Assembly: GCA_963695545.1 (NCBI GenBank)
Contig: OY968796.1
Location: 320,001 to 384,000 of the forward strand
Reading direction: 5' to 3'
Source: Terriglobia bacterium
GTDB taxonomy: Bacteria; Acidobacteriota; Terriglobia; Acidiferrales; UBA7541
DNA length: 64,000 nucleotides
The notes beneath the pieces were generated by a model that saw nothing but the letters and a program-made list of their open reading frames with translations, was not told where the DNA came from and did not search any database. Numbering within the stretch: position 1 is the first letter of the stretch; each line of letters starts with the position of its first letter. This document shows positions 1 through 64,000 of the stretch, one piece after another. The position numbers were made by a program, and so were the translations under genes.

Positions 1-2
1 GC

Positions 3-2198
3 TGGGTCGCCAACTATTACCTCGCGCCCGAGGGCGAAGTTTTTCGCGGCATGTTGCCGCCGCAAATCGACTTGCGCGCCGACCGCGAATTGCGCGTCAC
101 GCCCGCTGGCGCCGAGCGTCGCCGCTCACTCGCCGCGCGCGGCAATCGCAGTGAAGCCGAAGTCGACGAACTCGCGCTTCTGCGCCTCGCTGAAATCGAA
201 GGCAAGCCCGTGCGCGCCGACCGCATCGCAAAACTCCCCGGCGGCACGCGCGCCGCGGAAAGTTTGCTTCGCCGCGGAATGCTCGAAGCCCGCGAGGTCG
301 CGCGCCGCCGCAAACCGCGCACGCAAAAAATCGTCGCCTGGGGGCGCACCGCGGACGGCGCCGACGCAATTCCGGGAACCGACACCGAACGGCGTCTTCA
401 CCAGATCCTGAGCGCCCAAACGGGCCCGCTGCCATTCGCGGAATTGCTGCGCCGCACCGGCGCCTCGCGCTCGGCCGTCGAACGCTTGATTCGTAGCACC
501 ATTTTGGCGAGCTGGGAAGAACCGCTGGCTCCGACCGCAACGTCGGCGCTCGAAATCGACGAAGCGCCGCCGCGAAATGTTCTGAATGCCGATCAGCTTG
601 CGGCTCTCGGCGAAATTCGCGGTTGGATTGAATCGCGCGCGTTCACCGTCGGCCTGTTGCACGGCGTAACGGGCAGCGGCAAAACGGAAGTTTATCTCGG
701 CGCAGTGGAGGCAGCGCTCGCGCAAGGACGTACCGCGCTCGTCCTCGTGCCCGAAATCGCGCTCACGCTTTGGATGGGCCGCATCTGCCGCGCGCGGTTC
801 GGCGCAATCGTGGCCGTCCTGCATAGCGGCTTGCCTGACGTTGAACGCGTGCGCGAATGGTGGCGCGTGCGCTCAGGCGAAGCGCGCGTGGTGGTGGGAA
901 CGCGCTCCGCCGTCTTTGCGCCGCTTGAAAATCTCGGCGTGGTGATCGTCGATGAAGAACAAGAACCGAGCTACAAGCAGGAAGAAACGCCGCGCTATCA
1001 CGGCCGCGACGTCGCCGTCGTGCGCGCAAAAATGGAATCCGCCGTCGCGCTGCTCGGTTCAGCCACGCCTTCGATGGAAACATATCATCACGCGCAGAAA
1101 GGCCGCTATCGCCTGCTGCAACTCGGATCGCGCGTCGAAAATCGACCCATGGCCGCGGTGGAAATTATCGATCTGCGCGACGACTTCCGCCAAACGCACA
1201 GCAGCGAGCCGGTCTCGGGCGCGCTGCAAACCGCGCTCGCGCGGCGTCTTGAAGAAGGCACGCAGTCGCTGCTGCTCGTCAATCGGCGCGGCTATTCCTG
1301 GTACGCGCTCTGCCGCAGTTGCGGCGCGTCTCTTGAATGCGCGCACTGCTCGATCGCGCTCACCTACCACAAATCGCGCGGCCGCCTCGAGTGCCATTAT
1401 TGCGGCTATTCTCGCGCCGTGCCGAAAACGTGCCCGAAGTGCGATTCAAAACATTTGTATTTCGTCGGCGCGGGCGCCGAGCAACTCGAAGAGCGTTTGA
1501 AAACACTTTTCCCCGACGCGCGCATCGGCCGCCTCGATCGCGACACCGCGCGCCAGCCTCGCATGTGGCAGCAATTGCTCGGCGCGTTTGCCGATGGCCG
1601 CATCGACATTCTGGTCGGCACGCAAATGGTGGCCAAGGGGCACGATTTTCATCGCGTCACGCTGGTCGGCGTGATTTCCGCCGATACGCAGCTCGGCTTG
1701 CCCGATTTCCGCGCCGCCGAGCGGACTTTTGAATTGCTCACGCAGGTCGCCGGGCGCGCCGGCCGCGGCGAATTGCCCGGCCAGGTGCTCGTCGAAACCT
1801 ATCATCCGGAGCATTACGCCATTTCACTCGCCGCGCAGCAGGATTATTCGGCGTTCTTTGAGAAGGAGCTGCACTACCGCCGCATGATGCACTATCCACC
1901 GTTCGCGGCGCTCGCGAGCATCCTGGTGCGCGACGCGCATCTTGAAAACGCCGTGAAGTGGTCGCGCGAAATCGAGCGCTTCTTCGCCGGCGCTGCATCG
2001 AGCGGCGTGCGCGTGCTCGGACCGGCGCCCGCGCCGCTCGCGCGCTTGCGCAAGGAATTTCGTTTCCAATTCTTGCTGAAATCGCCGAAGCGAACCGAGC
2101 TAGGCCGATTGCTGCGCGCCGCGCTCGATCACTGTACGCGCAAGGAAATTCCGCAGAAGGCCGTGCTCGTGGATGTCGATCCACTCAGCCTGATGTGA
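3..2198 (+). CDS. priA: Primosomal protein N' (replication restart helicase), 5'-truncated by the window edge
   Basis: GVTGSGKT Walker A, DEEQE, two CxxC-CxxC zinc clusters, QVAGRAGR motif VI. The frame is open to the window start (WVANYYLAPEGEVFRGMLP), so the true start is upstream. Confidence 0.97.
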   Translation, partial: WVANYYLAPEGEVFRGMLPPQIDLRADRELRVTPAGAERRRSLAARGNRSEAEVDELALLRLAEIEGKPVRADRIAKLPGGTRAAESLLRRGMLEAREVARRRKPRTQKIVAWGRTADGADAIPGTDTERRLHQILSAQTGPLPFAELLRRTGASRSAVERLIRSTILASWEEPLAPTATSALEIDEAPPRNVLNADQLAALGEIRGWIESRAFTVGLLHGVTGSGKTEVYLGAVEAALAQGRTALVLVPEIALTLWMGRICRARFGAIVAVLHSGLPDVERVREWWRVRSGEARVVVGTRSAVFAPLENLGVVIVDEEQEPSYKQEETPRYHGRDVAVVRAKMESAVALLGSATPSMETYHHAQKGRYRLLQLGSRVENRPMAAVEIIDLRDDFRQTHSSEPVSGALQTALARRLEEGTQSLLLVNRRGYSWYALCRSCGASLECAHCSIALTYHKSRGRLECHYCGYSRAVPKTCPKCDSKHLYFVGAGAEQLEERLKTLFPDARIGRLDRDTARQPRMWQQLLGAFADGRIDILVGTQMVAKGHDFHRVTLVGVISADTQLGLPDFRAAERTFELLTQVAGRAGRGELPGQVLVETYHPEHYAISLAAQQDYSAFFEKELHYRRMMHYPPFAALASILVRDAHLENAVKWSREIERFFAGAASSGVRVLGPAPAPLARLRKEFRFQFLLKSPKRTELGRLLRAALDHCTRKEIPQKAVLVDVDPLSLM

Positions 2199-2205
2199 AG
2201 GGAGA

Positions 2206-3210
2206 TCATCCGGTGATCACGATCGGCGCGGGGAGAAAACAGAGCACAAACATCGCCAGCGCGACGACCGACCACACCATCCGCCGCGCCCCGAGCGGTT
2301 GCCACGGATTGATCAGCGGAGGATGCCGGAATCGCAGCGCCAAAAGCAGGATGGCCCATGCCAGCCATCCCCACCAGAAAAAAATCGCCAGCGGCACAAG
2401 CGCCAGCGTCACGGTCAGCGAAATGCGCGCGTGCCTCCGGCTATCGAGCGCGTACAAAATATGTCCGCCATCGAGCTGTCCCGCGGGAATCAGATTGAGC
2501 GACGTCGCAAACAGTCCGACCCACGCCGCGCGACCAATCGGATGCAGCACCAGATTGCTCGCCGCCACGCCAGGCCTCAGCCATGCCAGCAGCAAGCGCA
2601 GCGCGAGCGGCGTGCCGAAGTGCACCACGGTTCCCACCTCGGCGCCGGCGATCACTTTCGCGTGCGCCACGCCGAACGCCAGCGCCGGAATCGCAAGACA
2701 AAATCCGACGAACGGTCCCGAGATGCCCACGTCAAACAGCGCGCCGCGCGTCGGGATCGGCGAACGAATCCGGATGAATGCGCCGAGCGTGCCAATCAGT
2801 GTCGGTGCAGGGATGAAATACGGATAACTCGCGTCAATCCTGTAAGCGCGGCACGCGAAGTAGTGGCCCAGTTCGTGCGCCAGCAAGATGCCGAGCAGCG
2901 TGAATGCGAATGGAATCCCCGGCGCGAGGAGGCTTGGATGAGCGAGCAGTTTTACGTAGAGCGAAAAAAATACATCGAAGTCGGGATTTCGCCCTTCGGC
3001 ATACGCATTGGCGAATTGCGCGCCGACGGCGAGCGTTGAAATGAGCGTCAGCAGAAACAGCACGAGAGCGATTGCAAACTGCTTGGGATGGAATTTCCGC
3101 CGACCGATTTCCAGATATGGCACGCGGCCATACTCGGCCGGCGTGGCGGGTGGCCACGTCCGAGTCCAGACCTCGGCGGGAAGTTTTATGTCGGAGTTTT
3201 CCGGGTCCAT
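2206..3210 (-). CDS. Site-2 protease family (M50) membrane zinc metalloprotease
   Basis: HELGH zinc motif, NLIPAGQLDGGH motif, multiple hydrophobic segments. Start ATG 3210 (GTG 3252 is an alternative). Confidence 0.9.
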   Translation of the reverse strand: MDPENSDIKLPAEVWTRTWPPATPAEYGRVPYLEIGRRKFHPKQFAIALVLFLLTLISTLAVGAQFANAYAEGRNPDFDVFFSLYVKLLAHPSLLAPGIPFAFTLLGILLAHELGHYFACRAYRIDASYPYFIPAPTLIGTLGAFIRIRSPIPTRGALFDVGISGPFVGFCLAIPALAFGVAHAKVIAGAEVGTVVHFGTPLALRLLLAWLRPGVAASNLVLHPIGRAAWVGLFATSLNLIPAGQLDGGHILYALDSRRHARISLTVTLALVPLAIFFWWGWLAWAILLLALRFRHPPLINPWQPLGARRMVWSVVALAMFVLCFLPAPIVITG

Positions 3211-3292
3211 GAGATCGCGCGCAACTGTCTGCGGGCGGATGCGCCGCGGCACAATTCAGAATACGCTGAGCGTTTGGAAAGCGGCAAGCGCG

Positions 3293-3559
3293 TTACAGCG
3301 TTTGCAGTTCCTTGCCGGGCTTGAAGCGCACGGCCTTGCCGGGGGGGATGCTCACTTCCTGTCCGGTGCGCGGGTTGCGGCCGATGCCGGTCTTGCGGGG
3401 CTTAACGCCGAAGACGCCGAAGCGGCGCAGCTCGATTCGTTCGCCGCGGCCCAGAGCTTTCTTCATGGCGTCGAACACGGCCTCGACGGCCTGTTCAGCG
3501 CGGGTGCGGCTGACGCCGGTCTTGTTCACGACGGCGTTCACGATGTCGAGCTTGATCAT
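3293..3559 (-). CDS. HU/IHF family DNA-binding protein
   Basis: 88 aa with ELRRFGVF and GRNPRTG arm motifs; GGAGGA RBS upstream. Confidence 0.95.
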   Translation of the reverse strand: MIKLDIVNAVVNKTGVSRTRAEQAVEAVFDAMKKALGRGERIELRRFGVFGVKPRKTGIGRNPRTGQEVSIPPGKAVRFKPGKELQTL

Positions 3560-3773
3560 GGCTTCCTCCGGCTCAAGAAATGGAAGCCTATGCTAGACAG
3601 GAGGTTGCGGGTTGTCAAGGCAATGCGGCGTGCGCCGAACTGCGCGGAGCGCATTGCTTCAATCGACTGCTGCGAGCGCACCGCTATGATAAGATGCGAT
3701 TCCCTTTGAGCAATGCGTTCCGCGCAGGCCGGTTATCTAACGCCGGAATCAGGAAACCCAACAGGAGGCACTC

Positions 3774-4328
3774 ATGTCGGTCAGGCCCGACCGCTGGATT
3801 CGCCGCATGGCGCTTGAGCATAAGATGATTGAGCCGTTCGAGGATCGCCAGGTGCGCGACGGCGTGATCAGCTACGGCGTTTCAAGCTATGGCTACGACA
3901 TTCGCGTGGCCGACGAATTCCGCATATTTACGAACGTCAATTCGACGATCGTGGACCCGAAGAATTTCGACCCCAAATCTTTTGTCGAGCTGCGCGCCGC
4001 CATCTGCGTGATTCCGCCGAACTCGTTCGCGCTGGGCCGCTCGGTGGAATATTTTCGCATCCCGCGCAACGTGCTCACGATCTGCGTCGGCAAATCCACG
4101 TATGCACGTTGTGGAATCATCGTCAACGTCACGCCGTTCGAGCCGGAATGGGAAGGCTTCGTAACGCTCGAGATCAGCAACACCACTCCGCTGCCCGCGA
4201 AAATTTACGCGAACGAAGGTCTTTGCCAGGTGATTTTTTTTGAGTCCGACGATGACTGCGAAATCTCCTACAAGGACAAGAAGGGCAAATATCAATCGCA
4301 GCAAGGAATCGTGCTTCCGCGATTGTAA
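3774..4328 (+). CDS. dcd: dCTP deaminase
   Basis: [25 protein letters not shown] and YANEG motifs; AGGAGG RBS. Confidence 0.97.
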
Positions 4329-4391
4329 TTCGCGATCGCATCGGTCGCCTCGCGCAATGCCGCAAGACGCCGCGAACCGCGGTTCGCCAAC

Positions 4392-5081
4392 TTAATTCTG
4401 GCTCGCGGCGATCCCCACGCTGCGAAAACCGTCGAGCGGACCGATTTCATTCGCGCGCCGCGAAGAATTAAGATCCGCCGGCTGACCCCAGCGACCCGCG
4501 AAGACAAATTGCTCAAGCGGATTTCGCTGACGCGGTTTTCGCGCGACGGCCTTAGCTGCGTTTGCCGCAGTCTCCTGCGCAGCCGGATAGCCCAGCGCAA
4601 TCACCGCGACCGGCTCCCAACCTTCGGGTATCGCCAATTTCTCCCGCGCCGCTTTCGGATCGAAGCCGCCCATCGGCCCGGCGACCAGCCCTAGCGCGGT
4701 CGCCTGCGTCAACAGATTCGCCGTGGCCATTCCCACATCGTGCCAGCCGTGGCGATTCGGCGCGCCGTTATGCGGATACGTGGTACGCGCGATGGTGACG
4801 ATCAGCACCGGCGCATCGGCTGCCCACCTGCGGTTGATGTCCATGAGCGTGCTCGCGATCGCTTCGTGTGCGTCGGGCTGTTGCTGCTTATCGCCCACGA
4901 CGAACGCCCACGGCTGCGCGTTAAAGGATGAAGGAGCCCACCGCGCCGCCTCGAGCACGCTGCGAAGAATCACGGGCGCGACCGCGCGCGGCGAAAATTC
5001 GTGAGCGCTCGCTCTGCGGGCGAGTATTTCATGGACTGGCTCTTCAACTGCAGATTGCGGAGTGTTGTTAATACTGTTCAT
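4392..5081 (-). CDS. Nitroreductase family protein
   Basis: RRAS..F, AARWAPSSFNAQPW and MGGFD motifs; AGGAG RBS before ATG 5081. Confidence 0.9.
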   Translation of the reverse strand: MNSINNTPQSAVEEPVHEILARRASAHEFSPRAVAPVILRSVLEAARWAPSSFNAQPWAFVVGDKQQQPDAHEAIASTLMDINRRWAADAPVLIVTIARTTYPHNGAPNRHGWHDVGMATANLLTQATALGLVAGPMGGFDPKAAREKLAIPEGWEPVAVIALGYPAAQETAANAAKAVARKPRQRNPLEQFVFAGRWGQPADLNSSRRANEIGPLDGFRSVGIAASQN

Positions 5082-5120
5082 CGGCTTTCTCCTATGAAGC
5101 AATGGGCCTCGTGCCGTTGT

Positions 5121-5132
5121 TCGTTGTAACGA
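5121..5132. promoter_or_regulatory. Putative MarR operator (TCGTTGTAACGA) upstream of the nitroreductase
   Basis: Inverted repeat; its reverse complement recurs exactly at 5692-5703 in the marR promoter. Confidence 0.65.
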
Positions 5133-5150
5133 CTGTGTGGTCCAAAAAAA

Positions 5151-5678
5151 TCACGCGTCCTCCTTTGAAGTCCAGGAGGCTCTCAGTCCCGCCAGAAGCT
5201 TTCCCAGTTCAGCGAGTTGTTGCTGCGGAATGGCTGCGAACTGTCGCTTGTGCAGCGCACAGAGGGGAGCGTCCAATTCGCTCAAAATCCGCAGACCCTC
5301 CCTGGTGATGCGCGTTTTTATGACGCGCCGATCTTCTTGTTGCCGCTCGCGCGCGATCAGGCCGCGGCTCTCAAGGCGATCGAGCAAGCGGGTGATGTCG
5401 GGATCGTGCGTGATCATGCGATCACCGACTTCTCCGCAGGCCAGACCAGCCGCGCCGGCGCCCCTGAGAATGCGCAGAACATTGAACTGCGAGTTCGACA
5501 GATCAAAGGGCCCAAAAATCTCTTCGGCGTCCCGTTGCAGTGCGCTGTTCAGACGAAGCAGGTCAAAAATAATCTGCTGCTCGAGCGACGGCGACGCCGG
5601 CACAAGGGCCGAGGACGTGCGGACGCCGCGTTCTCTCCGTGACTGCCTTGTGCGCATCTTGGTCGTGGTTGCCATCAC
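5151..5678 (-). CDS. MarR family transcriptional regulator
   Basis: LSNSQFNVLRIL, ITRLLDRLESRGLI and DRR winged-helix signature. Confidence 0.93.
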   Translation of the reverse strand: MMATTTKMRTRQSRRERGVRTSSALVPASPSLEQQIIFDLLRLNSALQRDAEEIFGPFDLSNSQFNVLRILRGAGAAGLACGEVGDRMITHDPDITRLLDRLESRGLIARERQQEDRRVIKTRITREGLRILSELDAPLCALHKRQFAAIPQQQLAELGKLLAGLRASWTSKEDA

Positions 5679-5684
5679 ACGAAG

Positions 5685-5713
5685 ATATTACTCGTTACAA
5701 CGACTATTGTCAA
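5685..5713 (-). promoter_or_regulatory. Sigma70 promoter of marR (TTGACA-17-TAATAT) with the operator in the spacer
   Basis: -35 at 5713-5708, -10 at 5690-5685, palindrome TCGTTACAACGA at 5692-5703. The predicted TSS falls at the start codon. Confidence 0.7.
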
Positions 5714-5721
5714 GAGGAAAG

Positions 5722-6444
5722 TCATGGCTTCTGCGTTGGCCTTATAAGTAACTCACTTACAAAGCTTTGCGGTGCCTGAGTGACCAGCATGGCAACCGCG
5801 TGGGCCACATCATCGGGCTGGAGCATTTTCGAGGGGTCTTTTCCGGAGTGCGGGCCGAATTCTGTGAGCACCGAGCCAGGACAGACCACACTGACGCGAA
5901 TGCCGTGCGCACGGAGATCTTCGGCGAGGCAGTAGCTAAAGCCCTGAAGGCCCCATTTGGACGCGCAATAGACGGCGCCGTTGGCAAAGGCGTTCTTTCC
6001 GGCGAGCGAACTGATGTTGACGATGTGGCCGGTACGGCGAGCAATCATTCCGGGCGCGGCCGCCCGGCACACTAGAAAAACGCCTTTGAGGTTGATATCG
6101 AGCACGCGATCCCAATCCTGCTCCGTCGCGTCCTGGCCAGGACCGAAGACGCCGATGCCGGCGTTGTTTACGACGATGTCCAATGGTCCGAGCGATTGCA
6201 CGACTTGTGCAACGAGGCGCGAGACATCATCCGATCTAGAAACGTCGGCGGTCACGGCCAGCACGGAGGACAGGCCTTCGCCCCGCAATAGTGCGGCCGA
6301 TTCCTCCAAGCTCTTTCGATCGCGCGCGCAGATGGCGACTTTCGAACCCATTGCGCCAAGACGCCGCGCGATGGCCAAGCCGATGCCGCGACTGCCTCCG
6401 GTGACGAGCGCAGTTTGTCCGACGAGCGACGATTGGAGTTGCAT
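5722..6444 (-). CDS. Short-chain dehydrogenase/reductase (SDR)
   Basis: TGGSRGIG, NNAG and YCASK motifs. Confidence 0.93.
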   Translation of the reverse strand: MQLQSSLVGQTALVTGGSRGIGLAIARRLGAMGSKVAICARDRKSLEESAALLRGEGLSSVLAVTADVSRSDDVSRLVAQVVQSLGPLDIVVNNAGIGVFGPGQDATEQDWDRVLDINLKGVFLVCRAAAPGMIARRTGHIVNISSLAGKNAFANGAVYCASKWGLQGFSYCLAEDLRAHGIRVSVVCPGSVLTEFGPHSGKDPSKMLQPDDVAHAVAMLVTQAPQSFVSELLIRPTQKP

Positions 6445-6696
6445 AAGAGTTTCCTCGCCATTTTGAAGATTGAAATTCGGCGGACGCGCCACCAAATGCG
6501 TGCGGAAATCATCTTACCATTGAAGGCGCGGACGGCCGGAGCGCGGAAGGAGCTACCGGCGCGGGAAACCGGCTTGCGCCGGGGATGCGGATTTCCTATA
6601 ATCGCGCATCCTCCATGCGTACCTGACGGTTAGATCAATCTGAGTAAAAGCGCGAGTGAGGAAACGAGTCTGTTGCTTAGAGAACGGGGAGAACCG

Positions 6697-8058
6697 ATGA
6701 ACCGAATTTGGAAACAAGGCAGAGCCGGACTCGTAGGTGCGGTGTTGTTGGTCTGTGGCGCGGGCCTGGTTGCGAGCGCGGCGCAGGGCCAGAGCGCGGC
6801 GCCGGCGCAACAGGCCGCGCCAGCGTACACGCTGGCCGAATATAACGCGTATCAGGCCGCGGCGGCGGACAAGGATCCGGCGCAACGCGTGAAGGACCTG
6901 GATGACTTCGTCTCGAAATTTCCGAACTCCGCTTTGATGCCGTACGTCTACAACACCTACTATCACGCATACAACGATCTGAAGAATTATCCGAAGGTGA
7001 TCGAATACGCCGATCGCGAAATTGCTCTCGGAGATAAGGTGACTCCGGCGACGCGCTTTCAGGCGCTGTATTTGAGGACGCTGGCCTTCAATTATTCTTT
7101 CAGCGAGAAGGATCCGACCGCACAGGACGAAGCTACGCAGGAGTTGGCGGCGGCCAAGTTGGGATTGCAGGTTCTGGACCAAGTCCCTAAACCAGCCAAT
7201 CAGACGGACGATCAGTGGGCGGACAGCAAGAAGGCGCCCACAGCGCTGTTCAATTACACGGCGGGCATCGCGTCGGCGGCCACGAAGGATTTTGCTTCGG
7301 CAGTGACTTATTACAAGGCGGCGTTGGCGGCGACGCCGAACGATGCGGTGACGTACTTCCATCTGGGTGTCGCTTATTTGGAAATGACTCCTCCGCAAAG
7401 CCTCGACGGCTTCTGGGCCTTGGCGCGTTCGGTGGCGCTAAAGGGTCAGGGAGCAGATCAGGTGAAGGCCTATCTGCGCGGACAGATTCAGAATTATCAG
7501 CAGACTGGGTGCGACAACCTGATCGACGATCAGATGAACGAACTGATCACGCTAGCGGGGACGACGCCCGATCGGCCCGCGACGTACACAATTCCCAGCG
7601 CCGCGGATTTGGCCACAGCGCGGAACGATACCACCGACTTCATACCCTGGCTGAAAGAAGGCGGCGATCACGGCAAGCTGATGTGGCTGGCGACTTGCGG
7701 GCTGGTGTTCCCCGATGTGGCCGTTGAGGTGATGACCGTGACGCCGGCGACCGATCCGAGTAACGCCACACTTCTGGTCTATCGGCCCGCGGCAAGCGAT
7801 CCGGACGCGGCGCAAAAGGAAATGGATGCGGCGACCGATCCGAACATGACCGTGAACATCGTGGGGCAGCCGGAAGTGAGTCGCTTGCAAAAAGGCGACG
7901 GCGTGCGGTTCACGGGAACACTGACGGGTTACGCACCGACGCCGTTTATGCTGACGTGGGACCAAGCTAAGGTGAACGCCGAGGACATTCCCCCGGAAAA
8001 GGCGGCGCCCGGAGCAAGGCGGCCAGGGCATAAAGCCGCCACGCCGCCAGGTCGTTAG
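6697..8058 (+). CDS. Secreted TPR-like helical repeat protein of unknown function
   Basis: Signal peptide-like N-terminus (..LVASAAQG), TPR-like helices (AVTYYKAALAATPNDAVTYFHLG); GGGGAG RBS. Confidence 0.8.
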   Translation: MNRIWKQGRAGLVGAVLLVCGAGLVASAAQGQSAAPAQQAAPAYTLAEYNAYQAAAADKDPAQRVKDLDDFVSKFPNSALMPYVYNTYYHAYNDLKNYPKVIEYADREIALGDKVTPATRFQALYLRTLAFNYSFSEKDPTAQDEATQELAAAKLGLQVLDQVPKPANQTDDQWADSKKAPTALFNYTAGIASAATKDFASAVTYYKAALAATPNDAVTYFHLGVAYLEMTPPQSLDGFWALARSVALKGQGADQVKAYLRGQIQNYQQTGCDNLIDDQMNELITLAGTTPDRPATYTIPSAADLATARNDTTDFIPWLKEGGDHGKLMWLATCGLVFPDVAVEVMTVTPATDPSNATLLVYRPAASDPDAAQKEMDAATDPNMTVNIVGQPEVSRLQKGDGVRFTGTLTGYAPTPFMLTWDQAKVNAEDIPPEKAAPGARRPGHKAATPPGR

Positions 8059-8091
8059 CTTCTGCGCAAATCGACAGTCCGAAGTTCTCTC

Positions 8092-8124
8092 AAGCGGCCC
8101 GGAAATTTCCGGGCCGCTTTTTTT
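8092..8124 (+). terminator. Rho-independent terminator
   Basis: AAGCGGCCCGGAA-AT-TTCCGGGCCGCTT hairpin followed by a T-tract. Confidence 0.85.
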
Positions 8125-8201
8125 GTGTGGCTCAGTGCTGAAAATTATCTGGGAACCGCGATCGGGTCGCGACCGCTTAGCGCGCGAACGCGCTTCGACA
8201 T

Positions 8202-8423
8202 TCAGGCGTGGTGGCGCGGGTGCTGATCGAGTTTATAGAGACCAATCTTGCGGCTCAGTGTGTTGCGGTGAATGCCGAGCAGGCGGGCGGCGCGCGATTG
8301 ATTGCCATTCGAGCGATCGAGAGCGCGTTTGATAAAGCGCTTCTCAAACTCATTCACGGCTTCGTCGAACAGGATTCCGCGCTCGACCATCTGTCCAACG
8401 AGCGATTCGAGTTGATCTCTCAC
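8202..8423 (-). CDS. Fis-type helix-turn-helix protein
   Basis: FEKRFIKRAL..SNGNQSRAARLLGIHRNTLSRK (HTH_8). Confidence 0.88.
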   Translation of the reverse strand: MRDQLESLVGQMVERGILFDEAVNEFEKRFIKRALDRSNGNQSRAARLLGIHRNTLSRKIGLYKLDQHPRHHA

Positions 8424-8446
8424 GTGTGCACGCTCCGCGGGAAAAT

Positions 8447-9343
8447 TCAGACGACCGCTTGGTCAAGATCGTGGCCCGCGATGAGCCGGTAGGCTTCGCG
8501 ATACTTTTCCCGCGTGCCGCGCACCACATCGGCGGGAAGTTCGGGCCCCGGCGGCAATTTGTTCCAACCGATGCGCTCGAGATAGTCACGCACGAACTGC
8601 TTGTCGAACGAGGGCTGCGGCCGGCCGGGTGCGTAGCCTTCGGCGGGCCAGAAGCGCGAAGAATCCGGCGTGAGCGCTTCGTCGATCCAGATCAATTCGC
8701 CATCGAGCAGGCCAAACTCAAATTTAGTATCGGCCAGCAGGATTCCGCGCGGGGCAGCGTACTCGGTGGCGCGCCGATAGAGCTCGATGCTGATCGAGCG
8801 CACGCTTTCGGCGAGTTCGGCACCGATTTGGCGCACGACTTCGTCGAAAGAAATATTTTCGTCGTGACCTTGGGTCGCTTTGGTGGAAGGCGTGAAGAGC
8901 GGCTCGGGCAATTTATCGGACTCTCGCAAGCCAGCGGGCAGAGGAATGCCGCAAACTTTGCCGGTGGCGCGGTAATCCTTCCATCCGCTGCCGACAAGAT
9001 AGCCGCGCACGACACATTCGACGGGGAGAGGCTTTGTTTTGCGGCAGAGCATGGAGCGGCCCGCGAGCTGGTCGCGCTCGGAAGCCAGCTCCGGCGGAAG
9101 TTCTTCGCCGCTGATGACATGATTCGGGACGACGTCGGCGAGGCGATCGAACCAGAAACGCGAAAGCTGCGTGAGCACGCGGCCTTTGTCGGGGATCGGC
9201 GTGGGCAAGACTACGTCGAAGGCCGAGATGCGATCGGTGGCGACGAGAAGCAGGCGGCCGCCCACTTCGTAAATGTCGCGCACTTTGCCGCGCGAGAGAA
9301 GCTTCGCGCCGGCAAGATTCGTTTCCCAAACGACCGAGCTCAT
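8447..9343 (-). CDS. purC: Phosphoribosylaminoimidazole-succinocarboxamide synthase
   Basis: GKVRDIY, DRISAFD, DTKFEFG, DEALTPDSSRFW and DKQFVRDYL motifs. Start uncertain (9343 or 9388). Confidence 0.97.
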   Translation of the reverse strand: MSSVVWETNLAGAKLLSRGKVRDIYEVGGRLLLVATDRISAFDVVLPTPIPDKGRVLTQLSRFWFDRLADVVPNHVISGEELPPELASERDQLAGRSMLCRKTKPLPVECVVRGYLVGSGWKDYRATGKVCGIPLPAGLRESDKLPEPLFTPSTKATQGHDENISFDEVVRQIGAELAESVRSISIELYRRATEYAAPRGILLADTKFEFGLLDGELIWIDEALTPDSSRFWPAEGYAPGRPQPSFDKQFVRDYLERIGWNKLPPGPELPADVVRGTREKYREAYRLIAGHDLDQAVV

Positions 9344-9519
9344 AGATGGAGAAGCCAAGGGTGATTCATTCCCGTGAAAGGCGCCCATTCTAGCGCGCGG
9401 GCGGCGGATGTCAAACGTGCGGCTGTGGAAAGCTGTGCGTGCCTGTGAAAGAAATTTTACGAAGACGCTTGCAATTTCCGCGGAGCACGGAGTGAAGAAG
9501 CGGCGCTGGCTGAACGGCG

Positions 9520-12500
9520 CTAGGCGGCGTTGGCCGCGGCGGCGACGCTCTGCTCGGCAGGCTCGTCCCAGCGAACGGAAACCAATTTCGAGACGCCGGG
9601 CTCTTGCATGGTGACACCGTAGAGAACCGAGGCCATTTCCATGGTGCGCCGATTGTGCGTGACCACGATGAACTGCGTGCCGTCGCCCATTTCGCGGATC
9701 ATTTGCGTGAAGCGGCCGACGTTGGCTTCGTCAAGCGGCGCGTCCACTTCATCCAGGATGCAGAAGGGGCTGGGCTGATAGCGGAAGACGGCGATCAGCA
9801 GCGCGAGAGCGGTGAGCGCTTTTTCGCCGCCGGAAAGCAGCAGAACATTTTGCAAGCGCTTGCCCGGCGGTTGCGCGGCGATGTCGATACCGGGTTCGCC
9901 GGAGCTATCGGGTTCGGAAAGACGCATCTCGCCGTGGCCGCCGCCGAACATGGTGCGAAACGCGGTGGCGAAATGGGCGTTGATCGCGTGGAAGGCTTGC
10001 TCGAATTTTTCGCGGCAGACCTGGTCGAGTTCGGTGATGGCCTGCTGCGTATCGGTGATGGATTGCAAAAGGTCGTCGCGCTCGCGGGACAGGAACGTGA
10101 AGCGGCCCTCGCATTCGTTGAATTCTTCAAGCGCCATCATATTGATGGGGCCCATGGATTCGATGCGCGTCTTGAGATCGTGATACTGCGCGTCGGCGGC
10201 GCGAAGTTCTTCGCCGGTTAGAAGTGCCGTTTCCGCGGCGATCAAGTCTTCCGGTTGCGCGTTCAATTCTTCAAGGCAGGCCTGGCGCAGATGCTCGCGC
10301 TCGGAATCGTTGCGCGCGCGGTCGATTTCGTGGCGGCTGCGCTCTTCGCGCAGATCACCGAGAGTTTGGCGAGCCATGCGCAGCGCATCGTCGACTTCGA
10401 CGCCGCGCGTGCGCGCGGATTCCCATTCGCGCTCGAGCTCGATTTTGCGCTCGTCGAGGCGCGCCTTCTCACGACGCAGGGATTCGGCTTTCTCCTGCTG
10501 CTCGCGCGTCTGCGCATCGATTTGCTCGCGCTCGGCCGCGACTTCTTCGGCCTGGTGATCGAGCGCGGCGAACCGCGCGGACAATTCCTCTTGCTCCTCG
10601 GCCAAGCGAGCGGCCTCGGCTGCGGCGTGCGCGCGGCGCTCCTGCAATTGCGCGAGCGCGGCGCGGCGGCCGGACAATTCCTGCTGTGCGGTGACCGAAC
10701 GTTGACGCAGATCGGAAATGCGCGCGGCGGTTTCGGCGATTTCCCGTTCGGCAGCATCGCGCGCGGCGCTGGCTTCGGTGCGTCCGGCCGCGGCGGTTTC
10801 GACGCGCCGCCGCGCGGCGCCGGCGTGGGCGCGCAGGCGGCCCAGCTCATTCTGGCAATCCGTCAATTCCATTCCCAAGCGCGCGAGTTCGCCGTGCTGT
10901 TGTTCGCGCAAGTGCGTGGCGCCGACGACGGCTTTTTCGGCGTCCATTTGATCTGCGGAAATGCGATCGAGAGTTTCGGCCGCGGTGTGAAGTTCGCCTT
11001 CGAGGTGAGCGAGCGCGGCTTGCGCTTCGCTCGCCTCGCGTTCAAGGCGCAGCACTTCGGCGTCCAGCTCGCGGAGTTCGCGCTTCATGACGAGTGGGCC
11101 GGCTTCGGTGGGACGCCCGCCGCTGACCATGCGGCCTTGGTAGCAGGTGCCGTCGATGGTGACGAAATGATGCGCGGGATTTTGCCGAGCCAATGTCTCG
11201 GCGGCGGCAGCGGTTTCGACCAAGTACGCGGAACCGAGGCGCGGCAAAAACTGCTTGGCCAATGGGCCAAGCGGATCGCGGAACTCGACGAGCTGATCCA
11301 GGCGCGCGACGACTTCGGAGCCGGCTTCAAAGGGCATCGGCGGCACGGCGCCGGGAGAAAGATTCAGAGTGCGCAGCGAATCGACGAAGAACGTGGCGCG
11401 GCCGCCGACCTCGGCCTGCAGCATGGCGATGCCGGCGCGAGCGACGTCGAAAGTGTCAACGACGACGTATTCGAGCTCGTCGCGCAGGAACTGTTCGACG
11501 GCGGTTTCGTAGCGCTCCTGAACTTCGACGTAATCGGCGAGAACGCCGACGGCGCGGAATCCGCGCTCGGACGCCGAACCGTTCGCGGCGAAAAGTTTCT
11601 GCACGGCTTCAGCGGTGTACGAGCGATCGTTCAAAATCTGGGAAAGCGTGGCGCGGCGCGCGCGTCCGCCGGCCAACTCGCTGCGGGCGCTATCGGAATG
11701 CGCCACGCTCGATTGCTGCTGGCGGCGCAAATCGCCGATGCGCGCCTGGGCGTCGCGGACGGCTTGATCGAGATGACGAGCGCGGTCGGATGCGGACTTC
11801 CAATTCAGATCGGCGGCTTCGGCGCGCTCGCGGTTAATTAAAGATTCTTCGAGCAAGCGTTGTTCGACCATTTCGGAATGAGCGACGGCTTCGGTTTGGT
11901 GCGCCAAATCCTGTTCGGCCTGCGCGTGTTCGCCGTGCAAACGCGCGAGATCCTGAGCGAGGCGCTCGGAAAGTTCGCGCAATTCGGCGATGCGCGTTTC
12001 GCTGGAAGCGGCGGCGCCATCGAGGCCGGTTCCCTCTTCGGCCAACTGAGCGATGGCGGCTTCAAGGCGTGCGGTTTCGTCGGAAACCGCGGCAAACGAT
12101 TCCTGCTGCTCACGCACGCGGACTTCGAGCTGCGCGGTTTGCGCGGCGAGCTGATCGGTTTCCTGGCGCAATTGGCGAATTCGCGCGTCGAGCTCTTCAG
12201 AGCGCTGGTGATTGAATGTGATGCGATTTTCGCTGCGGTCAAGCTCGAGGCCGGCTTGCCCGGCGAGATTCTGATTCTGGCGCAATTCGTCGTCGAGCTC
12301 GAAAACGCGGCGAGACAATCGTTCCTGTTCGGCTTCGAGCTGCGCGGTGGAGGTTGAAAAGTGCGATTCGCGGCCGGCGATTTCGGCGAGAGCGCGCTCG
12401 AGACGCGCGGCCTCAGAATCAAGCTCACGCGCTTTGCTGCCCAACACTTGCCGCAACATGCCGCGCATCTGCTCGCGCATTTCGGAATAGCGCCGCGCGC

Positions 12501-13419
12501 GCGAGGCCTGGCGCTTGAGCGAGCCGAGCTGTTTTTCGACTTCGACCAGAATGTCGTTCACGCGCGAGAGATTCAGTTTCGAGGCTTCGAGTTTCGCTTC
12601 GGAGAGCCGGCGCTTGGTTTTGAATTTCGTGATTCCGGCGGCTTCTTCGATGATGGCGCGACGGTCGGAAGGCTTGGTGCTGAGAATTTGACCGATGCGG
12701 CCCTGCTCGATGATGGCGTAAGAATCTGGGCCAAGGCCGATGCCCATGAACAATTCTTGAACATCGCGCAGGCGCACGATGCGGCCATTTAGAAGATATT
12801 CGCTTTGGCCGGAGCGATAGAGGCGGCGGCCGATCACTACTTCGCCGATTTTCATTTGCGAGGCGGCTTGTGCGGCGGCTTCTTCGCTGGCGCGTTTCTT
12901 GCGGCGGAACTTCGAGAGGCGCGCGTCGGGCTCGTCCGCAACCGGAGCGTCAGCGGCCTCGGGACCGATTACGGTGAGGTCGTCGCTCGCAAGCGACGCG
13001 TCGTCGGGTGCAATCATCGCGTCGGCTGCGTCCGGGGCGACAACTTCGATTTCGGCGGGCCCCTCGTTCAGCGCTCCGACGGCAGGCGCTCCGCCGGATT
13101 GCGGGCTATCGGGCGTGCCGTCGAGAACTTTACGCGCGGCTTCGGCGAGTTCCGGGTCCACCAGCGTCAGAGTGACCTCGGCGAGGCCCATCGGCGGGCG
13201 CTTGGCGGTGCCATTGAAAATGCAATCGGACATGCGCTCGGCGCGGAGCGATTTGTGGCTTTGCTCGCCGAGCACCCAGGAGACGGCGTCGACGATGTTC
13301 GATTTCCCGCAGCCGTTGGGGCCGATGATGCAGGTGAGGCCGGTGCCGCTGAACGCGATGTGCGTCCGGTCGGAAAAAGATTTAAAGCCCGCCACTTCGA
13401 CTTTGCGAAGCTTCAGCAA
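9520..13419 (-). CDS. smc: Chromosome segregation protein SMC
   Basis: GPNGCGKSN Walker A, long coiled coils with hinge, LSGGEK signature, LDEVDAPLD Walker B; TTG start. Confidence 0.97.
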   Translation of the reverse strand: MLKLRKVEVAGFKSFSDRTHIAFSGTGLTCIIGPNGCGKSNIVDAVSWVLGEQSHKSLRAERMSDCIFNGTAKRPPMGLAEVTLTLVDPELAEAARKVLDGTPDSPQSGGAPAVGALNEGPAEIEVVAPDAADAMIAPDDASLASDDLTVIGPEAADAPVADEPDARLSKFRRKKRASEEAAAQAASQMKIGEVVIGRRLYRSGQSEYLLNGRIVRLRDVQELFMGIGLGPDSYAIIEQGRIGQILSTKPSDRRAIIEEAAGITKFKTKRRLSEAKLEASKLNLSRVNDILVEVEKQLGSLKRQASRARRYSEMREQMRGMLRQVLGSKARELDSEAARLERALAEIAGRESHFSTSTAQLEAEQERLSRRVFELDDELRQNQNLAGQAGLELDRSENRITFNHQRSEELDARIRQLRQETDQLAAQTAQLEVRVREQQESFAAVSDETARLEAAIAQLAEEGTGLDGAAASSETRIAELRELSERLAQDLARLHGEHAQAEQDLAHQTEAVAHSEMVEQRLLEESLINRERAEAADLNWKSASDRARHLDQAVRDAQARIGDLRRQQQSSVAHSDSARSELAGGRARRATLSQILNDRSYTAEAVQKLFAANGSASERGFRAVGVLADYVEVQERYETAVEQFLRDELEYVVVDTFDVARAGIAMLQAEVGGRATFFVDSLRTLNLSPGAVPPMPFEAGSEVVARLDQLVEFRDPLGPLAKQFLPRLGSAYLVETAAAAETLARQNPAHHFVTIDGTCYQGRMVSGGRPTEAGPLVMKRELRELDAEVLRLEREASEAQAALAHLEGELHTAAETLDRISADQMDAEKAVVGATHLREQQHGELARLGMELTDCQNELGRLRAHAGAARRRVETAAAGRTEASAARDAAEREIAETAARISDLRQRSVTAQQELSGRRAALAQLQERRAHAAAEAARLAEEQEELSARFAALDHQAEEVAAEREQIDAQTREQQEKAESLRREKARLDERKIELEREWESARTRGVEVDDALRMARQTLGDLREERSRHEIDRARNDSEREHLRQACLEELNAQPEDLIAAETALLTGEELRAADAQYHDLKTRIESMGPINMMALEEFNECEGRFTFLSRERDDLLQSITDTQQAITELDQVCREKFEQAFHAINAHFATAFRTMFGGGHGEMRLSEPDSSGEPGIDIAAQPPGKRLQNVLLLSGGEKALTALALLIAVFRYQPSPFCILDEVDAPLDEANVGRFTQMIREMGDGTQFIVVTHNRRTMEMASVLYGVTMQEPGVSKLVSVRWDEPAEQSVAAAANAA

Positions 13420-13689
13420 GTCCTTACCTCGTTTGCGGCCTCATCATGGTCATTCATGCCGCCCGCGCGTGCCGGGGCGAACAAATGGCGTGACGAGTGC
13501 CGTTTCCTCGGGAGAGTCGTACCTGCGACAAAACGAGTAGGGTGGGTCGCTGACAGTGGCCCAGCCGCCTGGCGCGTGGATTGGCGGTTACAAGCGAAAC
13601 ATAACACATCGGGCGCGCTGAGTAAAGATGCGGGGTGTGGATGATGTGCGCAATCAGAGCAAATCTGTTCGTGCGGCGAAGGTAAAAAC

Positions 13690-14787
13690 TCAAACCGAGG
13701 GGCGGACGCCCTGGCTGGCGGAGGCTACGGCGTCGCGCGTGGAGTTCTTAACGGAATACATGGCCTCGTCGGCGAGATGCAAGAGCTCGACTTTGGATTT
13801 GGCGTCGGCGGGATATGACGCGACGCCGATGCTGGCGGTTATGCGGATGCTCAAACCCTCGCCGGCAAGCCAAACGTGCTCGCGGAGCAGCGTGTGCAAG
13901 CGGTGAGCCGTGGCGACGGCGCTTTCCTTTGAGGCTTGCGGCAAAACGATCACGAATTCATCTCCGCCGTAGCGGAATGCGAAATCGATCAGGCGGCAAT
14001 TCGAGCGCAGGAACTGGCCGATCTCGGCCAGCAGCGTCGAGCCGATCAGGTGGCCGTGCGTATCGTTGACGCTCTTGAAGTGATCGAGGTCGATGAAGAT
14101 AAGCGAGAATTCGTAGCCATAGCGCTGCGAGCGGTAGACTTCCGTTTCCAGGATGAAGTTCATGTGGCGCGCGTTGTAGAGCGCCGTGCAATCGTCGGTG
14201 ATGGTCAGCTCGTGAATGCGCTTGACGGTGCGCGCGTTTTCGAGAGCGATCGCGGCGAAATCCGCCAGCGCCTCGAGCAGAGCCAAATCGCGATCGTGAA
14301 AGCCATCGGCGCCAACGCAATTGATCAGCTCAATCACGCCGAGGCAGTGATCGCGATAGCGCACGGGCACGGCCACGATCGAGTGCGTTTCCATCTTGGT
14401 CTTCTCGTCGACTTGCGCGAAAAAGCGCGTGTCGCGGCTGACGTCAGGCACGATCACGGCCTTTTCGTTCTCGGCGACCCAGCCTGCGATACCCTGGCCC
14501 ATCTTGATGCGTACGTCTTTCAAAATTTGCGCGTTCTTGCCGACCGCGAGCTCAAAATAAAGTTCGCGCTTTTCGTCGTCCACCAGCAGCAACGACCAGG
14601 TGTCCGGACGCAAAAATTCGTCGATCTTTTCCATGATCGTGCGCAGCACCTGATCGAGCTGCAGCGACGAAGTGAGCGCCTTGCCCAGCTCATGGAAAAC
14701 GGCGACCTCTCCAGCTTCGCGCTGGTCAGGCGTGCCGGAAGGATTGCGGCGGCGGTCGGCGCCGCTGAATTGTTTCGTCTCGGTCAC
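13690..14787 (-). CDS. GAF-domain diguanylate cyclase
   Basis: GAF domain followed by DLDHFKSVNDTHGH, RLID I-site and intact RYGGDEF. Start uncertain (14787 GTG; the ORF extends to 14850). Confidence 0.92.
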   Translation of the reverse strand: MTETKQFSGADRRRNPSGTPDQREAGEVAVFHELGKALTSSLQLDQVLRTIMEKIDEFLRPDTWSLLLVDDEKRELYFELAVGKNAQILKDVRIKMGQGIAGWVAENEKAVIVPDVSRDTRFFAQVDEKTKMETHSIVAVPVRYRDHCLGVIELINCVGADGFHDRDLALLEALADFAAIALENARTVKRIHELTITDDCTALYNARHMNFILETEVYRSQRYGYEFSLIFIDLDHFKSVNDTHGHLIGSTLLAEIGQFLRSNCRLIDFAFRYGGDEFVIVLPQASKESAVATAHRLHTLLREHVWLAGEGLSIRITASIGVASYPADAKSKVELLHLADEAMYSVKNSTRDAVASASQGVRPSV

Positions 14788-15018
14788 AAAAAGGCCTAAG
14801 TTCCTGCGCGGACCTGGACTGCCCGCGCGACAGGTTGCAAGCAATTTCAATTATAGACGCCGAGTTTTTCCCGGCGCAACGCAGACTTCTGGCCGCGTTT
14901 CACAATCGGCAGCATGCCTCCGGGCCAACTGGCGCGATGTGCCGGATCGACACAGCGCCTGCGATTGACACTCTTTCGCCGCGCGCCTATAGTGACTTCG
15001 AGAAATTTTTCTTCTTCG

Positions 15019-16065
15019 ATGGACCAACCGCGAACGCAAGAAGGCAACCAATCGACCGCAAAGGACGGCTTCGGCGTCCACCTGCGCAGGGAGCGGGAGA
15101 TGCGCGGCGTGACGCTCGAGGAAATTTCCTCGGCCACGCGCATTGGCACGCGCTTCCTGGATGCGCTCGAGACCGAACACTGGGATCGGCTGCCCGGCGG
15201 CGTCTTCAATCGCGGATTTGTGCGCACCACGGCGCAATTTCTGGGCTTGGATCCGGAAGCGATGCTGGCCGAGTACACCTTGGCAACCACAGATTCCGCG
15301 CGTCCGACCCCGCCCGTATTCATCCATTCGCAAAGTTCGTGGACGCCGAGGATGGCACCTGCTCAAAGCGATCGCCGATGGATGCCGCTTGCGGCGCTGC
15401 TTGCGATTGTTGCAATCGCGGCTGGCGGCTGGTTTACGTGGAGACATATGCGCCGCGCTCGCGCCGACGCCGCTGTGCTCGCGGCCGCATCTGGCGCTGC
15501 GGCCACGAACGACGTGCCACCCGCGGTCGAAACGAGTGCGCCGGCCGCCGCGCCGACGACGACCGACGCTCCGGACGCGACATCTCCAACGGCGTTAGCT
15601 CCGACGCCGCAACCCGCGACGGATTCTTCGGCGGCGGCCAATAGCGCGCCTTCGACCACGGCTTCGGCTCCGACGTCGGACAGCGCGAGCGATTCAGCGG
15701 CTACTTCCTCGACGGACGCAGCGACTCCGGCCGCGGCCGCCGCACCCGTTGCGACGCCAGCAACGGCACCGGCATCCGCGCCCGCATCTACCTCCGGGCC
15801 GCTCACGTTGAAAATCGAAGTCGGACGCGCGACCACCGTGAGCGTCAGCGTGGATGGCCACAAATCTTTTCGCGGCAAGATTCCCTCGGGCGGCAGCCGC
15901 ACGTTCCAGGCGAACCAAGTGTTTTTCGTGATGGCGCGCGACGCGGGCGGAGTGCTGCTCGAGCTCAACGGGCAAACGCTGCCGCCTCTCGGACCGCCGG
16001 GCCACTCAGCAAGCATTCGGCTCACTCGCGAATCGCTCAAAACACAGGACGGTACGAACCATTAG
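15019..16065 (+). CDS. rodZ: RodZ-like protein (HTH_25, TM helix, Ala/Pro/Thr linker, DUF4115-like C-terminus)
   Basis: FGVHLRREREMRGVTLEEIS...LPGGVFNRGFVR, single TM helix, low-complexity linker, LELNGQ C-terminal domain. Confidence 0.8.
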   Translation: MDQPRTQEGNQSTAKDGFGVHLRREREMRGVTLEEISSATRIGTRFLDALETEHWDRLPGGVFNRGFVRTTAQFLGLDPEAMLAEYTLATTDSARPTPPVFIHSQSSWTPRMAPAQSDRRWMPLAALLAIVAIAAGGWFTWRHMRRARADAAVLAAASGAAATNDVPPAVETSAPAAAPTTTDAPDATSPTALAPTPQPATDSSAAANSAPSTTASAPTSDSASDSAATSSTDAATPAAAAAPVATPATAPASAPASTSGPLTLKIEVGRATTVSVSVDGHKSFRGKIPSGGSRTFQANQVFFVMARDAGGVLLELNGQTLPPLGPPGHSASIRLTRESLKTQDGTNH

Positions 16066-17035
16066 CACCAGCGCCGTAAGCCAAGAAATCCGCTCAGGCA
16101 CGGCGACGCAGGCGACCAAGCTCGGCGTTTGCGCGGGAACCGTGTTGCTGGCGACGGCGGAGCGAGGCGAGGCGCTCGCCATCCTTGCAAGCGACGCCGA
16201 CGCGGCGGTCCGGGAATCGGCGGCCAAGGCGCTCACAACTTTCCCGGTCGATTCCATGCTCGCGGCGCTGGCGCTTCCGGATGCGTCACCGAAATTGTTT
16301 GCGTTCTGCGCAGCCCACTGGGGCGAGCGGCCGCGCGTGGCCGACGCGATGGCCAAGAATCCAGCGTGTCCGTTTGAAGTGTTGCGTCCAGTGGCGCGCC
16401 ATCTTTCTACCGCCGCCGTACAACTGCTTCTCGACAATCTCGATCCGCTGAGCACGGCGCCGGGGCTGATGACCGCACTTGTGCAGTCGTCTTCGTTGAC
16501 AGCGGAGCAGCGCTCGGAGCTGCAAGATTTGCTCAAGGAGTCGCCGGAAGCGGAATCAACGTTTGTCGAAGCCGCGGCGGAGGCCGTGCCGGACCCCGTG
16601 AAACGCATCACGCTTTTGCAGCGCCTGGCGAGGATGCGCGTGGTCGAGCGCGTGCAACTGGCGCTGAAGGGCGGCCGCGAGGAGCGCATTCTGCTGATCA
16701 AAGATCCATGCAAGGTTGTGCAGCGCGCCGTGCTGCAATCGCCGCGCATCACGGACCAAGAAGTGGAATCCTTCGCCGCGATGACCATCTTGAGCGAAGA
16801 GGTGCTGCGCATGATCGCCACGAATCGCGTGCACCGCAAAAACTACAACGTCATTCACAGCATCCTGTTCAATCCCAAGGCGCCGCTCGACGTCACGCTG
16901 CACATGTTGGCCAGCGCCAATCCCATCGACCTCAAGCAACTCGCAAAAAGCCGCAACGTCCCGGAAACGCTGCGCACGTCAGCCGCGCGTCTGCAGATCC
17001 AGCGCAACCAGGCAAAGATGGCGAAGGACGATTAG
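16061..17035 (+). CDS. Conserved hypothetical helical-repeat (HEAT/LRV-like) protein
   Basis: ORF-track start is 16142, but the frame is open to an ATT at 16061 that overlaps the rodZ stop. ERILLIKDPCKVV..AVLQSPRIT and NPKAP repeats. Confidence 0.75.
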   Translation: MSTSAVSQEIRSGTATQATKLGVCAGTVLLATAERGEALAILASDADAAVRESAAKALTTFPVDSMLAALALPDASPKLFAFCAAHWGERPRVADAMAKNPACPFEVLRPVARHLSTAAVQLLLDNLDPLSTAPGLMTALVQSSSLTAEQRSELQDLLKESPEAESTFVEAAAEAVPDPVKRITLLQRLARMRVVERVQLALKGGREERILLIKDPCKVVQRAVLQSPRITDQEVESFAAMTILSEEVLRMIATNRVHRKNYNVIHSILFNPKAPLDVTLHMLASANPIDLKQLAKSRNVPETLRTSAARLQIQRNQAKMAKDD

Positions 17036-17102
17036 GCGCTCCGACGATTCCCGCGTGATTGATTGAGTGACTTGAAGATGGAGCGCAGCGGAGGTCGGAA
17101 GA

Positions 17103-18620
17103 TTAATTCTGGGCGCCATTCGGAGGCGCGGCGAGCGATTTCTGTACGCGCTCTCCCCAGACTTTCGCGGCGGCGATGATCGCGGCCTGATCGAGCGTGA
17201 GCACGCGGCGATCTTGCATCACGATGCGCCCGCCGATAACCACGGTGCGGACGTCGCTGGCGGTAAGCGAATATACGATTTGACCGTACAACTCGTAGAG
17301 CGGCACGGCATGCGGGGCGTCGAGATCAAGCACGATCAGATCGGCCTTTTTGCCGGGCTCGAGCGAGCCGATTTCGGCGTCCATGTGAATCGCGCGTGCA
17401 CCGTCGATGGTGGCCATCTCCACCGCTTGCTCGGCCGAGAGCGCACGCGGATCCATGTGCGAAACCTTCTGAAGTTTCGCGGCCAGATCCATCTCGCGCA
17501 TCAAATCCATGTCGTTGTTGCTTCCGGCCGGTCCGTCAGTGCCCAGCCCCACCGCCACGCCGCCCGCCATCAGCGCGCCCACGGGCATCACGCCGCTCGC
17601 TAGCAACATATTTGAGGAGGGGTTGTTAACGCAGCCGGTGTGGTGCTCGGCGAGCAAAGCGATGTCGGCGGCGTTCACCCAAATGCAATGCGCGGCGATC
17701 ACGTCGGGGCCGAGAAAGCCGATGCGGTCCAGATACGCGACGGGAGTGGCGTGATTCTTCGCCAGACTGTCGTCGAGCTCTTTCTTGGTTTCGGCCACGT
17801 GAATCTCAAGCGGCGCATGGTAACGGCGCGCGAGTTCCGCAGCCGAGCGCAGCGTCTGCTCCGACGTGGTGTAAATCGAATGCGGCGCGACGGCCGCGGT
17901 GATCAGCGGATCGCCCTGCCAATCCTGCAAAAACTTTTCGGTGTAGGCCAGCGCCTGCGGCGTGGTCTTGTTGTCGGGCGCCGGAAAATCGATCAGCGTT
18001 TCGCCCAGGATGGCGCGCATCCCCGCGGCCTTGGTGACGCGCGCGACGGCGTCCTCAAAGTAGTACATGTCCACGTAGGTGGTGATGCCGGCGCGCATCA
18101 TTTCGAGCACGCCGAGGCGCGTGCCATCGGTTACGAAAGGTTCGGTGACGTTGCGGGCTTCGGCGGGGAAAATATAGTTGTTCAACCAATCTTGCAGCGT
18201 GACGTCGTCGGCAAGGCCGCGCAGCAAGGTCATGGCGGCGTGCGCGTGGCCATTGACCAAGCCGGGCATCACCAAGCGACCTTGCGCCGCGATGCGCTCC
18301 GCCGGATCGTAGCGCGCTTCAAGCTCCGCGCGCGGGCCGACGGCCACGATCGTATCGCCGCGCACGGCGACGGCACCGTCATCAAGCACGCGGCGCGACG
18401 CGTCCATGGTGACGACGGTGCCGCCCTCGATCAGCAAACTGATTTTTTCTTTGGGTTTATCCGCCGGCATCGTTTCGGGCTTGTTCGACTGTCCCTGCAC
18501 GGCCCGAGCTCCTGAAATCAGAATCGCGCAAAGGCAAAGCGCGCGCAAGGCTCCGCGGCTCGAGCCGCGCCCCTTCCGCAATGGCCGCAACATGGCGGTT
18601 TTCCAAGCGAACTCAGTCAT
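17103..18620 (-). CDS. Amidohydrolase (MTA/SAH deaminase-like, MtaD family) with signal-peptide-like extension
   Basis: PGLVNGHAH, HVAET, AAHC and GTDG metal-binding motifs; last gene of the nucleoside salvage operon. Confidence 0.88.
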   Translation of the reverse strand: MTEFAWKTAMLRPLRKGRGSSRGALRALCLCAILISGARAVQGQSNKPETMPADKPKEKISLLIEGGTVVTMDASRRVLDDGAVAVRGDTIVAVGPRAELEARYDPAERIAAQGRLVMPGLVNGHAHAAMTLLRGLADDVTLQDWLNNYIFPAEARNVTEPFVTDGTRLGVLEMMRAGITTYVDMYYFEDAVARVTKAAGMRAILGETLIDFPAPDNKTTPQALAYTEKFLQDWQGDPLITAAVAPHSIYTTSEQTLRSAAELARRYHAPLEIHVAETKKELDDSLAKNHATPVAYLDRIGFLGPDVIAAHCIWVNAADIALLAEHHTGCVNNPSSNMLLASGVMPVGALMAGGVAVGLGTDGPAGSNNDMDLMREMDLAAKLQKVSHMDPRALSAEQAVEMATIDGARAIHMDAEIGSLEPGKKADLIVLDLDAPHAVPLYELYGQIVYSLTASDVRTVVIGGRIVMQDRRVLTLDQAAIIAAAKVWGERVQKSLAAPPNGAQN

Positions 18621-18653
18621 AGGTAGCGACCCTGCGGACGTGGAGGGTCGACG

Positions 18654-19070
18654 TTACAAAAACGACGAATCGAACGGTTCGGGAAAAAGCTCCCTCATGC
18701 GGCGAATTTCAACTTTGCCCTTCAAATTCGCAAGCACGATCTCCGCGTCGCCGCAGAACTCCCACAAAATCTGGCGGCAGGCGCCGCACGGAGGCGTAAG
18801 CCGGTCGGTATCCGCGACGACGGCCACGGATTCAAATTTGCGTTCGCCGTCGGACACGGCCTTGAAAATCGCGACGCGCTCCGCGCACAACGTGAGGCCG
18901 TAGGTGGCATTTTCGATGTTGCAGCCGGTGAAGACGCGTCCGGAAGCCGCGCGCACGGCCGCGCCGACGCGAAATTTCGAGAACGGCGCGTGTGCGTTCT
19001 CGCGCGCAGCGCGAGCGGCCGCGATCAGATCGTCGCGCTGAACATCGTGCAGAACCTTCTGTTTGCTCAT
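18654..19070 (-). CDS. cdd: Cytidine deaminase
   Basis: GCNIENA, CAERVA and PCGACRQ motifs; start overlaps the punA stop. Confidence 0.95.
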   Translation of the reverse strand: MSKQKVLHDVQRDDLIAAARAARENAHAPFSKFRVGAAVRAASGRVFTGCNIENATYGLTLCAERVAIFKAVSDGERKFESVAVVADTDRLTPPCGACRQILWEFCGDAEIVLANLKGKVEIRRMRELFPEPFDSSFL

Positions 19071-19936
19071 GCCAGCTCCGCCGCGATGCGCGGAATCACG
19101 GCCAAGAGCAGCGCGATGAATTGGTGTTTCACGCGCTCGCCGGTTTCGATCACTTCTTCCGTGGTGATCGGCTGATCCAATATTCCGGCGGCCATGTTCG
19201 TCACGCACGAAATTCCCAGCACACGAATCCCCAAGTGTGACGCGGCGATCGCTTCCGGCACGGTGGACATCCCGACCAGGTCCGCGCCGAGCGTGCGCAG
19301 CGCGCGAATTTCCGCGGGTGTTTCATAACTTGGGCCGGTCATCGCGGCGTAGACGCCCTCGAAAGTTCCCAGGCCCAGACGCGAGGCCTCTTCAAGCGCG
19401 ATCTTTCGATACGACGGCTCATAGGCCCGCGACATATCCGGAAAGCGCACGCCGAATCGCGGATCGTTCGGCCCGATCAGCGGATTCGTGCCTTGCACGT
19501 TGATGTGATCACGCAGGACCACCAGGCATCCTTGTGAATACTCGCGGCTGATTCCACCGGCGGCATTCGTCAGAATCACCGCGCGCACGCCGAGGCGCGC
19601 CAGCACGCGCATCGGAAAAATCACTTCTTGCTGCGAATAGCCTTCGTAAAAATGCACGCGGCCTTGCATCACAGCCACGGGAATTTTGCCCACTTCGCCA
19701 ATCACCAATCGCCCCGCGTGGCCCACGGCCGTCGAGCGCGGGAAATGCGGAATCTTCGCGTAGTCGATGCGCGTGGCGCGCGCCATGCCATCGGCGAATG
19801 CGCCCAAGCCGCTGCCCAGCACCAGCGCGATGCGCGGCCGCAAGCGCGTTCGCGCGCGGATAAATTTCGCCGCGCGTTCGGCGCGCGCGAAATCGTCGCC
19901 GGACCGCGCCGCGCCGCGTCGCGCCGCCGCGCTCAT
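19067..19936 (-). CDS. punA: Purine nucleoside phosphorylase (trimeric type)
   Basis: VLGSGLG, QGRVHFYEG, TNAAGG, GPSYETPAE and GMSTVPE motifs. Confidence 0.93.
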   Translation of the reverse strand: MSAAARRGAARSGDDFARAERAAKFIRARTRLRPRIALVLGSGLGAFADGMARATRIDYAKIPHFPRSTAVGHAGRLVIGEVGKIPVAVMQGRVHFYEGYSQQEVIFPMRVLARLGVRAVILTNAAGGISREYSQGCLVVLRDHINVQGTNPLIGPNDPRFGVRFPDMSRAYEPSYRKIALEEASRLGLGTFEGVYAAMTGPSYETPAEIRALRTLGADLVGMSTVPEAIAASHLGIRVLGISCVTNMAAGILDQPITTEEVIETGERVKHQFIALLLAVIPRIAAELA

Positions 19937-21168
19937 CGCAGGAACAGGCCGACGATCGAGGCCGACATCAAATTGGCCATGGTGCCCGCGAGCATCGCGC
20001 GAATCCCGAGCCGCGCCAAATCGTTGCGGCGGTTCGGAGCCAGCGCTCCGATGCCCCCGATCTGCATGCCGATCGAGCTGAAATTCGCAAATCCGCACAG
20101 CGCAAACGTGGCAATGGTAAACGAGCGCGGATCGAGCACCGCCTTCATCGGTCCAAGAAATGAGAACGCCACCAGTTCGTTGAGCACCATGCGAATGCCC
20201 AGCAGGTTGCCGATTTTCGTGCAGTCGTGCCAGGGAACGCCGATCACCCAGGCCACCGGCGCAAAGGCCCATCCAAAAATCTGTTGCAGGCTCGAAGGGA
20301 ACCAGCCCACGTGGTGGTACGCGAGCCAGTTGTGCGTGCCGCCCATGATGCCGTTGATCAGCGCGATCAGCGCGAGAAACGCGATGAGCATCGCGCCGAC
20401 GTTGACCGCCAAACTCAATCCATCGGTTGTGCCGCGTGCGATAGCCGCAAGAAAATTGGTGTCTTTTTCCGTCTCGGGCATTTTCACGGTGCCCGCCGTC
20501 CGCGGGACCTCGGTTTCGGGTACGAGCATCTTGGCCATCAGCAGCGTGCCCGGCGCGGTCATGATCACGGCCGTCAGCAAATGCTTGGCGTCCACACCGA
20601 AGGCGATGTACGCCGCCATGATTCCACCGGAGACGTGCGCCATGCCGCTGGTCATTATGGTCATGAGCTCCGACTGTGTGGCATCCGGCAGAAACGGGCG
20701 AATCGTCAGCGGCGCTTCCGTCTGGCCCATGAAAATGCTGGCCGCGACGTTCAGCGATTCCGCGCCGCTCGCTCCCATCACGCGCTGCATCACCCAGGCG
20801 GCGCCCTTGATAACGATTTGCATCACGCCCAGGTAGTAGAGCAGCGCGAAAAACGCCGCGATGAAAATGATCGTAGGAAGCACCTGGAACGCGAAGATCA
20901 GACCGTACGATGAATTTTTCGCGCCCAAAGGTCCGAAAAGGAATTCCGATCCCACGTACGAATACCCCAACAGCTTGATCACTGCGTTGCCCGCTCTCTG
21001 AAACAGAGCTTCCCCGGCGCTAAATCGCAGCACAAAGTAGGCGAAGCTCAATTGCAGGCCCAATCCCCAGAGGATTGTCTTCAACTTAATCGCGCGGCGA
21101 TTTGTGGAGAACAGATAGGCCAGGCCCAGCATCGTCGCCAAGCCGAGTATCCCGGTGTAACGCCCCAT
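19933..21168 (-). CDS. nupC: NupC/CNT family nucleoside transporter
   Basis: FAFQVLPTIIF, IFMGQTEAPL and ALCGFANFSSIG motifs. Confidence 0.93.
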   Translation of the reverse strand: MGRYTGILGLATMLGLAYLFSTNRRAIKLKTILWGLGLQLSFAYFVLRFSAGEALFQRAGNAVIKLLGYSYVGSEFLFGPLGAKNSSYGLIFAFQVLPTIIFIAAFFALLYYLGVMQIVIKGAAWVMQRVMGASGAESLNVAASIFMGQTEAPLTIRPFLPDATQSELMTIMTSGMAHVSGGIMAAYIAFGVDAKHLLTAVIMTAPGTLLMAKMLVPETEVPRTAGTVKMPETEKDTNFLAAIARGTTDGLSLAVNVGAMLIAFLALIALINGIMGGTHNWLAYHHVGWFPSSLQQIFGWAFAPVAWVIGVPWHDCTKIGNLLGIRMVLNELVAFSFLGPMKAVLDPRSFTIATFALCGFANFSSIGMQIGGIGALAPNRRNDLARLGIRAMLAGTMANLMSASIVGLFLR

Positions 21169-21311
21169 CCTGTTCCTCCTTGTGCTCGTGCCTTATGCCC
21201 GTTGCGCCGCGCGACTCGCTTGCGCGGCGTCCGCCACGCCAATTGACAGAGCATTCTAAGCCAAGCATGGCCACTAAACCGTGCAAATGTGCCGAAATTT
21301 CGGCCAGCGAA

Positions 21312-22622
21312 CTAGCCGCCGATCACGCGCCCCACGAGCGGACGGCCCGCGGCCGGCGGCCGCTGCGAAATGATGTATGCGGTTTCGACCAGGCGCCGCG
21401 CCTCGTCGAGTCGCGCGTCGGAGTTGTAATGCAGCGTGCAGAGCGGTTCGCCGCGCGCGACGCGATCGCCATTCCTCTTGTGAAACACCAGGCCCACCGC
21501 CGGATCCACCGAATCTTCTTTCTTCTCGCGCCCGCCACCGAGCACCACGACCGCGACGCCCAACTGCTCGCACTGCGTCGCTGCGACGTAGCCGTCGGCC
21601 GCGGCCACAACATCGAGCGTGTGTGCCGCCGGCCGCAGCAGCTTCGGATCGTCCACCACGCGCGCGTCGCCTCCCTGCTGCCGCACGATCTCGCGAAATT
21701 TTTCGCGCGCGCGGCCCGACGCGATCAACTCGGCCGCCACGCCCTTGCCTTCCTCCACGTTCTTCACCCGCTCGCCGAAAAGCAGCATCCACGCCGCGAG
21801 CGCCAAACACAATTCGCGCAAATCCGCCGGGCCGCCGCCCGCGAGCACTTCGATCGATTCCTGCACTTCCATCGCATTCCCGGCAGTGCGTCCCAGCGGC
21901 TGATCCATGTCCGTGAGCAGCGCGACCACCTGCTTGCCCATGCGGCGCCCGGTCTCGACCATCAATTCGGCAAGCAGCGTGGCATCCGCCTCAGTTTTCA
22001 AAAACGCGCCCGAGCCGACTTTGACATCGAGAACCAGCGCGTCGATTCCTTCCGCCAATTTCTTGCTCATGATCGAAGCGCAGATCAGCGAGCGGCTCTC
22101 AACCGTCCCCGTGACGTCGCGCAGCGCGTACATCTTCTTATCCGCCGGCGCGATCTCCGCCGTCTGACCGATCAGCGCGCAGCCCACGGTCTCCAGCGCG
22201 TGCCGAAATTCCGCGAGCGACAAATTCACGCTGAAGCCCGGAATCGATTCGAGCTTGTCGAGCGTGCCGCCCGTATGCCCCAATCCTCGCCCGCTGATCA
22301 TCGGCACGCGCACTCCGGCCGCGGCCACAATCGGCGCAATGATCAGCGAAGTCTTGTCGCCTACGCCGCCGGTTGAATGCTTGTCCACTTTTCGTCCGGG
22401 CATATCGGAAAAATCGAGCACCTTGCCCGAATGCAGCATCGCGTCGGTCAGCGCGGCGGTTTCCGCGCCATTCAATCCGCGCAGAAACGCAGCCATCAGC
22501 CACGCCGACATTTGATAATCGGGAATGTCCCCGCGCGTATAACCAGTGATCAGGAATCGGATTTCTTCAGGCGTGAGTTCGGCGGCGTCGCGTTTCCGGC
22601 GAATCAAATCAACGACGCGCAT
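21312..22622 (-). CDS. pdp: Pyrimidine-nucleoside / thymidine phosphorylase
   Basis: DKHSTGGVGDK, SGRGLGHTGGTLDKLESIPG and SIMSKKLAEG motifs. Confidence 0.95.
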   Translation of the reverse strand: MRVVDLIRRKRDAAELTPEEIRFLITGYTRGDIPDYQMSAWLMAAFLRGLNGAETAALTDAMLHSGKVLDFSDMPGRKVDKHSTGGVGDKTSLIIAPIVAAAGVRVPMISGRGLGHTGGTLDKLESIPGFSVNLSLAEFRHALETVGCALIGQTAEIAPADKKMYALRDVTGTVESRSLICASIMSKKLAEGIDALVLDVKVGSGAFLKTEADATLLAELMVETGRRMGKQVVALLTDMDQPLGRTAGNAMEVQESIEVLAGGGPADLRELCLALAAWMLLFGERVKNVEEGKGVAAELIASGRAREKFREIVRQQGGDARVVDDPKLLRPAAHTLDVVAAADGYVAATQCEQLGVAVVVLGGGREKKEDSVDPAVGLVFHKRNGDRVARGEPLCTLHYNSDARLDEARRLVETAYIISQRPPAAGRPLVGRVIGG

Positions 22623-22798
22623 GATTGGCAGCCTAGCATCCGCCGATAAACCGCGTCAACGAAACCATGCGGGCCGGTTGACCCAAAACCAATCGCGCCG
22701 AACGCGATTCGGGAACCAGACGGCCGCCACTCGCCGCCGAAATTGGGTAGGGAAAAAAAGGATTTTCTTCGCGGCCCAAATAAATTACTATCTCTCTT

Positions 22799-23104
22799 AT
22801 GCCAAGAATGAATAAACCCGCGATAGCCGACGTGATGCCCAAGACCGAAAAGAGGGGCGCCGCGGAAGCCGCGCTTGCCGCGGGCATGGCGCCCGCTGAG
22901 GTTTTCACCGCCGTCGTGCAGGATTATTACGGGGTCGCTGAGCGCAGAGGTCTTGTGGTGCACTGGGGCAGAATCATGCACGTTCCGCCTAGCGCCGCTT
23001 TGCGGATCGCGCAGGACGCGGACTTGATTCCGCCGACCCGCCTGACGCCTGCGCGGCCTCAGGAAAAGCCTCCGCATAAAAGCGTGCCAGAAACTTCCGA
23101 ATAA
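22799..23104 (+). CDS. Hypothetical protein (uncertain)
   Basis: 101-aa ORF preceded by TACTAT 7 nt upstream (leaderless-like); no recognised motif; overlaps a convergent ORF. Confidence 0.3.
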   Translation: MPRMNKPAIADVMPKTEKRGAAEAALAAGMAPAEVFTAVVQDYYGVAERRGLVVHWGRIMHVPPSAALRIAQDADLIPPTRLTPARPQEKPPHKSVPETSE

Positions 23105-23210
23105 ACCTCCCGCCACGCGGCGTAAGGCTGCGGATCGTCTCCACTCTCTTTTTAGCGGTCATCGCTGCGTATTTTGCGCGAATGGCGTTTACCAGATGCT
23201 TTTCAGCCAA
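22989..23210 (-). CDS. Small basic hypothetical protein (uncertain)
   Basis: GGAGG RBS with TTG start; amphipathic helical-looking 73 aa. Confidence 0.4.
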   Translation of the reverse strand: MAEKHLVNAIRAKYAAMTAKKRVETIRSLTPRGGRFIRKFLARFYAEAFPEAAQASGGSAESSPRPARSAKRR

Positions 23211-23360
23211 TTGAGTTCACCCCTCCCGAGCGCTCTCTTCAGCGCATGATAGACACCCTCCGCCGCCAGCGTCAATGGGAGAAGAGGCGGCCACAGTCCT
23301 GTTTTCGAACGACCCTATTTGACCGCTTCTATTCGAATACCCAATCAGTTTATATTTACA

Positions 23361-23396
23361 AATCGTAATTGACAATCGTAATTGCCATGCTATAAT
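23361..23396 (+). promoter_or_regulatory. Consensus sigma70 promoter TTGACA-16-TATAAT (extended -10) with AATCGTAATTG direct repeat
   Basis: TTGACA at 23369-23374, TGC-TATAAT at 23388-23396; 11-bp direct repeats at 23361 and 23374. Confidence 0.75.
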
Positions 23397-23503
23397 GTGT
23401 TCCTATCGTCGGAGCGCTTCGTGCCTCCAGGCGGAACGCAATACCTCGCCGCAGTCGCTTCAAATCCCTCGCCAAATCCTCTCGCGTCGCCGAAAAAACG
23501 CCC

Positions 23504-23585
23504 TAACCCTTCTAGAATGACCAGTTCTGAGAAATCGCATTTTAACCTCTCTAGAATCAACACTTCTGGCGCAAAGGACTTAAAG
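23504..23585 (+). repeat. Left part of a 39-bp-period degenerate repeat array interrupted by the IS
   Basis: AACCCTTCTAGAATGACCAGTTCTG and AACCTCTCTAGAATCAACACTTCTG; the third unit continues at 26842. Confidence 0.7.
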
Positions 23586-23646
23586 GGCGATTATGTACTT
23601 GACAAAGTAACGCGATTCAGGTAGTCTCTGTGTCAGTGAGGCTGCC

Positions 23647-24630
23647 ATGAACCTGATAGACGTAACCCGAAAGTTCGCCACGAAAGAAGCCTGCAACGAA
23701 TACCTAGCCGCGATGCGCTGGCCGAATGGCGTCACATGCACTCATTGCGGCGTTGTCGGCGACGATCAATTCCGCTCGTTCACCACGCGCGAGACTGAGC
23801 GCAAGCGGTACAGCAAGCGCAAGAAGGCTGTTGTTACGGTCAAGGTTCCGTCGCGCAGCCTGTACGAGTGCAAGGGCTGCGGCTATCAATTCAGCGCGAC
23901 CACGGGCACGGTGTTCCATGATTCGCACTTGCCGCTGGAAAAGTGGTTCATGGCGATTGCGTTGATTCTGGAAGCGAAGAAAGGAATCAGCGCATTGCAG
24001 GTCTGCCGCAATCTTGGAATCCCTGAGAGTAGCTACCGGACGGTCTGGTATCTCTGCCATCGCATCCGTGAAGCCACGCAAGAGACCGGCCTGCTATCCG
24101 GCATCGTTGAGACCGACGAGACCTACCTGACACCGAAGAAGCCGCGCAAGGGAGCGCCGAAAGTGAAGAAAGAAAAACGCGACGTGGTACTTGGCATGAT
24201 CGAGCGCGGCGGCAGGCTGCGAATGGTTCCGATGCGCGACGCGAAGATGGAGATAATCGAACCCATCCTTGCGAAGCACATCGCGCCCGACGCCACGCTA
24301 CAAACTGACGAACACCCGACCTACGCGATAATCGGGAAGCGCCGTTTTCCCGGCAGGCATCGCGCGATCAACCACAGCCAGTCCTACGGGATTGGCGACA
24401 ACACAACCAACTCGATTGAGAATGCGTTCTCGCTGTTAAAGCGCGGCGTCTATGGGACGTTCCACAAGGTCTCGATAAAGCACCTTGGCCGCTATTGCAA
24501 CGAGTTTTCCTACAGGTTCAATCGGCGCGGGAATCAGTCGGAGATGTTCGGCGAGACCGTGAAGGGATTGCTAAACAACGGGCCGCTGCCGCTCAAGAAG
24601 CTGACTGCTTCCGAAACATCGGAGACTTAG
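23647..24630 (+). CDS. IS1595 family transposase
   Basis: RWPNG..CTHC...CKGC zinc ribbon, IVETDETY / LQTDE / TNSIE catalytic motifs, YCNEFSYRFNRR; promoter TTGACA-17-TAGTCT partly inside TIR-L. Confidence 0.95.
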   Translation: MNLIDVTRKFATKEACNEYLAAMRWPNGVTCTHCGVVGDDQFRSFTTRETERKRYSKRKKAVVTVKVPSRSLYECKGCGYQFSATTGTVFHDSHLPLEKWFMAIALILEAKKGISALQVCRNLGIPESSYRTVWYLCHRIREATQETGLLSGIVETDETYLTPKKPRKGAPKVKKEKRDVVLGMIERGGRLRMVPMRDAKMEIIEPILAKHIAPDATLQTDEHPTYAIIGKRRFPGRHRAINHSQSYGIGDNTTNSIENAFSLLKRGVYGTFHKVSIKHLGRYCNEFSYRFNRRGNQSEMFGETVKGLLNNGPLPLKKLTASETSET

Positions 24631-24742
24631 AACCGCGCTTTCCAGAAGTTTTTATCTCGCTCTGTGGCTTTGGCTTTGAGCCGAGCAATGCGGAGAGTAC
24701 CGCGTCGAACTTCTTCTTCTCGACAAGTACCCTTTTCTTCAT
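24593..24742 (-). CDS. 49-aa basic protein convergent with, and overlapping, the transposase 3' end
   Basis: MKKRVLVEKKKFDAVLSALLGSKPKPQSEIKTSGKRGSKSPMFRKQSAS; extended -10 TGCTACGAT 6 nt before ATG (leaderless). Confidence 0.6.
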   Translation of the reverse strand: MKKRVLVEKKKFDAVLSALLGSKPKPQSEIKTSGKRGSKSPMFRKQSAS

Positions 24743-24768
24743 GGGTGAATCGTAGCATAATTGCTTAG

Positions 24769-24860
24769 CGGGGCCGGAAGGATTCGGACCTTCGGAACGT
24801 GCCTTAACACGTTTCGCCCGATTATAAGTCGGGTGCTTTAAACCACTCAGCCACGGCCCC
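24769..24860 (-). tRNA. Atypical class II tRNA: Ser-type body with UAU (Ile/AUA) anticodon, no encoded CCA
   Basis: Acceptor GGGGCCG/CGGCCCC, G73; D-arm GCTGAGTGGTTTAAAGC; anticodon arm CCCGA-CTTATAA-TCGGG; V-arm AACGTGT-TAAG-GCACGTT; T-arm GAAGG-TCCGAAT-CCTTC. Confidence 0.85.
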
Positions 24861-24869
24861 GCTAAGCAA

Positions 24870-24974
24870 TCAAGTGCGCCCGCCCCGGTAAGGAAACGGG
24901 CGCACCTTTGAAAAGTCTAAGTTGAAAACTGGTGGCGGTCGTGCTATAAAGGAGACCAACCGTAGGCGCATCAT
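24870..24974 (-). CDS. Putative 34-aa leader peptide directly upstream of the tRNA(UAU)
   Basis: AAAGGAGG RBS; MMRLRLVSFIARPPPVFNLDFSKVRPFPYRGGRT; Ile10 is encoded by ATA; the stop abuts the tRNA precursor stem. Confidence 0.5.
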   Translation of the reverse strand: MMRLRLVSFIARPPPVFNLDFSKVRPFPYRGGRT

Positions 24975-25021
24975 CGCGCCTCCTTTCGTGAACATCGACA
25001 GTCGCTAAGGGATAGGTTCTA

Positions 25022-25053
25022 GGGGTAAGAGAGGTTACAGCCTCTCTTACCCC
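25022..25053. other. Strong hairpin between the 138-aa ORF and the leader ORF
   Basis: GGGGTAAGAGAGG-TTACAG-CCTCTCTTACCCC, 13-bp perfect stem without a clear U-tract. Confidence 0.6.
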
Positions 25054-25068
25054 GCTTCTACTTATGGT

Positions 25069-25485
25069 TCATTTAGTCCGTTTCCCCACAAACCCTACAG
25101 CAAGAAGGGGCTGTTTGTTTGCTTGAAGGTGCTCTTCGGGTATTTCGGCAACAAACATGGATTCCGATTCGTCCCACTTAGCAGGATACGATCGAGACTC
25201 AGACCGGTCATAGCCGATGTAGTCCATGAAAGTCTTGGCTGAAAATCCAGCACCGTTTCCCTTCTTCCCGTATGCCAAGGCATAAGCGCGGGAGTCTTTC
25301 TTACTGATCGGGCGAACTCCCAACTGATGCTTGGCTGCATCCCACATCAGCAGAACATACTCAACGGCGTCCTTTTCGAGGATTGCCGTGGCAGATTTGT
25401 TGAATGCTAGACGGCCTAGCTTGTTAAAGGTAACATTAGGGCTGCCACTCCGACGTACTCTGCGCGTGAAAATCTCCCAACTCAT
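25069..25485 (-). CDS. Hypothetical 138-aa protein (IS passenger)
   Basis: AGGAGG RBS; upstream TTGACA-19-TATAAT with extended -10 (25554-25524); globular beta-rich composition. Confidence 0.8.
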   Translation of the reverse strand: MSWEIFTRRVRRSGSPNVTFNKLGRLAFNKSATAILEKDAVEYVLLMWDAAKHQLGVRPISKKDSRAYALAYGKKGNGAGFSAKTFMDYIGYDRSESRSYPAKWDESESMFVAEIPEEHLQANKQPLLAVGFVGKRTK

Positions 25486-25743
25486 CGCATTTCCCTCCTA
25501 TTCGAGAAGCATCGACAGAACAGATTATACCATACGTTACATGAGAATTGTCAATAGCAAACTTCAGAAACTCCCATTGTTTCCGGTAGCCTCAGAATAC
25601 TGCAAGCCTATCTCGCGTGTCCCTTGGTACGCGGTGAGTTTGACTTGGGAATAGTATGCCGGATACTTTCGTCTTGAAATACATTGCCGCAATCTTTTAT
25701 ATTGCGTTAGTGTAGCTATCGTAATCTGCTGATGAGAAACAAG

Positions 25744-25772
25744 TTGACTGGTTTATCTCGAATGCCTAGTAT
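25744..25772 (+). promoter_or_regulatory. Sigma70 promoter TTGACT-17-TAGTAT for the small RNA / DUF3800 transcript
   Basis: -35 at 25744-25749, -10 at 25767-25772; predicted TSS ~25779 coincides with the first base of the RNA closing stem. Confidence 0.7.
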
Positions 25773-25778
25773 ATCTGT

Positions 25779-25846
25779 GCGACTGGGCCGAGACGCTACG
25801 CGACTCTTGCAGGGCCGAACGGCCCCGCCCCAGACGCTTTTTTTTT
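25779..25846 (+). ncRNA. Candidate DUF3800-associated structured RNA (three-way junction plus U9 tract)
   Basis: Closing stem GCG-A-CTGGG/CCCAG-A-CGC; hairpins GAG-A-CGC-TAC-GCG-A-CTC and GGGCC-GAAC-GGCCC; followed by T9. Confidence 0.6.
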
Positions 25847-25888
25847 CTCGGTCAATTGCTTCCCTCGAAGAAAGCCTGAAATCCGTAA

Positions 25889-26773
25889 ATGCACCTTTGC
25901 TACATAGATGAAAGTGGCGTGCCTGAACTAAATCAAGGGACGAGTCATTTTGTGCTGCTCGGTCTATCTATCGAGGCGTGGGATTGGAGGGGTCAAGATC
26001 GCGCGGTTTCGGTCGTTAAGCGAAAGTTTGGGCTGTACGGCGCAGAGATTCATACCGGATGGATGACTAGGCGTTATCTTGAGCAGGAGAGAATCCCAAA
26101 TTTTCAATCGCTGGATCGAACTGCTCGCCAAACACAGGTAAGAAAAGAACGGGACGCGCAACTCATCAAAGAGGATGCTCTTAAGGGAAGCAAGGCCGCC
26201 AGAGAACTGCGGAAGAGCTACCGCAAGTCAGATACCTATATTCATTTGACCCTAGGGGAACGAAGGAATTGCCTACGGGAGCTTGCTGATTTGATTGGTG
26301 GGTGGGGAAACGCGCGACTTTTCTGTCATGCAATTGATAAACGCGCCTTTGGGTCAACGCCGCCTGCTAACCCACCACGAGAAGAAGCGTTCACCCACGT
26401 AGTCAGTCGCTTTGAGCGATACCTTTCGGATATAGGAGACCCGCGAACGATCGGACTCCTTGCTCATGACCATGACGATACGTCCGCAGACAGAATGACC
26501 CAATTGATGCGCCAGTTTCATTCGAGCGGAACAATGTGGACTGCCATCACAAGAATTATCGAAACCCCGTTTTTCGTGGACAGTAAATTGACGGTTGGCG
26601 TTCAGTTGGCGGACTTGTGTGCGTATGCTACTCGCCGCTACTGCGAGAAGGGCGAGACCGATTTATTTGATAGAATTTGGCCCCGATTTAACAGGGTTGG
26701 AACGAGGGTAGTCGGGTTGCGCCATTACGTCGGGGCTCGAAACTGCACCTGCCGGATTTGTACTTCACATTAG
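25889..26773 (+). CDS. DUF3800 domain protein
   Basis: N-terminal YIDESG, EIH motif and C-terminal FVDS...VQLADLCAY, the typical DUF3800 signature. Confidence 0.88.
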   Translation: MHLCYIDESGVPELNQGTSHFVLLGLSIEAWDWRGQDRAVSVVKRKFGLYGAEIHTGWMTRRYLEQERIPNFQSLDRTARQTQVRKERDAQLIKEDALKGSKAARELRKSYRKSDTYIHLTLGERRNCLRELADLIGGWGNARLFCHAIDKRAFGSTPPANPPREEAFTHVVSRFERYLSDIGDPRTIGLLAHDHDDTSADRMTQLMRQFHSSGTMWTAITRIIETPFFVDSKLTVGVQLADLCAYATRRYCEKGETDLFDRIWPRFNRVGTRVVGLRHYVGARNCTCRICTSH

Positions 26774-26841
26774 AAATACCGCCTGCCTGTCACGCCTCAA
26801 TCCTGCCGTTTGGCCGCTACTTTGTCAAATCCATATTCGCC

Positions 26842-26894
26842 CTTAAAGTCATTCAGAATCAGCACTTCTGAAAAACACCCGGGGGGGAGGGGGG
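26842..26894 (+). repeat. Right part of the interrupted repeat array (third unit plus AAAAACACCCGGGGGGGAGGGGGG tail)
   Basis: AAGTCATTCAGAATCAGCACTTCTG restores the 39-bp period when the IS and one TSD copy are removed. Confidence 0.7.
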
Positions 26895-26898
26895 CGCC

Positions 26899-27699
26899 TT
26901 ACTTCGTCGGATCGCTTTTGGAGGCCCCAACTTCGGCCAGGCGCTTCTGCATCTCCGCGTGGATACGCGCGTTCGATGCGACCATGTCAGGGTCGCCCGG
27001 GCGATGCGGCGCCCCGCCGGCAAATGGCGTCACGCTGCCGCCCGCCTCGCGCACCAGAAGCGCGCCTGCGGCAGTGTCCCACGAGCGCAGACCAAATTCC
27101 CAGAAGCCGTCAAATCGGCCGCACGCCACCGACGCCAAATCCAACGCGGCCGATCCATCGCGGCGGACACCATGAGAGTGCAACGTAAAATCCCAGTAGT
27201 AGCGAATGTTGAGACTCTGTTCGCGCTTGTTGGTCGGAAAACCCGTGGCCACCAGGCTCGTCGCGAGCGTGTCGATCGTCGAAACGTGAATTCGTTTCTG
27301 ATTCAAAAACGCGCCTTCGCCGCGCACCGCGGTGAACATTTCCTGCGCCATTGGGTTGTAAACGGCGGCGACCAAAAGCTCGCCCGCTTCTTCAAGGCCG
27401 ATCGAGACGGCAAAGCACGGATAGCTGTGCGCGTAGTTCGTCGTGCCGTCGAGCGGATCCACATACCACCGAAACGCCGACGCGTTTTCCTGGCCGCCGC
27501 CTTCTTCGGCGACGATGGCGTGCTTCGGGAAATGGTCGCGCAGCCGCGTCACGATCGCTTGCTCGGATCGCTTGTCGGCTTGCGTCACGATGTCCACGTC
27601 GCCCTTGTAAGTGATCTGGCGCGGGCGGTCGAATTCCGCCAGCAGGATGGCTCCGCCTTCGCGCGCCGCTTCGACGGCGACATCGAGATAAGCATTCAT
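26899..27699 (-). CDS. suhB: Inositol monophosphatase family protein
   Basis: WYVDPLDGTTN, RRDGSAALDL and WDTAAG motifs. Confidence 0.93.
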   Translation of the reverse strand: MNAYLDVAVEAAREGGAILLAEFDRPRQITYKGDVDIVTQADKRSEQAIVTRLRDHFPKHAIVAEEGGGQENASAFRWYVDPLDGTTNYAHSYPCFAVSIGLEEAGELLVAAVYNPMAQEMFTAVRGEGAFLNQKRIHVSTIDTLATSLVATGFPTNKREQSLNIRYYWDFTLHSHGVRRDGSAALDLASVACGRFDGFWEFGLRSWDTAAGALLVREAGGSVTPFAGGAPHRPGDPDMVASNARIHAEMQKRLAEVGASKSDPTK

Positions 27700-27789
27700 G
27701 ATTTTGTTCTGGCTCTCCTGATCGCAGCAACCATGATGCCAGAACAACACGCCGGCGCGCGAGCAAATGAACGCGCGGCTGCGCGGCCG

Positions 27790-28758
27790 CTATTCGGGAG
27801 AGATGCCGGTGTAATAGATTTTGCGGGAGTGGACGATGTAATCGCCCGCGACGCGGACTTCGATCGAGCGATACGTGTCTTGCGGCGGCTTCGGATCGGG
27901 ATAGTAGCCCAGGCGATATTGCGTGCGCAGCTCGCGATTGATCAAATCGAACGTCGGACCGAGTTCTTTCAAACTGTCGAGGTAATAAATCGCGCCGCCG
28001 GTTGTATCGGCGATGGTCTCGAGCGCGTGTTCGCCTGCCGTGTTGCGGCCGCCTTCGTTGGTGACGGCGCGCACGCAAATGGTGTAGAGCAGCGCATCGG
28101 CGCGCACCGCGGCGTCGCGGGCCTTGGCGAAGTCTGCGTGGCTGGTGGTTTCTCCCGCGTCGGTGACCAGCACGATCACGCGCCGCCGGCCCGATGGATT
28201 GCGCGCGAGCGCCTGCGAGCCGAGAAACACGGCGTCGTAAAGCGCGGTGCCGGCGCCCGGCTCAAGACGCCGCAACGATCCCTGCAAGTACGCGGTGTCG
28301 CCGGAAAATCCGCCGACCAAATCGACCACATCGGCGAACCCGAATACCGCCATGCGGTCGGTGGGCCGCACGACCTGGTCAATGAACGCCGCCGCGGCCT
28401 GGCGCTCGAATTCGAGCTCCTGCGTTTCGCTCAGGCTGCAATCGATCATCAGCGCCAGATCGAGCGGCGTCTGCGTGTCCGGCTCGAACACTTCGATCTT
28501 CTGCCGCACGCCTTCTTCGTAAATTTCAAATTGATCGGCAGTGAGGCTCGCAGCCGGATGATGATCCTTATCGAGGACGCTCGTGATCACCGTAACGAGG
28601 TCCGCTTCCGCGCGGATCGTGCCGCGCGTGTCAGTGCGTGGCGGCGGGGGCGCCTGCGCCGAATCGAGCGCCGCGCCGCCGCACGAAAGCACCAGCAGCA
28701 GCGCGCAAGCAAGCGACGGCCGCGGACGGATATGCGCCACGATTCGGGCGGGGCTCAA
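27790..28758 (-). CDS. Secreted VWA domain protein (Acidobacterial type)
   Basis: Signal peptide, MIDAS-like DCSLS, TALYDAV, LVTD and TGG motifs, YRLGY. Confidence 0.88.
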   Translation of the reverse strand: MSPARIVAHIRPRPSLACALLLVLSCGGAALDSAQAPPPPRTDTRGTIRAEADLVTVITSVLDKDHHPAASLTADQFEIYEEGVRQKIEVFEPDTQTPLDLALMIDCSLSETQELEFERQAAAAFIDQVVRPTDRMAVFGFADVVDLVGGFSGDTAYLQGSLRRLEPGAGTALYDAVFLGSQALARNPSGRRRVIVLVTDAGETTSHADFAKARDAAVRADALLYTICVRAVTNEGGRNTAGEHALETIADTTGGAIYYLDSLKELGPTFDLINRELRTQYRLGYYPDPKPPQDTYRSIEVRVAGDYIVHSRKIYYTGISPE

Positions 28759-28872
28759 TCTGGATGCGCTCCTTCTTACTCGATGGTGCGAATGGTTTTG
28801 GTGGCGCCAACAGCGCTTAGGGATAGATTCACACGGAGCGAAAAAGGATTGTTCGGCCCCAAGCCGATATGC

Positions 28873-29574
28873 CTACGGCCGCTCGCCGTCGGCCCAGGCG
28901 GCGCCGTCGGCGAAATATTCTTTCTTCCAGATCGGCACGCGGCGCTTCAGCTCGTCAATTCCGAAGCGGCAAGCATCGAACGCCGCGGCACGGTGCGCCG
29001 AACTCACTACCACCAGTACAGCGGTTTCGCCGATCTCGATTCGCCCCAAGCGATGAACCATCGCGGCGCGATCCACGGGGAAACGCCGGCGCATTTCGGC
29101 GATGATCGCGCGCATTCCCGCGAGTGCCATCTCTTCGTAGGCCTCGTACTCAAGATACAGCGTGGCGCGCCCGCCCGAATGGTTGCGCACGATGCCCTCA
29201 AACACGACTTGCGCACCATCCGCCGGCGCCTTGAGCGACGCCGCGATTTCGGCCGTCGCGATCGGCGTGCGTACCAATTGCAAGCGATCTCGTTCTTCGG
29301 CAAGAAGCTCCGCGCCCATGGCGCTATCTTCCCCGCCGCTGACCGGCGGCAGAAACGCCACTTCGTCACCGGCGGCGAGCGCCGCGCCCCACTCGGCGAA
29401 CTGTTGATTCACGGCAGCCGCGGCGGATTCGCGAAACCCGGCAAGCTCGGGATGCTGGTCGCCGTATTGCTTGAAAAGATCTTCGACGCGCGCGCCATCG
29501 GAAATCTGGGCCTCATCTTCGGCCACGCCGACGATCTCCTTGAAGCGGCCGAAGAACAGAACGCGCACAAGCAT
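28873..29574 (-). CDS. moaX: Fused molybdopterin synthase MoaD-MoaE
   Basis: MoaD (VRVLFF...DEVAFLPPVSGG) fused in frame to MoaE (FEGIVR, LEYEAY, HRLG, VPIWKKE). Confidence 0.92.
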   Translation of the reverse strand: MLVRVLFFGRFKEIVGVAEDEAQISDGARVEDLFKQYGDQHPELAGFRESAAAAVNQQFAEWGAALAAGDEVAFLPPVSGGEDSAMGAELLAEERDRLQLVRTPIATAEIAASLKAPADGAQVVFEGIVRNHSGGRATLYLEYEAYEEMALAGMRAIIAEMRRRFPVDRAAMVHRLGRIEIGETAVLVVVSSAHRAAAFDACRFGIDELKRRVPIWKKEYFADGAAWADGERP

Positions 29575-29728
29575 GCCGCTATTCTAGCGCCCGGCACCAG
29601 CCCCCGAGCCAATTTCTTGACGCCGCATCGCGCGCGTCCTTCACTTCATCTCATAAGTAGTGCCAGAACGGGCGACCGCGCCATCTTGGGGATGCGTTCT
29701 TGTCCTGAAAGAAAGGTGCATTAGCGCC

Positions 29729-30643
29729 GTGCGAATTCTCATCTCAGGCTCAAGCGGACTGATCGGCAGCGCGATCTCGGTCGCATTGACGCGCGAGGGG
29801 CACACCGTCGGCCGACTTGTGCGGCCCACAAGTTCGGCGCACTCGACAAGCGCGCAAGTTGGCGATGTGCGTTGGGATCCCGTCGCCGGTGCGTTCGACG
29901 CCGCAGCGGCTGAGGGCACTGACGCCGTCGTGCATTTGGCCGGAGCGTCCATAGCGGGCGGTCGCTGGACGGCAGCTCGCAAGCGATTGCTGCGCACAAG
30001 CCGGATCGAAGCCACGCGACATCTGGTCGAATCGCTCGGCGCGCTCACGCGACCGCCGCGAATTTTTCTCTGCGCCTCGGCCATCGGCTATTTCGGCGAT
30101 CGCGGCGATGAATCGCTCGACGAACAGAGTGCGCCCGGAACGAATTTTCTGGCCAAGCTCACGCAAGATTGGGAACGCGAGCAGGCCGCGGCAGCGCGAT
30201 TCGGCGCGCGCGTCGTGTCCATGCGATTCGGAATCGTGCTCGCGGGAAGCGGCGGAGCTTTGCCGCGCATGGCCATGCCGTTCAAGTTCGGCGCCGGCGG
30301 GCGCTTAGGCTCGGGCCGCCAATGGATGTCCTGGATCGCGTTGAGGGACGTAGTGGGCATCGCGAAATTCGCGCTGGCGAATGCCGCGCTCGCAGGACCG
30401 GTCGACGCCGTGGCGCCCGAGCCCATGCGCAACGCGGATTTCACGCGCGCCCTGGCCGAAGTGCTGCATCGCCCCGCGATCTTCCCCGCCCCGGCGTTCG
30501 CGTTGCGCCTCGCGCTCGGTGAAATGGCCGACGCGCTCTTGCTCTCAAGCCAGCGCGTCTTCCCCCGCCGCCTTCAAGAATCGCGCTACGGGTTCGAGCA
30601 GACCGACCTCCGCGCCGCCCTGCGCGAAGCCCTGGGCCGTTAA
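29729..30643 (+). CDS. TIGR01777 family NAD-dependent epimerase/oxidoreductase (YfcH-like)
   Basis: ILISGSSGLIG, VHLAG, SAIGYFG and GGRLGSGRQWMSWI motifs. Confidence 0.92.
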   Translation: MRILISGSSGLIGSAISVALTREGHTVGRLVRPTSSAHSTSAQVGDVRWDPVAGAFDAAAAEGTDAVVHLAGASIAGGRWTAARKRLLRTSRIEATRHLVESLGALTRPPRIFLCASAIGYFGDRGDESLDEQSAPGTNFLAKLTQDWEREQAAAARFGARVVSMRFGIVLAGSGGALPRMAMPFKFGAGGRLGSGRQWMSWIALRDVVGIAKFALANAALAGPVDAVAPEPMRNADFTRALAEVLHRPAIFPAPAFALRLALGEMADALLLSSQRVFPRRLQESRYGFEQTDLRAALREALGR

Positions 30644-30658
30644 AATGCGCCGCGCTCG

Positions 30659-31525
30659 CTAGAGCGCCTTATAGAGGATGTTTTTGAATTCGACTTTCAT
30701 CGGCGGGCCGACGTGCACTTGCACGCCGAGTTCGCCTTCGAGCTTGCGGCCGACGGGATCATCGTCCACGACGATGCTCATCACTTGGCCGTTGAGAATG
30801 TGAATCAGCACGTTGCCGCGCACGATCAGGAAATAGTGATTCCAATCGTCGCTGCCGTGAATATAGGACGTGAGTTGCTGCGTATCGCCGACCGAGCCGA
30901 TGACCTCCGGAATCTTGCCGGTCTCAATACGCGTCACTTGGCCGCGCAAGGCTAGGAACAGGCGGCCGCGCTCTTCATAGTTCTGGCCGGTGTAGCGCAC
31001 GCCATTGGTGTTGCGTGATTCGCCGTCGATATCGGCTTGGTAGCCGCGCATGACCCACGGCATCCCGGGTACCTCCACGCTGCGGTAATTGATGCCGCTA
31101 TTGCCCTGCGCGGAGATGCGGTAGTCGGCCTTGAGCTCGAAATCGCGCGTGACGCCGCCGCGCCAAATGATGAAGGTGTTGACCTTGAGCAGCGTGTCCG
31201 GCGTTACTTCGCCGACGATGCTGCCATCTTCGACGCGCCAGTATCTCGGATCGCCGTCCCATCCGTTCAGCGTCTTGCCATCGAAGATGGGCACGAAGCC
31301 CGTGTTGTCGTCCATGCCGGAGACCGGCATCTGGTGCTGCGAGGGCACATAGGGCGCTTGCGCCGCGTCGGGTGCGGCGGCCGGCTGCGGCGCGGAAGTT
31401 GGCTGTTCCGCCGGAGCAGTTTGCGGCGTGGGGGCCTGCTGCGCAGTCGAAGTCCAGCCACAGAGAAAAAGTCCGGCGACCGCGGCGGCGAGAAACGGCA
31501 ATGGGCGAAACATTTTGGTTCGCAT
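30659..31525 (-). CDS. DUF1080 (3-keto-disaccharide hydrolase) family secreted protein
   Basis: Signal peptide; FDGKTLNGW, GNSGI and WNHY..NG motifs. Confidence 0.88.
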   Translation of the reverse strand: MRTKMFRPLPFLAAAVAGLFLCGWTSTAQQAPTPQTAPAEQPTSAPQPAAAPDAAQAPYVPSQHQMPVSGMDDNTGFVPIFDGKTLNGWDGDPRYWRVEDGSIVGEVTPDTLLKVNTFIIWRGGVTRDFELKADYRISAQGNSGINYRSVEVPGMPWVMRGYQADIDGESRNTNGVRYTGQNYEERGRLFLALRGQVTRIETGKIPEVIGSVGDTQQLTSYIHGSDDWNHYFLIVRGNVLIHILNGQVMSIVVDDDPVGRKLEGELGVQVHVGPPMKVEFKNILYKAL

Positions 31526-31582
31526 GGGCGGAGTATAGCGCAAGGTGGTTTCGCGCCGTGGCGAGATTGCGCCGAATCAGAA

Positions 31583-31957
31583 TTAGAGATCGAGAAGCGC
31601 GAGCAACTGATCGAGGTTCGATTGGTCGACGAAATAATCGTGGGCGCCGGGAACGAGCTGCTCACTATCGTCAAACACCTGGAACAGGCGCATTTTCGCC
31701 ACGGCGTACTCTTCGGTGCCGCTCAGGGCGCGGCCGGTGCGCGCGGCCCACGCTTCCACAGCGTCGAGGCGCACGAAAATGCGCACGGGAAAAACGGTCT
31801 TGCGATCGGTGGAGACCATGTAGACGTATTCGGTGCCGGAAATTCCCCCGCGGCGAGATTTCTGTACCTCAAAAAAATAGTACTGATAGACGTATCCCGA
31901 TTCGGAGGAATAACTCTTCACGCGGCGGACGGCTTCGGGGCGAGCCATGCCCGGCAT
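31583..31957 (-). CDS. Conserved hypothetical protein
   Basis: RRVKSYSSESGYVYQYYF and EEYAVAKMRLF; coding-like composition. Confidence 0.75.
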   Translation of the reverse strand: MPGMARPEAVRRVKSYSSESGYVYQYYFFEVQKSRRGGISGTEYVYMVSTDRKTVFPVRIFVRLDAVEAWAARTGRALSGTEEYAVAKMRLFQVFDDSEQLVPGAHDYFVDQSNLDQLLALLDL

Positions 31958-32255
31958 CTTCCGCTGGCGCGGCGGCGGCTGTCAATCGGCGACGCGCGCG
32001 TGTCGCGCAACCCCGCTGAGCCAATTTGGAACATGGGCGCGAGTCAAAATGAGAATGGCGTGCGATTTCGCGGCGAGTTTGAATTCGTTTCCACTGCATC
32101 GCCCGCGCTTCAGGGCCGCGGCCGAACTGCGCAACTGCGAGAAATCTTGAGGGTTATCGCGAGAATCAGTGCGCGTGCGCACCGCTCGACAGCGGCCGGA
32201 CGCGCACCGCAAAGCATGGCCGGCACTGGCAGGCGGCTTGCTCTCTCCCCGGGGC

Positions 32256-34010
32256 ATGGGGGAGGTCCCGGCGAGGACGGTGGGGCGCAGAAACCAAGGC
32301 TGCCTGAAAAAATTAGGCACTGTGCTACTCGCTGCGATATCGACGCTGGGGTGCGGCTGCGGGACGGTCGGTTCCGTCGCCACACCGGCTCCTCCCCCGA
32401 CAATTTCTGTGAGCGTAGCGTCGCCGAGCCCGAGCATTTTTCTGGGTGCGATCGTCACGCTGACGCCGAGCGTGACGGGAACCACGAACATCGCGGTCAC
32501 GTGGAGCGTCGATCAAGTGAACGGTGGAAATGCGAGTGTGGGCACGATCACGGCGGGCGGGGTTTACACCGCGCCGGGAATCTTGCCGGCGCCGGCGAGC
32601 GCGACAATCACGGCGACGAGCGCCGCGGATGCCAGCGCGAGCGGAAGCGTTACGCTCGCGATCGCGAGCGGATTCACATTGATCGTCTCCGGGCCGCCCT
32701 CGGTAAATTCCGGCGCGGGAGCGGCGTTTCAAGCGGCGTTCTCGCCCGCGGCGGGCTCGAATCCAAATTTCGGCGTCACGTGGAGCGTTTCGGGGCCGGG
32801 CTGCACGGGCGCGGCATGCGGTTTGATCGCGGGCAACAACTTGGGAACTGAGGAAGCGCCGCAGGCCTCCTATACGGCGCCGACGATTGCGCCGTCACCG
32901 AATTCGGTTGTGGTGACGGCGACGCCGGTGGCCGATCCCACGAAAGCGGCGTCGGCGATCGTAACCATCAATCCAATTGTGCAGGTCGAGATTTTTCCGC
33001 AGTCGGCGCAAGTAGCGCTTGGCGGCACAACGCCATTTCAAGCGAGCGTCACGGGATCGGCGAACACCGCGGTGACGTGGGACGTCAACGGAATCGTCGG
33101 CGGCAATTTGAGCGTCGGCACGATCACGGCTTCGGAGACGATTCCCGATCAGGCGAGTTACACGGCGCCGCTGAACTCGCCGACGGGAGGCTCGGTCGAC
33201 GTCGATGCGCGTAGCAACGCCGAGCCGAGCGTGTTCGCCACGGCCGTGGTGACGATTACGTCGTCGACGCCGCCCACGCTTGCGGCGATCACGTCGCTTG
33301 CACCTTCAAGCGCGACGGCCGGAGCGGCTGGGGGAATTACGCTGAGCGTCACTGGCACGAACTTCGTGCCGTCGGCTCCGGGCCCCGGCTCGACGATTCT
33401 GGTCGGCGGCACGGCACGCGCGACGGATTGCGATTCCGCGACGAACTGCACGACATCGCTCGAGGCTGCAGACCTGGCGAGCGCCGAGCAACTCTCGATC
33501 CAGATGCAAAACCCGGACATGAGCTTGTCGAACAACGTGTCGTTTGTGGTGGTGGCGGCGGGGGCGAACGCTATCGAGATCCCGCTGACGCCTTCGGCTC
33601 CGGCGGCGACGGGCGAAAACATCATGGTGGCCGATCTGAGTACGGACGGATCGTCGGCTCCGGCCGCGGATGTGAACTTGAATATCGTGGCCATCGGTAC
33701 GTTCGACACGACCACAGATACGTGTACGCTGGGCGGAAGTTCGGTGCCGCTGGTGCGGCCTGCGTCGGGTACAGCGACGGTAAATATCTGCGCGTTCTCG
33801 GTAAGTGGGCTCGATCCATCTTACTTGTACACATTGATGGGTCCCGCGCCGGCCGACGTCACGATCGCGGCGACGGCGCCGCTGGGGCTGGGCATCGTGC
33901 AAGTGACGCTTCTGGTGCCGAGCACGGCGGCGACGGGCGCGCGCACGCTGTTCATTCAAAATCCCGCACTGGACATGACGGCCGCGACCGGGGCGCTCGA
34001 GGTGCAATGA
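32256..34010 (+). CDS. Surface (lipo)protein with tandem Ig-like and IPT/TIG domains
   Basis: Repeated VTWSV...G.YTAP...ITAT units, ITSLAPSSA..GTNF IPT motif, lipobox-like LGC. Start uncertain. Confidence 0.82.
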   Translation: MGEVPARTVGRRNQGCLKKLGTVLLAAISTLGCGCGTVGSVATPAPPPTISVSVASPSPSIFLGAIVTLTPSVTGTTNIAVTWSVDQVNGGNASVGTITAGGVYTAPGILPAPASATITATSAADASASGSVTLAIASGFTLIVSGPPSVNSGAGAAFQAAFSPAAGSNPNFGVTWSVSGPGCTGAACGLIAGNNLGTEEAPQASYTAPTIAPSPNSVVVTATPVADPTKAASAIVTINPIVQVEIFPQSAQVALGGTTPFQASVTGSANTAVTWDVNGIVGGNLSVGTITASETIPDQASYTAPLNSPTGGSVDVDARSNAEPSVFATAVVTITSSTPPTLAAITSLAPSSATAGAAGGITLSVTGTNFVPSAPGPGSTILVGGTARATDCDSATNCTTSLEAADLASAEQLSIQMQNPDMSLSNNVSFVVVAAGANAIEIPLTPSAPAATGENIMVADLSTDGSSAPAADVNLNIVAIGTFDTTTDTCTLGGSSVPLVRPASGTATVNICAFSVSGLDPSYLYTLMGPAPADVTIAATAPLGLGIVQVTLLVPSTAATGARTLFIQNPALDMTAATGALEVQ

Positions 34011-34023
34011 GACGAGCGCGCAA

Positions 34024-34614
34024 ATGAACGGTGTGCGCGGAGCGAAAGATCACGGCGTGGCGCGCGCGACGGAACGCGCGGCGCTACTGCTACTTTTCGC
34101 TTTCGCGGGCGCGGCGGGCGCGCGCGCAACAACGCTTGCGCGGATGACACTAGGTCAACTCGCCTCGGCGGCGCAGGTGATCGCGCGGGTGCGCTGCACC
34201 GGCACAGCATCGCGGCGCGAGGAGGGCTCGATTTGGACATTCACAGATTTCAGCGTCGAAGAAGCGTTCAAGGGCGCGCCGGATGCACAGCTCACCATCC
34301 GGCTGCCCGGCGGGCGCGACGGCCATCTGGTGGAAACCGTGGAGGGCGCGCCGCGTTTTGCGGCCGGCGAGGATGCAATTGTTTTTTTTGAGCGCACGCG
34401 CGGCGGTGATTGGTCCATTTCAGCGTGGGCGGAGGGAACATTTCGCATCGCACGCGATCCGGAGACTCGCCGCGAGACAATCACGCAGGATTCGAGCGGC
34501 ATGGCGGTGTTCGATCCGGCGACGCGAACGTTTCGCGCCGAGGGAATCGCGCGCATGCCCATCGCGGAATTTGTTACATCGCTCGATGCCGCGATCGCGC
34601 GCGGCGGCCGCTGA
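34024..34614 (+). CDS. Secreted hypothetical protein
   Basis: Signal peptide then ATTL..., LPGG and GAPRF..GE motifs; stop overlaps the next start. Confidence 0.75.
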   Translation: MNGVRGAKDHGVARATERAALLLLFAFAGAAGARATTLARMTLGQLASAAQVIARVRCTGTASRREEGSIWTFTDFSVEEAFKGAPDAQLTIRLPGGRDGHLVETVEGAPRFAAGEDAIVFFERTRGGDWSISAWAEGTFRIARDPETRRETITQDSSGMAVFDPATRTFRAEGIARMPIAEFVTSLDAAIARGGR

Positions 34615-35852
34615 TGCGCGCCTTCGCGCGGCCTCGGTGCGCCGCACGCGCGGCTTTGCTGACGGCGGCGCTGTTTGCGTGGCAATCCGCGGGCCCCGCG
34701 GCAGCGGGATATTCGTTCAATTATCAGGTGGCGGACATGCGGCAACCGGCCAACATTTCCGGTGGCACGGCCTGCCCGCAGCCGACGCGACAAAACATTT
34801 CAGAGGCGGGTGGAATTCCGATCGAGTGGAGCACGTCACTCGGCACAAATCCGGCGACGATTTTGACGGCGAACCAGACGCCCGCGGGGCAGCTTGCGGA
34901 AATCGCGGGGACGATCGCGGCAGCCTACGCGATATGGACAGGCGTGAGCGGCACCACGCTGGCGCCGTCGGTGTTCGCGCCGCTTGGCAGCACGACGACG
35001 CAAGATGCGTGCAGCCCGACCGACGGCATCGATTCGATCTGCTTCAACCAATCCGACGCCGCGTTCACAACCGGCGTGCTTTCGTTCACGCGCGTGACGA
35101 CGACCGACGCGATTGGGCAGCGGGCGGGGCCCGGGACGCCGGCCGCGACATTCATCGGGCAAATACTGGATGCCGACATACTGTTGCTGCCCGGCGATAG
35201 CGGCGTCGCGTTCGCGACACCAGCGGCGCTCGCGGCGAATCCATCGGCATACGATCTGGAATCGGTGCTGGGCCACGAGATCGGACATACGCTGGGACTG
35301 GGTCATTCGGGCGTGTGGCGCGCGATGATGTCGCCATTCGGGCCAGCGCCCGGCACGTACCTCGGCACGCGGCCGACCGTGAACGAACCCGATGCACCGC
35401 TGGCCGACGACGACCGCGCGGGACTGCGGGCACTTTATCCCGACGCGTCGGACACGACGCACGTCGGCACGATTTCCGGGCGCGTGCTGCCCGCAAATCC
35501 GCTGAGTCTGCCCCCGGGAACGACTGGAGTGTTCGGCGCGCAGGTGGTCGCCGTGGACGCGGGAAGCGGGGCTGTGGAGGCCGCGGCGCTGGGAGGATGG
35601 TCGTGCGTCGATCCGGGACCTGCGCAATTCGACGGATCGTACACGATCGAGAAATTGGCGGTTGGCGCGCAAGAGAACTACGTGATTTACGCCGAGCCGC
35701 TCGATGGGCCGCTCGAGCCTTCCGATGTGCCCGGCGCAACGACGGCGCTGTGCCGGAACGCGCTCACCGATCCTGGCTGGCCCGAGCAATTTGCGTGCGC
35801 CAGCCCGCCGGTGGCGACTGGATTTTCGACGACGATGCTTTCAGGGCCGTGA
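34614..35852 (+). CDS. Secreted matrixin-like (metzincin) metalloprotease
   Basis: HEIGHTLGLGHS zinc motif plus Met-turn (AMMSP); signal peptide. Confidence 0.88.
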   Translation: MRAFARPRCAARAALLTAALFAWQSAGPAAAGYSFNYQVADMRQPANISGGTACPQPTRQNISEAGGIPIEWSTSLGTNPATILTANQTPAGQLAEIAGTIAAAYAIWTGVSGTTLAPSVFAPLGSTTTQDACSPTDGIDSICFNQSDAAFTTGVLSFTRVTTTDAIGQRAGPGTPAATFIGQILDADILLLPGDSGVAFATPAALAANPSAYDLESVLGHEIGHTLGLGHSGVWRAMMSPFGPAPGTYLGTRPTVNEPDAPLADDDRAGLRALYPDASDTTHVGTISGRVLPANPLSLPPGTTGVFGAQVVAVDAGSGAVEAAALGGWSCVDPGPAQFDGSYTIEKLAVGAQENYVIYAEPLDGPLEPSDVPGATTALCRNALTDPGWPEQFACASPPVATGFSTTMLSGP

Positions 35853-35906
35853 AGGACCGTGACGAAGGCGAGAAAAACCCTGCGGGATTCTGCGCGTCGC
35901 GAGCGC

Positions 35907-35948
35907 AAAACGGAAGCGGCTCCGACGGGGGAACATCGGAGCCGCTTC
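35907..35948 (-). terminator. Terminator of pilin cluster 1
   Basis: GAAGCGGCTCCGA...TCGGAGCCGCTTC hairpin followed by a short T-run on the minus strand; paralogous to 40716-40757. Confidence 0.65.
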
Positions 35949-36032
35949 GAATACCCAGCTTCGGGTCACTGGGCTGGATGAATTACATCGCGATGATTCT
36001 TATGGCGGGCTCCAAGTAGAGCCCGCACTTGT

Positions 36033-38096
36033 TTACAGCACGGTTGTGTTCAGCCACTGTGTGCGTTGAACCGTCGTCGTGGTGTTGGTCGGCAAAGCTC
36101 CGCCTTGCGTGAGCGTAGTCGACGGAAACCACGGTGGCGCGAAATTCGGCCGGGCGGTGAAGCGGCGATCGAACCAGACGTTTTCGGTGTCGATATCCGC
36201 GGAATAGATGCAACTTTGAATCTGGCCGCCGACGTTGTTAAAGGTGTTGACGAACCCGTTGGCCAAAAAGCCGCCGGTGCCGGAGCCTTGGTTGCAGCCG
36301 CCCGAAGCCGTCTGCGATATGGTGGCAATGCTCCCGTCCACCTGAATATTCGAGTTGGCGTAAGTGCTCTGCACCGTGAAGTTGCCGGTCGCCGTAAAAA
36401 TGCCGAGAACCTGGTTCATGTTTTCGGCGCTGGGAACCAAGGTGTCAATGGGCGTGCCGGCGCAACAAGGCGGATTTGAGCCTGTAATGATCTCGTTCTG
36501 CGTGTCCGTCACGGGCTCGGTTTTGTACAGCACATCTCCGGTGGCCGTGACGTTGTCCTGCGCCGTGATCGTGATCATGGCGTTGTCCTGGATGGCCGCC
36601 TGCCCCTGCCCCGGACCGCTGAGGCTATTGATGCTCCCGTCGACGTAGAGCATCGTCGAGGCATTGTTGGTGAAGTTATCCATCGGGACGCCACTGAGGG
36701 TCTCAGTGGTAGCGCCCGAGCTGATCACGGTGCTACCGATACCGCCATTCGTGGCGGGATCGACGGTGATTGTCGTTACCGTACCGCCCTGAGTGATTTT
36801 GTAAACCTGAGCGGTCGAGCCGCTGGGCAGGAGCTCGACGTTGGCGTTGCCTTCGATGTAGAAACCGCCGCCCATTACACACGGTATGGACTTCGCCCCG
36901 CACGAGGTGGCGGTTGTTCCGGGATCGGTGAGATACACGCCTGAAGCCGCTCCGGTAGTCGGATATGCCACACCCGAAAGAGTCTGCAAGTCCGCATGCA
37001 ACGTGGCGTCCGTCAGCGCAGGCGGCGCTGGCGAGGTTGAGCTGCCGCACACGTTAGAGCCTTCGCCGCAACCCTCTCCATCGATAACCGCCCATTCCTG
37101 GTTGATGGTATTTTGGGGCAGCGTAACGGCGGGCTGACCGAGTTGGTAGCCCGCTTGGAATTGGGGATTTACGAGACTGCTTCCGCTCCCCCAAGGCCCG
37201 GTCGTCGTAGCTGTGTTGCAGCCCCAACCGCTATTCCACCAATTCATGCTGCCGCTGGCTTGTCCGATGGGGTCGGTGAAAATATAAGGCGAGGTATACG
37301 GCGGAATGGCGGCCATGAATTCCCAGCCACCGTTGGTGAACATCGGTCCCGTCATGGTGCCAGGAACCAACGGTCCGTCGCACGGGGGATACTTGTCGAT
37401 GAAGGCCCCGAAATACGCGAAACTCACGGCATTCGCGGCCGCTTGGCCGGTAATGTTCATTCTGATGCTTCCGTTTTCTGTTACCGTGTCCTGCTCGCTT
37501 CCGGAAGCTGAACCGATCGAGGTGAGCGTGTAATTGAAGACGTACTGATAGGCCGAGTCGCAAGGCGAGGTCAGACTCGCGGTCCCCACCGTCACCGACG
37601 AGCAACCGGAAGCCGAGGTATTGACGGCTGTGACGGTCGGCGCACCTGCCAGGCACAACGAGGCGTTGGTGAGCTCGAAGCTTTCCTTCCAGGAAGTAGT
37701 TCCAGCGCCGGCGTTCAGGCCGGTCTGGCTCGCGTATGACTGAAGCACGTTTGTCGCGACGGTCTCCGGCAAGCCACTGCCAGAAGTGCCGCAAACAGGT
37801 CCCGAATTTGCAATCGGAGGTTCGGCGAATGTCGTGGGCACGTCGGCTGTGATACCGGTCACGAGTTTCTCGCGAGCGATATTCAATCCCGAATCGGCGG
37901 CATAGTAGGAGCCGCGGAAGTTGCGATAATACCCGCCGATCAGGGTCTGCGAACTGAAAGCGATGACCATCCCCAAGGCGAGCGCGACCATCATCATCAA
38001 CAGCAAGAGCGTAATGATCAGGGCGACTCCCCGCTCTTTCCGGATGTCGGAGCGGCCAGAGGGCAAATGAAGGCAAGTTGATGTATGCATTCTCAT
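36033..38096 (-). CDS. PilX-like minor pilin with large C-terminal domain (copy 1)
   Basis: ERG|VALIITLLL prepilin start without Glu5; YYAADSG PilX_N motif. Confidence 0.85.
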   Translation of the reverse strand: MRMHTSTCLHLPSGRSDIRKERGVALIITLLLLMMMVALALGMVIAFSSQTLIGGYYRNFRGSYYAADSGLNIAREKLVTGITADVPTTFAEPPIANSGPVCGTSGSGLPETVATNVLQSYASQTGLNAGAGTTSWKESFELTNASLCLAGAPTVTAVNTSASGCSSVTVGTASLTSPCDSAYQYVFNYTLTSIGSASGSEQDTVTENGSIRMNITGQAAANAVSFAYFGAFIDKYPPCDGPLVPGTMTGPMFTNGGWEFMAAIPPYTSPYIFTDPIGQASGSMNWWNSGWGCNTATTTGPWGSGSSLVNPQFQAGYQLGQPAVTLPQNTINQEWAVIDGEGCGEGSNVCGSSTSPAPPALTDATLHADLQTLSGVAYPTTGAASGVYLTDPGTTATSCGAKSIPCVMGGGFYIEGNANVELLPSGSTAQVYKITQGGTVTTITVDPATNGGIGSTVISSGATTETLSGVPMDNFTNNASTMLYVDGSINSLSGPGQGQAAIQDNAMITITAQDNVTATGDVLYKTEPVTDTQNEIITGSNPPCCAGTPIDTLVPSAENMNQVLGIFTATGNFTVQSTYANSNIQVDGSIATISQTASGGCNQGSGTGGFLANGFVNTFNNVGGQIQSCIYSADIDTENVWFDRRFTARPNFAPPWFPSTTLTQGGALPTNTTTTVQRTQWLNTTVL

Positions 38097-38122
38097 CGGG
38101 TTCTCCAAAATCGTTCCAACGT

Positions 38123-39283
38123 TCAGTCGTTCATGCTCATATTGCGTGGATTGACCACCACGGTTGATCCAACGACCTGGTAGGGGCCGTTGTCAAATGT
38201 GTTTCGAAACGTATAAGTGGGATCGGGATTCGGATTTGTCCGTCCGATCAGAGAAATGCGCACGGATCGGACGAGCGTGAAGTCATCATAGTAGTCGGCC
38301 GGATTGAAGTGATAGCAGCCGGTGTCGCCGACCGCGTCGCAACTGCTCGTGGCGTCGGTGGTGGCGTCGTTCCAGGTGGCTACGCCGATCTTGAAGCCAA
38401 TCACCTGCTCGGCGATCACGTTGGTGACGCCGCCCTGAATCCGGTCCAACTTGGGATCGGATGGAACGCTGGTGTCCACGGAGTAGGTGGTCGGCTCGAG
38501 CTTCATCACCCAATCTTGCGCGCAGAACTGATTGCCGAGTTTTGACGCGAGAGTAGTGGATTGCGCGATGCTGTTCGCCGTGAATCCGATGGGATCATTC
38601 GCCGGACCATTTGTGAAATAGGTCGTATTCGACGCAAGGTGAGAAAATGCGACGTAATTGGATCCGGCAGTGGGGGCGCCGGTAATTACAAACGTATTTA
38701 CCTGGCCTCCGTTGCTGGCCGTGATCAGAATCAACTGGTCGCCGATGCTAAACGACGCGGCTGTTCGGGTGGCGGCGTGGGCCATTGTCTCAGCACCTAC
38801 GGGGGCATAGGGTTGGACGTAGAACGTGGTGCCAGTCGCGGCGCTGCAGTTACCGGAGTTCGTGCCGCCAGTTGCATCCGTGGGATGGACCGGCGCAACG
38901 TTCGGATTCATGGTGAGTATGTTCAGCGTATCGAAACACTCAGAACTGTAGGTATAGGTTGCGGCGTCATTGCAAGGCGCGGTGGGCAGTTGATTGACGA
39001 TGGAAACGCCCACGGGCCAGCTCGGGATATTTGCTCCCGGATAATATCCTGTGCCGGCATTTGCCAGATCGAGTTGCATCTGAGTGATGGCGTTCTGCAT
39101 GGCAATGTTGGTGCCGGCCAGATTCTGCTGCGAAGTGAAATAAGGCGCATGCTGGCTGAACAGCGAGAAGGTGCTGCCGGCGATGACAGCGAACATCAAC
39201 ATGGCCGCCATGAATTCCACGAGAGTGAAACCGGACATTCCGGCGCCGCGCTTGGCGCGCTTTTCCAGGGAAGTTCTGTTCAT
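38123..39283 (-). CDS. PilW-like minor pilin (copy 1)
   Basis: SG|FTLVEFM N-methylation site, DLANAG, VRSVRISL. Confidence 0.85.
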   Translation of the reverse strand: MNRTSLEKRAKRGAGMSGFTLVEFMAAMLMFAVIAGSTFSLFSQHAPYFTSQQNLAGTNIAMQNAITQMQLDLANAGTGYYPGANIPSWPVGVSIVNQLPTAPCNDAATYTYSSECFDTLNILTMNPNVAPVHPTDATGGTNSGNCSAATGTTFYVQPYAPVGAETMAHAATRTAASFSIGDQLILITASNGGQVNTFVITGAPTAGSNYVAFSHLASNTTYFTNGPANDPIGFTANSIAQSTTLASKLGNQFCAQDWVMKLEPTTYSVDTSVPSDPKLDRIQGGVTNVIAEQVIGFKIGVATWNDATTDATSSCDAVGDTGCYHFNPADYYDDFTLVRSVRISLIGRTNPNPDPTYTFRNTFDNGPYQVVGSTVVVNPRNMSMND

Positions 39284-39939
39284 GGGCGCACCAGGCTCAT
39301 TTGAAATACCACTGGAGGCTGCACGAAGCCGTTCGTACACGTGACCTGTACAGTGATGCGGCGAACCCCGGTCACAGGCTGATTGAGCTCGATGAGCCAG
39401 CGGCGCTGGAAGGCGATCGCTCCCGTCATGGCCGGTGGTGTGGACGCGGGGAGAGGCGGATTGCTGCCTCCGGGATCCTGAATCATGCCGTTAGCCGGAT
39501 GCGAGATCGTTGTGTACTGGGTGTTTCCGCTGCCATCCAGACTGCTGACCACCTCATCGAGCGCGCCCTGAGACGGGTTGAAGTAAACTTCGTCGTAATA
39601 ATTCACCGCCTCTGTCGAGCCGTTCGCGGTCACGTCTTCGACCTCGTTCGCGGTCAGACTACCCGCGCTTGTCCCATTCGTCACAACGACGTGGGGATCG
39701 CCGGTGTCGACGCTAGTGTTCACGTTGTACGACGCCGGCCAGCGATTCAGATCCTCGAGCTTTTCCGAGGCGATCGTGGCCGCCTGGTTCATGTACTCGC
39801 TGCGTGAAGTGCCGCCGACCACGCTACCCACGAGCGCCGCCGCGGACAGCACACCGATGGTGAGAATCATTGAGGCCACCAGGACCTCGATGATCGTGAA
39901 GCCGCGCGAATTTCCGTTACTGGACTGTGATTGAGCCAT
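39280..39939 (-). CDS. PilV-like minor pilin (copy 1)
   Basis: RG|FTIIEVLVA, A..IASEKLEDL, RRITVQV. Confidence 0.85.
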   Translation of the reverse strand: MAQSQSSNGNSRGFTIIEVLVASMILTIGVLSAAALVGSVVGGTSRSEYMNQAATIASEKLEDLNRWPASYNVNTSVDTGDPHVVVTNGTSAGSLTANEVEDVTANGSTEAVNYYDEVYFNPSQGALDEVVSSLDGSGNTQYTTISHPANGMIQDPGGSNPPLPASTPPAMTGAIAFQRRWLIELNQPVTGVRRITVQVTCTNGFVQPPVVFQMSLVRP

Positions 39940-40411
39940 AGTTGGATACCGTGACGGTTTTTATCGCTCCGTTGCAAGAGACTGTGAAACTCATACTCCC
40001 ACCCACCGCCGTTACTGCGCCGGTGGGACTAAACTGAAACGTAGTCGTTGGGTTGAAGCTGTACGTGACGAGCGCATTGGCCATCGGTACCGGGGAACCG
40101 ATGTCCGTGAAGGTCGAGGCTCCCCCAGGTTGGCTCAGCACTTGGAAGGTGTTGTTGGCCGAGTTAAACGTAACCTGATAAGGATAGCCATGCATGATCG
40201 CTTGATAGCGCGTGGTCTGGATCGCCCACGTCGCGGATGAAACCCCGGAGCTCAACCGGTAGGTGTTTAGCGCGGCTTCCACTTGAGGGAGCGCAATAAC
40301 CGTCATCACGCCAACCACAAAGAGCACCACCATCAACTCCAGCATCGTGAATCCACGCTGTCTTGGCGTGACCGTCTGGCGGATTTTGGACCGCTGGAAT
40401 CGCGATAGCAC
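39917..40411 (-). CDS. FimT/GspH-like minor pilin (copy 1)
   Basis: RG|FTMLELMVV...ALP, TRYQAI, FSPTG. Confidence 0.85.
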   Translation of the reverse strand: MLSRFQRSKIRQTVTPRQRGFTMLELMVVLFVVGVMTVIALPQVEAALNTYRLSSGVSSATWAIQTTRYQAIMHGYPYQVTFNSANNTFQVLSQPGGASTFTDIGSPVPMANALVTYSFNPTTTFQFSPTGAVTAVGGSMSFTVSCNGAIKTVTVSNYGSITVQ

Positions 40412-40489
40412 TGGATACTCCTCCGGGGAAACGGTAGCTGTCCGCCGGAAAGCCGGGGCCAGCCGTTACCCTACGCGGTTCAATAGAAG

Positions 40490-40546
40490 TGCAACTTAGA
40501 CGCCAGGCGGCTAATCTGATACAAAGCATTTATAATCAGCAGTTTA
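40490..40546 (-). promoter_or_regulatory. Sigma54 promoter (TGGCGTCTAAGTTGCA) plus IHF-consensus site for pilin cluster 1
   Basis: TGGC-N7-TTGC at 40505-40490; AATCAGCAGTTTA (40534-40546) matches WATCARNNNNTTR. Confidence 0.7.
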
Positions 40547-40715
40547 TGATAAATGTTGCAACCGGGCGGGCGGAGCTACCACAATGGCGCATGTATCGTT
40601 TTGAACCAAACAGGGGACGGAGGCAGAGCAGCGTGGCATTTAGGACACAGCCCGAGGTGGCACCGGGGAGACCTAAGGTGGCTCGGTGGATTTAGCGAAA
40701 TTCCGCTGCGCACCG

Positions 40716-40757
40716 AAAAACCGGAGCGGCTCCGATAGGAAGAACATCGGAGCCGCT
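40716..40757 (-). terminator. Terminator of pilin cluster 2
   Basis: AGCGGCTCCGAT...ATCGGAGCCGCT hairpin plus T-run on the minus strand. Confidence 0.65.
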
Positions 40758-40811
40758 TGGATCATCGAGCTTGACGTCACGCGGCGAGTCTAGATCCGTC
40801 GCCATGCCCGC

Positions 40812-42848
40812 TTACAGTACCGAGGTGTTCAGCCATTGCAGTCGCTGCACCTTGGTGATGGTGTTGGTCGGCAACGCGCCGCCTTGCTGGATCGACGTCG
40901 AGGGAAACCAGGGTGGCGCGAAATTCGGCCGAGCCGTGAAGCGGCGATCGAACCAGACGTTTTCCGTGTCGATATCCGCGGAATAGATGCAACTTTGAAT
41001 CTGGCCGCCGACGTTGTTGAACGTGTTGGCACTCCCGGTGAACCCGCCGGTGCTGCCGTTGCAATTGCTCGATGCCTGCTGTGAAATAGTAGCGATGCTT
41101 CCATCCACCTCAATGTTCCTATTCGAATAATTACTTTGGACGCTGAAGTTGCCGACAGCGGTAAAAATGCCGAGAACCTGGTTCATGTTTTCAGCACTCG
41201 GAATCAGCGTGTCCACCGACGTGTTGGCGCAACAAGGCGGACTAGAACCGGCCACGATTTCGTTCTGAGTATCCGTCACGGGCTCGGTTTTGTAGAGCAC
41301 ATCTCCGGTGGCAGTAACGTTGTCCAGCGCCGTGATCGTGATCATGGCGTTGTCCTGGATGGCAGCAAGTCCTTGCCCCGGACCGCTGAGGCTGGTGATG
41401 CTCCCGTCGTCGTAGAGCATCGTCGAAGGTTCTCCGGTGAGCGTATCCATCGGGACGCCGCTGAGGGTCTCCGTCGTGGTGCCGGAACTGATCACGGTGC
41501 TGCCGACGCCGGCATTCGCGGCGGGATTAACAGTGATTGTAGTTACGGTGCTGCCCTGCGTAACGGTGTAAACCTGAGCGGTCGTGCCGCTCGGTTGGAG
41601 TTCGACGCTTGCATTGCCTTCAATATAAAAGCCGCCGCCTATGACACAAGGTATAGCCTTCGCTCCGCAACTGACGGCCGTTGTACCGGGATCGGTGAGA
41701 AAGACGCCCGTCGAGGCTCCGCCAGACGGATACGCTACGCCCTGAAGAGTCTGGACATCGGTGTGCAACTGGGCCGTCGTCGGCTGAACGGCCGCCGGTG
41801 AAGTTGCATTTCCGCAAACGTTGGCACCCTCGCCGCAACCCTGGCCGTCGATGACGGCCCACTCCTGGCTAAAGGAATTTACAGGCAGCGTAACAGGCGG
41901 CTGGCCGAGTTGATAGCCGGCTTGGAAGCTGGGATTTACGAGGCTGCTCCCACTTCCCCATGGCCCGGTCGTGCTGGACGTATTGCAACCCCAACTGCTG
42001 TTATACCAATTCATGTTCCCGCTCGCCTGACCAACAGGATCGGTGAAAATGTAGGGCGAGGTGTACGGCGGAATGGAGCTCATGAACTCCCACCCACCGT
42101 TGGTAAACATGGGTCCGGTCATGGTGCCGGGAACCAAGGGTCCATCGCAGGGAGGATACTTGTCAATGAACGCGCCGAAATACGCGAAACTCACCGCGTT
42201 CAGGGCCGCTTGCCCTGAAAGATTCATTGTAATGCTTCCATTTTCCGTCACCGTATCCTGCTCGCTTCCCGAAGCTGCGCCCAGCGAAGTCAGTGTATAG
42301 TCGTAGATGTATTGATAGCCTATTGGGCAAGGCGCCGAAACCGAACAAGAGCCTGTGGTGGTGTTGAACGCGCTGGGGGTGTTCCAACCTGCGACCACAC
42401 ACAGTGTGGCGCTGGTAATTTTGAAGCTCTCTTTCCAGGAAGTAGCGCCCGCGCCGAGGTTCAGCCCAGTTGGGCTTCCGTACTTGCTCAGGAGGTTCGC
42501 GACGACGGTGTTTCCGGTGCCAGAGCCACCGCCAATGCCACAGACGCTGCCCGGCGAAGCGATCGGCGGGACGGCCCAAGTGCCGGAGGGCGCGCTGCTG
42601 GTAAGTCCCGTCACGAGTTGCTCGCGCGCAATATTCAATCCGGAATCGGCGGCATAATACGAGCCGCGGAAATTACGGTAGTATCCGCCGATCAGAGTCT
42701 CCGAACTAAAGGCGATAACCATCCCCAAAGTCAGCGCGATAATCATCATCAACATGAGTAGCGTAAAAACCAGGGCGATGCCCCGCTCGCTGCGACTGGC
42801 GGGACGGCAAGATGGCGGATCAAAAGGTGTTGGCTGACGTTTTCTCAT
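40812..42848 (-). CDS. PilX-like minor pilin with large C-terminal domain (copy 2)
   Basis: ERG|IALVFTLL; long blocks identical to copy 1 (e.g. FAYFGAFIDKYPPCDGPLVPGTMTGPMFTNGGWEFM). Confidence 0.85.
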   Translation of the reverse strand: MRKRQPTPFDPPSCRPASRSERGIALVFTLLMLMMIIALTLGMVIAFSSETLIGGYYRNFRGSYYAADSGLNIAREQLVTGLTSSAPSGTWAVPPIASPGSVCGIGGGSGTGNTVVANLLSKYGSPTGLNLGAGATSWKESFKITSATLCVVAGWNTPSAFNTTTGSCSVSAPCPIGYQYIYDYTLTSLGAASGSEQDTVTENGSITMNLSGQAALNAVSFAYFGAFIDKYPPCDGPLVPGTMTGPMFTNGGWEFMSSIPPYTSPYIFTDPVGQASGNMNWYNSSWGCNTSSTTGPWGSGSSLVNPSFQAGYQLGQPPVTLPVNSFSQEWAVIDGQGCGEGANVCGNATSPAAVQPTTAQLHTDVQTLQGVAYPSGGASTGVFLTDPGTTAVSCGAKAIPCVIGGGFYIEGNASVELQPSGTTAQVYTVTQGSTVTTITVNPAANAGVGSTVISSGTTTETLSGVPMDTLTGEPSTMLYDDGSITSLSGPGQGLAAIQDNAMITITALDNVTATGDVLYKTEPVTDTQNEIVAGSSPPCCANTSVDTLIPSAENMNQVLGIFTAVGNFSVQSNYSNRNIEVDGSIATISQQASSNCNGSTGGFTGSANTFNNVGGQIQSCIYSADIDTENVWFDRRFTARPNFAPPWFPSTSIQQGGALPTNTITKVQRLQWLNTSVL

Positions 42849-42882
42849 GAGAATCTCCGGGATCGTTAAATCGTTCCATCGA

Positions 42883-44079
42883 TCAATCGTTCATACTCAT
42901 ATTTCGTGGGTTAACGACCACGGTTGCTCCCACGACCTGGTACGGGCCGCCGTCAAACGTATTTCGAAACGTATACGTGGGATCGGGGTTGGGATTGGTC
43001 CGGCCGATCAAAGAGATGCGCACGGACCGCACCAGCGTGAAATCGTTGTAGTAGCCGACATCGTTGGGATTAAAGTGGTAGGTCTCGCTGCTGGTGGCAC
43101 TCGCATCGTTCCAGGTAGCCGCGCCGACCTTGAAACCAATCACCTGCTCCGCAATCACGGTGGTAACGCCGCCCTGAATTCGGTCGAGCTTGGGATCGGA
43201 TGGAACACTCGTATCCACGGAGTAGGTGGTCGGCTCGAGCTTCATCACCCAATCCGTCCCGCAGAATTGATTCCCCAGTTTTGACGCGTAAGGAGGGGTC
43301 TGCTGCATTCCGCTGACGGCTGTAAATTGCAATGGATCGTTGGCCAAGCCGTTCGTGAAATAAGTTGCGGCCGATGCGATGTGAGTGAACTCGACGTAAT
43401 TCGTTCCGACGATTGGCGGAGCCGTCAGGACAAAAGTATTTACCAGCGCTCCATTACCTGCCGTGATGAGAATTAGCTGATCGCCGGTGTTGTATGACGC
43501 TGCCGTTCGCGTGGCCGCCTGCGACACCGTCTCGCTCCCTATCGGCGTGTACGGCTGTATATAAAACGCGGTACTCGTGGCGTCACTGCAGTTGCCGGTG
43601 CCCGAGCCGCCGGTCGCGTCGGTCGGGTGTGCCGGGGCGATCGTCGGATTCATCGTCAGTATGTTCAACGTATCGAAGCATTGAGGACCATAGGTGAAAG
43701 TCGCCGGAGTGTTGCAAGGCGAGGTGGGAAGTTGATTGACGATGGAGACGCCCACCGGCCAGCTCGGGATGTTCACGCCGGGGAAAAAGCCTGTACCGGC
43801 GTTAGCCAGATTGAGTTGGATCTGAGTGATGGCGTTCTGCATGGCAATGTTGGTGCCCGCCAGATTCTGCTGCGAAGTGAAATAAGGCGCGTGCTGGCGG
43901 AACAGCGCAAAGGTGCTGCCGGCGATGATGGCGAACAGCACCATGGCCATCAAGAATTCGATCAGCGTGAAGCCCGACATTCTAAGAAGCGCGCTTCGCG
44001 CAGGCCGGTTAAGCAATGCATTCCGCGCAGGCTCGGCGGCGCTAGTTACGGCGCGCTTTTCCAAGTCAGTTTTGCTCAT
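42883..44079 (-). CDS. PilW-like minor pilin (copy 2)
   Basis: SG|FTLIEFL; paralog of 38123-39283 with an 18-aa longer leader. Confidence 0.85.
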   Translation of the reverse strand: MSKTDLEKRAVTSAAEPARNALLNRPARSALLRMSGFTLIEFLMAMVLFAIIAGSTFALFRQHAPYFTSQQNLAGTNIAMQNAITQIQLNLANAGTGFFPGVNIPSWPVGVSIVNQLPTSPCNTPATFTYGPQCFDTLNILTMNPTIAPAHPTDATGGSGTGNCSDATSTAFYIQPYTPIGSETVSQAATRTAASYNTGDQLILITAGNGALVNTFVLTAPPIVGTNYVEFTHIASAATYFTNGLANDPLQFTAVSGMQQTPPYASKLGNQFCGTDWVMKLEPTTYSVDTSVPSDPKLDRIQGGVTTVIAEQVIGFKVGAATWNDASATSSETYHFNPNDVGYYNDFTLVRSVRISLIGRTNPNPDPTYTFRNTFDGGPYQVVGATVVVNPRNMSMND

Positions 44080-44723
44080 GGACGCACCAGGCTCATTTGA
44101 AAGGACACCGGAGGCTGCACGAACCCATTCAGACACGTCACGAGCACGGTGATCCTGCGAACGCCGATGACGGGCTGATTGAGTTCGATAATCCAGCGCC
44201 TCTGAAACGCGATGGCTCCCGTGATGGACGGTGGCGTGGAAGTCGGGGCCGGCGGTGGGTCCGTAAGCATGCCGGAAGCCGGAGCCGCGATCGTTGTGTA
44301 CTGCACGTTTCCGCTGGCGTTCAGACTGCTGACCACCTCGTCGAGCGCGCCCTGGGACGGATTGAAGAACACTTCGTCGTAATAACTCACTGCTTCCGTT
44401 GTGCCGTTCGCGGTCACGTCTTGCACGACGTTCGCAGTCAGACTCCCAGCGCTCGTGCCGTTCGTGACGACGACGTTCGGGTCACCCGTATCGATGCCGG
44501 TATTTACGTTGTACGACGCCGGCCAGCGATTCAGATCCTCGAGCTTTTCCGAGGCAATCGTGGCCGCCTGGTTCATGTACTCGCTGCGTGAAGTGCCGCC
44601 GACCACGCTGCCGATGAGCGCCGCCGCGGACAGTACTCCAACGGTGAGAATGAATGAGGCCACGAGGACCTCGACGATCGTGAAGCCGCGCGAATTTCCG
44701 TTACTGGACTGTGATCGATCCAT
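44076..44723 (-). CDS. PilV-like minor pilin (copy 2)
   Basis: RG|FTIVEVLVA; paralog of 39280-39939. Confidence 0.85.
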   Translation of the reverse strand: MDRSQSSNGNSRGFTIVEVLVASFILTVGVLSAAALIGSVVGGTSRSEYMNQAATIASEKLEDLNRWPASYNVNTGIDTGDPNVVVTNGTSAGSLTANVVQDVTANGTTEAVSYYDEVFFNPSQGALDEVVSSLNASGNVQYTTIAAPASGMLTDPPPAPTSTPPSITGAIAFQRRWIIELNQPVIGVRRITVLVTCLNGFVQPPVSFQMSLVRP

Positions 44724-45189
44724 AGTTGGATACCGTGACAGTTTTTGTCGCGCCTCCGTAAGATACCGAGTAGTTCATCTGGCCGAGGACGGCGGTAACC
44801 GAACCGTTAGGGCTGAACTGAAGCGTCGTGCTGGCGCTGAACGCGACGACCGAACTCGCAAAAGGTACCGCGCTGCCGACGTCACTGAATCCGGGCCCGC
44901 CCGGGGCCTCACTCAATACCTGAAAAGTGTTGTTGGCTGCATTGAATGCGACCTGATAGGAATAGCCGTGCATGATCGCCTGGTAGCGTGTGGTCTGGAT
45001 TGCCCAGGTCGAGGCCGACACCGCACTGTTCAACCGATAGGCGTACAGCGCGGCCTGAAGCTGCGGAAGCGCAATACCCGCGAGCGCCAAAACTACGAGC
45101 ATGACGACCATCAACTCCAGCAAAGAAAAGCCGCGCTGGGTTCTCGCGGCGTCTCGGTGGCGCTTGAACCAATCGGATTGCAAGAACAT
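44701..45189 (-). CDS. FimT/GspH-like minor pilin (copy 2)
   Basis: RG|FSLLELMVV; paralog of 39917-40411. Confidence 0.85.
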   Translation of the reverse strand: MFLQSDWFKRHRDAARTQRGFSLLELMVVMLVVLALAGIALPQLQAALYAYRLNSAVSASTWAIQTTRYQAIMHGYSYQVAFNAANNTFQVLSEAPGGPGFSDVGSAVPFASSVVAFSASTTLQFSPNGSVTAVLGQMNYSVSYGGATKTVTVSNYGSITVQ

Positions 45190-45257
45190 TATCTATTCCT
45201 CTGAGTAAACTCTGGTGTTCCGCGATGAAACTGGAAACCAATCGCTACTCTAGGAAG

Positions 45258-45273
45258 TGCACGTTCGACGCCA
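45258..45273 (-). promoter_or_regulatory. Sigma54-type promoter for pilin cluster 2 (TGGCGTCGAACGTGCA)
   Basis: GG-N10-GC spacing; conserved in the same position as in copy 1. Confidence 0.62.
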
Positions 45274-45610
45274 GCCGCCGGACGGTGGGCAACACGCTTG
45301 TAATCACGGCCTCACAGATGACGTTTCACAGTGAAACTAGGCTTGCGAGGCACGCTGATCGGTAGAATCGAACCAAACATGGGACGCGACGATTTCGGAT
45401 ACGTAATCGCCGTGTCACACGCCGTGTCTCGCACTGAAACTGAATGCGTCAATCGCTCCGATTCAATGAGTCGGCGTTGAACACTCGACGTGAGGCCGGC
45501 GAAGCGAGCGGCGCGCTTGACAATCGCGCGTCTGAATCGCAGACTCTCGCGCGAACGCGGGCGGCTCCGTAAATTGCAGTGCCCGCCGCTCAACAACGAA
45601 GGAGCAAGAC

Positions 45611-46018
45611 GTGAAAATTAACTACGCCGCGGTATTTGTCTGCGCCGTGCTGTACTTCCTGCTGGGGTGGCTCTGGTTCGGTGTACTGTTTGGCCAGCGG
45701 TGGATGGCGCTCGAGGGAATCACGATGGCGCAAGGCCAGAAGGGCGCCGCGTCGGAATACATTACTTCGTTCCTGCTGGGCCTACTGATGGCTTACTTCC
45801 TGGCAAACATCTGCGCGTGGCGCAATGCGAACACCGCCGGCCGCGGCGCCGCGATCGGCGTGCTGCTGTGGATCGGCTTCATCGGACCAGTCGCTTTCAC
45901 AACCAACATGTACGAGGGCCGGCCCAAGCTGCTTTTCGCTATCAACAATTTCTATCCGCTGGTGGGACTTTGGCTGATGGGGGCCGTCCTGGGCTTGTGG
46001 AAGAAAAAACCGGCGTAG
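45611..46018 (+). CDS. DUF1761 family membrane protein
   Basis: INYAAV...LGWLWF..LFGQRWM; four TM segments; GAAGGAG RBS. Confidence 0.85.
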   Translation: MKINYAAVFVCAVLYFLLGWLWFGVLFGQRWMALEGITMAQGQKGAASEYITSFLLGLLMAYFLANICAWRNANTAGRGAAIGVLLWIGFIGPVAFTTNMYEGRPKLLFAINNFYPLVGLWLMGAVLGLWKKKPA

Positions 46019-46040
46019 AGGATCAGCGGGCGAACGTATC

Positions 46041-46115
46041 TGGTAGCGCTAGCGGGAATCGAACCCGCATTTCGGCCTTGAAAGGGCCGCGTGCTAACCG
46101 TTGCACCATAGCGCC
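46041..46115 (-). tRNA. tRNA-Glu(UUC)
   Basis: Cloverleaf with CGGCC-CTTTCAA-GGCCG anticodon arm, GGTTCGATTCC T-arm and encoded CCA. Confidence 0.93.
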
Positions 46116-46219
46116 ACAGTGTTGTGCTGACGCCCGCGTTCGGGCCTTCAATCGTAGCACATTGGGCGCGCGTAATCAGCGCTTCGCGGAAGCTGCGGAT
46201 GGACACGCGCGGGGCGGCG

Positions 46220-46441
46220 TCAACCGCCGTGGCGCTCTTTGTATTCCTCGTACCACGCCATTTGGATGGCTTCGAGTTTGCCTTCACTCGATTCCTGCGC
46301 GTCGCCGGAAAAACCTTCAAGCTCGACGACCCATTTGTGCAGATCTGTGTAGCGGACAGTGAGCGGATCGGTGTCGGGATACTTCTCGGAGAGTTGGATG
46401 CCGATCTCTTCGGCGTCGCTCCAATCGAATTTCGGTGGCAC
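46220..46441 (-). CDS. iscX: Fe-S cluster assembly protein IscX
   Basis: W.DAEEIG..L...YPD.DPLTVRYTDL...LEAIQMAW. Confidence 0.92.
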   Translation of the reverse strand: MPPKFDWSDAEEIGIQLSEKYPDTDPLTVRYTDLHKWVVELEGFSGDAQESSEGKLEAIQMAWYEEYKERHGG

Positions 46442-46456
46442 GGTCGGACCTCCGCT

Positions 46457-46867
46457 TTAGTGGTCGGCTTCCTTCGCGTAATTCTTATTCCACTCCGGAA
46501 TCTCGACGACAAGATCGCGCGTACCGTCGGGCACGCACTGGCATCCCAGGCGTGATTTCGGCGTGAGACCGGGCGCTTCGTCGAGCTGGTCGAGTTCGGC
46601 GTCGGTCGCTTCGTTGCACGATTCAAGCCCTTCGTGCACGATCACGTGGCACGTCGAGCAAGCACACACTCCGCCGCACGCGTGGTCGAGACCCATGTGG
46701 AATCCCGTGGAAATATCGAGGATGCTTCCCGGCAAACCATCGTGGCCGAACGGAATTTTCGCCGGATCCACCTCGACTATTTTATCTTCGCCGACGAACG
46801 TGACCTTGAATTTTCGGGTCGCGGGCGTGTACTTGGCCTGCTCGATGTAAGGATTTGAGCCGCCCAT
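46457..46867 (-). CDS. fdx: ISC-type 2Fe-2S ferredoxin
   Basis: HACGGVCACSTCH and SRLGCQ motifs. Confidence 0.92.
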   Translation of the reverse strand: MGGSNPYIEQAKYTPATRKFKVTFVGEDKIVEVDPAKIPFGHDGLPGSILDISTGFHMGLDHACGGVCACSTCHVIVHEGLESCNEATDAELDQLDEAPGLTPKSRLGCQCVPDGTRDLVVEIPEWNKNYAKEADH

Positions 46868-46916
46868 CGTCGCCCTCCTCTCGTCACTTGCTCTGCTGCA
46901 ATTTCTGAAACTCGAT

Positions 46917-48758
<1,842 letters not shown>

Positions 48759-48801
48759 TTCGTGCGAGGCCTCCGCGCCCTACGTGATCCGCGCACAACA
48801 A

Positions 48802-49503
48802 TCAACAATTCTCGTTCAACTCCCTCTGGACACTGAGGACAAGATTTCCTATATAGGACCGACGATTCAACGCTGCGTTCAGACGCTCCAAAATGGCGCG
48901 CCGAGTCGTGGCGTCAGCTCCCGCATCTGCAGCGCGGTCCCACTCCCCACTGAGTCTAAGAAGCTCTGCGTTAATTCCGTCCCTCTTGCTCGTAAAATTG
49001 TTTGCTGCGAGCAGTAGCTTTTTATGAAGAGACGCTCGCTCCGCGGCACCCCCCCCCGCCGTTCGGGCCATACGCATTTCATCAAGAGACTCGTTCAAAT
49101 CAAAAACCTCTTCGAGCAATTCAGGAGGAGCCTGTTGTTTGTTCTGGCCTTCCCGACGCATGCCCTCCTTCGCAAGCAAATACTCTAATCGCGAAAAGGC
49201 GTCTTGAAGCGTGCGATATGCGTCGTTCAATTGCGAAGAACGCTCGAGCGACAATTCGCGCTCGGCTTCCGTTGCACGCACGAAATTGTCGGGATGCAAC
49301 TTCCAACTGAGCGCGTGAAATCGCTGCTCGAGATCGGCCGGATCGAGCGCCAGCTTCTGCGGCAGGCCGAAGAACGCGAAATAGTCCGTGTCGCGCGCGA
49401 GCGGCTGAATCTTGCCGCACGCCGCGCAAAAATGACCGCTGGCAGCGAGCTGCCCGCAGCTCCAGCAATTTATCCCCGTCGTGGCTGTGGATGCGCTGCT
49501 CAT
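48802..49503 (-). CDS. hscB: Co-chaperone HscB with N-terminal CxxC-CxxC
   Basis: CWSC...CAAC, DYFAFFGL, LHPD J-domain, LNDAYRTL. Confidence 0.92.
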   Translation of the reverse strand: MSSASTATTGINCWSCGQLAASGHFCAACGKIQPLARDTDYFAFFGLPQKLALDPADLEQRFHALSWKLHPDNFVRATEAERELSLERSSQLNDAYRTLQDAFSRLEYLLAKEGMRREGQNKQQAPPELLEEVFDLNESLDEMRMARTAGGGAAERASLHKKLLLAANNFTSKRDGINAELLRLSGEWDRAADAGADATTRRAILERLNAALNRRSYIGNLVLSVQRELNENC

Positions 49504-49637
49504 GATTATCGGTGCCGCGCTGCGCGGCCGAAAAAAATGGCTGGCGGGCGAATCGCTCCCGGCCAGCCTCGCGCCGCTTCAATTGCCCCCAAATCGTGCC
49601 TAATGCCCCGCCCTCGATCTCCGAACGCGCCGCGCCG

Positions 49638-49967
49638 TCAGGCCGAAAACGAAGTGCCGCAACCGCAACTGCGCGTCGCCGCTGGATTCTGAAACACGAA
49701 GCCGCGGCGGATCAGCGTCTCTTCGTAATCGAGCGTGGTCTCCGCAAGATAGAGCAAACTCTTCGGATCGACGAAAACGCGCGCCCCATTTTCCTCGAAC
49801 ACGTTGTCGCGGTCGCGAGCCTGCGTCTCCAGACGCATCGCGTAGGTCAGGCCCGAGCAACCGCCGCCTTGCACGCCCAAGCGCAGGCCGCCCGATTGTT
49901 CCGGCACACCCTCCTTGATCAGGAGTTCGTGGATTTTTTGCGCCGCTTTTTCCGTGACGTGAACCAT
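49638..49967 (-). CDS. iscA: A-type Fe-S carrier IscA
   Basis: GGCSG and CGCGTSF motifs. Confidence 0.93.
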   Translation of the reverse strand: MVHVTEKAAQKIHELLIKEGVPEQSGGLRLGVQGGGCSGLTYAMRLETQARDRDNVFEENGARVFVDPKSLLYLAETTLDYEETLIRRGFVFQNPAATRSCGCGTSFSA

Positions 49968-50081
49968 GACGCTATCCTTTACCTCACCCTCTGCACTATT
50001 AGATGAACGACGGTCCGCGACGACGCGCGCAACCGTGCTTGGAGCCTGAGCGGCTTCGGCGGGATAGCCCGCCGCGCGCGC

Positions 50082-50504
50082 TCAGGAATGCGACGTAGTG
50101 CTCTTCTCGGTGGTCGTGGCGACGCCGTTCTTCTGCTTCCAATCGCCGATCGCCGCTTTGATCGCGTCTTCCGCCAGCACGGAGCAGTGAATCTTCACCG
50201 GCGGCAAGCTCAGCTCGCGGACGATGTCCGTGTTCTTGATCGCCAAAGCCTCTTCGACCGTCTTGCCCTTCACCCACTCGGTCGCGAGCGATGAACTGGC
50301 GATGGCCGATCCGCAGCCGAAGGTCTTGAATTTGGCTTCTTCAATGACCTGCGTCTCCGGATTGATGCGCATCTGCAGCTTCATCACGTCGCCGCATTCC
50401 GGCGCGCCGACCAGACCCGTGCCGACGTTTGCGTCGTCCTTGGGCATGCTGCCGACGTTGCGCGGATGATTGTAGTGATCGATCACTTTATCGCTGTACG
50501 CCAT
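50082..50504 (-). CDS. iscU: Fe-S scaffold IscU
   Basis: GAPECGD, FGCGSAIASSS and LPPVKIHCS motifs. Confidence 0.97.
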   Translation of the reverse strand: MAYSDKVIDHYNHPRNVGSMPKDDANVGTGLVGAPECGDVMKLQMRINPETQVIEEAKFKTFGCGSAIASSSLATEWVKGKTVEEALAIKNTDIVRELSLPPVKIHCSVLAEDAIKAAIGDWKQKNGVATTTEKSTTSHS

Positions 50505-50537
50505 GGTGTCTCCCCTTTATCACTCGAATCGAAATCG

Positions 50538-51758
50538 TCAGTCCACTTTCCAGGTCAACTTGCTCAAGTCCACGCCTTCTTTGGCCATTTCATACAGCGG
50601 TGAAAGCTCGCGCAGACGAATCACAACTTCGGAAACGCGATCGACCACGTAATCCACTTCTTCTTCGGTATTGAAACGGCCCAAGCCGAAGCGGATCGAA
50701 GTGTGCGCCAGGTCCTCGCCCACGCCGAGCGCTTTCAGCACATAACTCGGTTCGAGTGTGGCCGAAGTGCAAGCCGAGCCGCTCGACACCGCGATGTCAT
50801 TAATTCCCATCAGCAGCGATTCGCCTTCGACGAACGCGAAGCTCACGTTCAAATTGTTCGGCAAGCGGTGTTCCATCGAACCGTTGATGTAAAGCTCATC
50901 GAGGCGTGCAAACAATCCGTCTTTCAGGCGGGTGCGGAGCGCGAGCATGCGGGCGGACTCAACCGGCATTTCGTTTTGACAAATCTCCGCGGCCTTGCCC
51001 ATGCCCACGATCCCCGGCACGTTCAGCGTGCCCGAACGCATGCCGCGCTCGTGCCCGCCGCCATCGATCACGGCCGCCAGTTGCACGCGCGGATTGCGAC
51101 GGCGAACGTACAACGCCCCGACGCCCTTCGGCCCGTACATCTTGTGCGCGCTGATCGAAAGCAAATCGATATTGTCCTTCTGCACGTCGACGGGAACTTT
51201 TCCGGCAGCCTGCACGCCGTCCACATGGAACAACACGCCCTTTTCCTTCGCGATCTTGCCGATTTCCGCGATGGGCTGGATCACGCCAATTTCATTGTTG
51301 GCATACATGATGGTGATCAAAATCGTCTTCGCCGTGATCGCGCGGCGCAATTCCTCGAGATCGACGCGGCCATCTTTCTGCACCGGCAGGTAGGTAACCT
51401 CGTAGCCGTACTTCTCAAGACGCTTGCAGGTGTCCAGCACAGCCTTGTGCTCCGTGACCTGCGTGATGATGTGATTGCCCTTCTCGCGATACATTTCCGC
51501 GACGCCCTTGATCGCCAGATTGTCCGATTCCGTGGCGCCGCTGGTGACGATGATTTCTTTCGGCGTAGCGTTGATCAGCCGCGCCACTTGGCCGCGCGCG
51601 TTCTCCACCGCCTCTTCGGCCGTCCAGCCAAAGGAATGATTGCGGCTCGCGGAGTTGCCGAACTTTTCGCGAAAATACGGCAGCATTGCGTCCAGAACGC
51701 GCGGGTCAACCGGCGTCGTGGCGTGATTGTCCATGTAAACAGGTAGATTTATGGCCAT
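50538..51758 (-). CDS. iscS: Cysteine desulfurase IscS
   Basis: [10 protein letters not shown] and SSGSACTS motifs. Confidence 0.97.
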
Positions 51759-51781
51759 GCTCTTTCTCTCCCCTGAACTCC

Positions 51782-52219
51782 CTAACTCGAAAGCTCAACC
51801 AGCGCAGTTGCCCCGGATTCGTCGCCCATCTCGGAGATGGTGACGTTGCGTAGGACCTGCAGAATGCTCTCGTTCACGCGCCGCAACGGTTCGCGCACCG
51901 TGCACTTCGTCGTCTGTCCGCACTCTCCATGCGAAGTCACACACGACGTGATGCGCAATGGCCCGTCGATCGCGTCAATCACTTCAAACGCGGTGATCTC
52001 TTTCGGATCGCGCGCCAATTGATAGCCGCCGCCGGATCCGTGCCGCGACGTCACCAGTCCTTCGCGCGCCAGGCGCTGCAGCACTTTCGCCAGCAGCGGC
52101 GCCGATATACAGTAGACTTCGGCGATGTCCGCGGCGCTGCACGAACCCGTCGCGCCGAACGCGGCGAGATGCTTCACGGCAATCAGTCCGTAGTCGGCTT
52201 TTTTGGTTAGCTTCAACAT
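51782..52219 (-). CDS. iscR: Rrf2 family Fe-S regulator (IscR-like)
   Basis: [15 protein letters not shown], three C-terminal Cys; first gene of the isc operon. Confidence 0.85.
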
Positions 52220-52237
52220 TTACGCGCGCCGCGACCG

Positions 52238-52370
52238 ATATACGACACTTTCGGTCGCAATTGAAGTTTACAGCGCGCCATTCGCTCCTGTCAAGGCCGA
52301 ACTTTGCATCGAAATGCCGGCAACTGCCGCCTTCTGAACCACTTGCAATCCGACCATTTCGGTCCTGATT
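52238..52370 (-). promoter_or_regulatory. isc promoter (TTGACA-18-TAAACT) with two Rrf2/IscR-like operators
   Basis: CGACACTTTCGGTCG at 52243 and CGACCATTTCGGTC at 52351; -35 at 52294-52289, -10 at 52270-52265. Confidence 0.6.
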
Positions 52371-52557
52371 GAGTGCGGGAATCAGCATCGAATGGTAGAG
52401 ATCCAGAACTGAATGGCGCAAAAACAGGCCCGAATTGAAACGCCGTCCAGCCCGCACAATCAACCGGCTAGAGCCATTGTCGAACGCGCCGCAGGGGATT
52501 TCCGCCGTCGCGAGCGCGTCTGTAGGTTAAAATATTATGGGTTCCGAAAACGACGCG

Positions 52558-53034
52558 ATGAAACTAGCTATCTATCCCGGCTCGTTCGATCCGGTGACCA
52601 ACGGCCATCTCGACCTTGTCGAACGAGGCAGCAAGCTCTTCGACCGCCTGGTGGTGGCCGTGTTGCGCAACCTCGACAAGGAGCCGTTGTTCTCGCTCAC
52701 CGAACGCGTCGAAATGCTGCGCGACGCAACGAGCGGAAAAGCCAATGTCGAGGTGGATGTGTTCGATGGGCTGCTCGTCGAGTACGTTCGGCAGCGCAAG
52801 GCCAACGTGATTCTGCGCGGCATCCGCGCGATTTCGGATTACGAATACGAGCTGCAAATGGCCATGATGAATCGCAAAATCGAGCCGACTATCGAGACTG
52901 TTTTCATGATGCCGGCCGAGCCGTACAGTTATTTGAGCGCGCACCTGGTGCGCGAGATCGCGCGCCTGGGCGGACCGCTCGATGGATTGATTCCGGCGGC
53001 CGTCGAAAAGCGCTTGCGAGCGAAATTTTCCTGA
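52558..53034 (+). CDS. coaD: Phosphopantetheine adenylyltransferase
   Basis: YPGSFDPVTNGH and RGIRAISDYEYE motifs. Confidence 0.97.
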   Translation: MKLAIYPGSFDPVTNGHLDLVERGSKLFDRLVVAVLRNLDKEPLFSLTERVEMLRDATSGKANVEVDVFDGLLVEYVRQRKANVILRGIRAISDYEYELQMAMMNRKIEPTIETVFMMPAEPYSYLSAHLVREIARLGGPLDGLIPAAVEKRLRAKFS

Positions 53035-53050
53035 TCGGAGAAGCCTCGAA

Positions 53051-54232
53051 ATGAAATTCACGGATCGCGTCAATCGAATTTCTGTTTCGCCGACGATGGC
53101 GGTGCTCATGGAGGCCGAGAAGCTCAAGGTCCGCGGCGTCGACGTCGTGGACTTCGGTCCCGGCGAGCCGGATTTCCCGACGCCAGAGCGCATCAAGCAG
53201 GCGGCCATTCGCGCCCTCGCCGAGAATCGCACCAAGTACACGGCGACCGCCGGCATCGCGCCGTTGCGCGAAGCCATCTGCCGCTGGCACGCCGCGCAAT
53301 TCGCGACGAAATATCAACCGGCGCAGTGCGTGGTGACTTCCGGCGGCAAGCATGCGATCTACGAAACCGTCGGCGCCCTCATCGACACCGGCGATGAAGT
53401 CGTGATCCCCGCACCGTATTGGGTGAGCTTTCCCGACATCGTGAAGCTCGCAGGCGGCACGCCCGTGTTTGTGCCCACCGAAGCGGCCGACGGATTCCGC
53501 CTGCGCGCCGCGCAGATCGAAGCGGCCCTCACGCCGCGCACGCGCATGGTCATCGTGAATTCGCCATGCAATCCCACCGGCGCAGTGGTGCCCAACGATG
53601 AATTCGCGCGAATCGCCGCGTTGTGCGCCGCTCGCGACATCTGGCTGATGAGCGATGAATGCTATTCGCATTTTCTCTACGATGGCGCGAAACCCTTTTC
53701 GATCGGCAGCCGGCCCGAAGCGGGCGAGAAAACCGTTATCATCGGCTCGCTTTCAAAAACTTTCGCGATGACCGGCTGGCGCGTGGGCTACGCGCTGGCT
53801 CCTGAACCGCTGATCGCGGCCATCGTGAAGCAACAGAGCCAATCGACCTCGAACGTCACTTCGATCGCGCAATACGCGGCGCTCGCGGCGCTCGAAGGAC
53901 CGATGGAATCCGTCGGCATCATGCTCGCGGAATACGCGCGCCGGCGCGCGCGCATCTACGCCGGCTTGAACGAGCTGCCCGGCGTAACCTGCACGGAACC
54001 GAGGGGCGCGTTCTACGCGTTTCCAAGCGTGGCGGCGCGCGACGGCAGCTTGGCCGACACCACGGCGGTGGCCAAAGCGTTGCTCGAGCGCGAACACGTC
54101 GCCGTGGTTCCCGGCGCGGCGTTCGGTGCGCCCGGCTTCCTGCGATTTTCTTACGCCACGTCGATGGAGCGCATCGACGAGGGCCTGCGGCGCCTCGCGC
54201 ATTTCTTTTCCGCAGCGGCTTCGGCTTCGTGA
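53051..54232 (+). CDS. PLP-dependent class I aminotransferase (aspartate aminotransferase-like)
   Basis: GEPDF, NSPCNPTG, DECY and SLSKTFAMTGWRVG motifs. Confidence 0.93.
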   Translation: MKFTDRVNRISVSPTMAVLMEAEKLKVRGVDVVDFGPGEPDFPTPERIKQAAIRALAENRTKYTATAGIAPLREAICRWHAAQFATKYQPAQCVVTSGGKHAIYETVGALIDTGDEVVIPAPYWVSFPDIVKLAGGTPVFVPTEAADGFRLRAAQIEAALTPRTRMVIVNSPCNPTGAVVPNDEFARIAALCAARDIWLMSDECYSHFLYDGAKPFSIGSRPEAGEKTVIIGSLSKTFAMTGWRVGYALAPEPLIAAIVKQQSQSTSNVTSIAQYAALAALEGPMESVGIMLAEYARRRARIYAGLNELPGVTCTEPRGAFYAFPSVAARDGSLADTTAVAKALLEREHVAVVPGAAFGAPGFLRFSYATSMERIDEGLRRLAHFFSAAASAS

Positions 54233-55371
54233 ACGTCGCGCCCGCGCTCCTCGAGCCGCTGCGCGTGGCGCGCATTTGGGGCGCGCAATCGCTCGCGCCG
54301 CTCTATCCGGACTCGGAGCGATTTATCGGCCGCGTCGGCGAGGTCTGGTTGACCGGCGAAACCTGCCGTTTCGCAATCGGACCGTTCGCAGGACAAACGC
54401 TCGGCGAGGCCTGGCCGCAGATGCCGGCCGAATGGACCGGAACGCGGCTGACCGAGCGACCCGGAATTCCACTCCTCGCGAAATTTATTTTCCCCGGCGA
54501 TAAACTCTCCGTGCAGGTGCATCCCGACGATGCGTACGCGCAAGAGCACGAGAGCGCGGCCGGCGGCGTGGGCAAGACGGAGATGTGGTACGTGGCCGCG
54601 GCGTCCGCTGGAGCGAAAGTCCTTCTCGGCCTCGGAGTGAACGTCACGCGGCAAAAATTCATGCGCTCCCTTTCCGACGGCACCACGGAGCAGTGCCTGG
54701 AAGCGATTCCGGTCCGCGCGGGCGATTCGATCTTCGTTCCCGCCGGCACGGTGCACGCCATCGGGCCGGGCGTCATACTCTACGAAATGCAGCAATATTC
54801 GGATCTCACTTACCGGGTGTTCGATTACAACCGCTTCGGCGCCGGCGGTATATCGCGCGAGCTGCACGTGGAAAAAGCCATGGATGTGATGCGCTTCGGC
54901 CCTCCCGCCGCTGGCGAAGCGGCGCCGGGGGTCGTCGAGCCGATCGCGATTCAAGGCGGGCCCAACGCGGAGCGCCTTTTGCTTGTGGCCTGCCGCTACT
55001 TCGCCGTCGAGCGATGGAAGTTCAGCGGTCGCGTCACGATCGAAACCTCGCCCGAACGATTCGAACTGCTGACGCCGCTTGAAGGAACCGGGCGCTTCTC
55101 GTTTCCCGGCGGTTTATCCGCGGACGTGAGCCGCGCGGCGCGCGCGGCGCATCCGCCGGACGTCGGCGCCAACGGCGCAGCGGAAGAATTCTCGTACGCA
55201 CCCGGACAAGCGTGGCTGATTCCGGCAGCGCTCGGAATCTACATCCTCGAGCCCTCCGCGCCCACGACCTTGCTGCGCGCCTACGTGCCGAATCTTGACG
55301 CGCTCGAACAGGAACTCGCGGGCGGAGACCGAACTGCGCGCGCTGCGCGCCCGCGCGGGACGCAACAATGA
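54229..55371 (+). CDS. manA: Mannose-6-phosphate isomerase, type I
   Basis: LSVQVHPDD, GKTEMW, PAGTVHAI, EMQQYSDLTYR and RELH motifs. Confidence 0.92.
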   Translation: MNVAPALLEPLRVARIWGAQSLAPLYPDSERFIGRVGEVWLTGETCRFAIGPFAGQTLGEAWPQMPAEWTGTRLTERPGIPLLAKFIFPGDKLSVQVHPDDAYAQEHESAAGGVGKTEMWYVAAASAGAKVLLGLGVNVTRQKFMRSLSDGTTEQCLEAIPVRAGDSIFVPAGTVHAIGPGVILYEMQQYSDLTYRVFDYNRFGAGGISRELHVEKAMDVMRFGPPAAGEAAPGVVEPIAIQGGPNAERLLLVACRYFAVERWKFSGRVTIETSPERFELLTPLEGTGRFSFPGGLSADVSRAARAAHPPDVGANGAAEEFSYAPGQAWLIPAALGIYILEPSAPTTLLRAYVPNLDALEQELAGGDRTARAARPRGTQQ

Positions 55372-56498
55372 CCGTCGAACGTATCGAAGCGCACGCCGTA
55401 ATTCTTGCCGGCGGACGCGGCACGCGTTTCTGGCCGCGCAGCCGCACGCGCACGCCGAAACAATTGCTGAACATCGTCGGCGACACAACCATGCTCGAGC
55501 AAACTGTCGCGCGCCTCGCGCCGATATTCCTTCCTTCTCGCACGTGGGTGGTCACCAACACGGAGCAAGCTGCGGCCGTTCGCGCACAAATGCCGCGCGC
55601 CGCTCGCGCTCAAGTGCTCACGGAGCCTGCGGGCCGTAACACCGCCGCGGCCATCGGACTCGCGGCGGTGCACCTGTTGCATCGCGCGCACGGTCGAGAC
55701 GCGCTGATGGCCGTCCTGCCGGCCGATCACTACATCGCGCAGGCCGAACGCTATCGCCGCATCGTTCGTGCGGCGCTCGATGCGGCCGGCGCAAGCGGTG
55801 CACCCGGCCCTCCCGGCACACTTGTTGTTCTGGGCATTCCTCCAACGCGCCCGGAAACAGGCTTCGGTTACATCGAGCGCGGTGCGCGCGAGAAAACGGG
55901 CCGCGTGCCGATTTACGCCGTGCACAAGTTCACCGAAAAACCGGATGCCGTGCGCGCGCGGCGCTACGTGGCCTCAGGCCGATATTATTGGAACGCGGGA
56001 ATGTTTTTCTGGCGCGCGTCGACCTATCTCGCGCAGCTCAAACGATTCCTTCCAGCCACACACGATGCGTTGCTGCGCCTCGCCGAGACCATCGGCACGC
56101 GGCGCTACCGTGCCATGCTCGACAAAATTTATCCGCGTCTTCAAAACATTTCGGTGGACTACGCGGTTCTCGAGCCCGCCACGCGTGCGCGCGGCGCGGC
56201 CGGCGTGTCCGTAATCCCAGCTGAAGTCGGATGGAGCGATATCGGTTCGTGGGCCGCCGTTTACGAGTTGCTGGCGAAGAAATCTGGTGAAAATGTCGCC
56301 GCGGGAAAAATGTTCGCGCTCGATTCCGCCGGCAATTTTCTCTGGAGCCCGCACAAATTCATCGCTGCAATCGGACTCCATAATTTCGTCGTCGTCGAAA
56401 CTCCCGACGCGCTGCTCGTCTGCCCGCGCGAACGTTCGCAAGATGTTGCCAAGGTCGTGCGCTGGCTCGAAGAGCACAGGCTCCGCGAACTCCTCTAG
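55368..56498 (+). CDS. manC: Mannose-1-phosphate guanylyltransferase
   Basis: LAGGRGTRFWP, EPAGRNTA, FTEKP, WNAGMF and WSDIGSW motifs. Confidence 0.93.
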   Translation: MTVERIEAHAVILAGGRGTRFWPRSRTRTPKQLLNIVGDTTMLEQTVARLAPIFLPSRTWVVTNTEQAAAVRAQMPRAARAQVLTEPAGRNTAAAIGLAAVHLLHRAHGRDALMAVLPADHYIAQAERYRRIVRAALDAAGASGAPGPPGTLVVLGIPPTRPETGFGYIERGAREKTGRVPIYAVHKFTEKPDAVRARRYVASGRYYWNAGMFFWRASTYLAQLKRFLPATHDALLRLAETIGTRRYRAMLDKIYPRLQNISVDYAVLEPATRARGAAGVSVIPAEVGWSDIGSWAAVYELLAKKSGENVAAGKMFALDSAGNFLWSPHKFIAAIGLHNFVVVETPDALLVCPRERSQDVAKVVRWLEEHRLRELL

Positions 56499-56625
56499 CA
56501 CGCCAGGCACGGCGCGCCGTGCCCGCCCAGGCTTCGAATGTCCCTCTGCGATTCTCCCTAACCGTTACGGGCGTCTGCCTCTCCGCCTTCTCGCCGCGCC
56601 CGCCATCGCATATACTTTTTCGATC

Positions 56626-58035
56626 GTGAGCGAAATACGATTCGGCACCGACGGCTGGCGCGGCGTGATCGCCGAGGATTTCACCGAAGCGAACGTGCGC
56701 CTGGTTGCCTACGCCATCGCGCGCTATTTCGTGCGCGAAACCGACGCGCGTCGCGGAGTGCTAGTCGGTCACGACACGCGATTCGGCTCCGAGCGATTCG
56801 CGCGCGTCGCCGCTGAAACTGTGGCCATGACCGGCACGCCGGTGTGGCTCACCGATCGCGCGTGTCCCTCGCCCGCAATTTCGTTGCTGGTGAAGCAGCG
56901 GCAGGCGGCCGGCGGAATCATGATCACCGCGAGCCACAATCCCTATCGCTGGAACGGCATCAAGATCAAAGCCAGCTACGGCAGTTCGGCGCGCCCCTCG
57001 ATGATCGCCGGAATCGAGCGCGAACTCGCGCCCGTGCTCGCAAGCGGCCTGCCAACGCTGCCTCCTCGCGCCGACCTCGTTCATTCGCTCGACGTGCGCA
57101 CTCCGTATCTCGATACCATTGAGAAGCTCGTCGATTGGGACCGCCTCGCCGCGGCCGGGCTGCGCTTCGTCGTCGACCCCATGCACGGCGCCGCGCGCGG
57201 CTTGCTCCGCGAACTTTTCGAGCGCCACGGAATCGCGTGCGATGAAATCCGCGGCACACGCGATCCATTATTCGGCGGCGCAAATCCCGAGCCGATCGAG
57301 CCGCACATCGAACCGTTGCGCAAAGCGGTGCTCGCAGGAGACTATGCCGCAGGTTTCGCGGCCGATGGCGATGGCGACCGTATCGGCGCCATCGATCGCA
57401 CCGGCGCGTTCATCACGCCGCATCAGATTTTCGCGCTGCTCTTCTGGCATTTGGCCGGCGCGCGCGGCCTCGCCGGCGACGTGGCCAAAACATTCTCCAC
57501 CACCAAGCTGATCGACAAAATCGCCGCGCGCTACGGCCGAAAAGTTTACGAAGCTCCCATCGGCTTCAAATACATTTGCGAGTTGATGTTGGAAAACGAA
57601 ATTCTGCTGGGCGGCGAAGAATCAGGCGGCATCGGCACAAAACTTTATTTGCCGGAGCGCGACGCTACGGTGATGGCGCTACTGCTCGCCGAACTCATGG
57701 CCTGGCACGGACAATCGCTCGGCGAACTCGTCGCGCGGCTGCACGCGGAATTTGGCGAGCATCACTACGGCCGCGTGGACCTCGATCTGCGCCCCGGCCA
57801 AAATCAATTGGCGATCGCGCATTTTGCCGGAGCGAAACTCAAGCGCGTTCTTGATTGGCCGATCACCCGCCGCGAAGATCTCGATGGCGTGAAAGCTTAT
57901 CTCGGGGAAATTGGATGGGTGATGGTGCGCGCGTCCGGCACGGAACCCGTCTTGCGCGTCTACGCCGAAACTTCCAGCGCCGCAGCCACGCGCGCAATTC
58001 TCGACGAAACCTGCGCGATCGTGCGCGCGCTGTAG
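56626..58035 (+). CDS. manB: Phosphomannomutase/phosphoglucomutase
   Basis: FGTDGWRG, TASHNP, DGDGDR, GEESGG and RASGTEP motifs; GTG start 56626. Confidence 0.92.
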   Translation: MSEIRFGTDGWRGVIAEDFTEANVRLVAYAIARYFVRETDARRGVLVGHDTRFGSERFARVAAETVAMTGTPVWLTDRACPSPAISLLVKQRQAAGGIMITASHNPYRWNGIKIKASYGSSARPSMIAGIERELAPVLASGLPTLPPRADLVHSLDVRTPYLDTIEKLVDWDRLAAAGLRFVVDPMHGAARGLLRELFERHGIACDEIRGTRDPLFGGANPEPIEPHIEPLRKAVLAGDYAAGFAADGDGDRIGAIDRTGAFITPHQIFALLFWHLAGARGLAGDVAKTFSTTKLIDKIAARYGRKVYEAPIGFKYICELMLENEILLGGEESGGIGTKLYLPERDATVMALLLAELMAWHGQSLGELVARLHAEFGEHHYGRVDLDLRPGQNQLAIAHFAGAKLKRVLDWPITRREDLDGVKAYLGEIGWVMVRASGTEPVLRVYAETSSAAATRAILDETCAIVRAL

Positions 58036-58039
58036 CGGC

Positions 58040-58495
58040 TCACGTTCCTTCCGCCGCTCCTTCTTCTTTTTTCGGCGCCGCCTCGCCCTGCACTTCGCCC
58101 AAAGACCGCGCAATCGCATCGAGCACGCCATTCACGAACGGCGCAGCCTCGTCTCCGGAAAATCGCTTGGCCAGCTCGATCGCTTCGTCGAGGACGACCT
58201 TCGGCGGCGTGGATGTGCGCGTCAACTCATACGCCGCAAGCCGCAAAATCGCGCGATCGATCACGGACATGCGCCCCACGCGCCAGTTGTCGGCGTGGCT
58301 TTCGATCAGCGCATCCAGACGCGCTGTGTCCGCCGCGGTGCCTTCAAACAATTGATTGGCGAATTCGCGCGTGGCCGCCTCCGCACGCGCGCCCTGCCAG
58401 AACGCAACTTCCAGTCGCGCCGGCTCCTCCCTGCCCAACTCCGATTGAAACAACATCTGCAATGCAAATTCGCGCGACTTGCTGCGAAGAGACAT
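58040..58495 (-). CDS. nusB: Transcription antitermination factor NusB
   Basis: R.KSREFALQMLF, DRAILRL, EAIELAKRF and FVNGVLD motifs. Confidence 0.95.
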   Translation of the reverse strand: MSLRSKSREFALQMLFQSELGREEPARLEVAFWQGARAEAATREFANQLFEGTAADTARLDALIESHADNWRVGRMSVIDRAILRLAAYELTRTSTPPKVVLDEAIELAKRFSGDEAAPFVNGVLDAIARSLGEVQGEAAPKKEEGAAEGT

Positions 58496-58496
58496 T

Positions 58497-59030
58497 CTAG
58501 GAGCGCCGCTTGCCACGGCGAGGCGCCGCCGCGGCCGCAGGATGCGCGGATTTAAGTCCGCGAGAAAGATTCGCCATTTCTACGGCCGCCAGCGCGGCCT
58601 CCTGTCCTTTGTTCCCGCTCTTGAGCCCGGCGCGATCGATGGCTTGCTCGAGCGTGTCGCACGTGAGCACGCAAAAAATCACCGGAATGCCGGTGTCCAT
58701 CTGCGCGAGCTGCAATCCGCGCGCGACTTCCGAAGCCACGTGATCGAAGTGCGCGGTTTCGCCCCGCAGGATGCAGCCGATGGCGATAACCGCATCCGCG
58801 CGCCCGCCTTGCGCGATTTTTTTCGCCGCCAGCGGAATCTCAAACGAGCCCGGCACGCGGACGATTTCGATTTTCCCCTCGGGAGCTCCGGCCGCGCGCA
58901 ACGCATCGAGCGCTCCCGCGAGCAATCTCTCGGTGATAAAGCTATTGAAGCGCGCGACGACAATGCCGAAGCGCAGTCCGCCGGCCGCGGCCGAACCGCG
59001 GGTATCCCGAATGTGATTCGATTTAATCAT
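58497..59030 (-). CDS. ribH: 6,7-dimethyl-8-ribityllumazine synthase
   Basis: [23 protein letters not shown]-like and GNKG motifs. Confidence 0.96.
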
Positions 59031-59809
59031 TTGCCACGAAAAACCGCCGGCCGCTTTTCAAGAAACGCGCGCGTGCCCTCGCGAAAATCTTCCGTGCCCG
59101 CCGAAAGCCCGAACAACGTGGCCTCCAGGAACAATCCTTCCTGCAGCGGCATGTCGGCGCCGCGCTCAATCGCTTCCATCGCGTAGCGCACGGCCAGCGG
59201 CGCATTCGACGCGAACTTGTTCGCCAGCGCCTCAGCCGCGGCCAGCAACTCGCCGGGCTCGTACACGTGATTGACAATCCCAGCGCGCAGCGCCTCTTCC
59301 GCCGAAATCGTTTGGCCCGCAAGACACATTTCGTGCGCCACGCCCTTGCCGCACAAGCGCGCGAGCCGCTGCGATCCCCCGTAGCCGGGAATCAATCCCA
59401 GCGTCACTTCCGGCTGTCCAAATCGCGCCGTGCGGCTAGCCAGCCTGATCGTGCAAGCCAGCGCCAATTCGCAGCCCCCGCCCAGCGCGAATCCATTCAC
59501 CGCCCCAATCGAAGGCTTGCCCAAATTTTCCAGCCGCGTAAACACACTCTGCCCGAATAGAGCCAGCTCGCGCCCATCAAGCGCCGTACAGCGCGCCAGC
59601 TCGTTGATGTCCGCGCCGGCCACGAATGCTTTCTCTCCCGCACCGGTCAGAATCAGCGCGCGCACGCCGTCATCGCGTCCCGCGATCGAAACCACATCAT
59701 CGAGCTCGCGCATCGTCGCGGAATCGAGCGCGTTCAGCACCTTCGGCCGATTGACGGTAATGAAACCGACCGCGCCTTTTTGTTCGTACAATAAATTCTC
59801 GTACATCAT
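59027..59809 (-). CDS. Enoyl-CoA hydratase (crotonase)
   Basis: [25 protein letters not shown] and GQPEV..G.IPG.GG motifs. Confidence 0.93.
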
Positions 59810-59843
59810 GCGTTCCGCTCTCCGATTCGCCCCGGCGCGCGCA

Positions 59844-62387
59844 TCAATATTCTCCCGCCGCCAGCGTGACGGTCGTGTCTCCGCCCTGGCTGCGCGTTCG
59901 CTCCAAACCAATCTCGCCGCGGTTCATCAACTCGGTCACGATGTCTTCGCCGTCGTAATCCGGACGAATCGCCGCTTCGGCCACGGACGCCGAAACGCTT
60001 GACGCCGCGCCATCCCACGGCGGACGCAGCGCCGCCGCGGTCTTGCGCAATTTTTCAGCGAGCGTGTGCGCGCCTGTCGCGCGCGTATCCGGCAGAATGA
60101 ACGCCAGCGCCCACGACGTGTACTTCACCGCCAAATCGTTTTGCCGCACCTCAGCCTGGAACGCGCGCGCGACTTGCTCGAGGTAGCGCTCGAGTTGCGC
60201 TTCGCCGTGCTGCTGCAGCAATTCCTGGCCGTGGTCGAGCTGCACCAAAGCCAACGCCAGCGGAGTGCCCTGCGTACGCGCTCGCTGCACTTCGCGCAGC
60301 AAGCAATCCTGAAACGAACTGCGCCGAAGCAGCCCGGTTTTTTCGTCGGCCACGGCGAGATTGCGCATCATCGAACGCAGGCGCGTGTGATTCACACCCA
60401 GCAGCATCTGGTCGCCAACCGATTGCAGAAAATACGTTTCGTGCGGTCGCCAGGCATGCGGTGTAGCGAACGCCGCCAGAAGCATTCCGGCCGGCGTTTG
60501 AGATTCCGTGTCGGTCAGCACCACGCCAAGCACTGCCGCCAGACCCAGCTCCGCGAGAAGCGGCGAGACCGCTCCGGAAAGAGGCAGTCCTCCCATCGGA
60601 TCCGGCGCGGCGCGCTCGACCTGCGCGATTAAATGCACCACTTGAGCTCCGCTCGCGGGATCCACGCCCGGCCCGCAGAATTCCGCCGCCATCTGCGGTG
60701 GCTGGCCCGTCGCGCCGATCACGGCGATGCAACGCGTAGCGTGCAGGTAGTTGCCCACCTCGTTGACCACGGTGTTGAGCATCGCGCGCGCGCCCGATTG
60801 CCGCAGCAATTTTTGCGCGATTTCGGAAATGCGCGTCAAATCTCGCATGGTATCGCCCGAAGGAACCGTCACGGCTTCGGCCGCCACGCTCGGCGCCACG
60901 ATTTCCTCCGTGCCCGGACCTCCCGGCTGCCACTGCGCGAGCTGGCAAAGATTTCGCAAGCGCTCGTTGGTTTCGATCTCGTGAGGATACTGCGCGACAA
61001 TCTTTTCGAGGCGCTCCACAGCCTTTCCTCGCAAAGAATACTGAACGAAAATTTCCGCTTGCACGATCAGGTCTTCCAGCGCTTGCTCCGAAGATCCCTT
61101 CTCCGGCTCGGTCGGTTGCGTGCTGGCGGCCGCGCCCAAACGCGGCGTCGCGCTGCCGCCGGTGCCATGCGTGGCCCCGGCCTGCAATCGCGCGCGTATG
61201 CGGGCGATTGCACTGGCCGTAGTTTTGCCTTCGATCTTGGCCAGCCGCTCTTGATTGCGAAAGTCATACGCGTCCACGTCCACCATGCGCTCGAGCGTTT
61301 CGCACGCTCGCTCCATGTGGCCCGCTTCGACGTACAGATCGAATAGGCGTCCCAGCGCGTCGAAATATGTCGATTCGCGGTTCAACTCGCCGTAGAGTTT
61401 GCCGCGAAATTCCGCCAGCGCGATCGAGCGCGGATGCGCCTCAGCCAATTTGTCCACGTCCGCGGCAAATTCGTTTTCGCGGTGCGCGGCCCACATCGCG
61501 CTCTTCATCCCCGCGAGCACGTCGAGCGCGCCGTCGTCCTGCCCCGCCGCGAGGTATTGCGATACCACTTCCATCAAGTGCGCCGATCCCGCGGGATGCG
61601 TGCGCGCAAGCTCCTCAAATTCCGTTCGCGCGCGGTCCAGTTCGCCCGCCCGCATCAGCGCCGCACCGTAAATTTCAAGAAACGCCGCGTTGCGCTGCGT
61701 CGCGGCAAATGGTTCCAGCAGCGCCGCTGCCTCCGCCGCGCGCCCCTGCCCGAGCATGGCCTGCGCGTAAAGCAAAGCCACGCCCGGCTCCGCCGGCGCA
61801 AGCGCCTGCGCCCGCGCGAACCATTCGAGCGCCTGCTCCTGTTCGCCCGCCACCGCGGCAAGTTGTCCCGAGCGCAGGAATCCGCGCGCCGCCAGTGGCG
61901 CGTTCCCCAGTTGTTCTGCGAGTTCGCCCAGCGCGGCGTGCCGCGCCGGATTGTCCGTGTCCAGTTGCGCCATGCGGTCCAGACACGCCAGCGCGTAGTC
62001 CGTCTTGCCCGCCGCCAAAAATTTTTCCGAGGCCTGCACGTATTGCTCGAGCGCTTCGTCGTTGCGATTCTGCCGCTGCAACAGCACCGCGTAGCGCGCT
62101 ACGCGCTCGGCCGGCTGCGGCACGCTCTTTAGGAAACGCGAATAGAGCGCTAACGCCTTGCCCTCGTCGCCGGGATCCGTCGCGCGATCGAACAGCAACC
62201 CAAAATACGTGGCCGCGCGGTCGAATTGCCCCAGCCGCGCGTGCAAATCCCCCAGCGCCTGCAGCGCCTCGAGATGATTGGGCACCGCGTCGAGGACCAC
62301 TTGGTAGGCCTCGACGGCGTCGCCAAGCTTGTTCTTCTCGAGATAGCGCTTGGCGCGTTCGAGTTGCTTTTGGATATCTACTGCCAT
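59844..62387 (-). CDS. TPR-GAF-degenerate GGDEF protein
   Basis: N-terminal TPRs, GAF-like region, DEKTGL entry to a GGDEF fold, RQND I-site, active site replaced by TSWAL. Confidence 0.82.
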   Translation of the reverse strand: MAVDIQKQLERAKRYLEKNKLGDAVEAYQVVLDAVPNHLEALQALGDLHARLGQFDRAATYFGLLFDRATDPGDEGKALALYSRFLKSVPQPAERVARYAVLLQRQNRNDEALEQYVQASEKFLAAGKTDYALACLDRMAQLDTDNPARHAALGELAEQLGNAPLAARGFLRSGQLAAVAGEQEQALEWFARAQALAPAEPGVALLYAQAMLGQGRAAEAAALLEPFAATQRNAAFLEIYGAALMRAGELDRARTEFEELARTHPAGSAHLMEVVSQYLAAGQDDGALDVLAGMKSAMWAAHRENEFAADVDKLAEAHPRSIALAEFRGKLYGELNRESTYFDALGRLFDLYVEAGHMERACETLERMVDVDAYDFRNQERLAKIEGKTTASAIARIRARLQAGATHGTGGSATPRLGAAASTQPTEPEKGSSEQALEDLIVQAEIFVQYSLRGKAVERLEKIVAQYPHEIETNERLRNLCQLAQWQPGGPGTEEIVAPSVAAEAVTVPSGDTMRDLTRISEIAQKLLRQSGARAMLNTVVNEVGNYLHATRCIAVIGATGQPPQMAAEFCGPGVDPASGAQVVHLIAQVERAAPDPMGGLPLSGAVSPLLAELGLAAVLGVVLTDTESQTPAGMLLAAFATPHAWRPHETYFLQSVGDQMLLGVNHTRLRSMMRNLAVADEKTGLLRRSSFQDCLLREVQRARTQGTPLALALVQLDHGQELLQQHGEAQLERYLEQVARAFQAEVRQNDLAVKYTSWALAFILPDTRATGAHTLAEKLRKTAAALRPPWDGAASSVSASVAEAAIRPDYDGEDIVTELMNRGEIGLERTRSQGGDTTVTLAAGEY

Positions 62388-62529
62388 CCGAGACTGCTCA
62401 AAATGCTCCGAGGAATAGGTTTGGACCGGCGGAAGGTCTGCGGCGTCCGGACCAAATCTACTATATAACGTCCCGCGCTTCCCCGCCAAACCGAGCGTCC
62501 TAAGCGTTGCGAGAAGCGCCAGCCCGCCG

Positions 62530-62639
62530 TGTTTCAAGATATTTGTGGCGCATGGGCGTGAGGAACGAAAGCTTCGCGCCGCGCTCTAGGCGGGAAGCCT
62601 TCGTTCCTCACGTTCGGGCGACACAAATGTCTTGAAACA
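62530..62639. repeat. 110-bp imperfect palindrome (REP/MITE-like)
   Basis: TGTTTCAAGATATTTGTG / CACAAATGTCTTGAAACA outer arms and CGTGAGGAACGAA / TTCGTTCCTCACG inner arms. Confidence 0.75.
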
Positions 62640-62844
62640 TCGCATTCATTTCGAAATAATTTCCACAGCTCTTCGAATAGAATGCCCTATGAATAACATT
62701 GACATGTGAACTAACTATATCGTATCATCGGGAATGGACCGCGATCATACATCCCCGCCGCTAGCCTCCCGTCTCGCACCGTTGAACTCCCACCACTCCG
62801 CCCGTCGTCATAAGTCAAACTCTTCTGCACAAAAGTGCCCTTCC

Positions 62845-63042
62845 AACCCTTTTATTTTCAAGGCCGTGCAAATGAGTGTGCATCTTATTGAAAATAGGCG
62901 CTATCAAGTCCCTTTGTATTCACACTCATCCGCACTCTTTCCCTGCACCCCATTTGTTTTCAACACTTTAACAAAAACAGTGGGGGGTATATATACCCTT
63001 CACACTAGCTCTAAACCTAAACTCCTTTTCTTTCAGCGAGTT
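62845..63042 (+). repeat. Second degenerate repeat locus resembling 23504-26894
   Basis: Units at ~62845, 62906, 62947 and 63019 (e.g. ACCCCATTTGTTTTCAACACTTT) with AAAAACAGTGGGGGG tail; preceded by TTGACA-18-TATCAT (62699-62728). Confidence 0.55.
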
Positions 63043-63195
63043 CCGCAAACCCTCCAACAATCCGAATCTCTATGCAACATTAGCCGACAACTATGGGCTG
63101 CGTTGACTGATACGCCCCCGCGTGGCCCCGGCGCAAGAACCTCAGAAAAACTCTCGACGCAGAACATTTCTCACACCAAACGCGTATTAAGTGAC

Positions 63196-64000
63196 ATGAC
63201 GAGAACCAAGCACTACGTGCGCTTAAGTCTATTTGTCTTTTCCGTAGCCATTTTTGCCCATGGCCAAGCCCTGCCCCCAACCACACGTGCCGACGTTACA
63301 CCGTCCGTATCGCCACTGTGGGGGGATTTAGCTCCGGGGCCGTACCGGGTGGGTTTCCGCTCCTTGTTCAGATTCGATACTTCTCGCACTTGGGCAAGCA
63401 CGCGCGACTTCAAGGGGACGTTCTCTCCAGACCTGAGCGGAAGGCCCGTTCAGATCAACATTTGGTATCCAGCAAGAACGGATGCGGAAGCGAAGCAGAT
63501 GCACTTCGGAGACTACGTCGATCAGCTCTCGCCCGAAGCATTTTCGGAGTTCGACTCGATTATGAGGGACCGAAATCGGCAAGACGTGGTCGGCTCTGTT
63601 TCCCACGATCAACTCGCGGCATTGCAGGCAACGCCCATGAACGCATTCGGCGCCGCACCTCCGGCAGAGGGCCGCTTCCCGGCGGTGCTCTACTTTGGAG
63701 GTCTGGATGCGCAAATAAACTCGAACGTCATCCTATGTGAATACCTCGCAAGTCATGGATATATCGTCGCTAGTGTTTCATTACTGGGGCCTACAAACGA
63801 GCAAACCTTTCAGTCACGAACATCCGAAGACCTTGAAGCCAGCGTGCGAGACATGGAATTTGCTTGGTCGGTCCTGGCCGAGAACCCAAGCACGGATCGA
63901 ACAAGACTTGCGGTCATGGGCCACAGTGTTGGTGCAATTGAGGCTGTGCTGTTCGGAATGCGCAACGCAAACGTCTCCGCTGTCATCGCCCTGGATGGCA
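63196..64000 (+). CDS. Secreted alpha/beta hydrolase, 3'-truncated
   Basis: Not in the ORF track because there is no stop in the window. Reads MTRTKHYVRLSLFVFSVAIFAHG..., GPYRVG, NIWYPA, LASHGYIV, GHSVG nucleophile elbow, ALDG. Confidence 0.88.
   Translation, partial: MTRTKHYVRLSLFVFSVAIFAHGQALPPTTRADVTPSVSPLWGDLAPGPYRVGFRSLFRFDTSRTWASTRDFKGTFSPDLSGRPVQINIWYPARTDAEAKQMHFGDYVDQLSPEAFSEFDSIMRDRNRQDVVGSVSHDQLAALQATPMNAFGAAPPAEGRFPAVLYFGGLDAQINSNVILCEYLASHGYIVASVSLLGPTNEQTFQSRTSEDLEASVRDMEFAWSVLAENPSTDRTRLAVMGHSVGAIEAVLFGMRNANVSAVIALDG

Follow-up and report, generated by a model that had tools for sequence, protein, structure and literature searches.

Transposon-borne tRNA genes and related systems

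Insertion sequences of the IS1595 family usually generate an 8-bp target duplication. Phage-borne tRNAs serve codons that are used by phage genes and rarely read by the host, and the suppressor tRNAs of recoded phages change the meaning of a codon. The closest prior work to the locus described here concerns the association of allo-tRNA(UAU) genes with transposons (Mukai et al. 2017, PMC5389517); in the passages cited, a connection of these tRNAs with transposons or toxin-antitoxin systems is suggested (PMC5389517; PMC7609411), and related allo-tRNA(UAU) species tested as amber-suppressor variants were inactive in E. coli (PMC5389517). Ambiguous decoding has been described in Ascoidea, where CUG is reported to be read as both Ser and Leu (PMC6041473).

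The analyzed locus shares several features with these systems. Like the transporter elements of the IS1595 family, it combines a transposase containing DDE_Tnp_IS1595 and zinc-ribbon domains with inverted repeats, a short duplication and internal passenger genes. However, in this case a tRNA gene and a small ORF are conserved subfamily-wide and co-adapted with the transposase codons, and a full-text literature search found no description of an IS1595 element with such a conserved passenger. The target duplication is 7 bp long, as opposed to the usual 8 bp. As with phage-borne tRNAs, a mobile element would bring a tRNA for a codon of its own genes, but here an insertion sequence of 2-3 kb takes the place of the virus, a sense codon is concerned, unlike in stop-codon-recoded phages, and the coupling involves a handful of fixed transposase positions.

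According to the cited descriptions (PMC5389517, PMC7609411), allo-tRNA(UAU) resembles this tRNA in habitat and phylum, in the UAU anticodon within a CUUAUAA loop, the long variable arm and the T-loop TCCGA, and is also found beside a transposon-related ORF and toxin-antitoxin genes. By definition, though, allo-tRNAs have 8/4 or 9/3 acceptor/T stems, whereas this tRNA is 7/5, and the major allo-tRNA(UAU) group listed has U73 (PMC5389517) instead of G73. The 3′ 22-mer of the present tRNA family is absent from the sequence table of Mukai et al., whose main text (PMC5389517) does not contain the term "codon usage" and whose cited passages do not treat the codons of neighbouring ORFs. In the literature searched, neither this tRNA family nor its codon coupling was found in print.

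Structure and boundaries of the element

The transposon at this locus belongs to an IS1595 subfamily that occurs commonly among soil Acidobacteria and their neighbours. All features listed by the first-pass annotation were recovered in place; their positions within the window (the whole 64,000-nt stretch of DNA analyzed) are summarized in Table 1.

Table 1. Features of the IS1595-family element (window positions)
Feature	Position	Strand	Basis or remark
Target-site duplication, left copy, 7 bp (CTTAAAG)	23579-23585		read from sequence
IS1595-family insertion, 3,256 bp	23586-26841		ends and empty site
IRL, left terminal inverted repeat, 27 nt	23586-23612	+	inverted-repeat pair
IS1595-family DDE transposase, 327 aa	23647-24630	+	PF12762, PF12760, NF033547
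p49, basic 49-aa ORF	24593-24742	-	conserved downstream of tRNA
Extended -10-like box, TGnTAnnAT	24749-24757	-	read from sequence; ends 6 nt before p49 ATG
Precursor stem, 17-bp perfect inverted repeat lengthening the acceptor stem into the flanks	24760-24870	-	100% complementary; paired in fold
tRNA(UAU), 93 nt	24768-24860	-	ARAGORN; Rfam RF00005, 60.8 bits
Leader micro-ORF, 41 aa (first ATG) or 34 aa (ATG ATG)	24870-24995	-	
GC-rich hairpin directly upstream of tRNA	24874-24905	-	fold of 24755-25068
13-14-bp hairpin 3′ of the 138-aa ORF	25022-25053	-	inverted-repeat pair; terminator-like scan places it on the + strand
138-aa cargo protein	25069-25485	-	99 homologs; structure model
Promoter-like site, ~60-nt branched structure and U9 run upstream of DUF3800	25744-25846	+	
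DUF3800 cargo protein, 294 aa	25889-26773	+	PF12686, E 1e-16, 62.5 bits (cut-off 21)
IRR, right terminal inverted repeat	26815-26841	-	inverted-repeat pair
Target-site duplication, right copy, 7 bp (CTTAAAG)	26842-26848		read from sequence

The terminal repeats form part of a 39-nt boundary pair (23574-23612/26815-26853; 85% complementary), with 4 differences between IRR and IRL over 28 positions. The flanking CTTAAAG sequence is single-copy at the empty site of a same-genus genome (G003), in which C122 positions 37804-37896 correspond to window positions 23495-23585, and 37890-38792 to the sequence from 26842 onward. As these two flank matches share 7 overlapping bases, the insertion comprises exactly the tabulated interval. 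The terminal repeats, the 7-bp duplication and the empty site thus bear out the original reading of the locus as one TIR/TSD-bounded mobile element. The inverted-repeat core also marks the termini of related metagenomic elements; in eight loci both cores are present, spaced 2.1-2.8 kb apart. The transposase matches PF12762 (E 3.8e-32), PF12760 (E 6e-10) and NF033547 (E 9e-52). The GC content of the element (52.5%) is lower than that of the genome (60.6%), so part of its ATA excess is compositional.

Conserved core and variable cargo

Related loci were collected with the 3′ 22-mer of the tRNA, which has matches in 104 metagenome stretches; 80 loci were retrieved. Tblastn detected a convergent transposase in 48 of the 80 (many of the other contigs end too early) and p49 downstream of the tRNA in 61, with one match elsewhere in L058; p49 was also found in L004, L019 and L030. 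No such tRNA adjoins 28 other IS1595 transposases of the same class, although an ordinary short tRNA (Gln, Phe) occurs in two of 30 loci of those other transposases. Comparison of the loci delineates a subfamily core consisting of IRL, the transposase and then, convergent with it, p49 and the tRNA(UAU) gene with its long variable arm. Past this core lies a variable cargo slot, followed by IRR. In the present element, the slot contains a 138-aa MraZ/AbrB-like protein with a leader micro-ORF, and a DUF3800 protein with a structured 5′ leader, both proteins being variable cargo.

The first-pass annotation had proposed that the tRNA, the 138-aa protein and DUF3800 form a single system, to be judged by their co-occurrence in other genomes. 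They largely fail to co-occur, which speaks against such a unit: the 138-aa protein lies beside tRNA(UAU) in 3 of the 80 metagenome loci, and DUF3800 was encoded by none of the 95 upstream ORFs in the 40 loci scanned. DUF3800 recurs with tRNA(UAU) only in two other elements, L005 and L030, with 25-38% identity. Genes of toxin-antitoxin-like and nuclease type (Gp49/HTH pairs, ParE, NYN, Panacea) abound in the upstream cargo of related elements.

The tRNA(UAU) gene

The tRNA has a 7/5 cloverleaf, a long variable arm with a 7-bp stem, and G73. Its T-loop, UCCGAAU, carries C at position 55, which is U in almost all tRNAs. G73 is followed by CTA, not CCA, in this copy, and by an encoded CCA in 51 of 75 distinct relatives. 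The fold of the region 24755-25068 has a z-score of -6.8, and hairpins at the corresponding site upstream of the tRNA were also read from the sequences of related loci. Compensatory changes affect 7 of 24 pairs in 60 aligned family sequences, and of the 60 copies parsed, 49 have the anticodon loop C/UUUAUAA. Beside 40 of 43 UAU copies p49 is present, and the five copies with a UUU, CUU or CCU anticodon all lack the downstream p49 and transposase (seven mis-parsed rows of this tally were read by hand). Judged by the Rfam score, the compensatory pairs, the encoded CCA, the maintained anticodon loop and the association of UAU copies with p49, the tRNA looks functional. An RNA-library contig of 234 nt, spanning 24778-25011 with 2 differences and thus covering the tRNA and leader, gives a weak hint of expression.

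The tRNA had been described as having a Ser body. Its variable arm and G73 agree with this, but overall the molecule is equally close to the putative tRNA-Ile2(CAU) of the host (61/93) and to tRNA-Ser(UGA) (60/93), and it has an anticodon-loop context in common with the former. The host genome encodes TilS as well as this putative tRNA-Ile2(CAU). It also contains an irregular cluster of two tRNAs, comparable to the irregular tRNA polycistrons of Acidobacteria.

ATA codons of the transposase and p49

ATA codons are present at transposase positions 4, 203, 228 and 277 and at DUF3800 positions 6 and 182, and occur singly in the 138-aa, 49-aa and leader ORFs. These counts are as the first-pass annotation gave them. 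In long ORFs of the host ATA is infrequent, at 3.0 per 1000 codons and 6.2% of the Ile codons.

We compared 26 distinct tRNA-linked transposases (46-100% identical) with 32 GC-matched IS1595 transposases lacking the tRNA; since the former are akin to one another, their counts represent non-independent events. All 26 tRNA-linked sequences have ATA as codon 4, with synonymous variation in adjacent codons. Columns 4, 203, 228 and 277 together hold 71 ATA codons, 33 alternates and no ATT or ATC, and six conserved-Ile columns hold 134 ATT/ATC codons and no ATA. No comparable exclusion was observed for other rare A-ending codons (Leu, Val, Arg, Gly, Thr, Lys). ATA accounts for 22% (109/495) of Ile codons in the tRNA-linked transposases versus 8% (36/441) in the controls, which use it as an ordinary Ile codon, including in Ile columns, and which at the ATA columns have T/S/A, S/A/G, G and P/A/K, never Ile. 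In a profile test, ATT and ATC scored as Ile, as did control ATA in 20 of 20 random splits. The ATA codons of the tRNA-linked transposases best fitted Ala and Ser, with Ile ranking 10th; owing to the variability of the ATA columns, no residue scored positive. The invariant ATA of codon 4 might instead act as a nucleotide-level signal.

The p49 gene is convergent with the transposase gene and overlaps its 3′ end by 38 nt. Its single Ile codon (codon 30) is ATA. The K-I-K column of p49 contains ATA in 44 of 49 distinct aligned sequences, and ATA constitutes 82 of 119 Ile codons in the family, the alternates in its columns being Ile, Met, Leu and Val. A TATGnTAnCAT box, with variants, is present in most of the spacers printed for p49 sequences, and a -10-like box so near the ATG would imply a leaderless mRNA. 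The link to AUA decoding suggested by the first-pass annotation gains support from these data, as tRNA(UAU) belongs to the conserved core and ATA is fixed at defined sites in the transposase, p49 and the leader ORF. The amino-acid signals conflict: the transposase ATA columns are small/polar in the controls, and those of p49 and the 138-aa protein are hydrophobic.

Predicted role of the tRNA

We propose, with a probability of about one half, that the tRNA decodes the fixed AUA codons of the element itself, and so gates or recodes its proteins. Selection would maintain AUA at transposase codon 4 and some three other sites of that gene, and at one to three p49 sites, with tRNA(UAU) as their working decoder. 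AUA is rare in the host and would be read there via TilS and tRNA-Ile2; the synthesis of correct, active element proteins would consequently depend on the element's own tRNA, and a private codon/tRNA pair would gate or recode transposase synthesis. The variable arm and G73 point to charging by SerRS, whereas IleRS is suggested by the anticodon loop and the general resemblance to tRNA-Ile2. If both enzymes charged the tRNA and decoding were ambiguous, this might account for the purging of ATA from conserved Ile sites and its tolerance at hydrophobic p49 sites. In the cited account of Ascoidea (PMC6041473), a tRNA body and anticodon possibly of different amino acids likewise compete with the normal decoder, and the codon is likewise avoided at conserved positions. 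Ambiguous decoding is genome-wide in that organism, but the signature described here is confined to transposon genes, and host decoding appears standard, judging from the presence of TilS and from control genes that read ATA as Ile. If the proposal is true, the element runs a private piece of genetic code.

An alternative that we consider rather unlikely places the tRNA-like gene outside translation, as a structured RNA module of the insertion sequence (an RNase P/Z processing signal, a stabiliser, or the 5′ part of a cis-regulatory transcript antisense to the transposase gene), with ATA conserved through other constraints. In the passages cited, Mukai et al. conclude that translation may not be the function of most allo-tRNA(UAU) (PMC5389517; PMC7609411). 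The convergent arrangement and 3′ overlap with the transposase gene, the likeness of the extended acceptor stem and flanking hairpins to processing structures, C55, and CTA in place of CCA all fit such a module. It would leave unexplained, however, why UAU is kept in intact copies and drifts only in the five without p49 and transposase, why most copies encode CCA, and why ATA is fixed at set positions and barred from Ile columns, unlike in the controls. The last pattern also weighs against plain codon supplementation, in which an AT-richer element, much like phages with tRNA genes, would bring an Ile-accepting AUA decoder for expressing its genes in GC-rich hosts and AUA would mean Ile throughout. 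A dedicated Ile decoder should let ATA spread into Ile columns (0 of 134 found). No ATT/ATC occurs in the ATA-dominated columns (0 of 33 alternates), and ATA does stand in Ile columns of the GC-matched controls that lack the tRNA. Moreover, neither G73 nor a long variable arm counts among the identity features for IleRS. We regard supplementation as improbable, even though the GC difference, the low ATA frequency of the host, the similarity to tRNA-Ile2 including the anticodon-loop context, the hydrophobic alternates in p49 and the use of ATA as Ile in the 138-aa cargo family are in its favour.

The first-pass annotation had offered models of a defence or toxin function, with mistranslation of AUA-rich phage genes or DUF3800 as a tRNA-targeting nuclease restrained by an RNA decoy. 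Such a role appears very improbable and neither version found support: no PADLOC family matched, no phage context was seen, and the conserved AUA codons are those of the element itself. The divergently oriented DUF3800 genes of L005 and L030, the toxin-antitoxin-like and nuclease cargo of related elements, and the reported killing of E. coli by two of six allo-tRNA(UAU)-derived variants (PMC5389517) are consistent with this function. Nevertheless, DUF3800 is missing from the upstream ORFs scanned and accompanies the 138-aa family at a single one of 24 loci, and the three DUF3800 proteins are far less similar to one another than the corresponding transposases (54-82% identity), which fits separate captures.

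Cargo genes

The 138-aa protein matched no Pfam family. Its structure model (pLDDT 84) is a tandem AbrB/MraZ-like pseudo-barrel, whose closest folds are MraZ (Z 5.8, rmsd 3.3, 87 aligned residues) and plant B3 domains (Z ~4). In this family ATA interchanges freely with ATT/ATC in hydrophobic columns, and its members adjoin a wide range of other tRNA-like genes, differing in kind and anticodon. An AAGGAGG box precedes the internal ATG ATG of the leader micro-ORF, which contains an in-frame ATA followed by R-P-P-P. Of 24 loci of this protein family, 10 have an in-frame ATA followed by (R/G)-P-P, the codons on either side varying synonymously. As the ATT-ATA of this ORF is invariant even beside downstream tRNA-like genes with other anticodons, its conservation may reflect an RNA motif.

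Upstream of DUF3800, a promoter-like TTGACT-17-TAGTAT sequence (25744-25772) precedes the branched stem structure and U9 run; the predicted fold has an energy of -29.5 kcal/mol (z -2.4). None of the Rfam DUF3800 RNA motifs matched at E<=1. A promoter-like TTGAC box and a GC hairpin also occur in the 5′ leaders of the DUF3800 genes of L005 and L030.

Element structure and insertion site

Window positions 23586-26841 represent one single insertion, as shown by inverted repeats, a direct target repeat and an empty site in a related genome. Imperfect inverted repeats (39 nt, 85%) bound the insertion, and the 7-bp target sequence CTTAAAG is directly repeated on both flanks; a duplication of 8 bp is usual in the IS1595 family. 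The empty site lies on contig C122 of a genome of the same genus (G003), where positions 37804-37896 correspond to window 23495-23585 and positions 37890-38792 to the window from 26842 onward, the seven duplicated bases occurring once at the joined flanks. The boundaries proposed in the first-pass annotation were exact. The GC content of the element is 52.5%, against 60.6% for the genome.

Features of the IS1595-family element (window positions)
Feature	Position	Strand	Evidence
IS1595-family transposase	23647-24630	+	PF12762, PF12760, NF033547
p49, 49-aa ORF	24593-24742	-	
tRNA, anticodon UAU, 93 nt	24768-24860	-	ARAGORN, Rfam
GC hairpin and Shine-Dalgarno-led micro-ORF (leader)	24870-24995	-	
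Strong hairpin	25022-25053		
138-aa ORF	25069-25485	-	
Promoter-like site and ~60-nt branched RNA structure ending in U9	25744-25846	+	
DUF3800 gene	25889-26773	+	PF12686

The transposase is an ISXO2/IS1595-type DDE enzyme with an N-terminal zinc ribbon (PF12762, 111.9 bits; PF12760, 39.3 bits; NF033547, 176 bits) and has 7,258 homologs. The DUF3800 protein matches PF12686 over residues 3-251 with 62.5 bits (gathering score 21).

The insertion target (window 23495-23585 plus 26842-26895) is itself a repeat of ~135 bp, which contains a motif close to TAGAATCANCACTTCTG three times over. At least six further copies are present in this genome (e.g. G000:C1:1962500-1962632 and 524608-524760), and relatives carry copies too. 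Just left of the insertion, at window 23361-23386, there is a 13-nt tandem repeat, AATCGTAATTGAC followed by a copy with one change. It is adjoined by a TATAAT-like box and may serve as an operator or promoter for the adjacent gene.

A second copy of the same insertion sequence was found in this genome at G000:C1:2003284-2007327 (locus L004, 1284-5328). The two copies are 87% identical across the first 1,154 nt and their transposases 93% identical; p49 has been kept and the adjacent tRNA lost. Its right end was not recognisable with up to 7 mismatches allowed, so this copy could not be used as a second complete example.

The tRNA(UAU)

The tRNA gene of the element scores 60.8 bits against RF00005 (threshold 29). 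Its acceptor of 7 bp and T stem of 5 bp are given alike by ARAGORN, Rfam and the consensus of 60 aligned relatives, a 7/5 cloverleaf with a long variable arm in which 7 of 24 pairs show compensatory double changes. The acceptor stem is lengthened into the flanks by a perfect 17-bp repeat, and this pairing allows an outward 8/5 or 9/5 reading, neither of which equals 8/4 or 9/3. Membership of the allo-tRNA class, which splits the 12-bp acceptor branch in one of the latter two ways, was ruled out, the element tRNA being 7/5.

The T-loop is UCCGAAU, the variable-arm stem has 7 bp and the discriminator base is G73. A long variable arm and G73 are Ser-type (SerRS) identity features, and to that extent the "Ser body" assigned on first reading stands; overall similarity does not single out tRNA-Ser, being about the same for the putative host tRNA-Ile2(CAU) (61/93), tRNA-Ser(UGA) (60/93) and tRNA-Tyr (60/93). 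The 5′ part matches the putative tRNA-Ile2(CAU) at 21 of 26 positions. Of 75 distinct copies, 51 encode CCA directly after G73, an ending present in every host tRNA gene; the present copy has CTA.

The anticodon loop reads C/UUUAUAA in 49 of 60 parsed copies. p49 accompanies 40 of the 43 copies with a UAU anticodon, seven rows of this comparison having been read by eye. In five copies the anticodon has drifted to UUU, CUU or CCU, and in all of these p49 and the transposase are absent downstream.

Conserved core and variable cargo

Relatives of the tRNA were sought with a 22-mer from its 3′ end, which returned 104 metagenome stretches; 80 loci were fetched, comprising 74 distinct tRNA regions. 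In 61 of the 80, p49 lies within ~50 nt after the tRNA, and a convergent transposase follows beyond the tRNA in 48, many contigs stopping earlier. Both inverted-repeat cores are visible in eight loci, delimiting elements of ~2.1-2.8 kb. Among assembled genomes of the class the 22-mer occurs in 2 of 401, this genome included, a prevalence that is low or hidden by assembly and is no proof of absence. None of 28 other IS1595 transposases of the class is adjoined by such a tRNA, and 2 of their 30 loci carry an ordinary short tRNA.

The region upstream of the tRNA is variable, holding HARE-HTH proteins, HTH/DUF3467/Gp49 sets, NYN, ParE or another irregular tRNA. Only 3 of the 80 loci encode the 138-aa protein, and a Pfam scan of 40 loci, covering 95 of 187 upstream ORFs, detected no DUF3800 among the 95. 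Two other UAU elements, L005 (different phylum) and L030 (same genus), do possess a divergently oriented DUF3800 gene, the DUF3800 proteins being 25-38% identical versus 54-82% for the transposases. By this comparison, the conserved unit consists of the transposase, p49 and tRNA(UAU), with the 138-aa protein and DUF3800 as cargo.

These counts, together with the presence of DUF3800 at a single one (L005) of 24 genome loci encoding the 138-aa protein, speak against the proposal that the tRNA, the 138-aa protein and DUF3800 form one system. The observation of the first-pass annotation is borne out, its interpretation in part: the AUA theme survives, as a coupling between codon and tRNA; the three-gene system and its proposed mechanisms do not. 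A role in defence or as a toxin, as these mechanisms would have it, is very improbable: no PADLOC family was matched at E<=0.1 by the transposase, the 138-aa protein, the DUF3800 protein or p49, and the cargo proteins had no NCBIfam match. An Rfam scan of window 22500-28000 (E<=1) yielded the tRNA and two chance-level rows, with no DUF3800 RNA motif, and none was found in L005 at the gathering score.

The 138-aa protein has ~99 homologs and no Pfam family. Its predicted model (pLDDT 84) shows a weak but consistent resemblance to swapped-hairpin pseudo-barrels of the MraZ/AbrB/B3 type, with MraZ at Z 5.8, rmsd 3.3 and 87 aligned residues, and B3 DNA-binding domains at Z 3.5-4.3. Foldseek gave probabilities of ~0.7 at E ~0.1-0.4, and nothing in the PDB at E<=0.001. 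Eleven of the 24 genome loci have an IS1595 transposase within 5 kb, and in eight a same-strand tRNA-like gene comes immediately after that for the 138-aa protein. These eight genes vary, two being UAU long-arm tRNAs and others short-bodied with GCU, UUG or CGA anticodons; reading of the sequences added three loci with 8/4 allo-tRNA-like genes and two with tRNAs bearing a large insertion.

One class of related elements (L050, L058, L064, L075, L089, L100, L105 and L107) provides the tRNA with a separate TTGAC...TATGAT promoter-like site ~40-150 nt upstream, inside ATCACTTTTTTGTGAT-type palindromes facing a divergent HTH/Gp49-like gene set. A repressor may control the tRNA there.

ATA codons of the transposase

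In the host, ATA makes up 6.2% of Ile codons (3.0 per 1000 codons). The ATA counts reported earlier for the element ORFs were reproduced by codon counting; as the element lies below the genome in GC, part of the excess is expected from composition alone. We aligned 26 distinct full-length transposases encoded beside tRNA(UAU) (46-100% identical), threaded their codons onto the alignment, and compared them with 32 IS1595 transposases without a linked tRNA, matched for GC (53.8% in controls vs 53.6%).

Codon 4 is ATA in all 26 linked transposases, while codons 2, 3, 5 and 6 vary synonymously. At columns 203, 228 and 277, ATA is found in 16, 13 and 16 sequences and ATT or ATC never; the alternates are Ser/Thr/Pro/Met/Val, Phe/Trp/Tyr/Lys/Thr and Lys/Thr/Val, respectively. 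Conversely, six other columns with at least 70% Ile contain 134 ATT/ATC codons and no ATA. For Leu, Val, Arg, Gly, Thr and Lys, rare codons ending in A are not excluded in this way in the linked set. ATA accounts for 22% of Ile codons in the linked transposases (109/495) and 8% in the controls (36/441), whose conserved-Ile columns do contain it (4/23). At the ATA columns the controls carry T/S/A (203), S/A/G (225), G (228) and P/A/K (277), with Ile in 0 of 32.

Each codon was also scored against the control column frequencies. The standard meaning was recovered for 16 of 18 other codons (GCA was assigned to Ala with a negative score and CCA remained without a call), and all 20 random splits gave Ile for control ATA. 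With ATA of the linked set, Ala and Ser came out on top and Ile tenth; since no residue scored positively, Ser is not claimed from this test. Taken together, the comparison shows the ATA codon itself to be under selection at set positions, and ATA to have been purged from Ile positions of the transposase.

p49 and the leader

The reassignment signature, i.e. ATA kept out of conserved-Ile columns and aligned to other residues, is confined to the transposase and is seen neither in p49 nor in the 138-aa family. In the latter, ATA interchanges freely with ATT/ATC in hydrophobic columns, and most members lie beside other kinds of tRNA. Of the 119 Ile codons of p49, 82 are ATA, a frequency of 37 per 1000 codons. 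One p49 column has ATA in 44 of 49 sequences, the few alternates being Met, Ile, Val or Leu, and a second mixes ATA (24) with ATT/ATC (10). For p49, Ile or ambiguous decoding would fit better than pure Ser.

A conserved extended -10-like box lies 5-8 nt upstream of the p49 ATG, a position that suggests a leaderless mRNA. p49 is antisense to the transposase gene and runs into its 3′ end, an overlap that may provide a second layer of control. In the leader micro-ORF, an in-frame ATA precedes an (R/G)-P-P motif at 10 of the 24 loci, and the codons around it vary synonymously. Co-transcription of tRNA and leader is weakly hinted at by a 234-nt RNA-library contig that spans both; it is one of four contigs on the element, all from one metatranscriptome run in which DNA carry-over is possible.

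Proposed role of the tRNA

The reading that we favour, with a probability of about 0.5, is that the element tRNA(UAU) decodes the fixed AUA codons of its own element, so that the yield or sequence of the transposase, and of p49, would hinge on this tRNA. A rare codon at position 4 would make decoding close to initiation limiting. In the host, AUA has its usual TilS-dependent route. Plain supplementation of Ile codons would agree with the p49 columns in which ATA mixes with ATT/ATC; the purge of ATA from Ile columns suggests that AUA is not safely Ile in cells carrying the element. We regard such supplementation as improbable.

Dual or Ser charging of the tRNA would account for this purge, and also for the survival of ATA only at tolerant or non-Ile sites. 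In its full form, this would be an IS1595 subfamily with a private code: tRNA(UAU), aminoacylated by SerRS either on its own or together with IleRS, would put a non-Ile residue at fixed AUA codons of the transposase, and active enzyme would be made only where the tRNA is expressed. We put this forward tentatively, as possible though on the unlikely side. Another explanation is that the tRNA-like gene works as a non-translational RNA module. The ATT-ATA of the leader is invariant even beside tRNA-like genes with a different anticodon and, being kept irrespective of that anticodon, may be an RNA-level motif; in the transposase, it is the codon that is conserved at defined columns, and p49 and the transposase are missing where the anticodon has drifted. 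An RNA module of this kind appears unlikely to us.

The coupling between codon and tRNA is unexpected and directly testable. If real, it would be a novel means by which a selfish element governs its expression or makes it private, and the puzzling irregular tRNAs with UAU anticodon in soil Acidobacteria would gain a natural function. In that case the coupling might also amount to a sense-codon reassignment limited to a mobile element, and would offer a compact natural orthogonal tRNA/codon pair. The element falls among known kinds, i.e. insertion sequences with passengers and mobile-element or missense-suppressor tRNAs; recoding, if confirmed, would be categorically new. We know of no insertion sequence that has a tRNA as a conserved core gene, a full-text literature search having found none, nor of one that keeps the codon of its tRNA at fixed transposase positions.

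Relation to known irregular tRNAs

Mukai et al. (2017, PMC5389517) and a 2020 review (PMC7609411) describe irregular tRNAs with UAU anticodon as the most frequent allo-tRNA group of Acidobacteria; one pseudogene overlaps a transposon-related ORF, six variants tested were all inactive in E. coli, and a tie to transposons or toxin-antitoxin systems was suggested. The coupling, if real, would offer a direct experimental handle (four codons, one tRNA) on a question left by the 2017 study. The major UAU group shares the UAU loop, long arm and TCCGA T-loop with the element tRNA, in a comparison by reading of the first 32 of 186 supplementary UAU rows; unlike the 8/4 or 9/3 allo-tRNAs defined there, the element tRNA has neither split. 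Its exact 22-mer is absent from the sequence table of that study, which gives no ground for placing it in one of the groups listed. This 7/5 family, its fixed place in an IS1595 subfamily with p49, and the position-specific ATA pattern of the transposase were not found in full-text literature searches or in main-text passages and the first supplementary UAU rows of Mukai et al.

Other unusual tRNA-like genes

Several loci of the 138-aa family contain irregular tRNA-like genes. By reading, those in L012, L013 and L015, ~230-330 nt past the 138-aa homolog, have an 8-bp acceptor, a 4-bp T stem (allo-tRNA 8/4 type) and, in the anticodon loop, C at position 33; neither ARAGORN nor Rfam at the gathering score calls them. 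Those at L025:5409-5530 and L027:1190-1310 directly follow the stop codon of the homolog and have normal acceptor, D and T arms, with a ~50-nt insertion replacing the anticodon arm.

Locus L014, from a Desulfomonilia MAG, carries downstream of its 138-aa homolog a 99-nt tRNA-like gene (5643-5741). Over its 5′ half this gene shares 88% identity with ordinary tRNA-Leu genes; its arm is long, its discriminator base A73 and its anticodon that of Pro (UGG). The adjoining IS1595 transposase gene (5788-6774) has three CCA codons, one of them in a column where 51 of 57 relatives carry Leu. Gene and codon may form a second private pair, unrelated to the UAU case, which hints that such pairing may be general. 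A search of 301 genomes of its phylum for the Leu-like tRNA(UGG) gave only partial matches, ~88% identical to the first ~50 nt of the query; these were rejected as further cases and read as 5′ halves of ordinary tRNA-Leu.

The host genome itself encodes a 93-nt tRNA-like gene (G000:C1:2260191-2260283) with the acceptor stem of host tRNA-Ser, G73 and CCA, in which a 4-nt loop closes the anticodon stem and to which ARAGORN assigns no anticodon. At G000:C1:4086954-4087736 ARAGORN made two overlapping tmRNA calls, one standard (tag ANTELALAA) and one of permuted type (asterisk), the latter probably an artefact. About 2.8 kb beyond the second copy of the insertion sequence, past an IS1-like gene, a promoter precedes two tandem irregular tRNAs, a 69-nt "Gly(UCC)" and a 97-nt UAU tRNA (acceptor 8 bp, anticodon stem 6 bp), which resemble the irregular tRNA polycistrons described by Mukai et al. 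(PMC5389517).

Follow-up and report, generated by a model that had tools for sequence, protein, structure and literature searches.

In the precursor tRNAs considered by Zhu et al. (2022; PMC9433436), one to three pairs between the 5′ leader and the 3′ RCCA sequence extend the acceptor stem and have to be unwound, and two such pairs lower kcat/Km of E. coli RNase P 13-fold. An acceptor stem extended by leader and trailer is also found in mascRNA, the tRNA-like element that follows upstream RNA at the 3′ end of MALAT1, a eukaryotic system in which the extension, which has a bulged A, promotes RNase P cleavage (Torabi et al., 2021; PMC8457004). The allo-tRNA(UAU)s listed from soil Acidobacteria have a long variable arm, a 12-bp acceptor/T branch of 8/4 or 9/3 pairs and a transposon and toxin–antitoxin gene neighbourhood, and they are suspected of being something other than ordinary translation tRNAs (Mukai et al., 2017; PMC5389517).

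We have analysed a tRNA(UAU) gene in a stretch of 64,000 nt of DNA from a Terriglobia bacterium (the window, to which all positions refer unless a genome is named). Like the precursors of Zhu et al. (2022; PMC9433436), its transcript has an acceptor stem lengthened by pairing of the leader with the 3′ end, but the added pairs number 10, all perfect (12 with wobble), and run on beyond the 3′ end, and the tRNA reads CUA after G73, not CCA. As in mascRNA the tRNA follows upstream RNA and its acceptor stem is extended by leader and trailer, but the helix is perfect, with no bulge at the cleavage site. With the allo-tRNA(UAU)s it shares the anticodon, the long variable arm, an acidobacterial soil origin, the type of gene neighbourhood and the suspicion of a non-ordinary function, and the T-loop UCCGAAU of its family recurs in one of those listed; it differs from them in its discriminator, which is G73 and not the U73 of the listed allo-tRNA(UAU), in the acceptor/T branch of its family, which is 7/5 (8/5 in 12 members) with the support of covariation, and in its long leader–trailer helix, of which the part of that report on which we draw makes no mention (Mukai et al., 2017; PMC5389517). 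Our literature search for IS1595, tRNA and Acidobacteria together found no relevant paper. Our current view, which we hold as the probable one rather than as a firm conclusion, is that the helix is real and confined to one copy of a tRNA(UAU) carried by a transposon, that it is likely to be a local change in two unconstrained linkers, and that it would seal the ends of the precursor without being a conserved regulatory device.

The tRNA(UAU) gene and its transposon

The tRNA(UAU) gene (24768..24860, minus strand) is a class-II gene of 93 nt that was called as tRNA-Ile(tat) by ARAGORN, matches the Rfam tRNA model (RF00005; 60.8 bits, E = 4.9e-12, gathering score 29) and is supported by covariation in its family; every stem of the cloverleaf body is intact, and the body has a long variable arm and G73. 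Relatives were drawn from a genome search at the family level (matches in 20 of 200 genomes, three of these 20 without an ARAGORN tRNA), from species genomes scanned with a pattern (12 loci, in Acidobacteriota/Terriglobia MAGs apart from one labelled Syntrophobacteraceae) and from metagenome contigs (120 loci). The 138 pattern matches reduced to 113 unique ones, of which 110, the window counted, have flanks of at least 25 nt; the family alignment comprises 101 of the 110, nine members with large insertions being left out, and in it the tRNA stems are 93–99.8% paired with compensatory changes.

The canonical elongator tRNA has U54-U55-C56 in its T-loop and a 3′ CCA that is encoded or added. The T-loop of tRNA(UAU), which has C at position 55 and is near-invariant across the family, lacks this T-psi-C sequence, and the host tRNAs compared have TTCGA or TTCAA at that place. 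GCCA is encoded by 64 of the 110 relatives and CCA by most host tRNA genes; two proteins of the host with a PolyA_pol head are candidates for CCA addition. The gene is present once in its own genome (4.16 Mb in one contig, with 54 tRNA genes by ARAGORN), and when all host tRNAs were compared with it the closest was identical at no more than 61 of 93 positions. Twelve of the 110 family members (e.g. L046, L056, L073 and L121) end in G-T-CCA and have C or T at position −1, which indicates an acceptor stem of 8 bp (8/5, as in tRNA-Sec) and U as the discriminator, most members being 7/5 with G73-CCA. Membership of the allo-tRNAs by an 8/4 or 9/3 branch was considered for the window tRNA and rejected, as it has seven acceptor and five T-stem pairs and an 8/4 arrangement would need a U8–C pair; a second set of allo-tRNA traits was found, namely UAU on a Ser-like class-II body, G73, an adjacent IS1595 transposase and, in the relatives, upstream cargo that includes MqsA-like, HicA-like, HTH+Peptidase_M78 and NYN proteins.

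The gene lies within an element of about 3.3 kb and low GC content (0.49–0.56 vs about 0.62), which contains a transposase, a convergent small ORF, tRNA(UAU), a further ORF (ORF138) and a DUF3800 protein. The element is bounded by a pair of 39-nt terminal inverted repeats, the left one (23574..23612) being 85% complementary to the right one (26815..26853). Its 327-aa transposase (23647..24630, plus strand) has the DDE_Tnp_IS1595 domain (Pfam, 3.8e-32) with an N-terminal zinc ribbon (Zn_ribbon_IS1595, 6.1e-10) that is characteristic of the IS1595 family (NCBIfam transpos_IS1595, 8.8e-52). Elements of this family make an 8-bp target duplication; no clean duplication of that length was seen at the element ends, and only imperfect direct repeats of 19–26 nt were found outside them. 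Imperfect 26-nt direct repeats (65–81% identical) occur just outside the ends, at 23504–23568 (left, two copies) and 26845–26870 (right, one copy).

When 160 related loci were searched by tblastn, the transposase was found in 103 and the small ORF in 122, but ORF138 (138 aa, 25069..25485, minus strand; no Pfam, NCBIfam or PADLOC match) in three and the DUF3800 protein (294 aa, 25889..26773, plus strand; Pfam 9.6e-17) in only two. Furthermore, some ten other loci have a motif resembling the right-end repeat, 640–1440 nt upstream of their tRNA. These counts and the position of the upstream repeat imply that the tRNA is a conserved internal part of the transposon and that the cargo upstream of it is variable; the DUF3800 protein, not being co-conserved, was rejected as a partner of the tRNA. 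Upstream cargo ORFs in the relatives encode HARE-HTH, HTH+Peptidase_M78, MqsA-like, HicA-like and NYN proteins, and 37 of 110 loci have an ORF of at least 30 codons that ends no more than 15 nt from the 5′ end of the tRNA, a proximity that implies co-transcription with upstream genes.

The host genome has a second copy of the left part of the element (G000:C1:2003344-2004436, locus L032), consisting of a left repeat, at which its similarity to the window starts, a transposase (92.7% at the amino acid level) and the small ORF with its ATA kept. The similarity ends at 24739, three bases inside the small-ORF start (ATG, 24742–24740), and neither a tRNA nor a right repeat was found with this copy.

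The extended acceptor helix and its occurrence

On the minus strand the leader arm (24861..24870; A24870 to C24861, positions −10 to −1) reads ATTGCTTAGC and is followed by the acceptor strand GGGGCCG (24860–24854), and on the other side of the tRNA the 3′ acceptor strand CGGCCCC (24776–24770) is followed by the 3′ arm (24760..24769), which consists of G73 (24769) and CTAAGCAAT (24768–24760). As ATTGCTTAGC is the exact reverse complement of G73 plus CTAAGCAAT, there are 10 Watson–Crick pairs past the acceptor stem, and the inverted-repeat search returned arms of 17 nt each (24760–24776 and 24854–24870), 100% complementary, with 77 nt between them. RNAfold retained the cloverleaf on top of a 19-bp stalk, in which the 17 perfect pairs are joined by a G·U and a U–A pair between 24871..24872 and 24758–24759 (MFE −66.6 kcal/mol, z = −4.55, an equally good fold being obtained in none of 200 shuffles). 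The preliminary description of the locus was thus exact, in coordinates and letters, as to a perfect 10-bp acceptor extension within a 17-bp helix that takes in G73, and also as to an adjoining leader-ORF stop with its last base at 24870: the TGA occupies 24872–24870, and the UGA provides the first three bases of the stalk.

The 10-bp extension is real and non-random. Of the 54 host tRNAs called by ARAGORN, 53 have zero to three extra pairs beyond the acceptor stem, as against 12 in tRNA(UAU). Among the 110 family members, contiguous extra pairs with G·U allowed number none in 16, one in 36, two in 42 and three in 14, and the outliers are L115 with six and the window with 12; when only Watson–Crick pairs are counted, the window has 10 and no other member more than three. 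The pairing energy of the 16-nt flanks is −20.8 kcal/mol in the window, compared with a mean of −5.57 (sd 3.0, n = 440) for mismatched leader/trailer combinations, and no mismatched control out of 440 reached −20 kcal/mol or below.

Comparison within the family indicates that the long extension is probably private to the window copy and near-identical strains. In the 101-member alignment, pairing over the 12 proposed positions of the extension is 46.6% vs 35–45% in slid controls, and the only positions commonly paired are −1:73 (89/100) and −2:74 (60/101). There was no family-wide excess of leader–trailer pairing (mean −5.96 kcal/mol for real vs −5.57 for mismatched pairs, Mann–Whitney p = 0.18), and such pairing was on this result rejected as a family feature. 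Pairs at or below −14 kcal/mol make up 3/110 of the real set vs 2/440 of the null, and a few relatives have interrupted leader–trailer helices (9 bp with one bulge in L059, a 7-bp distal helix in L137). The leader/acceptor junction pattern TTGCTTAGCGGGGYCGTSGC gave no match elsewhere in 185,579 species-representative genomes. Covariation of the extension among homologues, which had been proposed as a check on the idea of a locked precursor, is not seen, for 109 of the 110 members are without the long extension and, beyond the −1 and −2 pairs, their pairing is at background level; absence of the extension from homologues, named in the preliminary description as an observation that would tell against that idea, is therefore what we find.

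The letters of the helix are unchanged in soil DNA contigs. A DNA contig from run X5 of another study (24702–24915) derives from a somewhat divergent strain, with two substitutions and a 3-nt insertion in 24702–24759, and has no change in 24760–24915; an intact helix in such a strain counts against the reading that we favour.

Maturation and origin of the extended precursor

Given that two leader–RCCA pairs already cost RNase P 13-fold in the experiments of Zhu et al. (2022; PMC9433436), we infer that an extension of 10–12 bp would be a strong hindrance to RNase P, to trimming of the 3′ end and to the addition of CCA. The trailer would be transcribed directly after the 3′ acceptor strand, and the 19-bp stalk would form before RNase P acts; stacked coaxially on the T stem it would amount to about 24 bp and would make the RNase P site, G73 and the 3′ end inaccessible to RNase P itself, to 3′ exonucleases and to the CCA-adding enzyme. 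The window copy would then give mostly leader-attached RNA, and any maturation would proceed through a double-strand cut by the RNase III of the host or through a transient opening of the helix, with trimming and the addition of CCA thereafter. The preliminary description went further and saw in the tRNA an inactive precursor that is stored until triggered. The part of this proposal that stands is that the helix buries the discriminator as well as the RNase P site and the 3′ end, and a sealed, poorly matured precursor is plausible, if weakly supported; a regulated trigger is unsupported. As for the DUF3800 protein, put forward as possibly a dedicated maturation nuclease, its presence in only two of 160 loci and the lack of any nuclease assignment in Pfam, NCBIfam and PADLOC leave that role unsupported. 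If the helix truly blocks maturation, it is a natural extreme of the leader–3′ end pairing that has otherwise been studied with one to three pairs, and would be a ready substrate for examining how a sealed pre-tRNA is dealt with by RNase P, by RNase III and in 3′ trimming.

Metatranscriptome contigs, one from each of two runs of one study, cover 24782–24954 (no differences) and 24778–25011 (two differences); both cross the leader–tRNA junction with the leader letters of the window, and they include at least 94 and 151 nt of leader, respectively, with the first ~80 nt of the tRNA. Being assembled from a single study, these contigs carry no ends, strand or amounts and may include DNA carry-over; they suggest that a leader-bearing tRNA molecule is present in an RNA library, a true transcript and DNA carry-over both being possible. 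In the same material (runs X6 and X7) no contig was found over the small ORF or the transposase; for contigs from one study neither this result nor the point at which the two contigs stop (24778 and 24782) carries weight.

With regard to the origin of the helix, the window and the homologous leader of L107 differ at 9 of the 12 helix positions and are identical in the five bases just upstream, and part of the window trailer (..CAATTATGCTACGATTCAC) is also present in L077. The element is otherwise intact, with a transposase of 327 aa, a small ORF of 49 aa and tRNA stems that are all paired. We infer from these observations, together with the private occurrence of the helix and the hypervariability of the linkers, that a local mutational origin is favoured. 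Quasi-palindrome template switching makes an imperfect inverted repeat perfect in one event, classically over spacers of a few bases; templated conversion of this kind, seeded by the inverted repeat of the acceptor stem, would be the simplest single-event route in the window, although the spacer here is 77 nt of folded tRNA. Stepwise selection would be the alternative, and as a perfect 10-bp match of two linkers of 8–10 nt is too improbable for drift, selection for the helix in the window lineage is possible.

Among other explanations, the stalk might be a processing site for RNase III, both strands being cut so that a near-mature tRNA is excised from a transcript of cargo, tRNA and small ORF. 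RNase III requires a perfect RNA duplex of about 20 bp, roughly two turns, and the stalks formed by leader and trailer in rRNA operons are long perfect duplexes of this kind that flank a stable RNA, are cut by RNase III and are conserved across species. The length and perfection of the window stalk (19 bp, or about 24 bp when the coaxial T stem is counted), an RNase III gene in the host and the co-transcription implied by upstream ORFs ending close to the tRNA in 37 of 110 loci are in keeping with such a function. The window stalk is, however, confined to a single copy, in contrast to those of rRNA operons, the relatives do without it, and the RNA contigs span the presumed cut region in both runs, so that some RNA is uncut; we consider this function unlikely.

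The leader offers another way in which the stalk might be opened. Its ORF has 41 codons (24870..24995, minus strand), with an internal AUGAUG (24974–24969) behind the Shine–Dalgarno sequence AAAGGAGG and its UGA at the helix base, and encodes the core peptide M(M)RLRLVSF-I-ARPPPVFN, in which Ile is AUA (24947–24945). Between this core and the tRNA is a GC-rich hairpin (24874..24905, minus strand), which related leaders also have, in a different sequence. The peptide is kept in seven of the 110 loci (the window, L107, L041, L105, L159, L008 and L042), with differences in the ARPPP codons that are all synonymous and with ATA (five loci), CTA (one) or TTA (one) as the codon before them. Its sequence has the look of a leader for stalling or attenuation, placed ahead of a tRNA gene. 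In a ribosome-dependent attenuator, a translated short ORF with regulatory codons lies upstream of a terminator/antiterminator pair; in 24500–25600 we found no intrinsic or T-run terminator on the minus strand and no sigma-70-like promoter, and for want of any terminator-like site there the stalk was rejected as an intrinsic terminator.

On these grounds it could be argued that ribosomes ending the AUA/RPPP leader peptide at the UGA open the 12-bp extension, so that the trailer becomes accessible to 3′ trimming and the junction to RNase P, which would make maturation of tRNA(UAU) dependent on leader translation. The strong Shine–Dalgarno sequence, the kept core with its synonymous changes, the ATA codon in five of seven leaders, a UGA that forms the first three nucleotides of the helix, the leader-bearing RNA contigs and the intact tRNA body and element all fit this mechanism. 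They have to be set against the presence of the helix in one of the seven leader-peptide loci, the CTA or TTA codon in two of them, and the shifting position of the ORF stop, which falls in the anticodon loop in L107 and right after ..VFN in L008 and is replaced by read-through of the tRNA in L041. Of the seven loci, the window is the only one in which the end of the leader ORF coincides with the base of a long helix, and the earlier suggestion that a ribosome terminating there acts as the trigger finds no counterpart in the other six loci, where the stop position is not conserved. We regard opening of the precursor by translation as decidedly unlikely.

A function at the level of DNA, as a cruciform, a site of recombination or inversion, or a transposon end, appears very improbable: the repeat is perfect in DNA and sits within a mobile element, but the terminal repeats of the transposon are elsewhere (23574–23612 and 26815–26853), DNA and RNA contigs over the locus contain no joints or inversions, and the relative orientation of tRNA and small ORF is constant in the family. 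An integrase att-site duplication was rejected, since tRNA-targeting integrases leave direct repeats and the arms here are inverted. Chance complementarity is scarcely credible, for although the linkers on both sides are hypervariable across the family, eight extra Watson–Crick pairs, with the −1 and −2 pairs granted, are expected at ~1.5e-5 per locus (about 4^-8), and none of the 440 mismatched controls or 53 other host tRNAs comes near the window.

The AUA-rich small ORF and further tRNA-like sequences

Directly downstream of the tRNA is a small basic ORF of 49 aa (MKKRVLVEKKKFDAVLSALL..EIKTSGKRG..; 24593..24742, minus strand), the 3′ end of which overlaps the convergent transposase gene. 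An ORF of 41–52 aa occupies this place in 79 of 110 loci, a further 13 being too short to judge; its codons for the conserved residues F, D, V, P and L vary freely among synonyms, and the family has no match in Pfam, NCBIfam or PADLOC. The conserved Ile codon (24655–24653 in the window) is ATA in 71 of 74 members, and two other Ile columns have ATA in 41/50 and 14/17, so that about 90% of codons at conserved Ile sites are AUA; the host uses ATA for 6.8% of its Ile codons. Among 11 members in which the anticodon is no longer UAU, 10 have no intact small ORF: it is frameshifted, decayed or missing in them, or the contig ends too early to judge. An IS1595-type transposon lineage in soil Acidobacteriota thus carries a non-canonical class-II tRNA(UAU) just upstream of an AUA-rich small ORF, and we consider this module of transposon, tRNA(UAU) and AUA ORF to be more interesting biology than the helix itself. 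It gives a concrete and testable role to ‘inactive’ UAU tRNAs, for which a tie to mobile elements is only guessed at in what we draw on from Mukai et al. (2017; PMC5389517).

One could further imagine a self-sensing circuit, in which the sealed AUA-decoding tRNA would be opened only by ribosomes finishing the leader peptide, with its AUA codon and RPPP stall motif, at the stop at the stalk base, tying the maturation of tRNA(UAU) to AUA-decoding capacity and, via the AUA-rich small ORF, to the activity of the element. We mention this circuit as highly doubtful.

Between the tRNA and the small-ORF start is a conserved trailer motif (TATGCTACGATT.., 24743..24759, minus strand). Its near-palindromic family form, ATGnTAnCAT, lies 2–6 nt after CCA and 6–10 nt before the start of the small ORF, and its sequence and position would suit a −10-like box, an operator or a processing site.

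Other tRNA-like sequences were observed in and around these loci. Within ORF138 a 23-nt stretch, GCCGTGGCAGATTTGTTGAATGC (25385–25407, plus strand), is similar (78%), on the opposite strand, to the 5′ portion of the tRNA family and is either a tRNA remnant or a chance similarity. L010 has an irregular 94-nt ‘Ala’ (tgc) tRNA (1606–1699) directly upstream of tRNA(UAU), and L020 an irregular 86-nt ‘stop’ tRNA with anticodon UUA (1365–1450) directly downstream of it. In the host genome, 2.7 kb from the second IS copy, is a tandem pair of irregular tRNA-like genes (G000:C1:2007148-2007327), one a ‘Gly’ (tcc) of 69 nt and the other an ‘Ile’ (tat) of 97 nt, both without a following CCA; the pair recalls the irregular tRNA polycistrons described by Mukai et al. 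(2017; PMC5389517).

Follow-up and report, generated by a model that had tools for sequence, protein, structure and literature searches.

A single tRNA can gate the expression of genes that contain a rare codon, as does the bldA tRNA-Leu(UAA) of Streptomyces, a cognate tRNA encoded on the chromosome that leaves the amino acid of its codon unchanged. The tRNA described here would likewise make one tRNA a gate, but it is borne by a mobile element and would not be cognate. In body and anticodon, the closest described system is the allo-tRNA(UAU) of Mukai et al. (PMC5389517; for this and all other papers cited we refer to the accessible parts of the text), which folds with an 8/4 branch and is encoded near transposon genes. 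In E. coli, six amber variants of it gave no suppression with Ser, and two proved lethal (PMC5389517). A natural dual identity, with body and anticodon in disagreement and deliberate mistranslation, has also been described for tRNA-ProX of Streptomyces and Kitasatospora (PMC10404621), although that tRNA concerns Pro, lies beside a dedicated ProRS isoform, and is described without a mobile element or an adapted client gene. Like the tRNA studied here, the tRNA-Ile(UAU) of Mycoplasma mobile and of Bacillus subtilis tilS suppressors carries U34, with which it reads AUA, and weakly AUG, on its own ribosomes (PMC3575796, PMC3919564); however, it is charged with Ile in cells without tilS, whereas the host here has TilS, three CAT tRNAs and a Trp-type IleRS. 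In the stop-recoded phages of Borges et al. (bioRxiv 10.1101/2021.08.26.457843), the suppressor tRNA of a mobile element recodes the element's own genes in a host with the standard code, and a switch has been proposed; here, in contrast, a sense codon is concerned, an insertion sequence of 3 kb serves as carrier, and only two to seven codons per gene are affected. Element-specific codes have been described for phages and stop codons, whereas here a small insertion sequence appears to alter the reading of a sense codon for its own genes in a standard-code host. Among the papers listed by our searches of the open full-text literature, we found no report of an insertion sequence that recodes a sense codon.

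The family described below shares with allo-tRNA(UAU) (PMC5389517) the long variable arm, G73, the UAU anticodon, an origin in Acidobacteria and soil, and neighbouring transposon and toxin-antitoxin genes, but it folds 7/5 and has a Ser-type D arm. Of the general allo-tRNA traits it has the long variable arm, a discriminator of the G73 or U73 type and a non-Ser anticodon, while the 8/4 or 9/3 branch and the tRNA-Sec-like long D stem with a tetraloop are absent. The acceptor motif of the family has no occurrence in the accessible part of the supplement of PMC5389517, and no link to IS1595 is reported in the accessible text of Mukai et al. (PMC5389517). Neither this 7/5 family nor any codon adaptation is described there or in the accessible text of the review PMC7609411. 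Three 8/4 or 8/4-like UAU tRNAs were found beside sister IS1595 transposases. A search with an 8/4 allo-tRNA pattern gave 118 viral matches and matched one of 251 genomes, and none of these fit the allo-tRNA template or adjoin the IS1595 transposase.

The tRNA gene and the IS1595 element that carries it

In the window, the whole stretch of 64,000 nucleotides that was analysed, the tRNA gene occupies 24769..24860 on the minus strand, with a Ser body, a UAU anticodon at 24826-24824, G73, and an end that reads CUA rather than CCA. The earlier note had described a 7/5 fold, the loop CU-UAU-AA, G73, a 7-bp variable stem, a Ser-like D arm, the T loop UCCGAAU with C55, and the lack of CCA, and all of these are present in the sequence; the D arm has a 3-bp stem and an 11-nt loop, and the variable stem has seven pairs with one bulged A. 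ARAGORN labels the gene tRNA-Ile(tat), and its Rfam RF00005 score of 60.8 bits lies above the gathering score (29). The 141-nt precursor folds with z = -4.4, and none of 200 shuffles folds as well. Within the precursor span (24758..24872, minus strand), base pairing between the 5' leader (24861-24872) and N73 plus the trailer (24769-24758) extends the acceptor stem by 12 pairs, compared with 0-5 pairs in 89 other copies. In the window copy the trailer repeats the leader as its reverse complement, whereby CCA was turned into CUA, and a template-switch mutation would explain the origin of both. With its CUA end and over-paired precursor, the window copy may be partly disabled and mature poorly. 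The possibility that the anticodon loop serves as a -10 box was rejected, because the sixth base is variable and a matching -35 box is missing. In a public metatranscriptome, 9% of words were present and contigs covered 7 of 30 bins; one 234-nt contig (depth 4.6) matches 24778-25011 with two differences, but this match was not counted as evidence because strand, ends and transcription are not readable from contigs. An ordinary tRNA-Glu(TTC) is also present in the window at 46041-46115.

The gene lies in an IS1595-family element with passengers (3256 bp, 23586..26841, plus strand), delimited by inverted repeats and empty sites. If the target duplication is taken as 5 bp, each end of the element may be 1 nt further outward. 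The left terminal inverted repeat (23586..23612, plus strand), 85% complementary over 39 nt including flank, pairs with the right one (26815..26841, minus strand). A 7-bp target-site duplication (left copy 23579..23585, right copy 26842..26848, plus strand) was deduced from empty copies of the dispersed host repeat hit by the element; in the IS1595 family 8 bp is typical. The terminal repeats, the target duplication and a transposase with Zn-ribbon and DDE_Tnp_IS1595 domains place the element in this family. The transposase (327 aa, 23647..24630, plus strand; Pfam PF12762 and PF12760) contains ATA at codons 4 (23656), 203 (24253), 228 (24328) and 277 (24475), and the tRNA gene lies antisense just behind it. 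Directly behind the tRNA gene, a conserved basic ORF of 49 aa (24593..24742, minus strand) with ATA at codon 30 overlaps the transposase stop and matches no Pfam family. Between the two, a candidate extended -10-like box was read from the sequence (24749..24757, minus strand), and it recurs in most family loci. Just upstream of the tRNA gene ends a 34-codon ORF with a strong Shine-Dalgarno sequence and one ATA (24870..24986, minus strand), found in a small subfamily of a handful of loci. It is a candidate AUA-sensing leader peptide, although the same stretch is promoter-like on the other strand. There, a putative antisense unit (24922..25053, plus strand), with a -35/-10-like promoter at 24922-24950 (17-nt spacer, also read from sequence and not picked up by the promoter scan) and a hairpin terminator at 25022..25053, faces the ribosome-binding site of the 34-codon ORF.

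The remaining passengers are a 138-aa gene that matches no Pfam family (25069..25485, minus strand) and a DUF3800 gene of 294 aa (25889..26773, plus strand). Codon 6 of the latter is ATA (25904-25906), next to a conserved DE motif, at a hydrophobic position where Ser would harm. The insertion site (23499-23585 and 26842-26894) belongs to a dispersed repeat, of which the host has over a dozen copies, and another IS1595 at about C1:245300 of the source genome has apparently hit the same repeat type. A further IS1595 element of this genome, outside the window (C1:2003285-2007330), has a transposase 93% identical to that of the window and, 2.9 kb downstream of it, a UAU tRNA whose long-arm body is different and which lacks CCA. 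This element contains an IS1-like transposase, a HARE-HTH gene and an odd tRNA-like sequence, and its right end was not found.

Conservation and identity of the tRNA family

By BLAST the tRNA gene was found in 5 of 60 relatives. A pattern built from the T arm and acceptor end, which set no condition on the anticodon, had matches in 19 of the 401 genomes searched in the order, the source genome included, compared with none of the 401 for the reversed control, and also two viral contigs and at least 120 metagenome stretches, some of them unrelated. A covariance model run over 100 of these sources gave 96 hits, of which the two weakest and duplicates were dropped, leaving 88 distinct copies among the matches listed. 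Their anticodons are UAU in 80, UGU, CAU and CUU in two each, and UAC and UUU in one each. In the alignment, which was fitted to the covariance model, 96.8% of cells are paired (none of 500 shuffles reached as high), with 99.5% and 99.3% for the 7/5 stems. Two-sided changes occur in 20 of 27 pairs and all stems covary, including all five pairs of the anticodon stem, which the pattern did not constrain. The earlier note had regarded a variable anticodon together with a lack of stem covariation as the signs of a decayed pseudogene, and the family displays neither. CCA is encoded in 63 of the 88 copies and absent from 25, against which the CUA end of the window copy is to be set. The counts of G73 and C55 among pattern hits are circular, G73 having been fixed by the search pattern; in the six closest loci that were instead anchored on the transposase and have downstream sequence, a UAU tRNA with G73 is present in all six and C55 in four.

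The position of the gene is fixed as well, with the transposase antisense within 1.4 kb of the tRNA in 38 of the 46 loci whose flank is long enough; the closest transposase relatives are from Acidobacteriota, save one Saccharimonadales bin. Upstream passengers vary: among 111 proteins scanned of 140 listed there were 16 HARE-HTH proteins, 20 XRE repressors, two IrrE fusions and one SocA/Panacea antitoxin, and no conserved antitoxin partner was seen among these neighbours. At L065, L069, L111, L131 and L145, the upstream genes include RelE/HigB-like ones, with one weak Gp49 hit, that adjoin XRE repressors and are rich in ATA; in the set of such genes (n=8), ATA makes up 22 of 62 Ile codons, mostly at hydrophobic columns. 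The copies with Lys anticodons (UUU at L105:775-860; CUU at L113:175-270 and L150:3431-3526) lack the downstream small ORF and are possibly repurposed. Tandem pairs of a family or sister tRNA with other long-arm or odd tRNAs (UGC, UUA and GCA loops) occur at L002:1635-1728, L006:1365-1450, L080, L088, L233 and L234, and resemble published irregular polycistrons. In nine distinct copies (L080, L092, L093, L112, L118, L123, L125, L136 and L078), the end reads G73-U-CCA with C or U at -1, so that an 8/5 fold with U73 would be allowed.

Identity as tRNA-Ile depends on A73 and a class I body, the body type that the tRNA-Ile(UAU) of Mycoplasma mobile and B. subtilis also has; the family has G73 and a long variable region instead. 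Of the minor Ile pairs, C4:G69 is present in 3, U12:A23 in 5 and C29:G41 in 27 of 88 copies, and the window copy has both U12:A23 and C29:G41. The orientation rule for the Ser variable arm is one unpaired base before the T stem, and such a base stands 3' of the variable arm in 85 of 88 copies (variable region 18-26 nt); it is likewise found in all four host tRNA-Ser, but also in two of the four host tRNA-Leu folds examined. The anticodon plays no part in recognition as Ser, which relies on acceptor pairs, G73 and the variable arm (PMC9976931). G73, G1:C72 and G2:C71 are present in the family, G2:C71 in 88/88, and C11:G24 in 86/88 and an 11-nt D loop in 78/88 copies were also found. When the family model was run on the phylum (151 genomes), the best hits outside the family that we examined (n=29) comprised 28 ordinary tRNA-Ser and one other UAU tRNA. 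By these elements the tRNA body of the family is of Ser type. Family genes are annotated as tRNA-Ile, and the translations of their transposases show Ile at positions that may be Ser.

The host genome (4.16 Mb, 60.6% GC) has a normal tRNA set, with four ordinary tRNA-Ser, tRNA-Ile(GAT) and three CAT tRNAs, and 47 of its 54 tRNA calls end in CCA. Its genes include TilS, SerRS (serS), one IleRS and two PolyA_pol-family genes. In E. coli IleRS, W905 limits UAU recognition (PMC3575796), and the host IleRS keeps the Trp at this position, in CERCW. Since SerRS ignores the anticodon and the IleRS is Trp-type, a Ser body would be a simple route to a charged UAU tRNA in this host. ATA occurs at least once in 59% of 2710 host ORFs, and within codons 2-6 in 3% of host ORFs. 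A host-wide codon reassignment was rejected, as host ATA behaves as Ile: it aligns with I/V/L like ATC, with Ser opposite 23 of 1149 ATA compared with 194 of 11625 ATC.

ATA codons in the genes of the element

For codon use we compared a lineage of 43 transposase genes (41 at >=45% identity plus L202 and L204), 42 of which have a long-arm tRNA nearby and one of which is at a contig end, with three sister genes accompanied by the 8/4 or 8/4-like UAU tRNAs, 22 near relatives that lack a UAU tRNA within 1.5 kb (12 of them checked to about 8 kb), and 16 distant relatives. Columns were classed as hydrophobic or polar from outgroups alone, and the tree is a quick tree only. The results are not materially affected when L077 (G245) and L212 (G065), two loci from unpublished genomes, are omitted; the other counts include one locus from each of these genomes.

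Codon 4 of the transposase is ATA in all 43 genes and, among 53 invariant columns other than Met and Trp, it is the sole column with a single codon. ATA occurs 4.19 times per transposase gene (range 2-7) compared with 1.14 in relatives, a 3.7-fold enrichment seen in frame only and at equal GC. A DNA motif as the cause of these sites was rejected, because the neighbouring codons, including those around codon 4, vary and out-of-frame ATA is not enriched. The placement of ATA also differs. In the lineage, ATA/ATY counts are 9/374 at hydrophobic and 108/75 at polar columns, compared with 9/201 and 1/21 in near relatives without the tRNA and 27/95 and 10/36 in distant relatives. The sister genes give 0/27 and 11/2, partly at other sites. 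No such shift from hydrophobic to polar columns was seen for the controls GTA and CTA. The buried Ile columns 104, 107, 140, 241 and 257 have ATA in 0-1 of 43 genes. At residue 203, the alternatives to ATA are Ser in nine genes and Thr in two, with no ATY (near relatives: T13, A4, S3), residue 244 is Ser in most outgroups, and ATA swaps with Ser at both 203 and 244; residue 277 is A, E, T or V. On the tree, exchanges between ATA and Ser account for 11 of 83 changes (13%) in the lineage compared with 0 of 87 in relatives, though two base changes are needed, and the synonymous share of ATA changes is 0.11 compared with 0.33.

Masked profiles gave Ile a score of -3.6 at lineage ATA sites and +13.5 in outgroups, whereas ATG, ATC and ATT sites of the same genes behave normally. 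The top residues at lineage ATA sites are K, M/T and T/Q, above Ser, which is often so for true Ser codons as well, and the outgroup profile at these sites is nearest to A, V, I and T, then S. As the transposase genes are related, the counts overstate independence; per distinct column, the ATA test gives p = 0.012. Some ATA sites look Ile-preferring: in the transposase these are codon 4 and column 89, and in the small ORF codon 30. Of the 22 near relatives, 13 have I or V at codon 4, and seven ATA fall in a conserved I/V column. In the small ORF, ATA makes up 93 of 127 Ile codons, and codon 30 is ATA in 49 of 55, with L (3), V (2) and I (1) as the alternatives. One gene, L218, has ATA at codon 4 without any tRNA within about 8 kb. 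A code valid for the whole element was rejected, as five sets of passenger genes gave no Ser signal. Taken together, the alignments show that ATA in this lineage is not used as an ordinary Ile codon, while the protein data cannot single out Ser. Because of this, and because of the Ile-preferring ATA sites, an ambiguous Ser/Ile reading fits better than full reassignment.

Proposed explanation, its rivals and a second transposon family

A conserved Ser-type tRNA(UAU) has a fixed place in this element, and ATA placement unlike Ile use is found only in the elements that carry the tRNA. We consider it fairly probable that this tRNA is a Ser-charged AUA decoder, which creates a local, Ser/Ile-ambiguous code gating transposase expression and has become fixed in a lineage of IS1595 elements from Acidobacteriota. 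Judged from its identity elements, the tRNA would be charged with Ser by the host SerRS, which is blind to the anticodon, and would read AUA without lysidine or an IleRS that accepts U34. While the tRNA is expressed, AUA would be Ser in competition with the lysidine tRNA-Ile2 of the host. The two core genes are built for such a reading: most ATA codons of the transposase occupy positions where a small polar residue is tolerated or preferred, and almost none a buried Ile column. In output or in activity, both the transposase and the small ORF would then track the tRNA's own controlled promoter, the host code being unchanged, and for the window copy the second UAU tRNA of the genome could act in trans. 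The earlier note had predicted a missense tRNA inserting Ser at AUA, a reading that the Ser-type body, fixed anticodon, covarying stems and Ser-compatible transposase ATA support indirectly but independently. The misreading of AUG that it had thought possible finds no such support, as ATG sites of the same genes fit Met, the log-likelihood of Ser being -11 per column and -48.9 weighted. If the proposal is true, it adds a new way to control transposition and gives a testable role to the most abundant and unexplained class of allo-tRNA. More tentatively, and with some doubt, it is possible that the transposase is active only with Ser at AUA, in which case the insertion sequence would license its own movement by a private lock-and-key code and allo-tRNA(UAU) genes would be other keys.

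An alternative that we regard as unlikely is a mistranslation toxin, acting as an addiction module or as an abortive defence against AUA-rich invaders, with the transposase pattern arising from self-immunity and from ATA trapped as an extra Ser codon. More than half of the host ORFs contain ATA, Ser-inserting allo-tRNAs killed E. coli (PMC5389517), and the neighbours include XRE repressors, IrrE fusions and the SocA/Panacea antitoxin; the antisense promoter and terminator facing the upstream ORF in the window copy, and the varied anticodons without matching codon adaptation of the long-arm tRNAs in a second transposon family (described below), would also suit a toxin. However, immunity predicts loss of ATA, yet ATA is enriched, fixed at codon 4 and prevalent at codon 30 of the small ORF, and the scanned neighbours show no conserved antitoxin partner. 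The Ile-preferring sites suggest a different alternative, negative autoregulation, where Ser at AUA codons that require Ile (transposase codon 4, small ORF codon 30) would inactivate the products, so that more copies lead to less transposition. The I/V at codon 4 of near relatives, the L/V/I alternatives in the small ORF, and ATA at two hydrophobic columns in the UAU copy of the second family agree with it; nevertheless, we judge it improbable, as ATA shuns the buried Ile columns where Ser would be most harmful and swaps with Ser at 203 and 244.

There is a slim chance that the tRNA does not translate at all and is a mimic or decoy, either uncharged or charged but undelivered, for example a bait for an anticodon nuclease or a blocker of AUA. 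C55 is common and CCA is often absent, and the amber variants of the 8/4 allo-tRNA(UAU) were inactive in E. coli, for which its authors suggested non-translational roles (PMC5389517), but the 7/5 family keeps all canonical stems, and a mimic gives no reason for the shift of ATA from hydrophobic to polar columns, which is confined to elements that carry the tRNA. The UAU-A37-A38 loop fits tRNA-Ile, as do U12:A23 and C29:G41 of the window copy, and the element genes are rich in ATA, so an Ile-charged supplementary tRNA aiding rare AUA codons of foreign genes has also to be weighed. Phage ileZ is such a supplementary Ile tRNA for rare AUA codons. Here this seems very improbable in view of G73, the long Ser-type arm, the rarity of C4:G69 and the Trp-type host IleRS; moreover, an AUA read as Ile should exchange freely with ATC and ATT, contrary to the low synonymous share. 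A decayed pseudogene or chance feature is barely credible, and conceivable for the window copy only, which ends in CUA and has an over-paired precursor; for the family it is refuted by covariation, anticodon conservation and fixed position, and the absence of reversed-control matches speaks against chance.

Irregular tRNAs were also found just upstream of the transposase in an unrelated transposon family with SWIM and DDE_Tnp_1 domains (L397-L399 of G632, L400-L412), at 8 of 12 loci. Seven are long-arm tRNAs, with the anticodons UAU, UUA, UAA (twice), CAA, CCA and GCA, the last three assigned by eye. Three copies of the UAU element, each 2.5 kb long and 99.9-100% identical, occur in one genome. 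Codon purging as immunity was rejected for this family, since TTA, CTA and TCA vanish together from the transposases, and this joint loss is due to an open antisense frame. Such an in-register antisense frame, with 0-1 stops, runs through seven transposase genes (L400, L403, L404, L408, L409, L411 and L412), compared with 9-16 antisense stops in five transposases of the family without a long-arm tRNA. In L399, the antisense ORF is 649 aa long.
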